Positions 1 to 64,000 of a DNA stretch of 64,000 nt are shown one piece after another (the first letter of the stretch is position 1; each line of letters opens with the position of its first letter). The position numbers were made by a program, and so were the translations under genes. The stretch covers positions 2,046,001 through 2,110,000 of the forward strand of contig NC_086374.1 of NCBI RefSeq assembly GCF_036588685.1, in the 5' to 3' direction. The notes below the pieces were generated by a model, which ran no database searches, had not been told where the DNA came from, and saw nothing but the letters and a program-made list of their open reading frames with translations. Source of the stretch: Mytilus trossulus. Taxonomy: Eukaryota.

Positions 1-136
1 TTTTTCAAATTACATCTCATGAAATTTATGAGTGTTAACTCAAACTTAATCTAATTCTTTTCAGATCTGACATTCTTGCAACATAAATCTATTTCTTAAC
101 ATTATTGACTTACTATTATTCACATAGAACTTTATT

Positions 137-291
137 TAAGGAATGACTGTAATATTTTTCATGTCTATGAAGAAATAACATGAAAAATTTGGTGCACACT
201 GATTAAAGCGTGTAGCGGGTTATTTAACAGTGTGCACCACATTTTTTATGTTATTTCGAATAGACAGAAAAATTATTACAGTCATTTCTTA
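137..291. mobile_element. Long imperfect palindrome (fold-back), part of a non-autonomous element extending to about 420
   Basis: taaggaatgactgtaat...gtgcacactg is mirrored by cagtgtgcac...attacagtcatttctta; arms of about 65 bp around a short spacer. Confidence 0.6.
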
Positions 292-447
292 TGATTTAAT
301 TCTAAATTCCATTTTAAACCATAGAAAACCATGGTCACATGACTAAATTATGTCTATGGGCTCATAACAAAATAATGTCAGCCAATCAGAAGACACGTTA
401 CATCCAAAATTAAATGATAAATAAATAAAAAAATAACATCAACCCAC

Positions 448-3400
448 CTTTACTAGTTTGTCTCTTAGTTCTAACTGTTCTTTTACACAAGAGAAATTTG
501 TATTTAATTCTGAATAATTTCTTTTCTGGTTTTCTAATTCCTGCAAGAAAATAATATTCACCATTAACTATTCTACACTAATATGTTCATGCTGTGAGCA
601 ACTACTCAATAGTGATACCTTCACTATAAGTTATCAGTGAATTGACTCTGTAATTGTCAATGTTTACTACTTTATTCTTTTTTTATTACTTTATAAAGTC
701 TGAAAGATTGTCAGTTTAATTTACCTGTGCCTTTTTTATATTGTCTCGGATTTATTTACCTGTGTTCTGTTTCATATTTTCAGTGTAATTGTCAGTATTC
801 ACTGATGTGTAAGTATTTACCTGTGATTTATCTTTATGTTGTGTAAGTATTTACCCGTGATTTATCTTTATATTGTCTGTGATTGTGTCAGTTTTTACCA
901 GTTTTATATTGTCAGTATTTACCTGTGATTTATCTTTATATTACCTGTTTGTGTGCCAGTATTTACCCGTGATTTACCTTTATATTGCCTGTTTGTGTGT
1001 CAGTATTTACCCGTGATTTATCTTTATATTGAGTAAGTATTTACCCCTGATTTATCTTTATATTGTGTAAGTATTTACCTGTGATTTATCTTTATATTGC
1101 CTGTTTGTGTGACAGTATTTACCCGTGATTTATCTATATACTGTGTTATTATTTACCTGTGATTTATCTTTATATTGTGTCAGTATTTACCCGTGATTTA
1201 TCTTTATATTGTGTCAGTACTTTCCCGTGATTTATCTTTGTATTGTGTCAGTATTTACCCATGTTTTATCTTTGTATTGTGTCAGTATTTACCAGTGATT
1301 TATCTTTATATTGTGTCAGTATTTACCCGTGAATTATCTTTATATTGTCTGTGATTGTGTCAGTATTTACCCATGATTTATCTTTGTATTGTGTCAGTAT
1401 TTACCCATGTTTTATCTTTGTATTGTGTCAGTATTTACCAGTGATTTATCTTTAAATTGTGTCAGTATTTACCTGTGATTTATCTTTGTATTGCCTGTGA
1501 TTTGTCGTTTTGTTTATGTCAGTATTTACCTGTGATTTATCTTTGAATTGCCTGTGATGTGTTGTTTTGTTTATGTCAGTATTTACCCATGACCTATCTA
1601 TATATTGTGTCAGTATTTACATAAAGGCAACAGTAGTATACCGCTGTTCAAAACTCATAAATCCATGGACATGCCTGTTTGTGTGACAGTATTTACCCGT
1701 GATTTATCTATATACTGTGTTATTATTTACCCATGATTTATCTATATACTGTGTTATTATTTACCAGTGATTTATCTATATATTGTGTATTATTTACCCG
1801 TGATCTATCTTTATATTGTGTCAGTATTTACCCGTGATTTATCTTTATACTGCCTCTGTAAGTCTGTCAGAGATTCCTCTTGTTCTTCCATTTGATCTTT
1901 CAGAAGTTCTACTTGATACACCAGTGAATGTTTTTCATTATCAAGTTGAGCATTTGTCATCATAGCTTTTTTAAATTTTTCTTCCATTTCTCGTAACTTT
2001 GACTGTAATTAAAAAATAGAAACATAACTATGGTTTTGGGCCAGGAGAGCTAAAAATACTACACTTTTTCAAAGAAAATTGAAATCATGTAGGTAATTTA
2101 TGAGGCCATACATCATTCGTTTTACAATTGCATAAGAACTTTGCATCAGCTTCATAGTTTTTAGTGTTTAATATTTACCAGACTACTGTGCATCACAATT
2201 CACGAGTGTAGTTTGTGTTTTAAGTTGGATGAAAATCCTTCCATATTAAGTATGTGGTCTTCGAGATACACCAATCAGAACTGCTTGAGAGTAAGATACA
2301 CCAATCAGAATTGCTTTAGAGTAAGATACACCAATCAAAACTGCTTGAGAGTAAGATACACCAATCAGAACTGCTTGAGAGTAAGATACACCAATCAGAA
2401 CTGCTTGACTCCTTGATAGAAAGATACACCAATCAGAACTGCTTGAGAATAAGATACAACAATCAGAACTGCTTGAGAGTAAGATACACCAATCAGAACT
2501 GCTTGGGAGTAAGATACACCAATCAAAACTGCTTGAGAGTAAAATACACCAATCAGAACTGCTTGAGAGTAAGATACACCAATCAGAACTGCTTGAGAGT
2601 AAGATACAACAATCAGAACTGCTTGAGAGTAAGATACACCAATCAGAACTGCTTGAGAGTAAGATACACCAATCAGAATTGCTTGGGAGTAAGATACACC
2701 AATCAAAACTGCTTGAGAGTAAAATACACCAATCAGAACTGCTTGAGAGTAAGATACACCAATCAGAACTGCTTGATAGAAAGATCCACCAATCAGAACT
2801 GCTTGAGAGTAAGATACAACAATCAGAACTGCTTTATAGTAAGATCAATGTATGAGTATTTATAGCGTGACTGTAATACTTTACCTTGAGTTCCCTTGTA
2901 AAATCTTTAGCGTTTTGGGACAGGTCAAGGTCATCAATAGTTGACGTAGATTCTTCACTTCCTCTTCTGTGTTCAACGCGTGTCTGAAATATAAAAGCCA
3001 TTACTAAGACATGGAAGTCTAATAGAAGTTTTGGTTAAAATTAAAGTTGGTTTGACTGATCAGTCAATTTGTTCCCCTGCAGTTTCAATGGGATGAAAGT
3101 TAAACAAAACTAACGCTAAGTTTTATAACTGTATTGCTATAATTCTGTCAGAAATATTTAAGAACAAAGATCTACAGAAGTGATCAGTGTAACAAGTGAT
3201 GTAAGCTGAAGAAAGAAAAAAGACAGTAATAAATGTTGTACTTGTGTAATATTTCCAAACAATTAAAAGAGAAAAAAAACCTGCAAAATATGTGTTAATA
3301 TGTAAGCGTAGTTCATCAAAATAACATGTGCATTTCTTTTTAAATATCTATCGCATTGAAAAGTTACTAGTACAAACTAAATGAAATGTTCAATTATAAA

Positions 3401-6400
3401 TTTTCTGCTACTTTGTGGAACTCTGATATTGAAGAATACAAATAAAGAGTACTTTTTTTCCACACTCCCTGTTCACTACATTGCATGGGGGGAAATTATT
3501 TCATAATCATGTTGTCTTCATTTAGTAACTGTCTCCACAATTGCTGATTGGATCCCCAAAAGTACTTGTGACATCACAAGTTTTAGAAATATGATAGCTG
3601 TCAGTTACCAGGCATTGCCAGGAAAGCTACTAGTATTTAATTTAATCATATACAAAATTTAAAGATCATTCTTTTATCAAGTTTTGGAATACCCCTCTTC
3701 TGTGCAGATCAATCCATACACATTCTTTATTGAAATCAAAACAGATTTTTAATAAATAACTAAAACAATTTTAAAATAACTTCCAGATTTTGTAGTTAAT
3801 AGAACTATTAATACTTGAATGTTAAATAAACGTGACCAGACATACCCGGGATTCGTCATCTTGAGCAGCTTTCTGACGTTCTTCTTCCTGTTACACAAAG
3901 TAGTTAGTACATTAACGCAATAATATAAAAACTTTAAATAAAGCAACACAGATTTCAAAATCCTTCTGATGAAGCATAAAACTATGAATCATACACAAAC
4001 ATGATGTAAACACTATGCACAACTTCAAGGTCATAATTACTGTTCAATATTTAGCAGCAGAAAATGCATTATAATAACAGCAATCTTTAGACATACCTAT
4101 ACATTATTTCAGGAATATTATGCTAATAAGGTCAAACATAAGACATCTAAATGGTATTTCTATTTATTTAAAATGTTTATTTTCACACAAAAATATAGGT
4201 GAACTGTAGAGAAAATATGATTTCATTTTTGTGAACTGCATATCTTAGAGCTTTTTGTTTATAGTAAAGGAATAGCCAAATTGAATTGCCTGCTTTTTAT
4301 GTCATGATACAAAAAAAAATGAAAATTTAAATCATCACCAAAAAGTATACAGATCTTTATATTAATATAACAAAGAAGTGTGTTAAGTTTTAAGCAATAA
4401 TCATAAATTGTTTTTTAGATACGCCGCGACATGTAATAACCCCCTCCCCCTTTTTTACAAAATACTCAATAACTCAAAAATGAAATTTTGAATCATCACC
4501 AAAAAGTATACAGATCTTAAAATTAATATAAATAAGAAGTGTGTAAAGTTTTAAGCACCCCTGTTTTAGTTACAAATTGCCGTAACTCAAAAAGTTTTAA
4601 TCTTATTTTTACCAAAAAGTATACAGATCATTTGACTATCATAAGAAACAACTATAACAAGTTTCATGAAATTTGGATAAGTCGTTCTCAAGTTACGGTG
4701 CGACATGTTTATGCTGGACAGACGGACACCGGACATTTGTATAACATAATACGCCCAGTCAAAATTTTGACGGGCGTATAAAAATGTAAAATGCATTATC
4801 GCCAAAATTCATAAATCAAACAGCATACACAATGTCATAAAAAGCCAACAGCATCTTACACGTTAAATTATCAATAGCAGAAAATAAGATGCGTGTAAAC
4901 TTCAATGTAACAAGATGCCTGTAAATATCCCTTACCTCTCTTTGTTGTCTCTCTATTTCTTTTGTTCTTATTTCGCGTGCTTCAGCTCTTGCTGCTCTCC
5001 TAGCTGCAAGTCGTGCTTCAGCCTGTAAAATATAAATATTATTTTATTGATTTACAAAACAAACTGACAATACCATGACAAAAATCAGAAAATTATGACA
5101 AGGCAAACAACGATACACAAAACACAATATAGAAAATCAAAATTTGGTACATATATACATTTGATATATACATGTACATTCATGACATTAGAGTAAACTT
5201 ATTATTAATGTATCATGATTGTACCATTGCTTTGTCAATGAAGTGTGATATGTTGGTCGAAGTGAACTATTTCATTGGTAGGTTGCTTTTGTTATACTGT
5301 GATCATGTACATGCAACCTCATATTTACTTATACATACTAGTTCTTTCAAAATTAAGAGATTTTAATGTAGGTAGTATAGTAAATAACCTCATCATAGAT
5401 ACCGGGACTAAATTTAGTATATACGCCAGACGCCCATTTCATCTACAAAAGACTCATCAGTGACGCTCTAATCCAAAAAAGTTAGAAAGGCAAAACAAAA
5501 GGGTAAACAGTTGTACATGTTGTACATTTCACTGATGAATGAAAATTCACAAATGCAAGTTATGTAAGTGATCTACTTTGGTGGGTGGCTGTTTATTTTT
5601 TCCAGATGCATCTAAACACCTCTGCCTTTCAGTCTTAATTAGAATATTGCTCTACGAGTTTACATTATAAACCAATTATAGACTAGAGAACTGACTGGGA
5701 CCAAAATGTCAAGCTTATAAAATAAGATGTGGTACTCCATATTCCCCCATTTTTGTTGAGGTAAACTAAAAGGAATAGTTTAGACAAAAACTATGACATG
5801 GCTTTGAATCTTTCAAGATATTTCTAGACGAAGGAAACCATGACATTTAAATTACAATTTTGACTACACAATGATCAAAGCTAAATATTTAAAAAACAAT
5901 AAAGTAGTACATGGACTGAGGATAAAGGGATATATATTGCAATATCTCTCATTTATTTAATTATACACATAAACAGTTGGTTAAGATAAAAACCGCCAAA
6001 GGATGATGTTGTGTGTGAATCATTAGTTATATCTACAATGTAAATCACAGAGTCATGTTATAATTATCTCAACAGAAGGGAAACTATCATCTATAAATAA
6101 AACAATAGCTAGCTTTATTTTTGTAAGCACTTCATCAATCTAATTTAGTCAAATACTTGTTTTAGTGTCAGATACATGTGGGTAAAATGCTTGAAATTCT
6201 ACTTTTTTTATATAGTAAAAATCAGTTACCCAAGGCCATACATGTCTTCTCATAATTTTACCCCCCCACCCCCACCCCTCTTTTCTCACCTTTCTCCCCT
6301 TTTGCACACAGATACTAGTGGGATACTGACCCCATAACAAAATTTCTGAGAATTACATTAAAATGTGTATTGAAACACAACTTCAAACATGTTATAATTA

Positions 6401-9400
6401 GGAATTGTTATGTTTCTGTTACTTTAAAAATAAAGTAGATTTTTTTTATATATAAAAGTGTGAAACCAAACCTATTTTACGGCAAGGAAATTCTACACAA
6501 AAAAACTCTGGGCATTACAATTGGAAGGTGTTACTCTGCACAAAAGTATCTGGTTGAAATTGATGTGTATTATATATATATACATAAAACTCTTGGTATT
6601 GCAATTGGAAGGTTTCTCCCTGCACAAAAGTAACTGTTATAAATCTATGTGTATTATTAAACTCTAGACATTGCAATTGGAAGGTGTCTCCCTGCACAAA
6701 AGTAACTGTATGAAATCTATAAACTTTAAAGTGCAGCTGCTGTTATGCATCTCCATGGAAATGAGATTTACCATTTGCAAGCAAATTAAGTTTATATCAA
6801 AAGTTGATAAACCCTGACTAAGGGGCTAGGGTTAATAATCTAATGACATGAAAAAAGATGTGCCAATACTAATATAACTGCAAACGGAATAGCATTGACC
6901 TTTAAATTTTGAGGCAAAAACTATCAAATTACAACCAATAAGTAGCAGTGTAGATGATGATATAAAAAAAAATTCAAAACAGTGCATGTTATTATAAAAG
7001 TAACAACTAAGTTTTCTAATGTGCGAAAATATTAACATTGAACAATAAACTATGGAAATGAGGTCAAGGTCAGATTATATCTGCATGACAGACACCTCAA
7101 AAGTAGTCCATACACAAAATCTAGTTGATCTATTGGTCTAACTAATTAAAACATGATGTTCATCATGTAGTATCCAACCAGGAAACCATCATCATGATCA
7201 TGTTTAATCAGTAGGTCCAATAGGTCACAATGAACTCTTAGGTCATGAAGACTGAGATAATAAGTTATATTGCAAAACAATATTTTCTTCTTACTGATGG
7301 GACTCACAATGGCAAAAAATGATGAGTCCCTGGGCTGGCCTTCAAAAATCCTTAGTGAGAACCCTCATAGTGATAATATTAATGAATCAATATACAAATA
7401 AAAATAAGAAGATGTGGTACAATGTATGAGTGCCAATGAGACAACTCTTCATCCAAGTCACATTGACACAATGTAAAAAGTACACAATAAAAGGTGTTAG
7501 TACAGCCTTTATCACAGGCAAACAAACAAAAATACTTATGAACCACATCAACATACGACACTGAACAGACTCTTAACATATATCAGGTGCATGCAAAATT
7601 GCAAATGCACTGTCAAGACTGTTATTGTTAATAATCCATTTTGACCCAATGATCCTGAAATTTTTCTTTGAACATTTTATAGTGGCTTAAAAACTTGGTT
7701 TTCAATCTTGCACTTTTTTACAAATGAACCTACAGCTGACAATGTATCTTCAGGGAGCTAGATTAAAACAATGTTGAAGCAACTAAAAATTTTGGGATTC
7801 TTTTATGCAGATTTTTTTTCCTTCAGTTTTCTGTCAATGGATGGTTTAAAGTGGAGCTACAAAACAAAAGACTCTATGAGTAATTCTTGAAAGATTGCTA
7901 TTCAGAAATTTACTGAATAGGTAAATCATGGTAAAGTGATTACATAACAACACAGTATTTACTCAAAATTGTAAAAAATCTGCTCTTTTAACTTGCTCTT
8001 TTTGTCATAGCAAAAATGACATTCTCCGCTACTTTTTCAATATTTACACTGAAATCCTGATGAACACTGGGCTTACCACATTGAGTGTCACACAGCGAGA
8101 TAGGCTAACGTCTGATCGTGAGTTGCTATACACCAGTGTGTTCACAATCGAGAGACCTCACGCTTGATTGAATTCATCTAACTAAAATTACATGCCAGGT
8201 CAGTCTTGTATGTCTCAAACATTGTTGCTATTTTTTCGTTTGTTAAATTTTCTTCAACACGAGGAAGCAGTTATCGCACAAAGAAGCGATTTTCTGATGA
8301 TATCAGACGCAACTCTGGGACCATTATCATGTAGTGTATGAAAGTAAAATATGATAAGACTTTCCAATACTGCTTTGGCAAGTTTGCATGGTGGCAAGCT
8401 CTGGTAGTCTGTCCACCACATCGCCATGGCATATTTACCAGGATATTGAAGGGTTCCAAATAAATCTTATGCTGATTGGAACATCTCATTTAAAACAGAT
8501 TCATCGCTTCAATGAACTCATAACAACACAATAACAGTTCTACATTTTGTTTAAGCCTCCAACAGATCACGTTTGATACCTTTCAGGTACATGTATTTCA
8601 ACAGATAAACCGTAATCTGTTAAATGTGCTCCAAAATTACAAGTGCAATTACACATTGTAATGGATGCAAGCAACTGTCGGTTTTGTCTCCAATCAAACT
8701 TTTATTTTGAAACCAAATGCTGTTATTTAATGACAAATGCTGTTATTTAATGACAAATGCTGTTATTTAATGACAAATGCTGTTATCTAATGACAAATGC
8801 TGTTATCTAATGACAAATGCTGTTATTTAATGACAAATGCTGTTATCTAATGACAAATGCTGTTATTTAATGACAAATGCTGTTATCTAATGACAAATGC
8901 TGTTATCTAATGACAAATGCTGTTATCTAATGACAAATGCTGTTATTTAATGACAAATGCTGTTATCTAATGACAAATGCTGTTATCTAATGACAAATGC
9001 TGTTATTTAATGACAAATGCTGTTATCTAATGACAAATGCTGTTATCTAATGACAAATGCTGTTATCTAATGACAAATGCTGTTATCTAATGACAAATGC
9101 TGTTATCTAATGACAAATGCTGTTATTTAATGACAAATGCTGTTATCTAATGACAAATGCTGTTATTTAATGACAAATGCTGTTATTTAATGACAAATGC
9201 TGTTATTTAATGACATTTCATCAATTCAAAAAGTGACAACATACATGGATGTGTTTCCTTTAAACATTATTTATACATTATTATTTTGCAAATTTTTTTT
9301 CCATGCCTAATCAATGTGCACGCAACTGAGTGTTGGCGTATCGGGTGCTACATGCCTGATCTTTTAATTCTTCAACAAAAATTATAAACCGTCTAGTTGT

Positions 9401-11758
9401 GGAACCTTACCATTTATAACCCATGTGAAATTTTTGATATTTTGCAAACTATTGACTTTGCAATAACTTTTGGAATTCACAGACCATAAACACCAATCTC
9501 AAGATGTAGCGTTAACCGTGCAGGCAACCCAGCCCAGTCTATCAAAACATCTCTACAGGCCAATAAAAACTAACTAAAATTACTGTTGCAGTAAAATTCT
9601 GGCCTGTTGATTCAAAAGTTATCAATCATGAAGACTGAAACACAAGTTGTTTTTAATGAATGACTGACATAATAACATAAGCATTAGGACAAATGAATAG
9701 AATTGAGAAAGGAAATGGGGAATGTGTCAAAGCGACAACAAACTGACCATAGAGCCAACAACCGCCCACATGTGCTTATACTTGTAATTTTGTATGTAAA
9801 TTGTCTGCCATTTAATAAAATCACACAATTCCCATAAAATTTATTGATTGCTACTTGACGTTAGTACAATGTAGGTTATTGGGAAGAGATCTAAAGCCAT
9901 ACCGTATAAAAAGTTCAGCTACATTTTTGTACCTGTACATAACAATCAAGGCTTCCAAAACGGTCATATATTCCGGTCATTTGTATAATGTCCGGTAAAA
10001 GTCCGGCTGGGTAAAGCATGAAACGGTCATCTACTTTTAATTTTCAAAGGCCTTTTCAGTCATTTTAACATATAAATTCACGATCTTTTTGACCCAACCT
10101 TTTGCCTTTAACAGCCATACATTTCCGGTCATAAAAGTGACATGATGATTAATTACTATCAAAACAACCCCTACTTCAATACTTTCTAATTTTAATCAAG
10201 GCTAATTAGTTATTGGAAAGCTGAAAACTACCTGTTCAGGTGACAGGTAAACTATTTTCAGTACCGGATATCGTATAAACTAATCGGTCCATTTACAATT
10301 ACTTTCTTACATTTCAGCAGTTTGTATCTAATTGATTTAGTCCAAAAGATCAATTTTATAATAAAAACATTTATAAACATGATTTGATGAAACATTTAAA
10401 AAGGTTTTAAATGAAAAATCGTCAGAACTACGTTGTATGAACAAGAACACATGTGCGCATGTGCACAGATGGGAAATTCAATTATGCATCCTACATTTCT
10501 TCAAAAAAGTTAAAACTATCATTGATACCTGTATCTACGTTCATTTCAAGTATTTTGTTGAAGAAATAAGGTGGAAAGAGCTTCTTCGCTCAGTCGTGCT
10601 ATATAAACGTACACAGATTTTACGTATCCGTTTATGGTCTATGTTTTACCATTGTCAAGTCAACATCTGGTTTTGAAAAATGAGACTTTAAAAACAAAAA
10701 TAAAGTTCTAGACAACGTCATTTTGCACAAATAAAGAGTCTTATGAAGATACGAGCACGCTGATGTGCACACTTTGAATGATGCAATGCCAATTTTAACA
10801 GTTTATGTCAGAACATCAAATTCATATCAAAGTGAAGTTTAATATCGTTTTAATCTAATGTCAATCATTGGGATGGCCATCTGATTACCATAACTGCCTC
10901 ATGTGACTTAGTCTTAGGGATTAAATTTCGGATCGGATATAAACTGTCCGGCTGGCTCAGTAAAATTTTGGAAGCCCTGATAACAATAGCATAAAATTAA
11001 GTGTTGATTTTAAGGGAAAGTGCATGAATTCGTAAGTAATTGTTGTTGACCAGCAGGATGACCATGTCATATCTAGAGGGAGCTACCCAAAGGGTTATCG
11101 AGTAGAACTAGAAGTCTTGGGGTTGTGGAGTAGTGGACCTGGGAGTTGTTCAGATGGATGTTTAATACACAGCCTGAAAAAAGAAAAGGGGGAAGAGTGT
11201 TGTAGACCTGGAGATATAAAGGTAGTGCTAACTAGTTGAGTTAGGGAAGATCTTCTTTAGCTCAATTGGTTAGAGCGCTGCCTTAAGATCCTGTAATTGA
11301 GAGTTTGAATCCCAGCAGGCACCATCCATGGATTTTCACATCATCTACAAAAGTACTAGTCCAAATAATTATGACGTCTTGGAAGGCTATGTTAATTTTT
11401 GCTTTGACACAAACATATTTTTATACGAGGGGAGATAGGACCTTTATCAGGACTCCTGGATCGGGTGTTTTTCAGCTCGGGATTTTGGTATTGACCCTTT
11501 TGGGATCCGGGAAATCTTTATTCGAATTCGGGACCTAGGGATTATGTTGTTTTTAAGCCCGGTGTTTCGGGATTTAATGTTTTTAAGCACGGGATTCAGG
11601 ATCATCACCCCTCCTACCCTATATGTATACAAGGAAAAAAAGTCTAGAGCTTGAAACTTCATATTTAAACTTACTTCTTTCGATATCTGATTTAATGCTT
11701 GGTCCTCAGCTGAAAATTGTTGTGTTGCTGACCTTCTCCTTCCAGATGCACCGCTCAT
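448..11758 (-). CDS. LRRFIP2: Leucine-rich repeat flightless-interacting protein 2-like, 5' part. Coding exons 11758-11675, 5022-4936, 3887-3846, 2983-2885, 2002-1832, 540-448; continues past the left edge
   Basis: Six GT-AG exons, all phase 0, splice into [57 protein letters not shown]...-RRGSEES...-EEKFKKAMMTNAQLDNEKHSLVYQVELLKD, the LRRFIP signature motifs. Invertebrate co-orthologue of LRRFIP1/2. Confidence 0.93.
715..1850 (-). repeat. About 34-bp minisatellite (roughly 25-30 copies) built from the LRRFIP2 exon 3' end plus 5' splice donor
   Basis: Minus-strand unit tataaagataaatcacgg|gtaaatactgacacaa; the last copy is the real exon end at 1832; period 34 measured between 1796 and 1830. 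Confidence 0.9.
2263..2845 (+). repeat. 30-bp minisatellite, about 19 copies, in an LRRFIP2 intron
   Basis: Unit agagtaagatacaccaatcagaactgcttg; explains the repetitive ORFs at 2213-2865. Confidence 0.95.
4300..4783 (-). mobile_element. Helentron/DINE-like non-autonomous element fragment
   Basis: Terminal hairpin atacgccc(a)gtcaaaattttgacgggcgtat next to a T-run, (gtcc/gtct) microsatellite and internal repeats of about 165 bp. Confidence 0.6.
5380..5490 (-). mobile_element. Retrozyme-family fragment with near-canonical hammerhead in LRRFIP2 intron 1
   Basis: Minus RNA GCGUCA-CUGAUGA-GUCU UUUGU AGAU-GAAAU GGGC GUC/UGGCGU at 5422-5468. Confidence 0.7.
6515..6720 (+). repeat. Three degenerate tandem copies of a 70-85 bp unit
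   Basis: caattggaagg...tgcacaaaagta recurs at about 6518, 6602 and 6674. Confidence 0.75.
8715..9215 (+). repeat. 20-bp minisatellite, 25 copies
   Basis: aaatgctgttat(t/c)taatgac repeated with a single variable position. Confidence 0.97.
9947..10979. mobile_element. Non-autonomous hAT-type DNA transposon
   Basis: TIRs caaggcttccaaaa / ttttggaagccctg; 8-bp TSD ataacaat at 9939-9946 and 10980-10987; subterminal ccggtc/ccggct motifs. Confidence 0.85.
11251..11324 (+). pseudogene. Degenerate tRNA-derived sequence (tRNA pseudogene or SINE head)
   Basis: A-box/D-arm tagctcaattggttagagc with GCTC/GAGC stem, B-box-like gtttgaatccc, ends ...gcacca; anticodon and acceptor stems do not pair. Confidence 0.55.
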
Positions 11759-12014
11759 TTTGTAGTTGATAAGTTAGTCGGACACTCAAATGTAATCCTG
11801 AAACTTGAGCCTAGCGGTACTCAGCCGCAGGAGTTCGTTTACACACCCACTAAAATTTGTTTTTTTGCGGTTGTTTTGAAATAATTTCAAGACCAATGCA
11901 GTTTTTTCAATAAACCTTGATTGTCAAAATGTTTAGGGTAGTGTATTATGTTAGTTTCGTCATTGCTCATGTCGAAAAAAGATACTTTTGAGACTACTTT
12001 CCCATTAGTATAGA

Positions 12015-12050
12015 GTATAGCAATATGGCCGAAACCCGGATGTGAAGTCA
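12015..12050. promoter_or_regulatory. Putative LRRFIP2 promoter elements (YY1-like and ETS-like motifs)
   Basis: caatatggcc (YY1-like) next to accCGGATGTg (ETS-like), about 270 bp upstream of the ATG. Motif match only. Confidence 0.4.
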
Positions 12051-12475
12051 TATTTGGGTCAATAAAATTTTCGGATAAAAATAGACAAAACGAATATATT
12101 TTTTGTACGAAACGAAATTATTTAAAGTTCAAAAGCTCATTTTATTTATAGACGATAATTGTATAGAAATAATAAGCTCTATAATGGTTGGAGCTTTTAT
12201 AAATTCTTCATACTAAAACATATTCAAAACACGTTTAAAGAAGCCCTACTGACCCCTTTCATTAAAAGAGTGACCAATTGTTGAAAATACAATACAACAA
12301 TCATGATAGACCAGAATCTTTGACAATGCATTATGTATAACATTCAACTAACGGAATACTTCGGTAAAATATGTAATCCCTTATAAGCGTATTTAGACGT
12401 GGACCTGAATGTCAGACCACACATTTCAGTCTGACAGTGTGTTAGAAGATTGGCGCACGGTGACATACACAACTT

Positions 12476-13711
12476 TCAAGATTCAAGATTCAAAGTTTTA
12501 TTTAGAGTCGATATTCAATAAACTACATAACACAAGCTCTAGTGAGCTTTTCAAATCGACTTAAAAGCAAAATACAATACACACACACAATACAATACAC
12601 ACATACAAAAAAGTCATGAAAACAACACAATTCTAACATATAATGCATAGTAAGATACCATAATGACATATATAAGTTAAAAGCATGTAGTACACTTAAA
12701 ATATAGCACAAGTTAATAATAAGATTGCACAAATTAGATAGTTACACAAAAAATAAAAATAAAACAGGTTTAAACACTAAATGCATGCACTGCACTGGCA
12801 TGAGCTGTTACTTGGATCCCATGTCTGTACCATTTTTTTGAATTGGTCAAAAGATGTTTCCACTCGACAATGGTTTGGTAGCTCATTCCAGATTTGTGCA
12901 GCATTATAGCGAAACGATCTTAAGCCATACTTAGTAGTTCGAACTCTTGGGAGTACTGCTGTTTCCTGTGATCTTAAATCATACTTATTAATTTTTATAT
13001 CAATTAAATCATGAAGGTAGCTCGGACTTTTTTGGTGAATTATTTTAAATGTTTCTATTGCAATTGTTTTTATTCTTCTTATTTTTAAAGATGGTAATTG
13101 AGATTTTTCTAGTAATTTTTCGTAAGGAATATCATAATCTTCATAAATGAATCTTAGAGCTCTTTCTTGAATTTTTTCCATTTTAAAAGATTTTTTTTCA
13201 CTACAGTAGTGCCAAATTACTGGACAATAGTTAAAGTTCGAAAGTATGAATGAGTAGTATGCTGTTAACCTACCTAGCCTGTTTAAATATTTACCCATAC
13301 GTTTTAGAATATTAAATTGTCTTGATGCCTTTTTACATATTTCAGAAATATGATTGTTAAAATTTAAGTCCGAATCTATAGTTATTCCAAAGAGTTTAAC
13401 ATTTTCCTCACAAGAAATTTTGTTTCCATTTAAATTAAATATTAAATTATGTTTATTTGTTTTTTTCCCAATGGCTATAGCCTGGAATTTGTCAGGATTA
13501 GCCTTCATTAAATTTGAAGAAAACCAGTTTATTAGATTTAAACTATCAGTTTCTAACCTTTCAACAACTTTATCTAAATTATGATCACTGTATGATACAG
13601 TGTTGTCATCAGCATAATTATAAATGGTACTTTTTTGAACAAAATGAAATATGTCATTTATGAAGACATTGAAAAGAACTGGACCAAGAATTGACCCTTG
13701 TGGTACGCCTT
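12476..13711 (-). mobile_element. 5'-truncated CR1/L2-group LINE (RT C-terminal half, 3' UTR, (ttgaatc)n tail)
   Basis: GVPQGSILGPVLF...YADD...MKANPDKFQ open to the stop at 12777, ending CQCSAC; AATAAA followed by a short tandem tail. Confidence 0.92.
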
Positions 13712-13756
13712 AAAACTTAGAATGAAGGACATTTTTTTTTTACATTAATCAGTAAA

Positions 13757-14170
13757 TAATAAATAATAAATAAGCTTTATTTACAGTCGGCATGGTATAT
13801 AAAACATAGACAAACATAAGCTCTAATGAGCTTTTAACCGACATATGAGACATTATATAACAGTACAACATTTATAACAACACAATACATAATATAGTAC
13901 ACATGCAATAAATATCACAGCACAAAAATGAAGCACTAAAAGCAGAATATAAGCATAAGCTAGGTGTTAAGGCTAAAAGCATATAAGTGTAAACTAGGCA
14001 TAAAAGCTGGTAAAAATGCATAGCATAAAAATTGAAGAAAAAAAATGGGATATGATCTAGATGGTAAATAGATTTGCATAATATATTAACTAAAAGTCTG
14101 CACAAACTGTGCACTTACAGTCATTTCCATTCCATGACTTTAGAATATTTTTGAACTGACTAAAATTAGC
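13757..14170 (-). mobile_element. 3' end fragment of a related LINE subfamily
   Basis: Encodes SQFKNILKSWNGNDCKCTVC; same 3' stem-loop; AATAAA and (ttat)n tail. Confidence 0.8.
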
Positions 14171-14287
14171 GTCAGTACACGTACACGTGCTATGTTATTA
14201 ATAATTCTTATAAATAGATATCATTGATTTAAACGGGAAACACTTATACCCTGTTATAATCTTTAATAAATCTTGTTTACATTAAAT

Positions 14288-14326
14288 CAAGGATTTGTAT
14301 AGTAGATCTAACTATACAAATCCTTG
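14288..14326. repeat. 39-bp near-perfect palindrome with CA...TG ends (minimal MITE or solo-TIR remnant)
   Basis: caaggatttgtatagt-agatcta-actatacaaatccttg. Confidence 0.8.
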
Positions 14327-15129
14327 CTTAAACGTGATAAAAAAATCCATAGCAAGTGAACTTATATGATACCTCAAAAAAATTAAGTTTAAGTCAGCAT
14401 TTACTGTTGTCAATGGACATTTAAAAATAACATTCATTTTTTTTTTCGTTTTCCTCTATGTTTCTATTGTGGTTATTGTCCCTCTGTACCTTTGACTATG
14501 GGTTGATGCTTTGAAAAAAAATCATAAAAAATCCATTTTTCGTCGCAGTTATTTTTTCCATAGCAGATAAGATTGAAAAATGATGAAACAATCTAATTAT
14601 CAAGAAAAAATTATTTTAAATCAATATTTTCTGTTGTCAACTGCATTTTGAAATATAAACTCCAAACCTCCGTTCGACAGATGTTGTATGTGCAGTATAC
14701 AAATGAATGGATCGACATAATAGAAAGGCTTACTTTATAATAGATTCTGCTTTGTCCACTTTCAATATTTAGAAATCAAAAGTGGTACTTGTTATTGAAA
14801 ATTCTATGGAATTTAAAGAGATTTGATACAGAAAAATGTATCAAAATGACGTATCTTGTTTATGATATTTTTCGCTAAAAAAATAACAATAGAATAACAC
14901 AGATACAGTCAAAACCGAGTTATGTCAATTTACCAAAATTATGAAGACTTAATTTAAATACACATACTGTACGAGATATCATGTGTCAAAATAAAATTAA
15001 ATCGAGTTGAGCAATTCAAAACTATCAAAGTTTTTAAAAAATTTCATAAACAACTTGGGTTATCTCGGTTGGAAATGTCCAATATTCTCAGTGAACATGA
15101 GCTCTTGACTAAATTTAAACCAGTGCATT

Positions 15130-15268
15130 CATAGCCGGATCCAGGGGGTCTGGGCCCCCCTTTCGTGAGAAAAATGTTGTCGGTTATATAGGGAATCACT
15201 AAAGCATGCCTGTAGCCCCCTTAGGTCAATCAACGGCCCCCCTTATGAAAAGTTCTGGATCCGCCTCT
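15130..15268. mobile_element. Short GC-rich MITE
   Basis: Imperfect TIRs cggatccag / ctggatccg, flanked by similar cagtg(g)catt sequences. Confidence 0.55.
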
Positions 15269-15519
15269 CAGTGGCATTGCAGCGGTACTGGATCTTTTGA
15301 TTGCCTGGATCACAATATCTAGATAAATTATCAGCATATGCTGTACCCCCCCCCCCCCCCCCAAATTCAGTTGCACTTTTAAAGTTCTATTTCTCTAATC
15401 GCAAACAACAAATAAAAGTCAACAATGTTCTGGGTGGTTGAAGCTTACATCCATAAACTGGTGTACCACAGTGTTCTATACTAGAGTCATTGTTGTTTAA
15501 CGTATTTATTATTGTTAAA

Positions 15520-16271
15520 AAATGGTAGTTTAAATATAACCGTATGCAGATGACAATACTTTGTCTTTCTGTAATCCAGATTTTGATTAACTTTGGAATC
15601 TGAGTCAAAAATATTTATTGGGTTGTTCCGGGTGAATAAAATGCAAGCACATCCCGACAAGTTTCAAGTTTTGGCTATTGGCTAAAAAGATCTATGAAAA
15701 ACTAAAAATATTCTTTCAGGTATGTAAATATTTTGGATGTTCCACAGCTGCAGTCAACCCGTACAAAATCTTTCATATTTTCGGTCGCAACTTTAGGGAA
15801 CAGCCTTCCAAACCATTTCAGGACCGAAAATAGTTTTTTTTACATTTTAAAAGTCTTTTTCAGTCCTGGAACGGAATGGAATGTCTCTGTTCTGCTTGCA
15901 GATTACTCTTGAGCTGTTTATTATTTATGATGCTTTGGTTGCTGTTGACTAGATATAGGAAGATATGGTGTGAGTGCCAATGAGACAATGAGTGTGAGTG
16001 CCAATGAGACAATGAGACTAGCATGTTTTACCTCATTCTAAATTTGTTGTTTAGTTTTTGTTGCATGATATGTATGTGAGTCTCAACTTTTTACTACACG
16101 TTGTTTTATATGTCAAATTAGTCTGTTTTTAATTGGTATGTATATGTTAATATATATATGTTCCTGGTCGTGACATGTTTTTATATTCGGTCAAAAGCTC
16201 CTTCAAGTTGAGCTTGTGTTGTATATTTAACTTATGCCGAATCAAAATAAATGGTTCTTATCTTATCTTGT
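15520..16271 (+). mobile_element. Decayed, internally deleted LINE of the same group as 12476-13711
   Basis: YADDNTL, MQAHPDKFQVLAIG and FKSLFQSWNGMECLCSAC remnants; same 3' stem-loop; (tctta)n tail. Confidence 0.8.
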
Positions 16272-17029
16272 CAACCACTGAACCCCTTTTCTCGCCTTAG
16301 ATTCTTTCCCGAAATAGTGAACCCATTTCAGTTAAACACAGGATAAAAAAGATAAAAAGATCTTGAATATCAACTTCTGCACAAGTCTCACGACTATTTA
16401 TGATGGTTTGTGAATTTATCATTAAAAAAATCACAGATTGTTAATTGCGCAAGGATAAGTCTAAAGTTATGATACTGAAAAATGAACACAAAAAAATGTA
16501 CGTCAAAACTTTGCTTCAGCCATTTAAGTTTCATAAAATTTGATAAGGTTTGTCAAAGTAATTGATGTGTAACAAACTTGAACCCAAACTGTAAGTACTT
16601 GTTAACTGCAAAAAGACAGGCGTTTTATCTGTAAAATATGGGGAAATCAGTAAACATGCAATATCATCAGTATACTCTGAATAATCTTTTAATCATAAAC
16701 AGTTTCTGTCCAACTTAAATAAAATTTAACCACATACTGAACTTATAAGTTATATTAACCCCACCGACGAAAATTATCCTGACATGTATAATGATAAAAA
16801 AAAGACTTTGAAATATTAAAAACAAATACATGAAATACTTCAATATTCATGTATCGTATCTAAATTCAATTTCTGTCTTTTATCCTGACATGTATAATGA
16901 TCAATACTACAGTGCAGACTAATTAAAAGATTTGGTGTACATTTTAATAAACCAATAGACATTATATTAAAGGCTAGACAAGACAAGACAATGTGTTATT
17001 TAAGTCTCACCTCTTCATCATTGGAAACT

Positions 17030-17900
17030 TTTCGTCTTTTTCTTAGAGTGAGCAAAACTTATGATACAAGACTTACGTATAAGGTTCATATGTGGAGTAA
17101 GGATTGTTCTAGGTCATGGGATAAAAATTGTATAAAGAAAGCACAAATTTTAGGTATTGAAAATGTGATTAATGATATTTTTTCCATTAAACATAAACTG
17201 CAAGAGATCAAATCTAAACTATGTGAAAAAGATATAAATGAGTGGGTTGAAAAATTGTTTAATGACAGAAATCAATGTAATGGTAATGCATTACGTATTT
17301 ATAGAGAGTATAAACATGTTTTAGAATTACGTTCTTATGTAAAATTAGTTCGTAACAGGCAGCATAGACGTGTTTTGTCAAATTTTAGAAGTGGCTGTTT
17401 ACCACTGGTAGTTGAAACGGGTAGATACACCAAGCCAAAAATTGCTTTAAATGAGCGCACTTGTATATATTGTACAGATAATTGTGTAGAGGATGAAAAA
17501 CATTTTTTATTAGGGTGCGATTTTTATGCAGATTTAAGATATGATTTAATGAAAAAATCTAGTGATATTAGTGATTCTTTAAACGATCTTGATTACAGGA
17601 AAAAAAACAATTTTTTAATGTCAAATGATGCTATTCAACCATTTTTAGCTAAAACTTTATATCAAATGTTTTATCGAAGAAGGTATTGTGTATAGTAATA
17701 TGTTAGTACATTAGTTTTAATAGTTATATAATATGTGTTATATTTTTAAAGTGTCTCATAAGTCAGTGATTTGGCTGGGTACCAATATTTTAATTGTAAT
17801 ATTTAATAATTTTTAATTGCATATTATGTAATTATGTATTCATTGTGTTTTATATTGGTATGTGACACTATAATAAATTATTCTGATTCTGATTCTGATT
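17030..17900 (+). mobile_element. 5'-truncated LINE: ORF2 C-terminus with CCHC zinc knuckle, 3' UTR and (ttctga)n tail
   Basis: FRSGCLPLVVETGRY...RTCIYC...VEDEKHFLLGC; AATAAA followed by ttctga x3. Confidence 0.88.
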
Positions 17901-20083
17901 ATATAAAACATACAAACAGTGATAAAACAACATCATAAAACATACAATAGTCGCTCTAAAAAGAGTTATGAGAGACTATCTAAAATATATATACAGTATT
18001 TACACTAAAATTAGCTATATAAAATACATTTTCTTATCAATAAAATGTCATTGCAGGTTTTGGCAGTATAAAAGTACATATTTTCATCTGTGAATAAAGA
18101 TATAAATTTATAGTCCTCAGACAATTGATTAAAATTAACATACTATCCTGCTAGATATAAGTAAACAGTTTTCAACAAAAGACAGGAACCGAACTCTAAA
18201 CCACTCCAAGTCACTTGTCTTTAAAAGGGATTTAATCAAACTAAACAAATCGATAGGAAAATTTCATTTATATAGATATTTCAAAAGATTAGCTGCTCCA
18301 TTCAATGTGAAGATTCTTTTTGATTTTTTCGATGAAACATATCTTTATATAGTCCGGCCTTTTCGACCTTGCTGGGCCATGAAAAGACCCTTTCACCCGA
18401 TAAAACATATATTTGTGTCACAGTCCGACCTTTTAGCACTTGCTGGGGTCATGGAACACGTCAAAGTAATCTCAGATTTTGATAAGACCGAGTACCCGAT
18501 AAGTTAATCCACTACGTGACCACAGGTACAAAAGAACAACAGAAACAAATATATATTATATAAATATATAATTTCAGCCTTGTATCACCATCAACCACTA
18601 CAGATCCGATGGTTAAAATCTGTTGTAGAGTCATCAATGGTTCAGGCTATGTTCAGACGTACTTATATATATACATCGTATTATATCAAAGTTTATTATA
18701 TCGCTCATAAAAATAAACTTAATCATCTATCTATACATGTACAGGTAGGTTGAAGATATAGACCAATATTTAAGTGAATATTGGACGGAATATTTACATT
18801 AAGATACCATTATATTTACAATTATTATACAATATATATAAAGGAACTGAACACAGCATGCCACACATTCTTTGTAGGTGTTTATATCTATTTTGTATAT
18901 CACAGTGACCTTTGGACAGCTACGATAACATATGCACCCTTGGGGTAGATATACATGGACTTGGATGACGAGCCACAAATCTAATACTTTGGTAAGGAAT
19001 TATTTAATGCAATGTATAAAACTATGTAAACTCTGTTTCAATGATAGTTTTTATCCTTTCTCTATCCCGCCTAGAAACTGTATGTATACTCTATTTCAAT
19101 GATAGTTTTATCCCTTTCTTTATCACACCTAGATTAAACTGTATATTTCACTTGTCCGGATAAAAGTTTTCAAGCTATAAGGTTACCCCGGATATAGAAG
19201 GTCAAAAGAAAAATGTTGGGTATCTCCCAGTCCAAAAGTTGAACTAAACACATAAATTGGAATGTGCATTTTAAAAAGGCGACATACTATACACTTTCGA
19301 AATTTCTCACAAAGAACTTTCATTGGTAAGAGAAAAACACGAAAAAGACACCCTCGTATTTATAAAGAGACCTATGTCAGGGAACATATATTCATTCTAG
19401 TGAGCGTCCTCCAGGTATGCTTGGAGGATGCTCCGAGTCTTTTAGAGAAGCTAATATCGTAAATACGCCATAACACTCCCATAAATGTCAACCAAATAGA
19501 AGAGTTTATAGTTATTGTACCTTAATTGGCATTTTACTGACTAAAGAACCGTTCATTAAATACCAAAATGAAAGGCTTGGAGGAAACAAGGAGGGCCGTC
19601 TTTTTTTTTTTTTTTTTTTTATTTCAGACGGCATAGTCGACGATAAGAGACCCCGATTTAAAAATGTGAAACATATTCTAACGAGACAACTAATGGCTTT
19701 ATTTATAAAATAACCAATTTGCGACAAAAACAAATATATGGAAGATATGTGTACTGTATGTTCATGTCCCAAGTTAGAATCCTGTAACTCAACTGTTGTA
19801 GTTTGTTGCTGTGTATCAGATTTGTTTTTCGTTTAATGTTGTTTGCTTGTTATGTAGTTTGAGTTTTCCCATTGTTAAAGGTAGCACGGTGACCTATAGC
19901 TGTTACCATTTGCGTCATTTTGGTAATATTGTAATATTGGCAATCATCATAAGACAGCATTTATATTCCTTTACTTACATTTTACAACAACAAAAACTCC
20001 ACAATTCTACGATAAAGACAATGAAGTACGATGCATAAACATTAACATATGTTCTGTTTTACAGAAGTCAAAAGAGAATCATC

Positions 20084-21973
20084 ATGGCTCAACAATTGGT
20101 AAGAGACGAAACGACCTGTACTGAAGTATTAGCTTATGGTATACCATTTAACTATGACGATCGGTCAGGTAAGAACAATGTGTACATAATTAGGGTATAC
20201 CATTTATCTGTTACCATCAGTCAGGTAAGAACAATGTGTACAGAATTATGGTATACCAGAAGATCGGTCAGGTAAGACCAGTATAAACAGAATTATTGTA
20301 TACCATTTAACTGTGGGAGTCGATATTAAGAACTGAACGATGGAAAGTTAGTGTGTGAATTTTTCTTGCTACCTGAGTGGAAGATATTACGAGACGTGAA
20401 TAATCAAAGTTTATTGATTGGTTAGGACAATGCAAACCTAGTAAATATCCTTCAATCCCGTAGAGTATCGGATTTGTCCAGTCTATTTCAGCAATTAGAT
20501 TTTACAACGTAGGTAACTTTTATCTATAAATAGTCGAATCTTCTGGAGCAAACAACAACGTTAAACGATATGTACTACTTTATAACGTGTGACCTCACGT
20601 GTGTGGTAAAATTTGTTTGATTGATGCACGTGGCTATTCTGGTAAATGAATTAATCTACAAAGCGAGAGCACCTTTCCTTTTTCATCAGCTAAGAGTCGA
20701 CTAGCCCTTTTTGAAAGGCTAATGCTTGTCAATGCATTAGCAATCATTAAATTGAAAGCAAAGGTAAACTTATCTTGTGTTTGTATAAGATCGAATAAGG
20801 TAGATAGGGTTAAAGGTCAGGCAAATAAAGGCAACAGAATTTAACCAGTGTTCAAAAGTCATAAATCGATTGAGAGAAAACGAATCCGGGGTACATCAAC
20901 TATAAGCGGAATACAAAGGAACAATAGGAACACTGAAATACAACAAAAACAAACGCCTACATACATAGAAACGAACTAATTGCTATAACAACCGCAATAT
21001 TACCGACTTGGTACGGACATTTTAAGAAAAAGGCTAACACTCTTTATGAAATAACCAATTGAGAAGTCTTTTTTATCTTATTTATAAAGAGGTAAAAAGA
21101 ATAATTCCTGATATCAAATCTTCATTGGGATCTTGAACATTCATTGCTTTATATGTAGAAGATTGATAAAGAATTGCAAAATAAAAAATTGTCTTAATTG
21201 TAGGTAATTGGACTCCATGGAATTTATCCAATTTTTTAGACGGTGCTGAGTTGCAGGGTGCTGAGACATTGGTATTTATGGATTGCAAAAGATGGAATAA
21301 TGAAAACAAGCTATGTGTGAGATTAAGACAAGTTATGGTTATAAATCCTGAAGTTTTCAAATATAATCATATGACAAGAACAAAGTTGCAGATTACAAAG
21401 ACGTTTGAAAAAGTGGGCACAACGTCACTCATATTTAGAACAAAATTAAAAGACGTCAACACAGGAACAATTTTGGTAGATAGATACATGATGGAAGTGG
21501 GAATTAATACCTCGTCACGCAGACCAGAAAAGCATTCAGATTGGTTTATTCAGAAATATTCTGGCTTAAAAGATACTGAAGTACCATTAATGACCAAATC
21601 TGAGATACCAACACCTCCTCTTAATTGTTTTACACAGACACTTGTTGTCCGGTACAGCGATCTTGACTGTAGTTATCATACAAATCAGTCAGTGTATATC
21701 AAAATTTGCCATGATTGCGCAGCTGCAGCATGTAATTCAAAACAGCTCTTGCCCTTTGAAAGTGATATTGGTCTGTATTCAATCCGGTTTATCGATGTTC
21801 GTTACCTAGGGGAAACATTGGCCGAAGATAAACTATCTATTAATGTATGGCAGGATGATGCTGACAAAGCCACCTTAAACTTTGTCATTTACAAGGATGA
21901 AAGGAAGGTCAACTACACAGTCATGAAACTTGACCTGCAGAAATCAACCAGAAATAGCCAATCAAAACTATAA
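20084..21973 (+). CDS. Double-hotdog acyl-ACP/acyl-CoA thioesterase-like protein, copy 1 (284 aa; exons 20084-20168, 21204-21973), C-terminal SKL
   Basis: A phase-1 GT-AG intron joins the exons in frame; VRYSDLDCSYHTNQSVY and RYLGET match Fat-type thioesterase motifs; same exon structure as copy 2. Confidence 0.85.
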
Positions 21974-22335
21974 AACGGCAACTACATGTGAAGAGGACAA
22001 GGAGCAGAAATCAAACAGAAATAGTCAATCAAAATTATAAAACGACAACTATATGTATAGAGGACAAGGGTTTTGAATTTAGAATTTATTTCAAAAATCT
22101 TGACAGATTGCCTGAGAGAAGTCATGTTTGTGTATATTGAAAACTAGCCTTTTGTGCCAGCTTATTTGGCATTAATGTAAGTCTTCTTACTGACTTTTGT
22201 ACTGTTGATGTTAACTATAACTTTATATTATGTACACTATAGTAATTCCTATTATAATAATATAATGATTTTGAACAAGGATACGTGATTCACAAGATAC
22301 ATAAAAGGATGGTATATAGTGTCAGAAATTACACC

Positions 22336-23039
22336 TTTTTAGCTCACATGGCCCAAAGTGTCAAATGAGCTTTTCTCATCACTTGGCGTCCGTCGTCCGT
22401 CGTCGTTAATTTTTACAAAAAACCTTCTCCTCTGAAACTACTGGGGCCAAATTTAACCAAACTTAACCTTAATCATCATTGGAGTATCTTTTGTTAAAAT
22501 GTGTCCGATGACCCGGTCAACCAACCAAAATGGCCGCCATGGCTAAAAATAAAACATAAAGTTCAAATGTAGATTTTGGCTAATCATGGCTAAAAATAAT
22601 ACATAGAGTTCAAATGTAGATTTTGGCTAATCGTGGCTAGAATAATACATAGAGTTCAAATGTAGATTTTGGCTAATTTCTCTGAAAACAAAGCATTAAG
22701 AGCAACTCTGACATGGAGGTGAAACTATTAATCAGGTCAAGATCTATCTGTCCTGAAATTTTCAGATGAATCGGACAATCTTTTGTTGGATTGCTGCCCC
22801 TGAATTAGTAATCTTAAGGAATTTTTCGTAAATTTTTACATTTTCCCCTCTGTAACTACTGGGCCAAGTTCATTATAGATTGAGCTAATTGTAAGGAGTA
22901 ACAATGTTCAGAAAAGTAAGATCTACAAACACATCACCATTACCAAAACACAATTTTGTCATGAATCTATCTGTTGCCTTTGTTTTATATATGCACATGG
23001 ACCAAGGTGAGCGACAAAGGCTCTTTAGAGCGTCTCGTT
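22336..23039 (+). mobile_element. Helentron-associated non-autonomous element (HINE/DINE-like)
   Basis: T-run plus agctcac...tgagct hairpin, (cgt)n microsatellite, subterminal inverted repeat aggtgagc and 3' stem-loop ggctctttagagc. Confidence 0.75.
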
Positions 23040-23334
23040 ATTTATATTTACTTGTTTGAAAACTTTTAAGATTTTAGTGAATACCATAATTAGTTATCGA
23101 AATATACAATTGAATTATTAATTGATATGACCGGCGAAGAATACAACCAATGAACTCGGCCAGAAACTGCTATTCTTTGTTATGTATTTCGAAGACTGGT
23201 AAACACATTAATTTTGAAGAATGTGTGAAACAGGATTTATACGTTTTTGATCTAACGTTTTTCTGTTCGTCGGTTAGTGTGCAAACTTTCCTTAACATTT
23301 CTAAATTAGGGACAGTAATCCGACAATGGATTGT

Positions 23335-23698
23335 CTGATTCATGTGAAAATTTCAGGGCAGATAGATCTAAATCTGATAAACATGTGTACCGTCTTTCAG
23401 AATTACCCTGTATACTTTAGTTTCAGATATATTAGCCAAAAACTGCATTTTACCCCTATGTTATATTTTTAGCCGTGACGGCCATCTTGGTTGGCGGGCT
23501 GGATCATCGGACACAGTTTTCAAACCAGATACCCCAATGATAATGGTGGCCAAGTTTGGTTAAATTTAGCCGAATAGTTTCAGAGGAGAAGATTTTTGTA
23601 AAAGTTAACAGACGACGACGGACGACGACGACGACGGACGACGGACGCCAAGTGATGAGAAAAGCTGACTTGACTTTTTAGGCTAGTTGAGCGTAAAA
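23335..23698 (-). mobile_element. 5' part of the same Helentron-type family, inverted relative to 22336-23039
   Basis: Reverse complement of the 22336 head, including the (gac)n microsatellite. Confidence 0.7.
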
Positions 23699-23812
23699 GG
23701 AAACATTAAAAATATAAGTATCTACAAATATTTCGATTAACATAAATATCCTCCACCAGTATAAATTTGATTATGTCAATTTATTCTGATTTCACTTTAT
23801 CCATTTAGTCTT

Positions 23813-25311
23813 GAGGGGGGGCAAGGGGGGTCTCAATAACAGCAAAACAGTGAATCGATTTGGCTTAAAACAGATAAAAAAGAATTAAAAAGGGGCAATA
23901 ACAGATAACAGTAAATGAAATCTTAAAATCAGTCCAGTAAATATAGTATATATCTTATATTATATAACTGGTTGAATTGATCCAAATAGGCCTTTACAGA
24001 GACATAATATATATTCACTTATTTAAAGGATATTATGTCAAGAAATTAAATTGAAGCTGTTAAAGACACATCTTTATTTGCAGCAACAGTTTCTGAGCTT
24101 CACTTTTCACTATGTGAACCAGTTCAAAAGGTTTTAAAGAATTGATAGTCAGGGCTCTCTTTCGTTTTAATAATACAAAGAGGAGGAGTAGCACTTCTGA
24201 ATGTAAACGCTAAAAGCAAAATATGTTGTGTAATATCCAAAGGCAATATTTCACTCGAATGCTTAAACAAATGATACATATATACTATTTTTGTATATTA
24301 TAAATAAGTATATAAAAGGAGATGTGGTATGATTGCCAATGAGACAGCTCTCCAAAAGAGACAAAAAGACACAGAAATTATCAACTATTGCTCATCATTC
24401 CCCCTTCCACTATGAGCAAACCAAAAACAATTCAAAATCAGAAATTCAACAGCCTGATTTATCTACAAAATAATGAACGAAAAACTTAACAACCGTGAAA
24501 TAACAACCACTTAATTACAGACTCCTGACTTGGGACAGGCACATTCAGAGTCCATCGGACTTAAACATGTTAGTTATTGCCAAACCATCCCTAACCTTAG
24601 GCAGCAACCATTTGATTTTCTGGTGTTTTTTTGAAAAAAAGTTTTTGTTTCCAGGTTTTGGTGAATAAAATAATTTGTTTTTGACCCTGAGAAAAAAAAA
24701 GTTGTTTATTCCACCCTCAGCTGCCACTATGTGTAATGCTAAAATTGAAAGAAAAAAAAATTGTTTTCGGTTTGTCGCTAAAAAAAAATAGATTGTTCTT
24801 CGCCGAAGTGAAAAAAAAATTTGCACAGAAAAAAAAAACTATACCCCCCCAGAAAATCAAATGGTTGCTGCCTTAGACAGTGGTGTAACAGTACAATGGT
24901 CCTGGACCCGACTGTTTTTGAATATGCATGTTTATGTGATGTATGTTACTGAAATCGAACTGCAAATATGTGACCTCCATATCGTCAGTGGAAAGACCCC
25001 AATAGCGATAATATGAAAGACGTGGAATGAGTGCCAATGAGACAACTCTCCTTCAAAATCACAATGTTCAATTTTCTTCAATTTTTACTTAAGTCTGGCT
25101 GCCAAAATGGAAACATTCCAATTTTCAATAACAGTTAACAGCAAATACAATCTCACAATTATAACAGATAACAATAAAAATAAAAGTCCCATAACAGCTA
25201 ACATGGAACAGGACAATAACAGCTAACAGTAAATATATTTTCAGAATAACAGATAACAAAGAATTAAATTACCCCATAACAGCATAACAGTTAAACCCCT
25301 TGCCCCCCCTC
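23813..25311. mobile_element. Non-autonomous DNA transposon with 16-bp TIRs and 6-bp TSD, carrying nested inserts
   Basis: gagggggggcaagggg / ccccttgccccccctc flanked by agtctt at 23807-23812 and 25312-25317; TAACAG arrays at both ends. Confidence 0.8.
24600..24872. mobile_element. PIF/Harbinger-type MITE
   Basis: 24-bp TIR ggcagcaaccatttgattttctgg and TTA TSD on both sides. Confidence 0.85.
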
Positions 25312-26256
25312 AGTCTTATTTGGATCTCTTGTTAGTGTACCTCAACATTTCACAAAATTCAGTAAATACAGGATTTAAATATGCAAATTGGTAAGTACGT
25401 AATAGCTTATCTTAGTATGAGCAATGTATGTCTATACACACAGTTTATACTGTCATGGATAAAATTAGAATTCACAACACAGGTAAATTCAATCACGTCT
25501 GTAAGCAGAGGACATTATTTAGAACGAAGTTGATCATTTTGAAAGAATGCAATTATTTACAAAATAGAATCGTTCTTTTAATTGCCCTTATAAGGATACT
25601 CTATTTATAAGAGCAGATACATTGTCACATTTTAGTGTAGAATGAACAGATAATACACGTATGTATTTATAATTCATTACTATATGTTTATACACACACA
25701 TAGTTGTAGTGTTTTGTTTATACTGAGAAACTCGGAAAATATTCTGTACAACAGGATTGATTCATTTAATATGTAGAATCTAGATGGATTATTTTGCATA
25801 TTTTTGGATACTCAGTAAATCTCACTGACATTCAAAGATAGAAGCCATAGGAGTGGTAAACCTTAGGATAACAACTCGTATAGACATTACACCAGCCCAT
25901 TGAACTGTTGAAGCAAATTAAGTGAGTATTAAAAAAGTGATAAATGTAACACTTTTCTAATTTGTAGTATGTGAGTTTACACAAAAATGACAGAATTTTG
26001 TTTACACTTTGGCAAATAGATAAATAAATGAATATCATAAAAAAGGCAGCAAATACCAAAAGGATATTCCTACTCATATATATATACTATATGATATACT
26101 ATAAAAATAAAATTCTATCCAAAATTAGCATCGAAGAAAAACTAATTGGCACCGACATGACACAAATGACGAAATGACAAGGACGACAGTTTACAAGACA
26201 CAACACGGACATCTTGATTTTAAGACTGAACAACACGAACCCAACCACATACCGGG

Positions 26257-26497
26257 TATCGGAAGTGTACCCATGTGCTTCGGAAAGGCAAGAAGAGTAG
26301 GATGAAGCACCGACTTGCTCATATGATAAAATCGATGTATCGGAAGTGCACACAGGTGCTTCGGAAAGGCAAGAAGAGTAGGATGAAGCACCGACTTGCT
26401 CATATGATAAAATCGATGTATCGGAAGTGCACCCAGGTGCTTCGGAAAGGCAAGAAGAGTAGGATGAAGCACCGACTTGCTCATATGATAAAATCGA
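26257..26497 (+). repeat. 81-bp tandem repeat, 3 copies
   Basis: tatcggaagtg... recurs at 26257, 26338 and 26419; explains the overlapping repetitive ORFs. Confidence 0.92.
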
Positions 26498-26749
26498 TAA
26501 GTCGGCCACAATACATTCAAGGAAAAGAGTTAACGATAATATTTGGATCATTTCTGTTTCTCATATCATTTTTGAAATGCCACCAATTTTTCAAAAATAA
26601 TTATTGTCATAACTGGTCACCACATCTGAACAATGAACTGTTGACATCACTCAATGGTAAATAAATTCATAGTTTATGTTTCTTTTTTTATTTACACACT
26701 TTTTTGTTGAAGCATGTAGTCGTGTTGCTATCGTTGGTTGTTGAGGTCT

Positions 26750-27200
26750 TTGTGTAATGGTATAACAAGTTAAATCTGACCGTTTGTTTCTGTTATGAGT
26801 TGATTCACGTTTTGCTAGTCTAGAGCCTTGTATTATATGTCTGTTCGTGTAATGGTATTACACTAAATCTGACCGTTTGTTTCTGTTATGAGTTGATTGA
26901 CATTTTGCTAGTCTAGAGCCTTGTATAAGAGGTCGTCATGTAATGGTATTACACTAAATCTGACCGTTTGTTTCTGTTATGAGTTGATTCACGTTTTGCT
27001 AGTCTAGAGCCTTGTATAAGAGGTCTTCGTGTAACGGTATTACACTAAATCTGACCGTTTGTTTCTGTTATGAGTTGATTCACATTTTGCTAGTCTAGAA
27101 CCTTGTATAAGAGGTCTTCGTGTAATATGGTATTACACTAAATCTGACCGTTTGTTTCTGTTATGAGTTGATTCACGTTTTGCTATTCTAAAGCCTTATA
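26750..27200 (+). repeat. 91-93 bp tandem repeat, 5 copies
   Basis: taaatctgaccgtttgtttctgttatgagttgatt at 26771, 26864, 26955, 27046 and 27139. Confidence 0.92.
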
Positions 27201-27807
27201 CAACTTATCATATAAGGGAATGTGTTTTGCTTGTCATTGAAAGCCGTATGATGACTAATAGTAAAGGCCTGAACATATCTTATTAATTTTGGATTATTGA
27301 ATAAAGGATCTTAATTGAATGATACATTGTTGTTTGCATTACGTCCAGTGGATCATATTTCATGCATTAGGACGAGAACGCATTTAAAATACAGTGGATT
27401 CATGAGTATTCGTTGGATATATATTTTCGTTGATTTTCTGGTATCATTTGAACAACATATTTTTATGTACACCATGACTTGCTTCTATAAATTGTCATTG
27501 AGGGTCGGTGGAGAGAAAAAAAAGAAGGGAAAAATGATATGATATAAAAAAGAAGATGTGGTATGATTGCCAATGAGACAACTATCCACAAAAGACCAAA
27601 ATGACACAACGAAGTACAAATTTCTTTTGTTTTGTATGCATACGCTAGTAACAGCACGAAACCAATATCAACCAAAATGTAACTTTTCCGTAACCAATAA
27701 AATTGGAACACACGCAAATAAAATGAACTCACAGTTATCTTGAAATTATCATGATACAACAACTGTATAATATAAAATTGGCATTATTTTTACAGTGAGA
27801 GGGAATA

Positions 27808-29491
27808 ATGGCGCAACAGATGTCACGTGATGATTGTGATTGTACAGAAGTATTAATGGCGGGTGTACCATATAACTTTGACGACAGGGCAGGTTTGATA
27901 ATTTTATACTATATTGTCTATGTTATAACTCCTTGAATGAGACTGTCAAACAAGTGAGAGGTTTAGCGCCATAAAACAAGGTTCAATCCACCATTTTCTA
28001 CAGTTGAAAATGCCTGTACCAAGTCCGGAACACGACAGTTGTCCATTCGTTTTGATGTGTTTTGGCATTTGATTTTGCTATGTGATTAGGAACATTCCGA
28101 TTGAATTTACCTCGAAGTTCAGTATTTTTGGGATTTTACTTTTTGCCACTGAAACAAAAAAATAGTTACAAGTAATATTAATGTAAATTACCAAGATGGA
28201 TAACTGAAAATAATACATTACCAAATGTTACACGCGGTCAACTGTAACCAATATAGAATTACACTAGTTTATTGTTTGTCCGGATTTCACAAAAACTAAA
28301 TTAGTCTTATATATCTGATGCGTCAAAGCTGTCAGTAATGTGCTACCTAATTTTTTATCAACGATCGTACAGTATTCAACTAAAAAAAACACTTTTAACA
28401 ATTATAGATTGAATGTGCACCTCGCATTATATAGGCATTTAGATACAGCAACGGAACATACAATTAAAAGACATAAAGAGGTGTCCATACCATATACCTT
28501 GTTCTAAGTTGTGAATAAGTTAAAGATAACTATATAGTTACCGACGTCTATTATAGAGCGCTAAACATAGCGACTTCTACTATCTTAATTGAGTTATAGA
28601 TTGCTATTTATAGTTGCCGACTTCTACTATCTGAGTCCAGGGTACTTTTAGTAAATATCTATATTAACTCGCTACACTATATAAACTGTTATTGACACTT
28701 TAGGTCGATGGAGCCCATGGAATTTATCAAACTTTATAGACGGAGCAGAATTCCTTGGCAGAAAGACAGGACATTTTATGGATTATAAAACCATAAAAAC
28801 GGAGAATACGATGTACGCAAGAATATTACAGACTATGACCATTAATCCTATGGTGTACACGTATAACTTTCTGAAAAAGGCACAACTCAAAATCACCACG
28901 AATCTTGAGAAAGTTGGTAATACTTCAGTGATCATAAGATCTAAACTGTCCGATGTATTATCTGAAACTATTTTGGCGGATAGATATATTAAAGTTGTAC
29001 AGATCAGTGCAAAAACACGCAAACCAGTCAAATACCCGGAGTGGTTCGAACAGAAATATTCCTATCTTAAAGAAACACCTGTGCCACAGTACCTTATGTT
29101 TAAATCTGAGATACCAGAAGCTCCTGCTGGTTGTTTCATTTATAAAACTATTGTCCGTTACAGTGACCTGGACTATAATGCCCACACAAATCAAAGTGTA
29201 TATGTCAAAATGTGCCTGGATTGTGCGACCGCTGCCAGTTGTAAAGGTCTACTCGTATCGTTTAATAGAGATATTAGTTTATATCCTCTTGTATATTTCG
29301 ACGTGCGTTATTTAGGAGAAACGTTTACTGGTGACGAACTTAAGGTTTGCCTTTGGCAGGAAGACTCGGACCCGTCTATCTTAAAATTCATCATATGTAG
29401 GAACGAAAGAAAAAAAGTTAATTATACCACCTTTAGGTTTAATCTCCAAACGACAGTCTCGGAATTTACACGGAATGTTTCTAAACTATGA
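27808..29491 (+). CDS. Double-hotdog acyl-ACP/acyl-CoA thioesterase-like protein, copy 2 (290 aa; exons 27808-27892, 28704-29491), C-terminal SKL
   Basis: 85-nt first coding exon MAQQMSRDD...FDDRAG homologous to copy 1; VRYSDLDYNAHTNQSVY and RYLGET motifs. Confidence 0.87.
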
Positions 29492-31421
29492 CCCCTACAG
29501 TATCAGAATTCACAAGTTTTCAACTCGGAATATTATACGTAATATCTGAATCTACACGTTGAAAACTCTAAATCCAACAGTATATCACTATTCAGAGAAA
29601 GTTTCAGAAGTTCTACAGTATCATAATTCAACAGATGTAAACTCTGATTTCTAGAGTTTTAGAATTCATGCATAATATTTCTGAACTCTGAATTCTATAC
29701 AACTCGAAATTTTACAATGGATATTAATTGTTAAGCAGACTGTAAACGGATCATCATGCATAATACTTGCTCTTTTTGAGTGAAACATTTTGTAATCTCT
29801 CTCTGTAACAAATGGCAACATTCATGTTTTTTTTGTGTATTTTTTTTTATCCCCTTTTGTAGATATTGCATTTAGGAAAAGTCTGTTTACATTGTTAGGT
29901 TCATGTTTATAATCACAGAAAGAAACAGTTCATAGTGTCATTATAAAAGAAACAGTTCAAAGTGGCATTATATAAAAACAGTTCTGTGAAATTCAGTCTG
30001 TGAATCTGATTGTCAGTTGTGGATGTTCGCATCTGTCATTGAAATGATAATTATTAAAAATACAATTTAAAAAAAAATATGATTTTATTGACCTGATTGG
30101 TTGTTGGTTCTTAAATGTTAAATGGTATATATTTCCTAGATAATCAGGACGAGAATAAATTACAATTGATACCAAAATAAACTGGTTTTGATAGGTAGAC
30201 CGGAATGTATGGATAGAAAATGTAGACGGCCACTTGAAAATGACTGTTTGCTGGATGAGGACAGAAGTTTTACCTTTCAATTTTAAACATACGCCCCCCC
30301 CCCCCCCGTCCCCCCCGATAAATATTGTAAGGATATTTTAGCATGCAGAAAGCGTAAAATTCATCCTACATGGCTCATCGTAATAAATATCGACATGCCG
30401 ACCTGACCGATTATTAAATTTGAAATAAATTTTATGAAATGTTTGGATATAAATGTAGATTTGTAGGGTTCACGCTATTTAGACCAGTGTCGGGTATCAT
30501 AATCGGTATTCATTGATCAGGCGAAATGTACATTTTAGTACGCATGACATCTTTTTTTAAATGAACTTCAACAGGTTAGCTCAAACCCTAAAGTTCGAAT
30601 GTCAAAACATCTTAAATGAAAGAGTATAAAAACCAAAGCTGACAAATAAAAACTTTTAAAGTCACGTCAGGGCCAAAGTTAAAGTCTAAAGAAATATTTT
30701 TTCTGAAATAATTGTTTATAATTAATTCTGCATTACAGCAATTTAAACGACTACAAGTATTTGAAAACTTGTTTAAACCTTTTCTAAAATTAATTAATAT
30801 TCTTTAAAATGATATGTTTATAACAGTTTAAGTACACCGATTACACATTTGGTTAATCTGTCATTAGAATGTTATTCATATGTTATTCTTGTATTGAGAT
30901 TAAGAGGTGAATATATATACTCAATAATTAGGTAAACCTTTATAACATTGGCAAGAGAAGGTAGGATTTTATATTTTACAACCACACAAGTAGAAAAAAC
31001 GTGAATCTTTGAATCTTTTTAAAAAAGTTACGTATTGGGATAGCTTGAAGATTGATTTATAAAATTCAGATGATACCCTATATATGTATACATCTTTAAT
31101 ATAACCTCTGTTGCAATGTTTTCTATTCGTGATACGCAATCAACAATGAATTACTCTGATTTATTAGTAAGTCAAAGTTTCACTACTTTCGATTTTATGA
31201 AACCGTAAGTTTTGATACACCATATAAAAAAGAAGATGTGGTATAATTGCCAATGAGACATCTCTCTACAAGAAAACAAAATGACACAGAAATTAACAAC
31301 TGTAGGTCAACATACGGCCTGCAACAATGAGCCAAGCACATAACGCATAGTTATAAAAGCCCCCAGAATGAAAATGTAAAATAATTCAAACGAGAAACTA
31401 ACGGCCTTATTTATACAAAAA

Positions 31422-31888
31422 AACCTAAGGGTTCTGCGGAACCCAGTGTCTCGCCTAGTTTTGCTGTTAATCACACACTCACCAAAAATGATGAAAAATA
31501 CCATCTTTTAATTGCCAGAAGCTTCTGTCCAAGTTTGGTAAAAATCCAGGATAGTTAAAAAATCTTAAAAATGTTTTAAAATTTTGAACTGCAGACTGTA
31601 TGTAATGTTAACTGGAAGAAAAACTAAGTCTATTTATAAGTAAAATACGGGGAAAATGGGAATTTTATTTTTACAAAATTAACTTCTGGATACTATCTTC
31701 TGATCATAAACAAGCTTCTGGCCAAGTTTCGTACAATTCCGGGATAGGTTAAGAAAGATATTAAAATTTAAAAAACTTTAACTACAGAGTGAATATTTGT
31801 TGATGCCGACGACGACGACACCGACGCCGACGGAATGTAGGATCGCTAGGTCTCGCTTATTCGACTAAAGTCGAAGGCATGACAAAAA
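31422..31888 (-). mobile_element. Helentron-type non-autonomous element inserted in another interspersed repeat
   Basis: Terminal hairpins ttcgactaaagtcgaa and gggttctgcggaaccc, (gac)n microsatellite; interrupts the host repeat at an A/T run. Confidence 0.65.
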
Positions 31889-32996
31889 TGAACGAAAAAC
31901 AAATATGTGACACTTAAACAATCGACAACCACTGAATTACAGGCTCCTAACATGTACTACGTATGCCAATACTAAGAAGATGATATTATTGCAAATGAGA
32001 CTACTTAAATAACAAAAACAAAGATATCTCCAATAACTGGTGACCATACGACCTAACAAAAATGAGTCAAACCTTCATGATACAGTAAAAATTAACAGAA
32101 ATACCGAACACCAAAAGATAAATTCTAACGGAAATTCTCTTATCAAATGACAAAACCAAAAGTTCAAACACATCTAACGAATGGAAAACAACTGTCATGT
32201 TCTAAATTTGGTACCTGCATTTACTGATAAAGAAAGAGGCGGATTTAACCTGATTTTATAGCTACTTCAACCTCTCGCTTGTATGGCAGTCGCATATAAT
32301 TCCATCATATTGAAAACAATTTGTTAGCACAACAAACATGAATTGAACGATCTTGTAGTAAAGGCAAGAATAATATACCGCTGTTCAATAGTCAGGAATA
32401 TAATATACCGCTGTTCAATAGTCAGGAATCGACTAAGTAAAGACAAGAGTAATATACCTCTGTTCAAAAGTCAGGAATCGCCTAAGTGAAAACAAATCCC
32501 GGTCACAAACCTAAACCGGAGGAAACACATCAATTATACGGAGTAAAGAACGGAACAACAGAAACACTGTCAAACTGTCAGAAATTGTGATAGAGCAGTC
32601 AACATTGTCTTATAATCTTTATTAATTTTAACACAAACAACTATGTCAGCATAGAAAAACAAAATGGAATATAGACACTCTATAGACAGAGCACATGAGC
32701 AAACATGAAATAAAAGTATACAAAGAATGAATATAGCACACTAACAAAGGCGGAGTGTTTAAAAATACCAAGCCACAGCATAATGATATTACACATATGT
32801 TTCTGATGCGATGGTAGGGAACATTACAAAATATGTTTGATTTCAGTAGTTTATGTCTTCGTTTGTGCTTGTTTCTTCACTCATGAATGTACACATAGTA
32901 TGTTTATGCTGATGGCTGGTGTAGTTTTCTTTTCCTCGGGTAACATTTACCTCCATTTTTAAAACTTCATATATATTTTCATAGATAATCTTCATA

Positions 32997-35191
32997 ATGG
33001 GATGTGCATCATCAGCTGACACTGGGACAGAATTTATACAGTTCGAAAAGAAGAAACCATTAAATAATGACAATGCGGTGGTTATTACTCCCCGGCCGTC
33101 GTCCTTTCAACAAAAAGACCAAGACAACACATCATTAAAAACAAAATCAGAGAATTCGGACCTTTCTCTATCGCCATCTACCGATCAGAGAGAACGAGAA
33201 GATACTATACTGAAGACAGAAACTCCGAATTCTAACCCGTCGCCTATTGACAAGAAAGACCGAGAAGACACAATGCCGAAGTCAGAGAAATCAGATATGT
33301 CTGAACATAATAGACCACCATCCCAATATGTAGATGACAGTACAAATATAAAGCAAGATTATGACCGACCTCAATCATTTCACCAAAGTGATCACGGTAA
33401 AAAATCTCCAGACAAGGAAATATCACAGTCAAGAGAATCTAGTGGACGTACAAAAGATGTGATGATTGTAAATACTACGAATAATGAAGAGAAGGAGGTA
33501 GTATAAATTGCTTATTTTCGAATAGTAATTAACGTGTATAAAGTATATACATACAAGTGAGAGGTTAAGCATTCAATCCACCGTCTTTTACATTTGAAAA
33601 TGCCTGTTACAAGTCAGGAATATGACAATAGTTGTCCTTTCGTTTAATGTGTTTTGGGTCCTCAGCGCTCTTCAACTTTGTACTTGTTTGGCTTTACAAC
33701 TATTTTGATCTGAGCTTCACTGGTGAGTAATGTAGACGAAACACGCGTCTGGCGTATTAAATCATGATCCTGGTACCTTTGCTAACTTTGATTTTGCCAT
33801 TTCATTAGGGACTTTCCGTTTTAAAATTTCCATGGAGTTAGTATTTTTGTGATTTTACTAATTATCAACCTACCGTAAATAGTTATCAAAGGTACCAGGA
33901 TTATAAATTAGTACGCCAGATGCGCGTTTCTTCTACATAAGACTCATCAGTGACGCTCACATCAAAATATTTATAAAGCCAAACAAGTACAAAGTTGGAA
34001 GGGCATTGAGGATACAAAATTCCCAAAAGTAGTGCCAAATACGGCTAAGATAATCTTTGCCTTGGATAAGAAAATCCTTAGTTTTGTAAACAGGAAATTT
34101 ATAAAAATGACCACATTATTGATATTCATGTCAATTCCGAAGTGCTGACTACTGGGCTGGTGATAAAAACTTTAATAAAGCAACCACTTAGAAATCCTCT
34201 GAAACTATTATGATGAATGCTGTTTTATAAATGAGAGAGATAAAAAATGCTCCTTGTAAAATTGATTACAAAAATAAAAATAACACTATATGAATGCGGT
34301 AATAATTTCTTTACTCAAATCTAAAACTTTGAAAAGCCAAGAATGTTAAAGAACATTAACTCGCCAACGGTAAAAAAAATATGAATAGTAAAATCTTACT
34401 TGGTTCAAGTTTGCCTACTGTTAACTTTATAATGATGAATAATAAGGCACGGATATGTGTAACCATGCCTAGCTTACCTTGTTATATCAACTCTTATCTT
34501 TATTTTTCTACAGCGAAAACCTTCATCTTCTTCATCATCTTCCTCATCGTCATCTGAAGATGAAGGTGAATCAGACGATGATAAGAGAGACTCGGATACA
34601 AGACTACTGGAAACTAGGGATTCTGAAACCAGATTTATGGAAACCAACGAACAAAATTCTGTTAAAAACTCGGAAACCAACGACCTTGATGATAACCGAG
34701 GCTCGGAAATGAACGGTTATACTCCAATAGGATCGGAAACCAATGATCATAAGTCACCAGATTCCGAAACGAATGAACGAAAAATGAATGATGACGGTAT
34801 TTCAAAAACAGGAGATGCAGAAAAAGACGAAGCAGACGTCAACCTAAATAATTTTGTGGGAACGGAAGAACTGACAAAACCTGTTGAAATCAACGAAACT
34901 ACAGAAATTATCCAACCAGAAGAAAAATATTCAAATGAAGAAGGTGCAGCAAATGACAATTTAACAAAAACCGAGGAAGTCGAAAGCACACATGCTGTAG
35001 AAGGAGAAAGTGTTGATGATACTGAAACAAAAGCGGAACCAAATGATACAAGACCCACGGAGAAACGCGACAATGAATCGTCTGAAAATGGTCTTATTAG
35101 TTCGAAAGAAGTTGACTCAACTGAAAATAACTCTGAAAAGTCACCACAAGGAATTGACCATACGGAAGAGGAGGACATGCCTTTCACTTAA
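32997..35191 (+). CDS. Uncharacterised acidic, low-complexity protein (392 aa; exons 32997-33497, 34514-35191) with predicted N-myristoyl/S-palmitoyl MGC motif
   Basis: Two long open hydrophilic frames joined in phase 0 by GAG|gtagta ... ttctacag|CGA; Ser run followed by a D/E/T/N-rich tail; splice acceptor just upstream of the ATG. Confidence 0.78.
33655..34165. mobile_element. Two retrozyme-family fragments in inverted orientation within the orphan-gene intron
   Basis: Degenerate hammerheads at 33712-33756 (+) and 33912-33959 (-), with shared flanking family sequence. Confidence 0.7.
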
Positions 35192-36117
35192 ACACGCAAA
35201 TGTATCACATATAAAACCTATAACTGTTTTATACTCTTAAAATATAGAATGATAATCGAAGGAATAATGATACAATTTGTTTCACTGTATAAAATCATCG
35301 GAATTAAAGTACAGTATGCCCACATTTAGTGAATTTGTGGTTTTAATGATAACTTGTTATAAGTATAAAAATATATATCACCTGGCTTCACTTGATGAAC
35401 TATTTGTCGAAGAAAAACACAGAAAATACATATGCAAATAAACAGCTATGTAAAAAAACAAAATATTCCTCTTTCTTTTAAATATGTAACAAACAATTAT
35501 GATACAGCGACATTATGGTAGATATGGAGTCAAAATTAAGAACAACAAAAACAAATTATATTTTGGAAAACACGTAGTTTATATGATGATGTTTAAAAAA
35601 ATATACAACGAAAGATTTGAGTCTCGAAGCTTTTCTGCAAGCTTTTAGTTGTGCAACATTGTGTATAGACTTTTAACGTAAAGTAGGTAACGATAGCTCT
35701 TATGAAAATAATAAAACGTGGTTTATCGTATTCAATATCTTGAATTATCAAATTAGAAAAATGTGCTGTCTATTTCTTTATATATCCAAGTTATCTGCTC
35801 CTATATAACAAAGATTTCAAATTTGGATTCGAAGATAAAAAAAAAATATGTGCCAATTGTAATTTTGAAACAGATTTTATGTCATAGAAATATCAAATAT
35901 GAATTACATTTATTTCCTTTTCAAAATATTTAAAGATTTCTTAGTGTTTTTTTAAAAGGTATTATATTTGTAACCGGTTTATTGATAACAGTTTGATGAT
36001 TATACTGTTTGTATCTTTTTTATTCTTTTTCCACATTCATTCAACACTATCTTTATATTTCAGTATTTATTCCAAGACTTGTTTATCTATTTAACAAATA
36101 TATTCTTTCATCTCCTG

Positions 36118-39100
36118 TCATACGTGTGCTACTCTGGAATAATAAAAAAAGCTACTGTTTATATTTGTCCATCTTTCACTTAGTGTATCCGTGCTATGCT
36201 TATGCTTTTGAGGTTTATTAATTTCACTTTGTATTGGGGAGCATGAAACTTTGAAACACTGTATTTACTACTCCGTTGACCGTTAAGTTTATATATTTAC
36301 ATGGAGCATGTAAAAAACTAGGGGAAAGATATCTGAACGCTTAGTACCATTTTTTTCATTTACGAAGATAGTTGCGAATGATAAGTTGTCTTTTACTATT
36401 GCAAAATACATATTTAGGGTACTGCGATCATGAGACTTATTACTGGATTTGAACTAACATGAACAACACGAGAGGTGCCTCGCGTGGTGTAAGATTTGCA
36501 TACACTGTGGTACACACAGTTGTTGGCGAGTTTCGTGTCACGCAGTATTTAGTTTTCTATGTTGTGTTTTGTACACGGCTATTTTGTTTTATTGTGGAAG
36601 GTATTTCTATAGTGGCATTTTTTTGGTTTTTTTTCCATGACGTATTCAGATTGTTTTTGACATGCGTCTTTGTTATCTTTCGCCTCTCTTACTTACTAAC
36701 AATTTATTTATTCATTGGTGTCTTTGTAATGCACATTGTATTGTTTATAATGTACAGTAAATACATCTTATGACTTTTATCCTAACTTACGTTATTTCAA
36801 TTGCACATTCTGAATAAATTGCCAAAGAAAAATCGTTTTCGTCCTCTTCACTATTACAGTGAATAAGTAGTAGATATGTTCCCGCTTTTACTGTGTAACA
36901 TGTGTCTACAGAAGTTCCGAATTGGAAAGGGCCATCACCACCCTCACTGTCTCTCAGAGCATTGCCATAGTTGTCATTCAGCCAGTCGTAATTTGCCGGG
37001 AAACCCATACCTCGATGAGCCTGTAAATGTATGTACGTATCTCTTTTTAAAGACGGAAGACATTTTTCACCTTTTAAATCTTAAACACAGTTTTCTGATA
37101 CTTTTCTTTGTGCAATATACTTGACATTGCTGATGTCAACTTATATAAAAGCTTTCTATATGATATGATAATTTCCTCTATACTGCATCTAATTTTTAAT
37201 GTGTTGATCGCATGTAGTGTTTTCCATGCTTTATGTATATTTGGCAATCCAAATGTCCGATATCATTTTTCCTAAATAATAAAACATATATCTTTACTTC
37301 AAGCAATTCAATAGATTCACTTACTTCAAATAATTTGATACCAAGTGCAAATCCATCTTCTCTTTCTGGTTGCATAACTTCAACTCTAAATGTTTGTTCT
37401 GAAATAGTTTGAGATTAACATTAATGATTAACGAAAACGTGTTCATCATTTGGTCTTTATCAATAAAATATGTCATCGCTTCCCATAATTTCATTGACAT
37501 TTTATTTAGGAAACAAAGCCCTGGTAAATCGAAACACGCGTCTAGCAGACTACATTAAAGGGATGTTATCTCCTTGCTTAACTATATTCTTGCGTTTCTA
37601 ATTATAATCAAACTGTTTCACTTGTTATGTATTCATGCTTGATACTTGAAGCAGTTTGTTGGACTATTTGTTAAGTATACATACATATGTACAGGTTTTT
37701 CTTAATTCTAAGTAATTGTCGTTTAGCGCTATAAAACCAGGTTCAATCCACTATTTTCTACATTTGAAAATGCCTGTACCAAGTAAGGAATATGACAGTT
37801 GTTATCCATTCGTTTGATGTGTTTTATTCTTTGAATTTGCCATTTCCGTTTTGAATTTTTCTCGTAGTTCAGTAATTTTGTGATTTTACTTTTTTCGCTC
37901 ACTATCTGTTCTTACCGTCATGAACTTTCAGTTGATACTGGGGGTTATTTGCTACCATTCGCCCACTATTTCATTAATATCTGTTCTTACCGTCATGAAC
38001 TTTCAGTTGATACTGGGGATTATTTGAAAACTCGTCACTTGCTATGGTTCCACCAGCATTTACACCTCTTTTAAATGCACCAAAAGAACATTTGGTACAT
38101 TCTGAAAAGTAAATTTCTTAAATGAATTTCGTATGAAACAACAAGAATACACTTTAAGCAAACATAGAAAAGTTGTCTAATGATTATTCGCTGATTTTGA
38201 ATATATTGGCTATAAGCATTTCATTGTTGTTTTGTTTCAAAGTCTTTGTTCACCTGTTTAATTTTTTTCATTTCGGCCTGTATACAATGTTGCCTGTATG
38301 GCAAAGTTTCAACACAGAATTTGTTTATTTTGTTTGTATGAATCCATTAAAAAGACTTCAAAACTTAACGTACTACTCGCCTTTTAAAATACTATATTGA
38401 TTTGTGCTTTGTATGCAAAGGCAGAAACCAACTATTGTTTGATGGTAACGTTTAAACACTTATAATAATACGTTTTATAAATGATTTTTAAAAAATCAAC
38501 CGTTTTTTTTACAACTGTCAAGCGACAAGTGAGAGGCTCAGCTAGCTATAAACAAGGTTTAATCCATCAGTCTACAAAAGAAAATGCATAAACAAAGTCA
38601 GGAATATGACAGTTGTTGTCCATTCGTTTGATATGTGTGAGCTTTTGATTTTGCCCTTTCAAGAGGGACTTTTCGTTTTGAACTTTCCTCGGAGTTCAGT
38701 ATTTTTGTGATTTTACTTTTAATTATACTGTCTGTCCGAATTATAAAAGAGAGGCGAAATATACCAAAGGGATCAGAAGGACCAGAGGTTGAAAATAAAC
38801 TGACAACGCGATGGATAAATACACAATTTCTTTCATTTAATCTTTACATAGTTTATTCAGTAAATAACTTAAATGGATGAGATATCAGGCTACATGCTTT
38901 CTTTAACGTGAATTTAGTTTTTGTGAGGAGAAAGTTACATGTACCTCACATAATGTCAGTATATGTGAGTCTAATGATCACTATAACATGAAACATGAAA
39001 ACTTAATTAAACGCCTATTTCTACATATACAATATGTATTCAATGGCGTTGTACATAAATGACATATAAAATACAAAAATACTAAACAAAAATACAATAT

Positions 39101-42100
39101 GTATGTACAATACCAAAAATTGAAAATTTATACTGTGATACACAAGAAAAAAGTCAGAAAAGTTCAAAATAATTTTGGAAATACAATGCTTTCAACCGAC
39201 ATTTAAAAATATCCAAAGATTCAGAGTTTCTTACATTTGTACCTAGTTCATTCTACAATTTTGGCCCAATAGTACTAAAACTTCTATCTGAAAAAGTTTT
39301 CTTTTTGTTATATGGGACTGCATAACAACCAATAGATGACTCTGACGACCTTAATGAACGTTTCGACACTTGAGGATTTAACAAATTGATCAAATATGAC
39401 GGTGCATTACCTACATGACAGTTGTACATATATGTTAAGATTTTAAATGTACTTCTGGCTTTGATCGGAAGCCAGTGTAAGTCAAACAGTGCCTGCTTGG
39501 CACTGCTTGGCCTGCTTATAACGTTATTATGTTATGCGTGAATACAAAAGTTAGGTCGTGTGAGTGCAAAACTACTATTAGTATATTTTAGCATAGCATT
39601 TGTGAGTAAAATGTTATTTTACCATGATTGTAGTACTTGCGAGTACAAAACTTACTAAAACTTGAATTTTCAGCAGGTTTGTCGCCATTTCTTCCCCTTC
39701 CTGTCATCACAGTAATGTTGTCTACTTCACTGAAATTTAATGATTGCTTTAATAAATAGAATGACAGATATGATATGAAACAAAGAAAAATGGTAAGATT
39801 CCTAATAAGACAACTATGCAAAGCGAGTAGAAATGATGAATCTTTTAAAGAACTATTGTCACCATTAACATAACAGGTAAACTGATAAAAAGTGAAAACT
39901 ATACTTAATGAATTTCACAGGTTCGAATCGCTTTTCTTGATTAACTGTAATTAAGAACACTTAAATTCAGAACTATGACAGCCACTGATATGGTTTTTTT
40001 TAAAAGAACCGAAATAGTTGAATAGCTATATGACCGAAAAGAACATAAAGTAATAAACAAATAATTTGTGAACAGTTTGTTAGAAATCATATCAGTACAG
40101 AAGCCATGACTACTAAATTGATGATATTGTCAAGGACAGATAGTCCACCAGCAGCGGTATCGACCCAGTGCTTTCAAAAAAATTAAACGCAAAGAAATTT
40201 CATATGATTAAAAATATAACATGACAGATAAGATTTAAATATCATTTAAATTCAATGATAGTTCTAATTAGTTATCAACGGTACCAGCATTTTAATTTAA
40301 TACGCCAGACGCGCGTTTCGTCTACATAAGACTCATCAGTGACGCTTAGTAGTTATAAAGCACAGGCACTTGTCTCAGAAAAAAAATTACCTCTATACCT
40401 TAATGTTATATTAAGGTATAGAGGTAATTTTTTTTCTGAGACAAGTGCCTGTGTTATAAAGCCAAATAAGTACGAAGTTGAAGAGGATTGAGGACTAACC
40501 AATAACATTACAGATAGGGTATCAATTTCAATTTCATTTTGAAAAAAAACCGGATTAGCACAAGCAAAACACTTTTTAATAAGGTAGACACATTTTTATC
40601 TATTTAACATACATTCAAAACGATGGAACGAAGATAGCGTTGATAAAACAACTTACAAGCCAAAACTTTAAAGTGTGTCAATTTAAATATGACGAAATCT
40701 GGTCTAGTTATTGAAAGGGAGGGGACGGGGTGGTGTTAACATAAGACTGGTTTGTTGAACTCATAAAGTCTTTACCTACTAATCATAGCAATAGTTATTT
40801 TTCTTTGTTTGGTCATATTTTCTGTCAACGAAATCGCGTGTTTGTGGTCGGCTAGACATGAGAAAAGCAGATATGAAACCCAGAGTAAAGACAGTACTAA
40901 CAGGAGAAGATCTCAGTGTATAGAAAATTGTCTTGTACAGTGTTGTGATGAGAAAAGCAACACATATATCTTATTGTACTATTGTACAATAGTCAATAAC
41001 TAGGGAAGAGCCACATGTCTTCATTATTTTGCAAGCGTCACATACAGGAAAAGAGCCATACAGATACTTTATAGTATGGACAGCATGCCCATGTGAAGAA
41101 CTCATGAATACAAGATACATTATAATACACACGTTTCTGACAGGAGAAAAGCCACACATATACTTTATCATACAAACATCACCGACAGGAGGAGAAGAGC
41201 CACAAAGATACGTTATAGTATGGACAGCATTTTAATTAGACATGTCACACATTTACAGTATTATTCAAACCTCATTGACAGAACAGTCACAAAAATACTT
41301 TATTGTATCAACTGCATTGTCATGAAAAGAGACACACATATACTAGTACCTTATTACAAAAACATGTACGCCAAGAGAAAAGCTGCAAAGATAACTTTTT
41401 GAATAGAAAGCAATGACATGAGTCAGTCCAAAAAGAGGGACGAAAGATACCAAAGGGACAGTCAAACTCATAAATCGAAAATAAACTGAAAAGGCCAAAA
41501 ATGAAAAAAGACATGCAGACACACAATAGTACACATGACACAGAAAGTTACTTTATTGCAAGGGGATCATTACCAGGAAAACAGTATGTAAGATGCCACA
41601 CTGTATAGACAGCGATTGCTGATATTGATCAAGGAAGACATCTTATTGTACAAAGAAGATAGGTGAATATATATATAGTTTTAAAAATTGTAACTAAGAG
41701 CAGGCATAATAACTTTTTTTGCTTTGATTATTATATTCTAATTTGAAACCTACTGAGGATTTGACACAGGAGCAGCGGAAAAAAATCTGATGAGGAACTC
41801 TTTTTCATATCCAGCTTCCAATGTCGCGGGTATAGCAATATATGAACCTGGTTCAACAAGGAATCTGTATGTATTTTGTACATTGCCCATGTATATGTTA
41901 GACTTGTCACCTAACAGTTCCAGGGAAACACAATGGTCGTTTTTGCCGAGAAGCTAAAATATAGAAAAAACTTCCGAGGTCTTATACATTATTGGTATAC
42001 ATTTACCTTTACATAAACTTTTACTGAGAAGTTACCAAATAGCTTCACTAGATATATAATCACACAGTCATGTCCAATCTGATAATAGCCATTTATGAGA

Positions 42101-45100
42101 GAATTTAGTGCTATGATAGTCAACTGCCATCAAATTATTGAAAAAAATAAATAAAGAAAGAGCATTTGTTATGGACTTCTATTTTTTTGGCTGATGCATT
42201 TAAAGTTTAGTACATGTTATGTTATGTTCTTTTCGTCTTATCACACTGGGTAAGTAAATAAGTACACAATTATACTCTCCCAATCCCTTTTCAAGATAAT
42301 CACCTACCAAATTTTACTATGAGCAACACGATGGGTTTCATATGTGGAGCAGGATCTGCTTTCCCTTCCGGAGCTCCTGCCATTACCCCCAGTGGCGGGT
42401 TCGTGTAGTTACGTCTTTAGTTTACTATGTTGTGTGTTTGTGCCTATAATGTTTCTGCTTTTATGTTTTTATTTTTCTTATTAAGCCATGACTTTGTAAG
42501 TTTATTTTCGATCTATGAGTTTGGCTGTCCCTCTGGTATATTTCGCCCCTCTCTTTTCTAGCGTAGTTTACATTATGATCTACACTTAACACTTTATATA
42601 AATTGATGACATACAAAGACACATACCTTGAATAGATCGCATCTGACTTCAGTAATGTCATTCCTACTCTCCAATGTTCTTTGTACTATCTGAACAACAA
42701 GGGCAACTTTACCTTCATCGTCCATTGCTACAGATTCAAATACATATACAAATAGTTATCAAAAGTACCAGGATTATAATTTAGTACGCAGGACGCGCGT
42801 TTTGTCTACATAAGACTCATCAATGACGCTCATATCTAAATAGCTATAAAGCCAAACAAGTACAAAATTGAAAAGCATTGAGGGTCCAAAATTCCAAATA
42901 AATTGTGCTAAATACGGCTAAGGTAATATATGCATGAGACAAGAAAAATCATTAGTTTTTCGAAAAAATCTAGTTTCATGTCAACATCGAAGCCTGACTA
43001 CGGGACTGGTGATACCATCGGGGACGACACGTCCACCAGCAGTGGCATCGACCCAGTGGTGTAAATAGTAATCAAAATTACCAGGATTATAATTTAGAAC
43101 GCCAGACGCGCGTTTCGTCTACATAAGACTCATCAGAACTTAACACTAAAAATTATATTGCAGCTTTTTTGCTGAACACAGAATAAAGAAATAATATATG
43201 TAGATATTTTTACGACTTCAGGATGCAGCCAACAATCTGTTTTACTGAATATGTTCATTTTGTTAATTTATATAAAAGATATATTTTTGAAAAACGATGG
43301 CTTTTCTTCCTCAGGAATAGATTACCATAGCTGTATTTTGCAACAGTTTAGGAATTTTAGTCCTTAATGCTCTTCAACTTCGTTCTTTATTTGGCTTTTT
43401 CTAACTTTGTAGGATTCGAGCGTCACTAATGAGTTTTTTTATAGACGAAACGCGCGTCTGGCGTAAATACACAATTTCATCCTTGTATCTATGATGAGTG
43501 TATTTCAATCGTCTTCACATTTCTTTTTCTAGCATCATTATTTTAAGGCGTATAGGTAAACACTGCTGCAGTGGTTGAAATGTTTAAAACGAAAACATAC
43601 CTTTATCGCCGAGTGTAACACTGTAACATGGATTCTTTGTTCGTTGTTCGAATCCACCATTCTTTCCATCACGCCAGTTTCCATATATACATGTAACGTA
43701 GTCTGAAAAATAAAAGAAGTTGCCAATTACAAATATTTTTATTACAGTCACTGATATCCAATTTTGAACAGCGGTATACTTCTGTCGCCTTTATTTACTA
43801 AATACTTTAAAAAAACACTTTTGAACCTTATACAGGGGTGTGAAGTATGGCTGTATCGACCAAAACATTACTTAATATATGACAATACACAAATTCAGAG
43901 TTGCTTTTAAAGCTTTTTGACGGAACAGAATTCAAAGGAACGAAAAACAAACGATTTTTTCACCAAGCCATATGATTAGTGTAGCGTCTGCAAACCCTTT
44001 TTTAATCAGAATAAATTTTATCTACACCCCCTTTTATTTTATCATACTTTATAAAGTATTTGTAATTATAATGAAGGTGTATGTAATGAAATCTTGACTA
44101 CTTTCAAAAGTCCCATGCCATATTGATATCAATTTCCTTTGATTGTTGTGCGCTTAGAACCGTTGTTTTATCAAGTCCCATTTTTAGTGCACTAGTATTC
44201 GTTTCACTTATTTTATGAGTGTACATTGTAAATTTTTGAATTTGCAAATTCTCTGTGTAAGGGTCATTTATTTTATGCTGACTAGTGATTTAGTGTACAA
44301 GAATAGTTATACTTGCGTTTTCTTACTTAACATATCAGGAAATCCATCTCTGTCGAAATCCGGTGTTAGATTACAAATGGTACAATCATCAAAGTATCGC
44401 AGAAAATCATTTATATCCATATAAAACTCTCCGTCGTCTTTTGAAGGGTGTGGGACACAGTCTGATGGGGCAGTTTTCCATTTAGGACTCCTAACAAAAT
44501 TGTTATATATTCAGTTAGATTAATACAGTCCCTCTATTCTTAAGATCGTATAGTATTTCGCACAGTTTAATAGAATTTTATACATTGTATCACATTTCAC
44601 CATCAAAATCAACAGAGATACATTCAACAACGCTTAAAAACAAAATTAAATTAATTATTATTAAATAGTGTCTGGCTGGCTGTATCTGTTTTGTAAGAGT
44701 TCAATTTGTGAAAGAATTTATTTTTATCGGTAGCCTAGAATTATGGTTCCTTCTTTACGCGTTGTAAAGGTTTTAGTGCACAATACAATTCTTTGAAAGA
44801 TTCGCAACACCAAACATCTAGAGGCCACTCATCTAGACAAACATGTGAGCTTGAATTCTCGAGATTCCCGAATGATATTATGACTTCAATATGTACGAAT
44901 ATATGGGGAGAAAACGAGCGAATGAGGTGCGTCCCTTGAAAACATGAACAAGTATTTTGTATAATCAATCGAAAGGAATCTAGAGACCATCATATTCGAA
45001 CTGTCCTTTATAATAAATGCGTTGTTTATGTCACCAGATAGAAAATTAAATACCTATCACTCCATGGGCCGTTCCATTCACCGTTGCCCCAGGGATTTCT

Positions 45101-48100
45101 TAATCTTAATAACTTGGCTTCACCTACCTACAAATTAAAAAAAAAGTTACCATTTAATTTTTTTTATCATTAATATTTTTTTTATAGTTTCATTGATTGT
45201 TTTTATTGTTTAATCTTGAAAATATCAGAGACCTTTGAACAAAAATCACTTTAATGTAAAAATAAAACAAAATTTGGAAATATTTTATCAGCTAATTAAT
45301 TTTACTTATAAATTTAGTTTGTATGTACAAAGTATCCACGATTCATGTTTACTAGTAGACCTTTTCAACATCTCTCGACACCTACAGTTGAGAGCGACTA
45401 CGACAGGTAAAATGTGAAGGGTCGTCTCAAAAATAAAAAAAATGGGATCATTATTGATTTTATTGCTTTCAATCATTGACAATGATAAAACTTTCCTACA
45501 GAGTCTGACAATCATGTTTTATTGTAGTTGATATTTGATTGAACAATGATTATGTCGGTTGACAAGGGCAGCACATGTCTGTTAGTTTTGGCCTTGGAAG
45601 CCTTCATTATGTAGTCAATACTTTGTATCATTTCAATTCACCAATTTGGTGTTCCACTTGAATTCTGTATTCACCAATCACTACTTAAATGTTGTAACAA
45701 TGAAACGAGGGGTCAATTATATTTTTTTCCAAAATTCATCAAGGAAAAATTTAAACTCGAACAAGATATCTTGAAGCAGAGAAGATAAAAAAAAAACCCA
45801 AAAAATGTGATAGTTTCCTTCGACCTAAAAAAAAAACCGGCAAATATTTGGCGAAGGACTCACATAATCACAAAAGTGAAGAGAAAATGGGTTAGGATCC
45901 AGAATGATTGGAATATTTGTTTAATCAATTCAACATGAAATGTCGTGCAAATACATACGAAATAAAAATATTATATGACAGAGACATATGTATGGTGGAC
46001 GGATGCGGACGTTTCCCCTTTTCGTGTTTTCGGGGAAATCCAGAAATCGAGAAAGCGAAATTGAGAAATTGAATAATCGGAAAATCGAGAAATTAAGAAA
46101 TTGGGAAATCGAGAAATAGAGAAAGCAAAAACGAAAAATCGAGATTTCATTTCGCGTTTTTGTGTTTTCTCTTTCTTGTTTTTGGCGTTTTTGCTTTCTT
46201 GATTTCTCGATTTCCCGATCTTATCTATTTCCGAATTTTTCGATTTCCCGATTTCTCGATTTCTCGATTTTGCTTACTCGATTTCTCGAATTCCCATTTT
46301 GCGTTTGCAAAATGAAAGGAGAAGTCACGAAAACGCTAAAAGGCGAAATAAATGGCCGCATCCGGCCACCATACATATATTTATTTATTTATTTGGTTGA
46401 TATATATTCTTAAACTATATAGTCAAAACAGTATAAAAGCGCCTATCCAATATGTTACGTAATGATAATCATGATGTTTTTTGTCTTTGAGACGACCCAT
46501 CCATTTTACCTGTAAACTGTAGGTGTCATTAGTCGGTGTCGAGAGATATTGAAAAGGTCTAATAGCTATTTAAAGATTTTTTTAAAATTGTAAAACCACA
46601 CTTCTTGAAATGCTGTATACTTAGTATTTGAGAACACCCCCAGTTTTTGGTGGTGTTCGTGTTCTTATTCTTTAGTTTTCTATGTTATGTTTATTTTACC
46701 ATTGTTTGTCTGCTTGTATTCTTTTTTGATAAGTCATTGCGTCATTTCTGACTCATAAATTTGAATGTCTCTCTGGTATCTTTCGCCTCATTTAAAGCAA
46801 ATAATTTAGATTGTACTTCTTAATATAGCAGTCTTATTGAAAAAAAACCAGGCTTCTTCGTTTTGCCTGTAAATGAAAATAAACTTACAATAAAAGCTCC
46901 GTTTATGGAATAAGCGTGACCTCCTACCAATCCACGTTTACCGTCGTTTTTATCCTAAAAAAATAAGAAAAATACCCAACCCCGAGTTAAATTTAATACA
47001 TTTGCAAAATCAAAAGCTGTCATATTCCTGACTTGGTGCAGGATTTTTTTAAAGTTGAAAATGTTGAATTGAACCTGGTATTATAGCTAGCTAAACCTCT
47101 CACTTATATCACGATATATGATCATATTTGTTAAAAAAAAATATATATATCAACTGAACTTACACTTAGTGAATGTGTCGGTGATTGATTGTTTTTCTCG
47201 TCAACTGTTTAGCTCACCTGGCCCAAAAAGCTAAGTGAGCTTTCTTTGGCGTCCTTCGTCGGTCGTTGTCGTCCGTCGTCGTCGTCGTCCTTAAATGAAC
47301 TTTTACAACAATCCTCTCTTTTTGAAACTACTGGGACAAATTTGAACAAACTTGTCAACAATCATCATTGGGCTATCTAGTTTAAAAATGTGTCCGATGA
47401 CACTTCCTGCCAATCAACATGACCGCCATGCCTAAATATATACATATAATACATCAATGTATCATGAAAGGCGCCTTTTATCAGCTATAGGCCACGTCCA
47501 TGTTCATTTAACATAGTAAGACAACCTAATCAATATCAATTTCAACAATCCTTCCAGGAAAAATCTTACCCTATATATTAATTTGTGTGTGTCATAGAGT
47601 TTTTTTTATCATTGGGATGATACTCATATCTTCCATTATTTACAGGTTAGACCTTTTGAAATCGATTAAGATCTTTCTTTGATGTAATCAAGGATTATGA
47701 ATTTAAAAAAGAACTTAATTGTTTAACATTGTCTTATCGGGGCTTTTTATAGCTGACTATGCGGTATGGGCTTTGCTCATTGTTGAAGGCCGTACGGTGA
47801 CCTATAGTTGTTAATGTTTGTGTCATTTTGGTCTTTTGTGGATAGTTGTCTCATTAGCAATCATACCACATCTTCTTTTTTATATTTAATAATAAACACA
47901 TCACAGTCAAATGTTTTAAAACTAATTCTTTTCTGAGATATTCTATGTTTAATTTCCATACCGGGCAATTACATCCAACCATAGTAGTAGGACACTGAAA
48001 GGCATTATGTAACCTTTGGAACAATCGTTTTGGGGAAATCTTTTCCTCCGTGAAGTCGATCCTCTCCGCAACTCCTCCTGTTAAGTTCAAGTAGGAATCC

Positions 48101-51100
48101 GCTGTTAATCCCTCGGTTATTTCAACGTAAGATCCATATAATCTGTTGATATTTGCATGTTCAATACTATAGTAATTCACAAATAGTTTTTTTTTTTTTT
48201 ATATTTGCATGTTTAATACTATAGTATTCACAAATAGTTTATTTTTTATATTTGCATGTTCAATACTATAGTAATTCACAATTATTTTTTTATATTTGCA
48301 TGTTCAATATTATATAAATTCACAAAAAGCTTTTTAAACAGAAAACTAACGATAATATATTTGATAGAGCGCACAAAATATTATCATTTTTTGTATTTAA
48401 ATGATAATGTATGTGTACTCCGTCAATCAGATGGAAATGACAAGATAAAAATACAAAGACTGTTACACCAAACAGTACCTGCCTGATACACCTGGGGAAA
48501 TATGAATAAAAGGAAATGTTGAAAAGTTGCGCCAAATACCGCTAAGGTAATGTATTCCTGGAATAATGAAACCGTAATAAAATGATATAATAAATAATAT
48601 AATATGAAAATAAATATGAAAACTGTTCCTTTGAGTTTTTTTTTTCTTACGTAAGTTGAGAAAAATGCTAAAACTTACTTTGCAAACGCCTTTTCCAGAA
48701 GAGCAACCCACATCTCATTTGGATCGGTTGCTGAATGCGCCCCAGCTATATTTGTTTCCTGCACAATTGGTAGGAAGTCGTCTATATAGGTATCATTCCA
48801 AACACCAAATCTCCAGAACCGACAGTGAAAAATCCCGTCATAACCATCCGAACCTATTTTGTAAGCATCTCTCGGTATTACCTGTAATTGAAAAGGAGAA
48901 ATTTGTTTCATGGATACCCTCTTGTTGTAAAAATGATTTAAGATTATTAGAATTGCTATGGTGATTCTTTATTGGTGTAGACGATAACGATTGAGCGTAA
49001 ACATCATATCATATGTTTTGATTCAAAAGAGGGATGAAAGATACCAAAGGGACACGGACAGTCAAACTAATAAATCGAAAATAAACTGATAACTAGACGC
49101 TCTCAAGAGCCTGTGTCGCTCACCTTGGTTTATGTGCATATTAAACAATGGACACAGATAAATTCATACCAAAATTGTGTTTTGATGATGGTGATGTGTT
49201 TGTAGATCTTACTTGACTGAACATTCTTGTTGCTACAATTATCTCTATTTATAATGAACTTGGCCCAGTAATTGCAGTGGAAAATATTTTCAAAAATTCT
49301 ACCAAAATTTATGAAAAATGTTAAAAATTGACTATAAAGGGCAATAACTCCTAAGGGGTCAACTGACCATATTGGTGGTGTTGACTTATTTGTAAATCTC
49401 ACTTTGCTGAACATTATTGCTCTTTACAGTTTATCTCTATCTATAATAATATTCAAGATAATAACCAAAAACAACAAAATTTCCTAAAAACTACCAATTC
49501 AGGGGCAGCAATCCAACAACGAGGATTCCAATTCATCTCAAAATTTCAGGGCAGATAGATTTTGATCTGATTAACAATTTTACTTGGTGTCAGATTTGCT
49601 TTAAATGCTTTGGTTTTTGAGTTATAAGCCAAAAACTACATTTTACCGCTATGTTCAATTTTTAGCCGTGGCGGCCATTTTGGTTGGTTGACCTGGTCAC
49701 GTCACACATTTTTTAAATTAAATACCCAAATGATGATTGTGGCCAAGTTTGGTTTAATTTGGCCACGTAGTTTAAGAGAAGATTTTTGTAAAAGATTACT
49801 AAGATTTACGAAAAATTGTTAAAAATTGACTATAAAGGGCAATAACTCCTAAAGGGGTCATCTGACCATTTCAGTCATTTGACTTATTTGTTAATCTAAC
49901 TTTGCTGAACATTATTGCTGTTTACAGTTTATCTCTATCTATAATAATATTCAAGATAATAACCAAAAACAGCAAAATTTCCTTAAAATTACAAATTCAG
50001 GGACAGCAACCCAACAACGGGTTGTCCGATTCATCTGATAATTTGAGGGCAGATGGATCTTGCCCTGATGAACAATTTTACCCCCATGTCAGAATGGCTC
50101 TAAATGCTTTGGTTTTTGAGTAATAAGCCAAAAACTACATTTTACCCCTAAGTTCTATTTTGAGCCGTGGCGGCCGTCTTGGTTGGTTGACCGGGTCATT
50201 GGACACATTTTTAAACAAGATACCCCAATGATGATTGTTGCCAAGTTTGGTTAAAGGCCTAGTAGTTTCAGAGGAGAAGATGTTTGTAAAAGATTACTAA
50301 GGTTTACGAAAAATGTTTAAAAATTGACTATAAAGGGCAATAACTCCTAAAGGGGTCAACTGACCATTTCGGTCATGTTTACTTTCTTGTAAATCTTACT
50401 TTGCTGAACATTATTGCTGTTTACAGTTTATTTCTATCCATAATTATATTCAAGATAATAACCAAAAACAGCAAAATTTCCTTAAAATTACCAACTCAGG
50501 GGCAGCAACCCAACAACGGGCTGTCCGATTCATCTGAAAATTTCAGGGCAGATAGAGCTTGACCTGATGAACAATTCGACCCTGTCAGATTTGCCCTTGA
50601 TGCTTTGATTTTTGAGTTATAAGCCGAAAACTGCATTTTACCCCTATGTTCTATTTTTAGCCGTGGTGGCCATCTTGGTTGGTTGACCTGGTCATTGGAC
50701 ATATTATTTAAACTAGATACCCGAATGATGATTGTGTCTAAGTTTGGTTAAATTTGGCTCAGTAGTTTCAGAGGAGAAGAATTTTGGATAAATTAACAAC
50801 GACGGACGACGACGGACGACGGACAACGACGGTGGACGCCGGACGCAAAGTGATGGGAAAAGCTCACTTGGCCCTTTGGGTCAGGTGAGCTCAAAATGAA
50901 ATAGACAAACAGACAAACAATAGCGCACATGACACAACAAAGAAAACTAAAGAAAAGAAACACGAACCCCACCAAAAAATAGGGGTGACCTCAGGTGCTC
51001 CGGAAGGGTAAGCAGCTCCTGATCCATATGTGGCATCTGTTGTGTTGCTCATGTTATAACAAATCCGGTAAAAAGTCTAATTCGGTAGGTGATATTCATA

Positions 51101-54100
51101 AAAGGGAAGGGTATTGTAGTTACGACGTAAGGAACATATCCGATATCATTTGTGAAACGGTTATTCCATAACGGTCAACCAACTCGTGATGGCGTCCATA
51201 AAATTTACGAAGGGATGATTTCAATTTCACCATTAGGAACTCTTGATTTAATATCTTCCTTGTGAGTAGCAACCCTCTATCAAGGAAATCATGTATACAA
51301 TCCTTTAATGGTGTATAATTTTCTTGCTTATCAACGTAACTTGAAGAAAGTATAAGCATACTCATTCTATAACGTTCATCTTGAGAATAAAACAACTAAA
51401 ATTATAACCTCAAAAGTTGTTTGGACGCCATCATGAACGGTTTGATTCTTATCGTTTTCATTTCCTAGACATATTAACGCACACATGCCATGTATTTGGT
51501 AAATGTCCATTTGTCAACATCCAGACTAAGCAAAGAGTATTTAATCTGACTGTATTACTATTTGTGCATGAATTCAAGAATAAAATGACACATTTGGTCT
51601 CTCACCGTTCAGATTTCTAACTGGGTTCTAACTAAAATTAATATAATCGACTAAAAATAAGTATATTCACCATGAATAAATAATACCAGTATCGATTCGC
51701 TGGTTGTTATTTGGTACATTCGGGACCTATATAAATCAGGTGTTTTCTTGAGTTATAAATGTTGTTAAAATACTAATTGCTTTAAATTGTACGTCAAAAT
51801 TGCACACAAAGGACAACTTAAACCGTATACAGTCAAAATGTTTTATTCTATAGTGATTCAGTTTATAACACAATATTGACTGCTGTACCACTAATTTTGA
51901 GATGGTTACCAATGATATGTGATTGTTTTGTTCACAAATCGTTGTCAATATAACGGAATATGATGAAAATGATATACAAGTGAGAGGTTTAGCTAGCTAT
52001 AAAACCAGGTTAAATCCATCATTTTATACATAAGAAAATAACTGTAAAAAATAACGGCAACAGTAGTATACTGCTGTTCGAAACTCATAAATCGATTGAG
52101 AAAAAAACAAATCCGGGTTACAAACTACAACTGAGGGAAATCCATCAAATATAAGAGAACAACGACACAACAGAAACACAACATTAAAATGAAACACACA
52201 GAGAAACGAAATATAAAATACCAATAACCATTTTCCTGACTTGGTACAGGACATTATAGGATAAAAATTGAACCAGGTTTTGTGGCACCCCAAACCTCCC
52301 GTTATTATGGCAATGTTAAATATAACATTACAATGACAACATCATATGATAGGACTATAATACAAATAAATGGGATAACATATAGAACAGCGAAACACAC
52401 GAATGATAGCTAACAAAACGTGTCAGGTTTAAAATTTAATTTTACTCAGGTTTCGTTCACACAATACTAGCCAGTGACGCTCTGATAAAAAAAAATTGCG
52501 AAAGCCAAGTCAGGAATAGGATAGTTGTTATCCATTCGTTAGATATGCTTAAGCTTTTGAGTTTGCCATTTGATTAGGGAGTTTCCGTTTTGAATTTTCA
52601 TCGCAGGTCAGTATTTTTGTGATTTTACTTTTTGTTAAATATATATTCGTGATTTATGAACTGACGTATAACAGACAACATTTTTCATTCAAGGCGTACT
52701 AAAAAGTTACGATATTGAAACTTTAGATAATGCAGGTCGATGATCAACAAACAGCGATACCGCACCGATAGTAGTGGAAATGTAATTTATAATACCAATT
52801 TCTGTACATTCACTCAATACGGTTTCTTTTTTAAATCTACTTTGGTACACTTAAGAACTTTTTATATTTCTCTATTAACGTAGTCGGGTTCGATTTTTTT
52901 TTGTAGTTGAAATCTTTCGGTTACGATTATGATTTCTTACCCTTCGTAGCAATTTTGGTTTGTCTGCAATGTTGGCTACCATAGCCATAAACCAACAAGT
53001 GCCTACTTCACCTTGTCCAATGTCAAATCTAGTTGCTCCATCTGAAAATAGAACAGGGTTTTCTGCGACATCCTGTAAAAATAAGGTTTCAATTTATTTT
53101 ACTTTTTGACACTTTCAAGTTCTGTTCTGATGCAGATCTTTTGATTAAGTCGCAATTTCTAATGATATTTTTTACAAAGCCGAAATGGTGGCTTTCTATT
53201 TTGTGTTGGAGTTTCTCACTGTTCGCCTAGAGCACTCAATATCGATTAACTTAAAGGCTTCTTCAAATTTTGAAGGCCATACGGTGACCTAAAACTGTTA
53301 ATTTCTGTTTTAGTTTGTCTCTTGTAGAGAGTTGTGTCAGTGTCAATCATACCACATCTTCTTTTTTGTAAAAAATTTACTGTGTTGTGTTACATTAACT
53401 AAGGGACTTTCCGTTTAGAATTGACCTAAAAAGTGAAATCACAAAAATACTGAACTCCGAGTAAAATTCAAAACAGAAAGTTTCTAATCAAATGACACAA
53501 TTAAAAGCTCAGATACATCAAACGAATGGACAATTCATTATTGTAATTGAATCCATGTATTTTCACATTTTAATTACTTAAGTTCAGCAACAAAACGGTT
53601 GTGGTGCGTTACTATATATACATATGTTGGTATAACTATGTCAAAGATAGTAATGGAATATGTTTATAATAGATACGAACCATAGGTCTTTTCCATTCCA
53701 AATCTGATCTATTAGGAAAAGCAACATCTACGGTGAATTCGTAATCAGTATACAGATCTCCGTCAGGATGAGGAGGGGCATGTGAGGGAAAATCTGTAGA
53801 CGATGTTCGAAAATCTAAGAACAATTCATGTGTTCCAATGTCTGTTGGTATATACTTGGCTACCGTGAAGTCTAGCCGTCGAGGCAACATTTTATTTTCA
53901 GTATTGTTAATGTCAATCCTTCTTTTGGCATCACTGCTTTTAACTCCATTTGTGACATTTTTATCGCCACTATTGTGTTTGGCGGCCACGATTGGCACAG
54001 ATGCTGATTTATTCTTAAAGAAATGTACATTTAGTTAGTACAATAAAATAGAGTACATCTTTTTGACCTTACGTTTTAAACAGTTTTTAGATATAAAGGA

Positions 54101-55393
54101 AGAAATAGGGTTTATGTCAGTGAATAATATCGTCTTTAATGTGGCGTCAGTACAGATAGAATGAATCATTATCAAAACTGCAAAAAGTAAAGTTTAACAT
54201 GTCTCTTGAATGATCTAATATTGAAATTGTGGATTATAGAGTTTTAAAAAAATATGAAGATAATCTGTTTTACTCGTGAGATCAATATCTGGCCAAAAAA
54301 AGGAGTTATTCTACTCGGATTTTCCTTATCTGCTCTCTCAGAGAGTTGTAATCTACTCCAAGACATGATAACCTCACCGGAAGCATTCTGCTTTTGCTTA
54401 TTTGTTTTATTTGTTTTTATTTTTGTTCTTCTTCTTGGTACTATAATGTTCAACTACGTTAAGTTAACTACTATACAAGCAACTATCAAGACTGTAAAGA
54501 AAAAATGTTCACAAGGCTCTAAATGTTAAATGCTTTGGGAATGATTTTAAACTTTTAATCCATGCTTCAAATGGTTAACAAATACTATTTTCGTACAACC
54601 AACACTCAATATCAAATCCTAATAACTATTCGGGGACAAGCATGGGGTGGATATATTATTTACTTTTTTTGCACTGGGACATTACATTTAATTTGTGTAA
54701 CAACAGCTCAACAGACTATAAATAAAAGGACAATATAGCAGATAAAAACGTTATATGTCTCAATCCCAACTGTTAAAACACAGATTGTAATTTATAATGC
54801 ACGCACTAAAACTTTTAGAAAAAGAATAGATTGAATATTTTGCAAATCTTATTCCATATATTATTGTATCATCATTCGTGATATCACACACAACACAGAC
54901 TTTCATTTCTGTTTCTTAAAACATAAGGCGGTCAAGCAAAAAGCTAAGCGAAACGAGCAAAACTTCAACAACTGAAAAACCTAATCGTATTTTATTATTA
55001 AAAAAAACCAAAAGTATGAATCACTGACAATTTATTTTGAATATATTTTATACAATGTAGTTGATGTAAACTTGTTTATAATAATATGCTTCTATTTTGT
55101 ATCGTAATATTATATGAAAGAAATTATAGCTAAAAAAGAAAGAGCTAACGTTAATACATAGAGGAACAACAACTAAAATGAATAAAGAAAAAGCAGATAC
55201 TTTGACCTTTTTTATTTACCTCATTTAGTGTTGGTAATTTGTTTAGTAAAGGTTGTTGTTCTTGTTGTGTGTTCTGTTTGGAATGCGTTTGTGGATGGCT
55301 ACATGTGTCTAGTTCACTCCTAAAATATTGCTGTCCATGATGTTCAAATGATGCATGCTGAGTTCCACTATCAGAAGAGGCAGCACAACCCAT
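36118..55393 (-). CDS. Atypical calpain (about 744 aa): MGC N-terminus, CysPc, two CBSW/C2L domains. Exons 55393-55220, 54013-53681, 53072-52941, 48881-48679, 48142-47962, 46954-46889, 45127-45054, 44490-44327, 43702-43601, 42727-42627, 41953-41754, 39729-39656, 38101-37991, 37398-37325, 37020-36791, 36133-36118
   Basis: Sixteen GT-AG exons with consistent phases sum to 2235 nt; motifs [15 protein letters not shown] (Cys), [13 protein letters not shown] (His), RNPWG (Asn), DDGEFYM. Confidence 0.9.
38988..39516 (-). mobile_element. 5'-truncated L2-clade LINE with tataac target-site duplication
   Basis: Encodes LHWLPIKAR...APSYL...RSLRSS...DRSFS; (catgttt) tail; tataac at 38982-38987 and 39517-39522; empty site in the paralog at 63065-63070. 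Confidence 0.85.
40301..40347 (-). ncRNA. Minimal type I hammerhead ribozyme with canonical core, in a retrozyme-like repeat
   Basis: Minus RNA GCGUCA-CUGAUGA-GUCU UAUGU AGAC-GAAAC GCGC GUC/UGGCGU: all conserved core bases, 6-bp stem I, 4-bp stem II, short palindromic stem III. Confidence 0.85.
40361..40453. mobile_element. 93-bp perfect fold-back MITE with 8-bp TSD
   Basis: 44-bp perfect arms, 5-nt loop; ttataaag at 40353-40360 and 40454-40461. Confidence 0.92.
40855..41400 (+). repeat. Degenerate minisatellite of about 45-50 bp
   Basis: ggagaa(a/g)agccaca...ttat motif recurs at about 40860, 40903, 40950, 41004, 41047, 41093, 41143 and 41190. Confidence 0.65.
42751..43136 (-). mobile_element. 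Retrozyme-like unit: about 313-bp monomer bounded by two tandem hammerhead motifs (42785-42832 degenerate; 43098-43136 core intact)
   Basis: Direct repeat aatagt(t/a)atcaaaa(g/t)taccaggattataatttag at 42751 and 43064, each followed by the reverse complement of the hammerhead. Confidence 0.78.
43300..43500 (+). mobile_element. Retrozyme-family fragment, plus strand, hammerhead core mutated (CUAAUGA)
   Basis: gagcgtcactaatgag...agacgaaacgcgcgtctggcgta at 43418-43465. Confidence 0.7.
45356..46561. mobile_element. Non-autonomous DNA transposon with about 75-bp imperfect TIRs starting TAGACC (Academ-like termini)
   Basis: tagaccttttcaacatctctcgacacc...gggtcgtctcaaa is mirrored at 46488-46561; flanks ctag/atag. 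Confidence 0.65.
45991..46373. mobile_element. MITE with TATGG termini and near 6-bp TSD (IS3EU-like), nested in the element above
   Basis: tatggtggacggatgcgg / ccgcatccggccaccata; flanks catatg and catata; internal inverted arrays of aaatcgaga. Confidence 0.7.
48148..48330 (+). repeat. About 50-bp tandem repeat (4 copies) abutting a calpain splice acceptor
   Basis: atatttgcatgttcaatactatagtaattcacaa repeated directly upstream (minus sense) of the acceptor at 48143-48144. Confidence 0.8.
49091..50896 (-). mobile_element. Full-length Helentron-type element with three internal 498-bp tandem repeats
   Basis: Same termini as 22336-23039; gactataaagggcaataactcct at 49330, 49828 and 50326. Confidence 0.8.
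50950..51300 (-). mobile_element. Penelope-like retroelement 3' fragment
   Basis: [17 protein letters not shown]...[19 protein letters not shown] resembles the C-terminal region of PLE RTs (recognised from memory, not searched). Confidence 0.65.
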
Positions 55394-58087
55394 AATGATT
55401 CCCTTATATAATTTTTCTAAAAACAGATAAAACAATTCCTGATTACTTCATTTGAATATTATTGACATTGAACGATTTGAAGGGATTACCGATAATTAAT
55501 ATTACACATTGAAATATGGTTTTTGGAGGTCGACAAATTAAGAATATGAAGTAAGTTAAATACATGAAAAAGACAAATATATTATTTCTGCTTCACATAC
55601 AAGAAAATTAGTACATTTTAATAGTTGGCAGAAGGGAAGTCATAAACAAAATAATGCTACCGATTGATTGATTAATGTTTAGTCTACGTCTAATGTCGCA
55701 TAGTTCATGCTTGTTCATCACGAGACATGTTTTGATAGAAAATGAACTTCACAATGAAGGATAAGGACTTTTTTTAGGGAACCCTTTATCAATTAGATTG
55801 GCTGAAATTCAGGGTTGAAGGTAGAAACAATAGACAAAGAAATCGAGTTCAAAACAATAATCTTTATAAAGCCTACTATTTGTTTTCGAAGTAAGAAAAC
55901 AAAATCCTAATTTAACGATATTTGTATTGAAATATATATTCTGCAAACATAATGGTTCAGGATATTTTGACATAAAAGTAAACCAAGTAGACATCACATC
56001 AACTTAACAGATACATTGGACCAAAATTAACTATACTCATTCAACATGCAGTGGAAGACAGATACACACGACATAACACATAAAACAGCTTTGGGTGTGA
56101 TGGATTCTTTAGTAGAAGGAGTACACACGATGTATTCATAATTTCTACTGATCTACAGAGGAAAAATTAAAAAAAAAACAACCTATAAAACAATACAAAT
56201 TGAAGTTCTCCAAAAGAGTCATTCCTTCTGTTATTTATATATAGAATTGAAGTTCTCGAAAGCAGGCGTTCATTCCGTGATTTCTATATTTTACAGACTG
56301 ATAGCAATCTCAAAGTAGTTTTCATTAACAATGAAATCATTATATTATTGTCAATTACGTCTGTAACCAATACCTTGATTACTGTCAAACATCCGGTACG
56401 TATCAACTTATGATTACAAAATCCTGTCAGGAGTTATTAAGGGGTTTAATTGGTAACTATCGCTCTTACTTTTACTTTAAAAAAAATAATAGTGGCAATA
56501 TTGATAAGGGCACCAAATAAGACTTAAAAGCTTTCTTGTCAAATTCTATTTATTTATTTATGAACTGTTTTTCCTAAACGAAGGTCCCACAGTTGTCGAC
56601 AGGGGAAACACTTTTCGACAATCGTATGTTTTATTCGTCGAAATTAAGTGTTTATCTTGTTTCCTATCCAGGATCGATTCTGGCTGACGTGTCCCTTATA
56701 TGTTCTTTATTTACTCTGACCCTTTCAAAGAGAACGTCTTCGATTTGACTTACATAATTTTCTTTGCACGTTGTGCATGCTGGGCAATATATAAGACCGC
56801 ATGGTGTATAGTTCATTCGTGCATCCACACGTTTTTTTTAATGTTTAAATGTAACAAATTCCCCTTCGTCAATATATTTGCCTCTCCCACATGGACAATC
56901 TTTGCATTTGTCTACCTCTACATTGCAGTAAATTGTCATTCATAAAAGGTTTAATGGACATTAAGTTCTTTCTCAAAAGCTAAATAAGGATACTTCATTT
57001 GGAAATTCAAAGGAAAGCTTAAAGAAAAGTAATTTTTAAATGCTGCTTTCGCGACGTTTAAACCAAATTGGTTCTTGCTTATCACACATTCTAACACAAC
57101 ATCGTTTTAACGTTTAATTTTGATTGGATAACTGCACAAATTATCTTGGCATTACTTCGAAATTTATGCTATGACCTACGCATAAGCGCAGACGACGTAT
57201 GTCAGATTTTAACTGTATGTTTGACGTTGTTTTGTGTCAGTTTCATTAGAATGGAGATAACAGTATTGTATTTCACGCTTATTCGTAAACTTAATTTGTG
57301 ATCATCAAGTCACCAATTGATGCCGTCGGGTCTTAAAATACAATACATTTATTTGCTAAGTAACGTACATAAATAGTATGAAGAGCCGATGTGACGAATG
57401 AAAGCGCAAACAGTTATTACCATGTACTTTTATATTTTTTTCCGTTATCTCAATTCCAAATATATAAAACTATACTCAAACAAATTATAAAATATTTAAT
57501 AGAATAACGATACTAAGCAAGCTATACTGATATCCATACATACATTATATATATTCCTGCATTATGTTGTTTTTGAAGAGTGACTGTCCTTATATCCAAT
57601 TAGACAAATAAAAAAGAATAGCTTTCTGTCAATAAACGAATTGACTATGAACTATTTTCATATACTACTAAGCAATTCCTCAAGGTTTGTCAATAAAAGA
57701 TATTTTCTATTACTTGTTAATTTTAAACTTTGTTAAGAAATTTAACTGGTATTTAAGGACAGAATCGAAAAACGGTCAATCATTGAGTTCTTCAATATAA
57801 CTCTGACATTGACACTCATGATTTCTTTACTCTGAAAATAAATAAAGATCATGTTTCTGTTAAGATCCGGTATATATGATATATCCGTATATTAAACAAC
57901 AGATAAATACACAAAAGCAAACCAATACTTTAGAATTACATAACATACATGACTTGTTTTGTAAGAATTCGTACTTCAACAAGCGATGCATTATATTATT
58001 AGATTGTATTTTAAAATATGATTCAACATACATGACAGGATTTTCTTCCGTGTCAATGTCAAAACAATGCATTGGGGAAATGACAAA

Positions 58088-58340
58088 ATAGTTATCAAAG
58101 GAACCAGGCTTACAATTTGATACGCCTTACGTGCGTTTGGTCTACAGAAGACTCATCAGTGACGCTCAGATCAAAACAGTTCGAAAGCAAATCAAATATA
58201 AAGTTGAAGAGCATTGAGGACTCAAATTTCCAAAAATGTTTTGTTCAAATACGGCTTTTTTTAAGGTAATCTATGCCTGAGATAGGAAAACCCTAAGTAT
58301 TTTAAATAAGTCATACTTTTGAAAACAGTTAATTTAGAAA
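58088..58340 (-). mobile_element. Retrozyme-family fragment with inactivated hammerhead (GAAA to CAAA)
   Basis: Family sequence with the motif at 58121-58168. Confidence 0.68.
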
Positions 58341-58829
58341 ACAAAATCATATAATTGATGTATAGGTCTTTCGTAAGTTGTTTTTCGTGTGTTTGTCTAT
58401 GCATTGTTGTTGCAAACTGGTTTATAATGAAGTACGGAATACAAAATGTGCGACGGTTAACGCTTTTACACCCAAATAAAATTAGAAAAAGAAGCATTCA
58501 GGTCCTAAATAATTACAGATTAAAAATGCTCGAATTTCAGTAAAGTTCGTGCCTTCAATTTCGATTTGTTGAAATCAAGCTTAGCGTGCGTAGCATACTG
58601 GCATAACTATCATGTTGTCGTTCACTCTTATATCATAAGATATAAATAACAGAAGATAAAATGGCAAGAAACAATTAAACTTTTCCGGAATTCTAAACGT
58701 ATTACTTTTACACAATTTTAATTCGTGTATTCATTTTTGATTATAGTCATAAACGAAATTCTACATAAGAAAAAAAGCAATAAAAGAACGACATCATAGT
58801 AAACTAAATAATCAAAAAAAGATCTCATG

Positions 58830-59360
58830 TTTCTGGTTGATAGGCAGATCCTACTCCACATGTGACACTCTTGGGTTTGCTCAGTCTAACTCGGTATTTC
58901 ATTCGTGGAAAGAAAACGTGAGTGTGGTTTCGACATTTGGAACATATGAATCATCATCTGTCAAACAGATATTCCGTAACGTTCAATCAACTCGTGATGG
59001 GGTCTTGTATATTTTTGAAAGGATGATTTCAACCACACCGTTTTGAAATATTGTGTTAATAGCTTCATCGTAAGCAGCAATCCTGTATCAAGGAAATCAT
59101 GATAGGAAATGCCCTATAACATCGAATCAACAGGAAATATATACTCCATATGCATGCGATAGTGGAACATTGCTATATAACAATGAATAATTACAATTGG
59201 CATGCTGAAATAATCTCTTTTGTCGGAAAGTTTTGTTCTAAATCGGACCTCGTTGTCAATTTCACGATGTAGGTCAATACATCCGGCTGATTTATCTGTA
59301 TCTGTTGTATTATATCAAGATATATTGGATATATGCGTTCAACGTAGTCACCGAAATATC
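58830..59360 (-). mobile_element. Decayed Penelope-like RT fragment
   Basis: FGDYVERIYP... remnant; DNA homologous to 51120-51300. Confidence 0.6.
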
Positions 59361-59985
59361 CATTGTATAGTGAGAAGATATTATCTTTAGAGCGGAACAT
59401 GATTTTTTTTTCTAGTAGTAATTTTTTACTTAATAAGTTGATGTTATACAGTTTTTTGGTGCATTTACGTAACATTTTACCATCTAGTTGCTTGATTATT
59501 AAAAGAAAACAAATTCTTTATATCATGGTAGATTGTGGTGTACATGTAACATATAAATAAATAAAGTGTGTTGTCAAAAAAATATATAGCAAAAACAAAA
59601 AGCAATAACATAGAAATGGCCACTTTAATATTCGAACAAATAACATGTAAAAAAAAAGTCACATATAAGTCAACTATGAAATACTAGACTTTTTTAGTTC
59701 ATAAATTGTCGTATAAAAATCTATGATAGCTGGAAACCACAACCGGATACAAAATGCATATTTTACATTCAAACAATATCATGTGGTAATTGTAAATCTA
59801 AATTATAAAAAGAGGCAACCTGGTTATCAATCTGTTTTTGGTGATGATACCACTGTATGAGAACAGGAAGACAGTTTCTTTGTTCTATTTTATTATGCAT
59901 GTCTATAAAGTTCCTATTTCCACGTTCCACAATATCCCTTCATTTCAGTATTTATCTCAGAATTTAGATATATTTGTTTAAACAT

Positions 59986-62900
59986 TTATACGTGTGCTGA
60001 TCTGAAAGAGAAATAAAAGATATGCTAATGTTCATATTTGTACTTTTTCCACTAAACGTGTGAATATTATATGTATTATTTTTATGGTTTATCATTTTTG
60101 ATGGGTATGATAATAATTTGATTCATTCGTACCAGAATAAAAACGTCATAATATGAATGTATAAGGTGTCTTGCCAAAACAATAACTATCTGTAAAACTG
60201 ATTTGCATTGGATCTTGTAGTAGGTCTATGTATTTTTTTAAAGATCAACTCTTTAATGCTTGCGTAAATTTCGGCCTCGCGACATTCAATGTCGAAATGT
60301 GCATATGGTTCAGAACTTTGCAACAGACTACTAACACAAAGGTTCCTGGTTCGATTATCGTTCGGGATGAAAATTTCAGGAACTCAATTTTCGGCTCTCC
60401 CTTGACACCATTTGCGGGTATGGTCTTAAGGAAACGATGATAGTCCGTCGGAAGGGGACTATAAATGGCTGACCCGTGTTAAGAGAGAGCCATATCTCTT
60501 GCACGTTATAGACACCATTGTAGATTTCGAAAAAAGAGTAGGCTAATGCCGCTACAAGGCAGCACTCGCACCCGCACAATGGAAAGGGATTACTATCAGT
60601 GGCAAAACTTGTTTCCCAATCCACTATAAATAAATATGTTCAAACTAAACATTTGGTACCGGTGATGTTATTAATTGTTAATCAGAAGTGATTTTACCAT
60701 GTTTTCAATCATTCATGAAAATATATAAGAAATCTACATAGATGTAAAATTCAAATAATAGGTCATTTATATATAGGCCACCTTCGTTCTCAATGTTATT
60801 CGTCCTGTCCTGCTACAAAATATGGGAACAGGAAACTTCAAACTTCAAACTTCATCCGTTATTGTGCTATAATGACCGTTTTGGTCCTTTTTTTTACTTT
60901 TCATGATAAACACAAAATTACTACACTAACTATTTATCGGTTTGTTGGCAGTTTTTGTAATGCACATCGAAAACTGATTGTGTTGTTTTTAATTTTCAGT
61001 ATATTCATTTTATGACTTGTATGATAACTTACTCCACTTCAACTGGACATTCTGAATAAATTGCAACAGAAAATTCGTTTTCATCCGCTTCACTATCACA
61101 GTGAATAAGTAGTACATATGTTCCCGGCTTTACTGTGTAACAAGTGTCTACAGAAGTTCCCAATTGGTAAGGGCCATCACCACCTTCACTGTCTCTCAAA
61201 GTTTTGCTGTAGTTGTCATTTAGCCAGTCGTTATTAGCAGGAAAAATAGCTTTAGGAGCCTGAAAATTTAAACGTATTATTGTATCTCTTTTAAACCTTT
61301 TAAATCTTAAACATAGTTTTCAGATACTTTTCTTTGTGCTATATATACTTGATTTTACTGATGTAAACTTATATAAAAGCATTTTGTATGATATGATAAT
61401 TTCCTCTTTATTGCATCACAATGTGTTGATCGCATACTGTTAATGATGCTTTATGTATATTTAGAATTCCGGATGTCCGATATCATTTTTCTTAAATAAC
61501 AAAACCTATACATCTACTTAAATCAATTCAAAGATCCACTTACTCTAAAGAGTTTGATACCAAGTCCAAAGCCATTTTCCTTTTCTGGTTGCATTACTTC
61601 AACCCTAAATGTTTGTTCTGAAATATTTTGAAGATTAACATTAATGAGTAACGAAAACTTGTTCATCATTTGGTCTTGATCAATATAATATGTCATCGTT
61701 TTCTATAATATCATTGACATTCTATTTGAAAAATATAGTGCTATAAAATCCGAACACGCTTCTAGCAGACTACATCGAAGGCCTATTTTCTCAATGCTTT
61801 TTTTTTTTTTAAAGCAAAAGTTGTTACGCTATAGCCTCGTGTTTCTAGTTAAAACTAGTTATAATCCAACTGTATATGTTTTTACTAGTTATGTATTTAT
61901 GCTCTAATACTTGCAGCATTTTTTTTTGGACTACGTGTTAAGTGTACATATATATGTAAAGATTTTTCCTAACTTTAAGTAATTGTCGTAAGGTTAAGCA
62001 AGCGGTGCATGATATTTTCCGAGAACCAATGTAATTGAATGACTTCAACCCACCACTTTTATTCCCCTTTAAAAGTGTCCTGTACCAAGTCAGGAAGATG
62101 GCCATTGTTATAATATTGTTCGTTTTTGTGTGTGTTGCATTTTAACGTTGAGTCGTTTGTGTTTTCTCTTATTTTTGAGATATTGAGATAAGACGTGGCA
62201 CGGTACTTGTCTATCCCAAATTCATGTATTTGGTTTTGATGTTATATTTGTTATTCTCGTGGTGTTTTGTCTGTTGCTTGGTCCGTTTCTGTGTGTGTTG
62301 CGCTTCGGTGTTGTGTCGTTGTTCTCCTCTTATATTTAATGCGTTTCCCTCGGTTTTAGTTTGTTACCTCGATTTTGTTTTTTGTCCATGGATTTATGAG
62401 TTTTGAACAGCGGTATACTACTGTTGCCTTTATTTGATAAAACCACACCGAGCGCAATAATAAATGTGTTCAATTGCCAATAAAAACAATGAGTATCGTT
62501 GTTATTTTTTCTGTAATGTCATTTCTTCTTAAGGGTATTGATTGTAAACATATACTGAAGCTTATTTTCATCCTTTCTCACACTATCTGATCTTACCGTT
62601 TTTGACTTTCAGTTTATACTGGGGATTATTTGCAAACTTGTCACTCTCTATTGTTCCACCAGCATTAACACCACTTTTGAATGCACCAAATGAGCATTTG
62701 GTACATTCTGAAAAGAATATATCTTTATAGAATTTTGTATGAAACAACAAGAAAACATTTCTAGACCAAAATGACACAGAAATCAACAACTATAGATCAG
62801 TCCTTTTCTGATTTTACTTTTAATTACACTGCCTGACGAACTGTTAAAGAGAGTCAAAAGATACCAGAGGGAACAGAAGGACCAAATGTCATGACTAAAA

Positions 62901-63294
62901 CAAAATTTATTTCATTTAATCTTTACTCCGTTTATTTAGTAAATAACTTAAATGGATAATATATTATGGTAAATGCTTTCTTTAAGGTTAATTTAGTATG
63001 TATGAGGACAAAGTTACATGTACCCTACATAATGTCACTCAGTATGTGTGAGTTCAATTAGAACTATAACGTGATTATGTTATGCGTGAATACAAGAATT
63101 ATTATAACTTGATCTTAGTTTGTGCGAGTGCTACTATAAGTGAATTTTAACATTTGTGACTACACATCTGATTTTACCATCATTGATCATGATTGTAGTA
63201 TGTGCGAGTACAAAACTTACTAAAACGTGAATTTCCACCTGGTTTGTCGCCATTTCTTCCGTTTCCTGTCATTATTGTAATGTTGTCTAGTTCA
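59986..63294 (-). CDS. Tandem calpain paralog, last five exons: 63294-63221, 62707-62597, 61617-61544, 61259-61033, 60001-59986; 5' part lies beyond the right edge
   Basis: Exon sizes 74, 111, 74, 227, 16 versus 74, 111, 74, 230, 16 in the first calpain; open frames, conserved splice sites; ends SAHV-stop. Confidence 0.88.
60291..60650 (+). mobile_element. tRNA-derived SINE, probably Meta-domain type
   Basis: B-box-like ggttcgatt at about 60348; central gtccgtcggaaggggac...gcacgtta motif resembling the Meta domain; A-rich tail. Confidence 0.6.
62040..62435 (-). repeat. Copy of an abundant interspersed repeat family (also near 20825, 32410, 43765, 52050 and as a fragment at 1621)
   Basis: Shared end aataaaggcaacagtagtataccgctgttcaaaactcataaatc. 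Confidence 0.7.
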
Positions 63295-64000
63295 CTGAAA
63301 TTCAATGATAACTTTAATAAATAGAATGACAGATATGATATGAAACTAAGAGAAGTGGTAAGATTCCTTATATGACACCGAATGAAGTTCACATGATCAA
63401 TCTTTTACTGTGCCTATCCAATAAGCTTTGTGGTAGTGAATTACCTATTGCCTGACCAGTTTAAAAAATTTGTCAATACAATTTGTCCATTTAAATTGTA
63501 CAATAGGTATTGTGAGAGCTATTATCAACAGGTGGTCATTTAACTACCTGTAGATTTATTTACCTGGTTTGTTTTTGACAGAGCTATTTTAAATGAATGA
63601 TACATGTAGCTAGCTTGCTTTCCTCATGTTTAATGTCCTGAATGAACTATTCTATTTAGGTATGGGACATTTTACATAAATACAATATTTGTTCAGTTTA
63701 ATAAAGATATTTATTGTAAATTTATTCATTTTGCTTACAATCACAAATAAATCATTGCTGGTATATCCCACTTTCATAATGAAGAATAAAGCATTGAAAT
63801 TTCTATTCACTAAGCCATTTGTACTTTTTTGATATATTGAAAATAATTGTTAACAGTAATTCCAATTGAAGTAGATCCTGAATATTAAATGAAACTCAGC
63901 ATCACTACTATTCCATTTCTGGAATCTTAATATAACAGGAAACTATATCCTATTAGAAAACAATACGCCACACATAATTCATCTTGTAGAAATATTCACA

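Follow-up and report, generated by a model that had tools for sequence, protein, structure and literature searches.

A predicted lipid-anchor start common to an acidic orphan protein and a neighbouring calpain array in Mytilus: a probable case of partial duplication

A 64,000-nt window of the Mytilus trossulus genome (contig NC_086374.1, positions 2,046,001–2,110,000; coordinates below count from the first letter of this whole analysed stretch) holds an orphan gene for a disordered protein whose first residues resemble those of a calpain encoded next to it, and the question is where this common start came from and what it does. The initial annotation, made from the sequence alone, took the orphan for a partial copy of the neighbouring calpain, old and inverted, that had kept its membrane anchor under selection, and suggested that it could act as a decoy, substrate or regulator of the protease.

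The first coding exon of the orphan (32985–33497, + strand) has an acceptor just before 32985, the ATG at 32997, 167 codons and a phase-0 GT donor; a GT-AG intron containing interspersed repeats (33498–34513) separates it from the second coding exon (34514–35191), which comprises 225 codons plus TAA and is E/S/D/T-rich, with poly-Ser and SETN repeats. The translation of 32997–33497 joined to 34514–35191 equals exactly the 392-aa M. trossulus RefSeq protein P0001, and a search with exon 1 found this protein (100%) together with one of 376 aa from M. edulis (77%). There are three RefSeq accessions for the orphan, which is known to databases by low-complexity resemblance only (‘starmaker-like’). 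We placed contigs from four public runs on 29000–48950; the types of these runs are guesses and none is on record as RNA. The initial annotation had held that the lack of a spliced transcript would speak against it, and exon-joining contigs are in fact present in at least two of the four runs (X4 and X13, with different organism labels and studies): X4 record 25 and X13 record 12 bridge the intron, the latter being placed from 32985 and carrying 30 extra 5′ letters. Moreover, an X1 contig begins at the acceptor of exon 2, and X15 records 17 and 18 read through the intron ends. In the putative 3′ UTR (35192–35683, +), X4 record 25 extends to 35417 and X1 record 5 to 35683, with poly(A)-type hexamers at 35303 and 35437 inside it and at 35710 just past its end. 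Because the joined form has canonical splice sites and the gene has three RefSeq accessions, the orphan is very likely a real spliced gene. That its exons might be the first exons of a plus-strand calpain was considered and rejected, as no plus-strand calpain exon exists in the window and the gene has its own stop codon and 3′ contigs. The orphan and calpain c1 are convergent neighbours, as had been claimed, lying tail-to-tail with 926 bp from stop to stop. Two further arguments, a splice acceptor near both ATGs and a phase-0 end of both first coding exons, are correct as observations (AG 12 nt upstream in the orphan and 23 nt in the calpain; exon ends at 33497 and 55220), but phase 0 is the commonest intron phase and the acceptor distances are unequal, so they add little.

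The body of the orphan protein is rich in S/D/E/T and has no protease domain, as first described: these four residues make up 48% of it, the pI is 4.39, the net charge is −48, and no Pfam family matches at E ≤ 0.1. Its Atlas model is disordered (pLDDT 0.36, pTM 0.09, no folded domain), an ESM Atlas feature search with residues 1–40 and with the whole protein gave no usable match, and among PDB sequences residues 1–36 had a single match, with an E of 1.2. G2, C3 and S/T6 of the MGCxxS/T consensus are all present, C3 being the only cysteine of the protein, and in other proteins this consensus leads to myristoylation and palmitoylation, according to the accessible text of PMC11569196. Residues 1–36 (32997–33104), which hold KKK at 18–20 and the first RPxS repeat, are identical between M. 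trossulus and M. edulis, and 268 of the remaining 340 are identical; the probability of such a run is 1.9e-4 if the segment is taken as preset and 0.024 if it is taken as the longest run anywhere. Over the whole protein the two species share 80.9% identity in the orphan and 89.6–97.3% in the calpain orthologs. The tail has a charge of −48 in both species and contains SETN repeats; three RPxS sites are common to both orthologs, and the most basic 25-residue window is net +3 in each. Thus, with 36 invariant residues set against a drifting tail, selection appears to act on the anchor and slightly past it, on a short extension with KKK, a short hydrophobic stretch and the first RPxS, in line with the idea of an anchor kept under selection, and the tail appears to retain charge more than sequence. 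For orthologs beyond M. trossulus and M. edulis, the exon 1, word-based and HMMER profile searches gave nothing but P0001, P0002 and a Logan fragment of 116 aa, and none in M. galloprovincialis, M. californianus or M. coruscus.

Calpain c1 (36118–55393, − strand; RefSeq P0030, 738 aa) has an MGC start, a CysPc domain and two C2-like domains, and no PEF domain. Its first coding exon (55220–55416, −; ATG at 55393) has 58 codons. The Cys, His and Asn motifs are intact and the AlphaFold model matches calpain structures in a fold search; Peptidase_C2 and two Calpain_III stretches, and no further family, were found in all six calpain proteins, and the M. galloprovincialis model P0028 continues in frame through the c1 leader. 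Next in the tandem array comes c3 (P0005/P0044), whose 3′ exons occupy 59986–63332 (−), and the array runs past the window; M. trossulus has four paralogs (c1–c4), of which c2 and c4 come from cluster look-ups that place them on a contig of equal length. Identity between M. trossulus and M. edulis is 89.6% for c1, 95.6% for c2 and 97.3% for c4, which points to faster evolution at the 3′ end of the array. In the public runs, the calpain contigs displayed deviate from c1 by 12–28 letters per piece. RefSeq P0030 ends an exon early at 47962–47980 (−) and so lacks six residues for which there are codons in the DNA ahead of a GT donor; close homologs retain them, and the loss is probably a model error or a minor splice form. 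In M. edulis the accessions of calpain c1 (XP_071158779) and of the orphan ortholog (780/781) are consecutive and their contigs equal in length, which indirectly indicates that the linkage is kept there. An MGCxxS/T start is found in 17 of 22 molluscan calpain homologs (P0003–P0024), from chiton to bivalves, which suggests that molluscan calpains with CysPc and two C2L domains are a likely lipid-anchored class, and a QYxxLG-like element after this start is common to the bivalve copies. A 700-aa isoform of c4 keeps residues 1–23 and omits the linker; hence the c4 anchor behaves as a separable module, as judged from an exon structure deduced from protein isoforms only. Three short oyster calpains (P0012, P0013 and P0018) and one from scallop (P0011) lack the MGC anchor and the linker and are the mirror image of the orphan.

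Elsewhere in the window, two tandem intron-free ORFs of 262 and 268 codons from stop to stop (21185–21973 and 28685–29491, both +) give weak matches to hot-dog thioesterases (Acyl-ACP_TE_C, 4HBT_2), and the part of the second copy that falls within 29000–48950 is covered by contigs of several runs. A short coding exon with a Met start (11447–11773, −), which we take to resemble the LRRFIP N-terminus, is a possible synteny anchor. ORF remnants at 12777–13709 (−), 16901–17695 (+) and 39253–39531 (−) look by eye like C-terminal parts of LINE reverse transcriptases, and self-alignment gave tandem repeat arrays at 49257–50901, 8714–9215, 2264–2845 and 26743–27203 with periods near 500, 60, 60 and 91 bp, respectively.

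The similarity between the two N-termini is as it was first described. Codons 1–17 of the orphan (32997–33047, +) encode MGCxxS plus DTGT-E-F-x-x-F-E, with G2 and C3 as the predicted myristoyl and palmitoyl sites, and comparison of ATG 32997 (+) with ATG 55393 (−) gives 10 of 17 identical residues and 31 of 51 identical nucleotides, with silent differences in 7 of the 9 identical codons other than Met. Only these two starts match ATG-GGN-TGY in the window, where 1.7 matches are expected by chance. The 10/17 figure is specific to the c1 allele of this genome; c3 gives 6/17, and a short deletion lowers c1 of M. edulis and of M. galloprovincialis to this value in ungapped comparison. That the match extends past MGCxxS is supported by 5 identities in the ten positions beyond the motif, with P of about 1e-3 to 1e-5 depending on the null, for a scoring window (8–17) that was chosen post hoc, after the match had been noticed. 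Over this window the BLOSUM62 score is 29 with c1 and, from 4 identities, 24 with c4. The probability of at least 5 identities with the best of the four paralogs is 1.7e-4 to 7.4e-4 (six compositions, 400,000 draws each), the permutation P is 1.0e-3, and none of 748 other 10-mers of the orphan reaches this level; the BLOSUM62 null gives 7.5e-6 to 8e-5 for the best of four paralogs and 5e-6 to 1e-4 for c4 alone. Against 12 non-Mytilus homologs with the acylation motif, the ungapped score over the same positions was 9, 9 and 9 for scallops, 0, −4, 0 and −6 for oysters, in which the spacing differs, and −9, −13, 2, −10 and −10 for gastropods and chiton. Similarity to the orphan therefore follows phylogeny (Mytilus > scallop > oyster, gastropod), and this gradient favours homology over a generic motif. 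BLASTP of the orphan against c4 found no similarity past residue 17, and in c1 DNA the upstream 300 bp, the remainder of exon 1 and the start of the intron aligned no better than shuffled sequence, their scores being reached by 152, 122 and 29 of 200 shuffles. The linkers differ in composition, S/K/D/E-rich in the orphan and P/Q/E-rich in the Mytilus calpains; a poly-Ser run and a VITP 4-mer that the orphan has in common with the c4 linker were set aside as low complexity at chance level by inspection and are unreported by BLASTP. A word-based search with residues 1–40 returned the two orthologs only (2 candidates), and a HMMER profile search gave 2 matches among 1.84 billion representatives; neither was sensitive enough to recover even the calpains. 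A degenerate DNA motif hit 23 loci in metagenome contigs (GC 0.44–0.71), none with a tblastn match to the orphan or the calpains, and these were dismissed as chance. The homology proposed here rests on about 6–10 residues outside the motif, and as a relation to part of one donor ORF (residues 1–17) it is borne out only modestly.

With so short a match, an unrelated acylated, acidic and disordered protein could by chance have come to lie beside the array, its residues 8–17 having drifted or been selected to look alike. The absence of homology past residue 17 and the unequal acceptor distances fit this account, silent sites near saturation are equally what an independent origin would leave, and the residues FE at positions 16–17, which seem to have arisen in parallel in orphan and calpain (see below), would show that such coincidences happen. 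On the other side stand the low probabilities across nulls, the empty 10-mer control, the gradient along the calpain phylogeny and the position of orphan and c1 within 1 kb of each other; moreover, C. elegans PEF-1, an unrelated protein that also has MGCxxS (its 14-residue N-terminus is given in the accessible text of PMC11569196), has nothing in common with the orphan at positions 8–14, a comparison made by eye with one control. Because the window was post hoc, the oyster spacing differs and the null contains no mollusc proteome, convergence is unlikely and yet retains a real share of the probability. A different account gives the common residues a function. Residues 8–17 would then be a docking or sorting motif, and the orphan, by analogy an animal counterpart of the anchor-only calpain relatives of kinetoplastids, would compete for the receptor or docking site of the calpains or serve as a dedicated decoy substrate or inhibitor. 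The calpain N-terminus is indeed conserved beyond the acylation motif across bivalves, also in the short c4 isoform, the orphan has similar residues at the QYxxLG positions in addition to its 36 invariant residues, and the SKCRPs of kinetoplastids are described in the accessible part of PMC4181241 as N-terminal-domain-only calpain relatives with dual acylation motifs. However, the Tyr and LG of the conserved calpain motif are altered in the orphan, and residues 1–101 of the c1 AlphaFold model (29-sequence alignment) fall below pLDDT 50 and show no docked segment. The core pattern of a calpastatin-type motif has 0 matches in the orphan, which has no Pfam family either; calpastatin also grips the PEF domain of calpain, and the neighbouring calpains have none. 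We regard this account as a long shot; if true, calpains that lack PEF, and for which no inhibitor is known, would have in the orphan a regulator held by a lipid anchor.

If partial duplication is preferred, the donor has to be considered, and c1 itself, copied once the edulis-complex lineage had acquired FE and evolving very fast thereafter, is one candidate. The top score is with c1, FE included; only trossulus, edulis and galloprovincialis have FE at positions 16–17, and only in their c1/c3 clade, c1 of M. californianus and M. coruscus retaining LG there; and the orphan was found in trossulus and edulis only. Against this, silent differences affect 7 of 9 codons between orphan and c1 compared with 20 of 105 codons (three exons) between c1 and c3 (Fisher P = 5e-4), c1 and c3 still give a 77% alignment 1090 bp long, most of it non-coding, but the flanks of the orphan do not align, and T9 of the orphan is the older state, which agrees with c4 and with Argopecten, Pecten and Mizuhopecten. 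Given the silent differences, the unaligned flanks and the late appearance of FE, the orphan is likely older than the c1/c3 split, and a recent copy of c1 is very improbable. In a tree of 30 calpain cores, whose rows do not include AplAty and outgroup calpain families, c4 is sister to c1, c2 and c3 (100/100), and the first 17 residues of c4 are unchanged in all four species. Hence, of the initial annotation, the old partial duplicate stands as the best explanation, but the donor was probably an older member than c1: the adjacent c1 is a young paralog and probably not the direct donor, which is likely to have been an earlier state of the array that is best preserved in c4. The FE common to orphan and c1 is probably a parallel change, and on this comparison the durable signal is DTGT-E-F of the orphan against DTGT-Q-Y of c4 (DTGT-[QE]-[YF]). 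As an outgroup comparison, calpains from chiton, gastropods, oysters and scallops have the MGC start, and the orphan was found in two Mytilus species only; we read the calpains as ancestral and the orphan as derived. An old origin implies that an ortholog is expected in M. californianus and M. coruscus, and the failure of the searches to find one there could reflect absent annotation, loss or fast divergence.

We thus favour, with a probability of about 0.65 on the sequence evidence, the reading that the orphan arose by partial duplication with recruitment from an Atypical-L-type calpain array, from which it took the anchor only, to become a membrane-tethered acidic disordered protein. A partial, inverted copy of an ancestral Mytilus calpain of this type, taken from its first coding exon, would have kept only the predicted myristoyl/palmitoyl anchor and no protease domain, and the tail would have grown by internal repeats (RPxS, SETN) and recruited sequence; the remainder of the orphan has no match in the window or in protein databases that would give its source. 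Predicted myristoylation at G2 and palmitoylation at C3 would make it a dually acylated peripheral membrane protein on the inner face of the same membranes as the calpains, where the polyanionic tail, much as in GAP43/MARCKS/BASP1, may form a scaffold or spacer open to phosphorylation and would not need the protease. The same anchor would co-locate orphan and calpains, and cleavage by the calpains is plausible. The suggested role as decoy, substrate or regulator finds no support here. A complex prediction for c1 residues 100–738 with orphan residues 1–40, in which the tool left the alignments unused, scored 0.00 and weighs neither for nor against it.

Calpastatin is an acidic disordered protein associated with calpain, but the orphan differs from it in having no inhibitory repeats or Pfam match. 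With GAP43, MARCKS and BASP1 it has in common an N-terminal fatty acylation motif, a pI near 4.4–4.6, disorder and many Ser/Thr, and unlike these proteins, as described in the available part of PMC6478813, it has no basic effector domain (only KKK), no Pfam match and no sequence relation; because the basic effector domain is missing, it is not a member of that group. The calpain c1 has the layout of the Atypical L (lophotrochozoan) calpains, CysPc and a duplicate C2L without PEF, MIT or C2, to which it is assigned by domain layout, and that class has molluscan homologs in the accessible text of PMC5650170. The Mytilus tandem array of 3–4 copies differs from that account as given there, and its main text, with 0 occurrences of myristoyl or palmitoyl, does not treat the MGCxxS/T start. 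In the literature searched, no title dealt with the orphan gene or with how atypical calpains of molluscs are acylated, nor was a lipid-anchor-only animal calpain offshoot or an acylation motif of the family found in that literature (most subscription journals and supplements lie outside it) or in the accessible text of PMC5650170 and PMC10762896. Like the kinetoplastid SKCRPs and small myristoylated proteins, the orphan would be a relative of the N-terminal part of calpain that has a dual acylation motif but lacks the protease domain; SKCRPs, in contrast, comprise about 200 aa of the conserved kinetoplastid domain I-K (PMC4181241, accessible part) and the orphan keeps about 17 residues, has no domain I-K and carries a lineage-restricted disordered tail. 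The origins are independent and the likeness is analogy only. Partial duplication with recruitment is itself common, and in the part of PMC3449122 available it is described, with recruitment or internal amplification, for the notothenioid antifreeze protein AFGP (from trypsinogen) and C. elegans fog-2 (from ftr-1). As with AFGP, a protease gene would have contributed its 5′ part alone to a new low-complexity protein, which gained a new body (PMC3449122, same part). Unlike in AFGP and fog-2, neither 3′ nor intron sequence showed homology to the donor, the c1 flanks, the only ones compared, containing no related DNA from which breakpoints could be read, and the retained part of the orphan is a predicted cytosolic lipid anchor. 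Regulation of calpains by the orphan, if it occurred, would add a new form of calpain control. The type of gene birth is already known and the retained part, a predicted lipid anchor, is unusual, and the favoured reading would give a lineage-restricted orphan a traceable origin, as a gene born from about 17 codons of targeting information.

Follow-up and report, generated by a model that had tools for sequence, protein, structure and literature searches.

The closest described system to the locus reported here is the non-LTR retrozyme of Mytilus galloprovincialis (Cervera and de la Pena 2020, PMC7229834), for which about 5,000 type I hammerheads of two families are reported in repeats of 350-390 bp, with Mg353 as a construct. 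Retrozyme RNA is described there as abundant circles in tissues, and a cloned mussel repeat cuts during transcription at approximately 0.1/min (37 C, 6 mM MgCl2). The repeat family analysed below shares with it the genus, the type I hammerhead and the division into two families; the unit is 354 bp here compared to 350-390 bp (Mg353), and both have low GC and thousands of copies. Unlike the M. galloprovincialis retrozyme, the copy that we find in a calpain intron is a solo fragment split by a MITE, from which release of a unit-length circle is impossible.

Dispersed monomer derivatives of this kind are also known as intronic solo retrozymes in Xenopus (Li, Clavereau, and Pollet 2026, 10.64898/2026.07.22.740005). 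These are vertebrate families, and the parts of that paper drawn on here do not test the orientation of copies within introns. Of the Xenopus copies, 42-44% are intronic, which is yet a significant deficit in introns, and 1 of 9 retrozyme dimers tested cleaved. The intron deficit suggests that such insertions carry some cost.

Two further systems are relevant. The min-HHRs of Penelope elements (Cervera and de la Pena 2014, PMC4209133) have in common with the calpain motif a type I topology, palindromic positions around stem III and, probably, their mobilisation. However, in the described min-HHR families helix III is missing, helix II is longer, at 6-8 bp, and helix I is shorter, whereas the calpain motif has stems of 6, 4, and 2 bp and no extra base before stem II. 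The HDV-like ribozyme of CPEB3 and the amniote intronic hammerheads share with our locus a sense motif, here predicted to be self-cleaving, within an intron of a protein-coding gene. Those ribozymes are isolated and conserved, while the calpain motif is a high-copy mobile piece with no sense counterpart in paralogous introns. The CPEB3 ribozyme has a half-life of 2-3 min against 9.9 kb of intron, and slow intronic ribozymes were without effect on splicing (Fong 2009, as cited in PMC10274809). We found no paper that joins Mytilus, hammerhead and calpain, and no test of orientation bias in the portions of the literature consulted.

A canonical type I hammerhead in a calpain intron

The DNA analysed is a 64,000-nt stretch of the Mytilus trossulus contig NC_086374.1, referred to below as the window. 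The features that matter first are the following:

36790..55393, minus strand: calpain gene with 15 coding exons, encoding a Peptidase_C2 and two Calpain_III domains
39730..41753, minus strand: calpain intron 11, 2,024 nt, GT..AG, with the frame rejoined
40302..40345, minus strand: type I hammerhead motif of 44 nt, identical to the motif of tandem arrays, with a predicted cut at 40308/40307

On the minus strand, the 5' arm of stem I (GCGUCA) begins at 40345 and CUGAUGA at 40339, followed by a stem II of 4 bp (GUCU/AGAC, loop UAUGU), GAAA, and a palindromic stem III (ACGCGCGU) of 2 bp closed by GCGC. The cleavage triplet GUC ends at 40308, and the 3' arm of stem I (UGGCGU) occupies 40307-40302. 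The core requirements CUGANGA, GAAA and an NUH triplet are all present, and 12/12 pairs form (6, 4 and 2 bp in stems I, II and III). Every element proposed in the earlier note, as well as the predicted 40308/40307 cut, lies at its place on the minus strand. That note had called the motif a minimal type I hammerhead: type I holds, while "minimal" has to be dropped, as the 6/4/2-bp stem architecture is the canonical metazoan form and distinct from the minimal hammerhead (PMC4209133). Judged on its sequence, the motif is a canonical type I hammerhead for which self-cleavage is predicted.

Generic searches and folding are less informative. The Rfam hammerhead models, which had been suggested as a check, give no match at the gathering score in the window. 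A scan with a loose hammerhead pattern returns 8 matches at 6 places compared to 2.1 expected, which alone is weak evidence. The predicted minimum-energy fold of the 40345-40302 region is not a hammerhead, the isolated 61-nt fold has a z of -0.78, and at 37 C a fold constrained to the hammerhead is 5-10 kcal/mol less stable than the ensemble, in the window copy and in an array copy alike. For window and array copies, folding also predicts a rival hairpin that covers the core. Since the array copy scores alike and the published repeat cuts, we do not count these energies as a sign of inactivity.

The exon map, running from 55393 down to 36790, was obtained by tblastn with P0001. Calpain domain matches were found in 5 of the 10 ORF pieces scanned, and the closest homologues are Mytilus calpains (94% identity over one exon). 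The hammerhead is, as had been claimed, sense-oriented inside a calpain intron: the gene runs on the minus strand, and intron 11 carries the motif on the pre-mRNA strand, with the cut site 578 nt before the acceptor. In run X19, tentatively taken to be RNA, the match of two contigs breaks off at the donor site (41754), which hints weakly at spliced mRNA. The joint of exons 11 and 12 is absent among the 15 joints listed, with 1,130 further joints lying outside these 15. The high X19 depth on the hammerhead bin stems from the repeat family as a whole and is left out of account.

Several other elements lie near the motif. A short minus-strand frame in intron 12 (39253-39531) has no Pfam match; it reads like the end of what we take to be a LINE-type reverse transcriptase. 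A Penelope min-HHR would be expected within pseudo-LTRs on either side of an RT-endonuclease frame; in the ORF list of 30000-50000, no long ORF adjoins the hammerhead motif. A very high-copy short repeat occurs at 41431-41505 (intron 11) and 42440-42560 (intron 10); its depth at 41431-41505 is in the millions, and neither place aligns to the retrozyme unit. On the plus strand, a gene piece at 32985-35191 that starts with MGCASSAD resembles a calpain N-terminus and converges on the calpain gene; the acidic low-complexity frames after this start have no Pfam match.

Two tandem calpain paralogues lie upstream on the minus strand (window 61032-64000, L022-L024, and L091). In both, the retrozyme pieces in intron 11 are antisense only, and no sense hammerhead is present there. 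One paralogue has two antisense copies with an exact core in intron 9. Across the three calpain genes, this gives 1 sense and 2 antisense exact cores, too few for a bias test. The retrozyme pieces in paralogue introns are all antisense except for a decayed sense piece at L091:7061-7127.

The motif belongs to a mussel retrozyme family

The exact 44-nt motif occurs 9,492 times in the 1.30-Gb genome (4,804 plus, 4,688 minus), and the reversed control does not occur at all. Tandem arrays with a period of 354-355 bp make up most of the first 100 motif places listed, and the natural array unit has 354 nt with 38% GC. There is, in addition, a sister family with 3,122 exact hammerhead copies, some of them in arrays with a period of about 350, whose units are about 69% alike those of the window family:

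L028:3466-3509 and L111-L116: sister retrozyme family

In the sister family, 4 of the 12 pairs differ on both sides, yet all three stems are kept. The covariation test covers 5 hand-picked rows and is in effect one family-level contrast; 60/60 cells pair, compared to at most 48% in slid controls. The 9,492 exact matches versus none for the reversed motif, together with the paired changes in the sister family, show that the motif is not due to chance. The compensatory changes show the family to be under selection for the hammerhead fold.

The published mussel retrozyme is marked by tandem repeats of ~350-390 bp with a type I hammerhead and GC under 45%, and by thousands of copies in two related ribozyme families, all of which we find here. 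The repeat family is likely the published mussel non-LTR retrozyme, matched by unit length, GC, copies and families. The link to metazoan non-LTR retrozymes drawn in the earlier note was right, and copy number, arrays and the two families make it stronger than first thought. The calpain-intron motif is already known in kind, being one copy of a described mobile family.

A truncated solo copy split by a MITE

The window copy is solo and 5'-truncated, with a length of about 137 nt, and covers only positions 262-398 of the array unit (40494-40265). Its parts, and a second fragment nearby, are the following:

40454..40494, minus strand: truncated 5' part of the retrozyme, corresponding to unit positions of about 262-302 and including the second target duplicate (40454-40461)
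40361..40453, no strand: palindromic MITE of 93 bp, inserted in the retrozyme piece 15 nt before stem I
40346..40360, minus strand: retrozyme stretch from the MITE to stem I, including the 8-bp target duplicate (40353-40360); 7-nt deletion versus the array copy
40265..40301, minus strand: retrozyme 3' tail, 5 differences in 36 nt versus the array copy
40087..40170, minus strand: second retrozyme piece, further decayed (74% identity) and without a hammerhead, from unit positions 47-130

The MITE is self-complementary at 90 of its 93 positions, has the ends CACAGGCAC...GTGCCTGTG, and is flanked by an 8-bp duplication (TTATAAAG). Duplications of 8 bp are present at 7 of the 8 family loci inspected (window locus included), and the 18-nt end has 1,381 exact occurrences in the genome, so that the family comprises hundreds of copies. 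Some pairs of MITE ends on C1 are about 850 bp apart, which suggests longer members. The CACAG ends and 8-bp duplications recall what is presumably the P-element superfamily, a label for which a follow-up search gave no confirmation.

All 44 nt of the core are unchanged, while its surroundings have drifted, with the 5 differences in the tail and, in the 5' flank, 3 substitutions in addition to the 7-nt deletion. Two of the 5 tail differences belong to a variant common to 15 genomic copies. A contig of run X2, which carries another organism label, begins in unique intron sequence at 39844 and reaches 40318. Because this contig joins the unique intron to 40318, the insertion with its cut site is common to another organism label and so is not brand new. 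Beyond 40453, the X2 and X4 contigs that extend this far have 35 and 33 unaligned letters, respectively, which suggests that the MITE is likely absent at the window site in these runs. The match of 40267-40141 to intron 11 of the third paralogue (67%) is too weak to date the second fragment, and a long target duplication around the retrozyme piece is suggestive only, as 20 of 904 random intron pairs score as high. The window copy is not an active element, since there is no tandem pair of intact hammerheads to yield a circle.

Other retrozyme copies

Eight copies in the window clearly bear a hammerhead, and a ninth is very decayed; among these, only 40345-40302 is identical to the array motif. 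The claim that it is the only fully canonical copy of about nine is correct in that it is the sole exact copy; under a lenient rule, the copy at 5466-5423 also passes via two G-U pairs (2/9). In a 600-kb sample, there are 31 copies (about one per 19 kb), 5 of them canonical and 2 exact; an overlapping 790-kb sample has 23 ungapped copies, 4 canonical and 3 exact. None of the comparably drifted copies has an exact core (0/15 in the 600 kb and 0/7 in the 790 kb).

The window element ends about 43 nt past the cut site, as do most dispersed copies: in the 790-kb sample (genome pieces L025-L084 and L092-L110), the 3' end lies 34-48 nt past the cut site in 23 of 38 dispersed copies, while the 5' ends vary. 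The shared 3' end resembles the 30-40 bp tail of Penelope-like insertions and implies that the insertion template was uncut or circular at the ribozyme site.

Intron 9 of the calpain gene has further copies:

42750..43142, minus strand: sense retrozyme unit, bounded by two defective hammerheads
43142-43099, minus strand: defective hammerhead that has lost the 5' arm of stem I, core intact
42829-42786, minus strand: defective hammerhead with C3U, G12A and two stem I mismatches
43248..43495, plus strand: inverted, antisense retrozyme copy with the core change G5A

The inverted copy is complementary to its sense neighbours within the pre-mRNA, and the head-to-head pair (42750-43495) is predicted to form a long imperfect duplex of about -180 kcal/mol. 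If it forms, this duplex could possibly be a substrate for editing or small-RNA production. A similar inverted retrozyme pair is present at 33652-34165.

Predicted cutting and its effect on calpain mRNA

The copy in intron 11 is very probably a truncated, MITE-split solo retrozyme with an intact core that would cut too slowly to affect the mRNA. We computed the fraction of transcripts cut before the acceptor is made, assuming a polymerase speed of 0.5-4 kb/min and taking 0.1/min, a rate at 37 C and 6 mM MgCl2, as a ceiling. This fraction is 1.4-10.9% at 0.1/min and 0.1-1.1% at 0.01/min. The earlier note had proposed co-transcriptional cutting of the calpain pre-mRNA. Some cutting is possible, but the kinetics predict a small effect, which leaves the functional inference mostly unsupported. 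Against a small host effect stand the exact core amid drifted flanks, the shared insertion, and the calculation that 18-63% would be cut by the end of splicing, given an intron lifetime of 2-10 min and the full 0.1/min.

The same observations bear on the alternative that cutting as a monomer lowers or tunes calpain mRNA, as for CPEB3, with the core kept by selection. The intact core beside a diverged tail and 5' flank would fit such a role, as would the sense orientation, the presence of the insertion under at least one other organism label, the CPEB3 precedent (PMC10274809) and the cutting of a cloned mussel repeat at about 0.1/min (PMC7229834). However, the CPEB3 half-life of 2-3 min is set against 9.9 kb, while for the mussel copy 0.58 kb would stand against a half-life of at least about 7 min. 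With the calpain copy chosen as the best among the window's 8-9, an exact core is unsurprising, and 2 of the 5 tail differences come from a common variant. A domesticated ribozyme is expected to be single-copy and kept at the same intron position, but here the copy number is high and intron 11 of either paralogue is without a sense hammerhead. The competing hairpin predicted over the core also speaks against tuning, though array copies share it. Taken together, we consider a tuning role unlikely.

Could cutting instead occur in trans, with array-derived retrozyme RNA pairing via stem III with sense intronic copies and cutting host pre-mRNAs? Retrozyme RNA levels are reported to be high in mussel tissues (PMC7229834), and the window substrate strand can form 6/6 stem I pairs with an array-type enzyme strand. 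On the other hand, most of this RNA is circular, the authors infer that the ribozyme is blocked in vivo, and some circles are predicted to hide it (PMC7229834); the array unit modelled here as a circle likewise shows no hammerhead in its predicted fold. This makes cutting in trans very unlikely. We regard as similarly far-fetched the broader proposal that intact sense intronic retrozymes trim mussel pre-mRNAs genome-wide, in cis or in trans, with the calpain core kept as a tuner.

In a double hammerhead, the 5' stem I arm and core of one copy act on the triplet and 3' arm of the other. The earlier note had suggested that the intron 11 copy dimerises with the upstream sense copies at 42785 and 43098 in order to cut at 40308/40307, but neither partner can form a site there: the 43142 copy as enzyme makes just 1/6 stem I pairs with the 40308 site, and the 42829 copy has a dead core owing to C3U and G12A, so no hybrid cuts 40308/40307. 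Nor is it established for the mussel family that hammerheads cleave best as dimers, the reported cutting at ~0.1/min being within a single repeat (PMC7229834). A double hammerhead with the intron 9 sense copies is the least credible alternative, even though a palindromic stem III suits hammerhead dimers and the 40345 enzyme strand makes 6/6 stem I pairs with the 43142 substrate strand, because the only complete hybrid has this copy cutting at 43105/43104 and none can cut at 40308, the partners are separated from it by 2.5-2.8 kb and two exons and lie in what is perhaps an already spliced intron, and the inverted copy at 43248-43495 is predicted to pair with them more tightly (-64 to -66 versus -24 to -25 kcal/mol for the dimers).

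Discussion

The preferred reading, a slow solo retrozyme with little effect on its host gene, would come about as follows. In read-through transcripts of the arrays, cleavage at each hammerhead would release units of about 354 nt, and these would be circularised, as shown for M. galloprovincialis (PMC7229834). The circles would then be reinserted by a Penelope-like reverse transcriptase, as inferred in the same paper. One such insertion would have landed in calpain intron 11 in the sense orientation and later received the MITE; it also has a deletion beside stem I. From then on, the copy would be transcribed merely as a passenger of the calpain pre-mRNA. A small fraction of nascent introns may be cut by the monomer, at up to about 0.1/min, but in most transcripts exon 12 would be made before any cut, with the retrozyme piece then removed along with the intron. 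The slow cutting, the small host effect and the mode of insertion are what we infer from the features described above.

By itself, the calpain-intron copy matters little, being a single member of a mobile family that is already described. Its wider interest comes from the more than 12,000 exact, structurally intact hammerheads of two families in this mussel genome, which make the genome suited to testing for a purge of sense intronic ribozymes; such an orientation bias would point to cutting of host RNA in vivo. Were it true that a copy like the one in calpain intron 11 tunes the mRNA of its host gene, invertebrates would have an example of a domesticated retrozyme.
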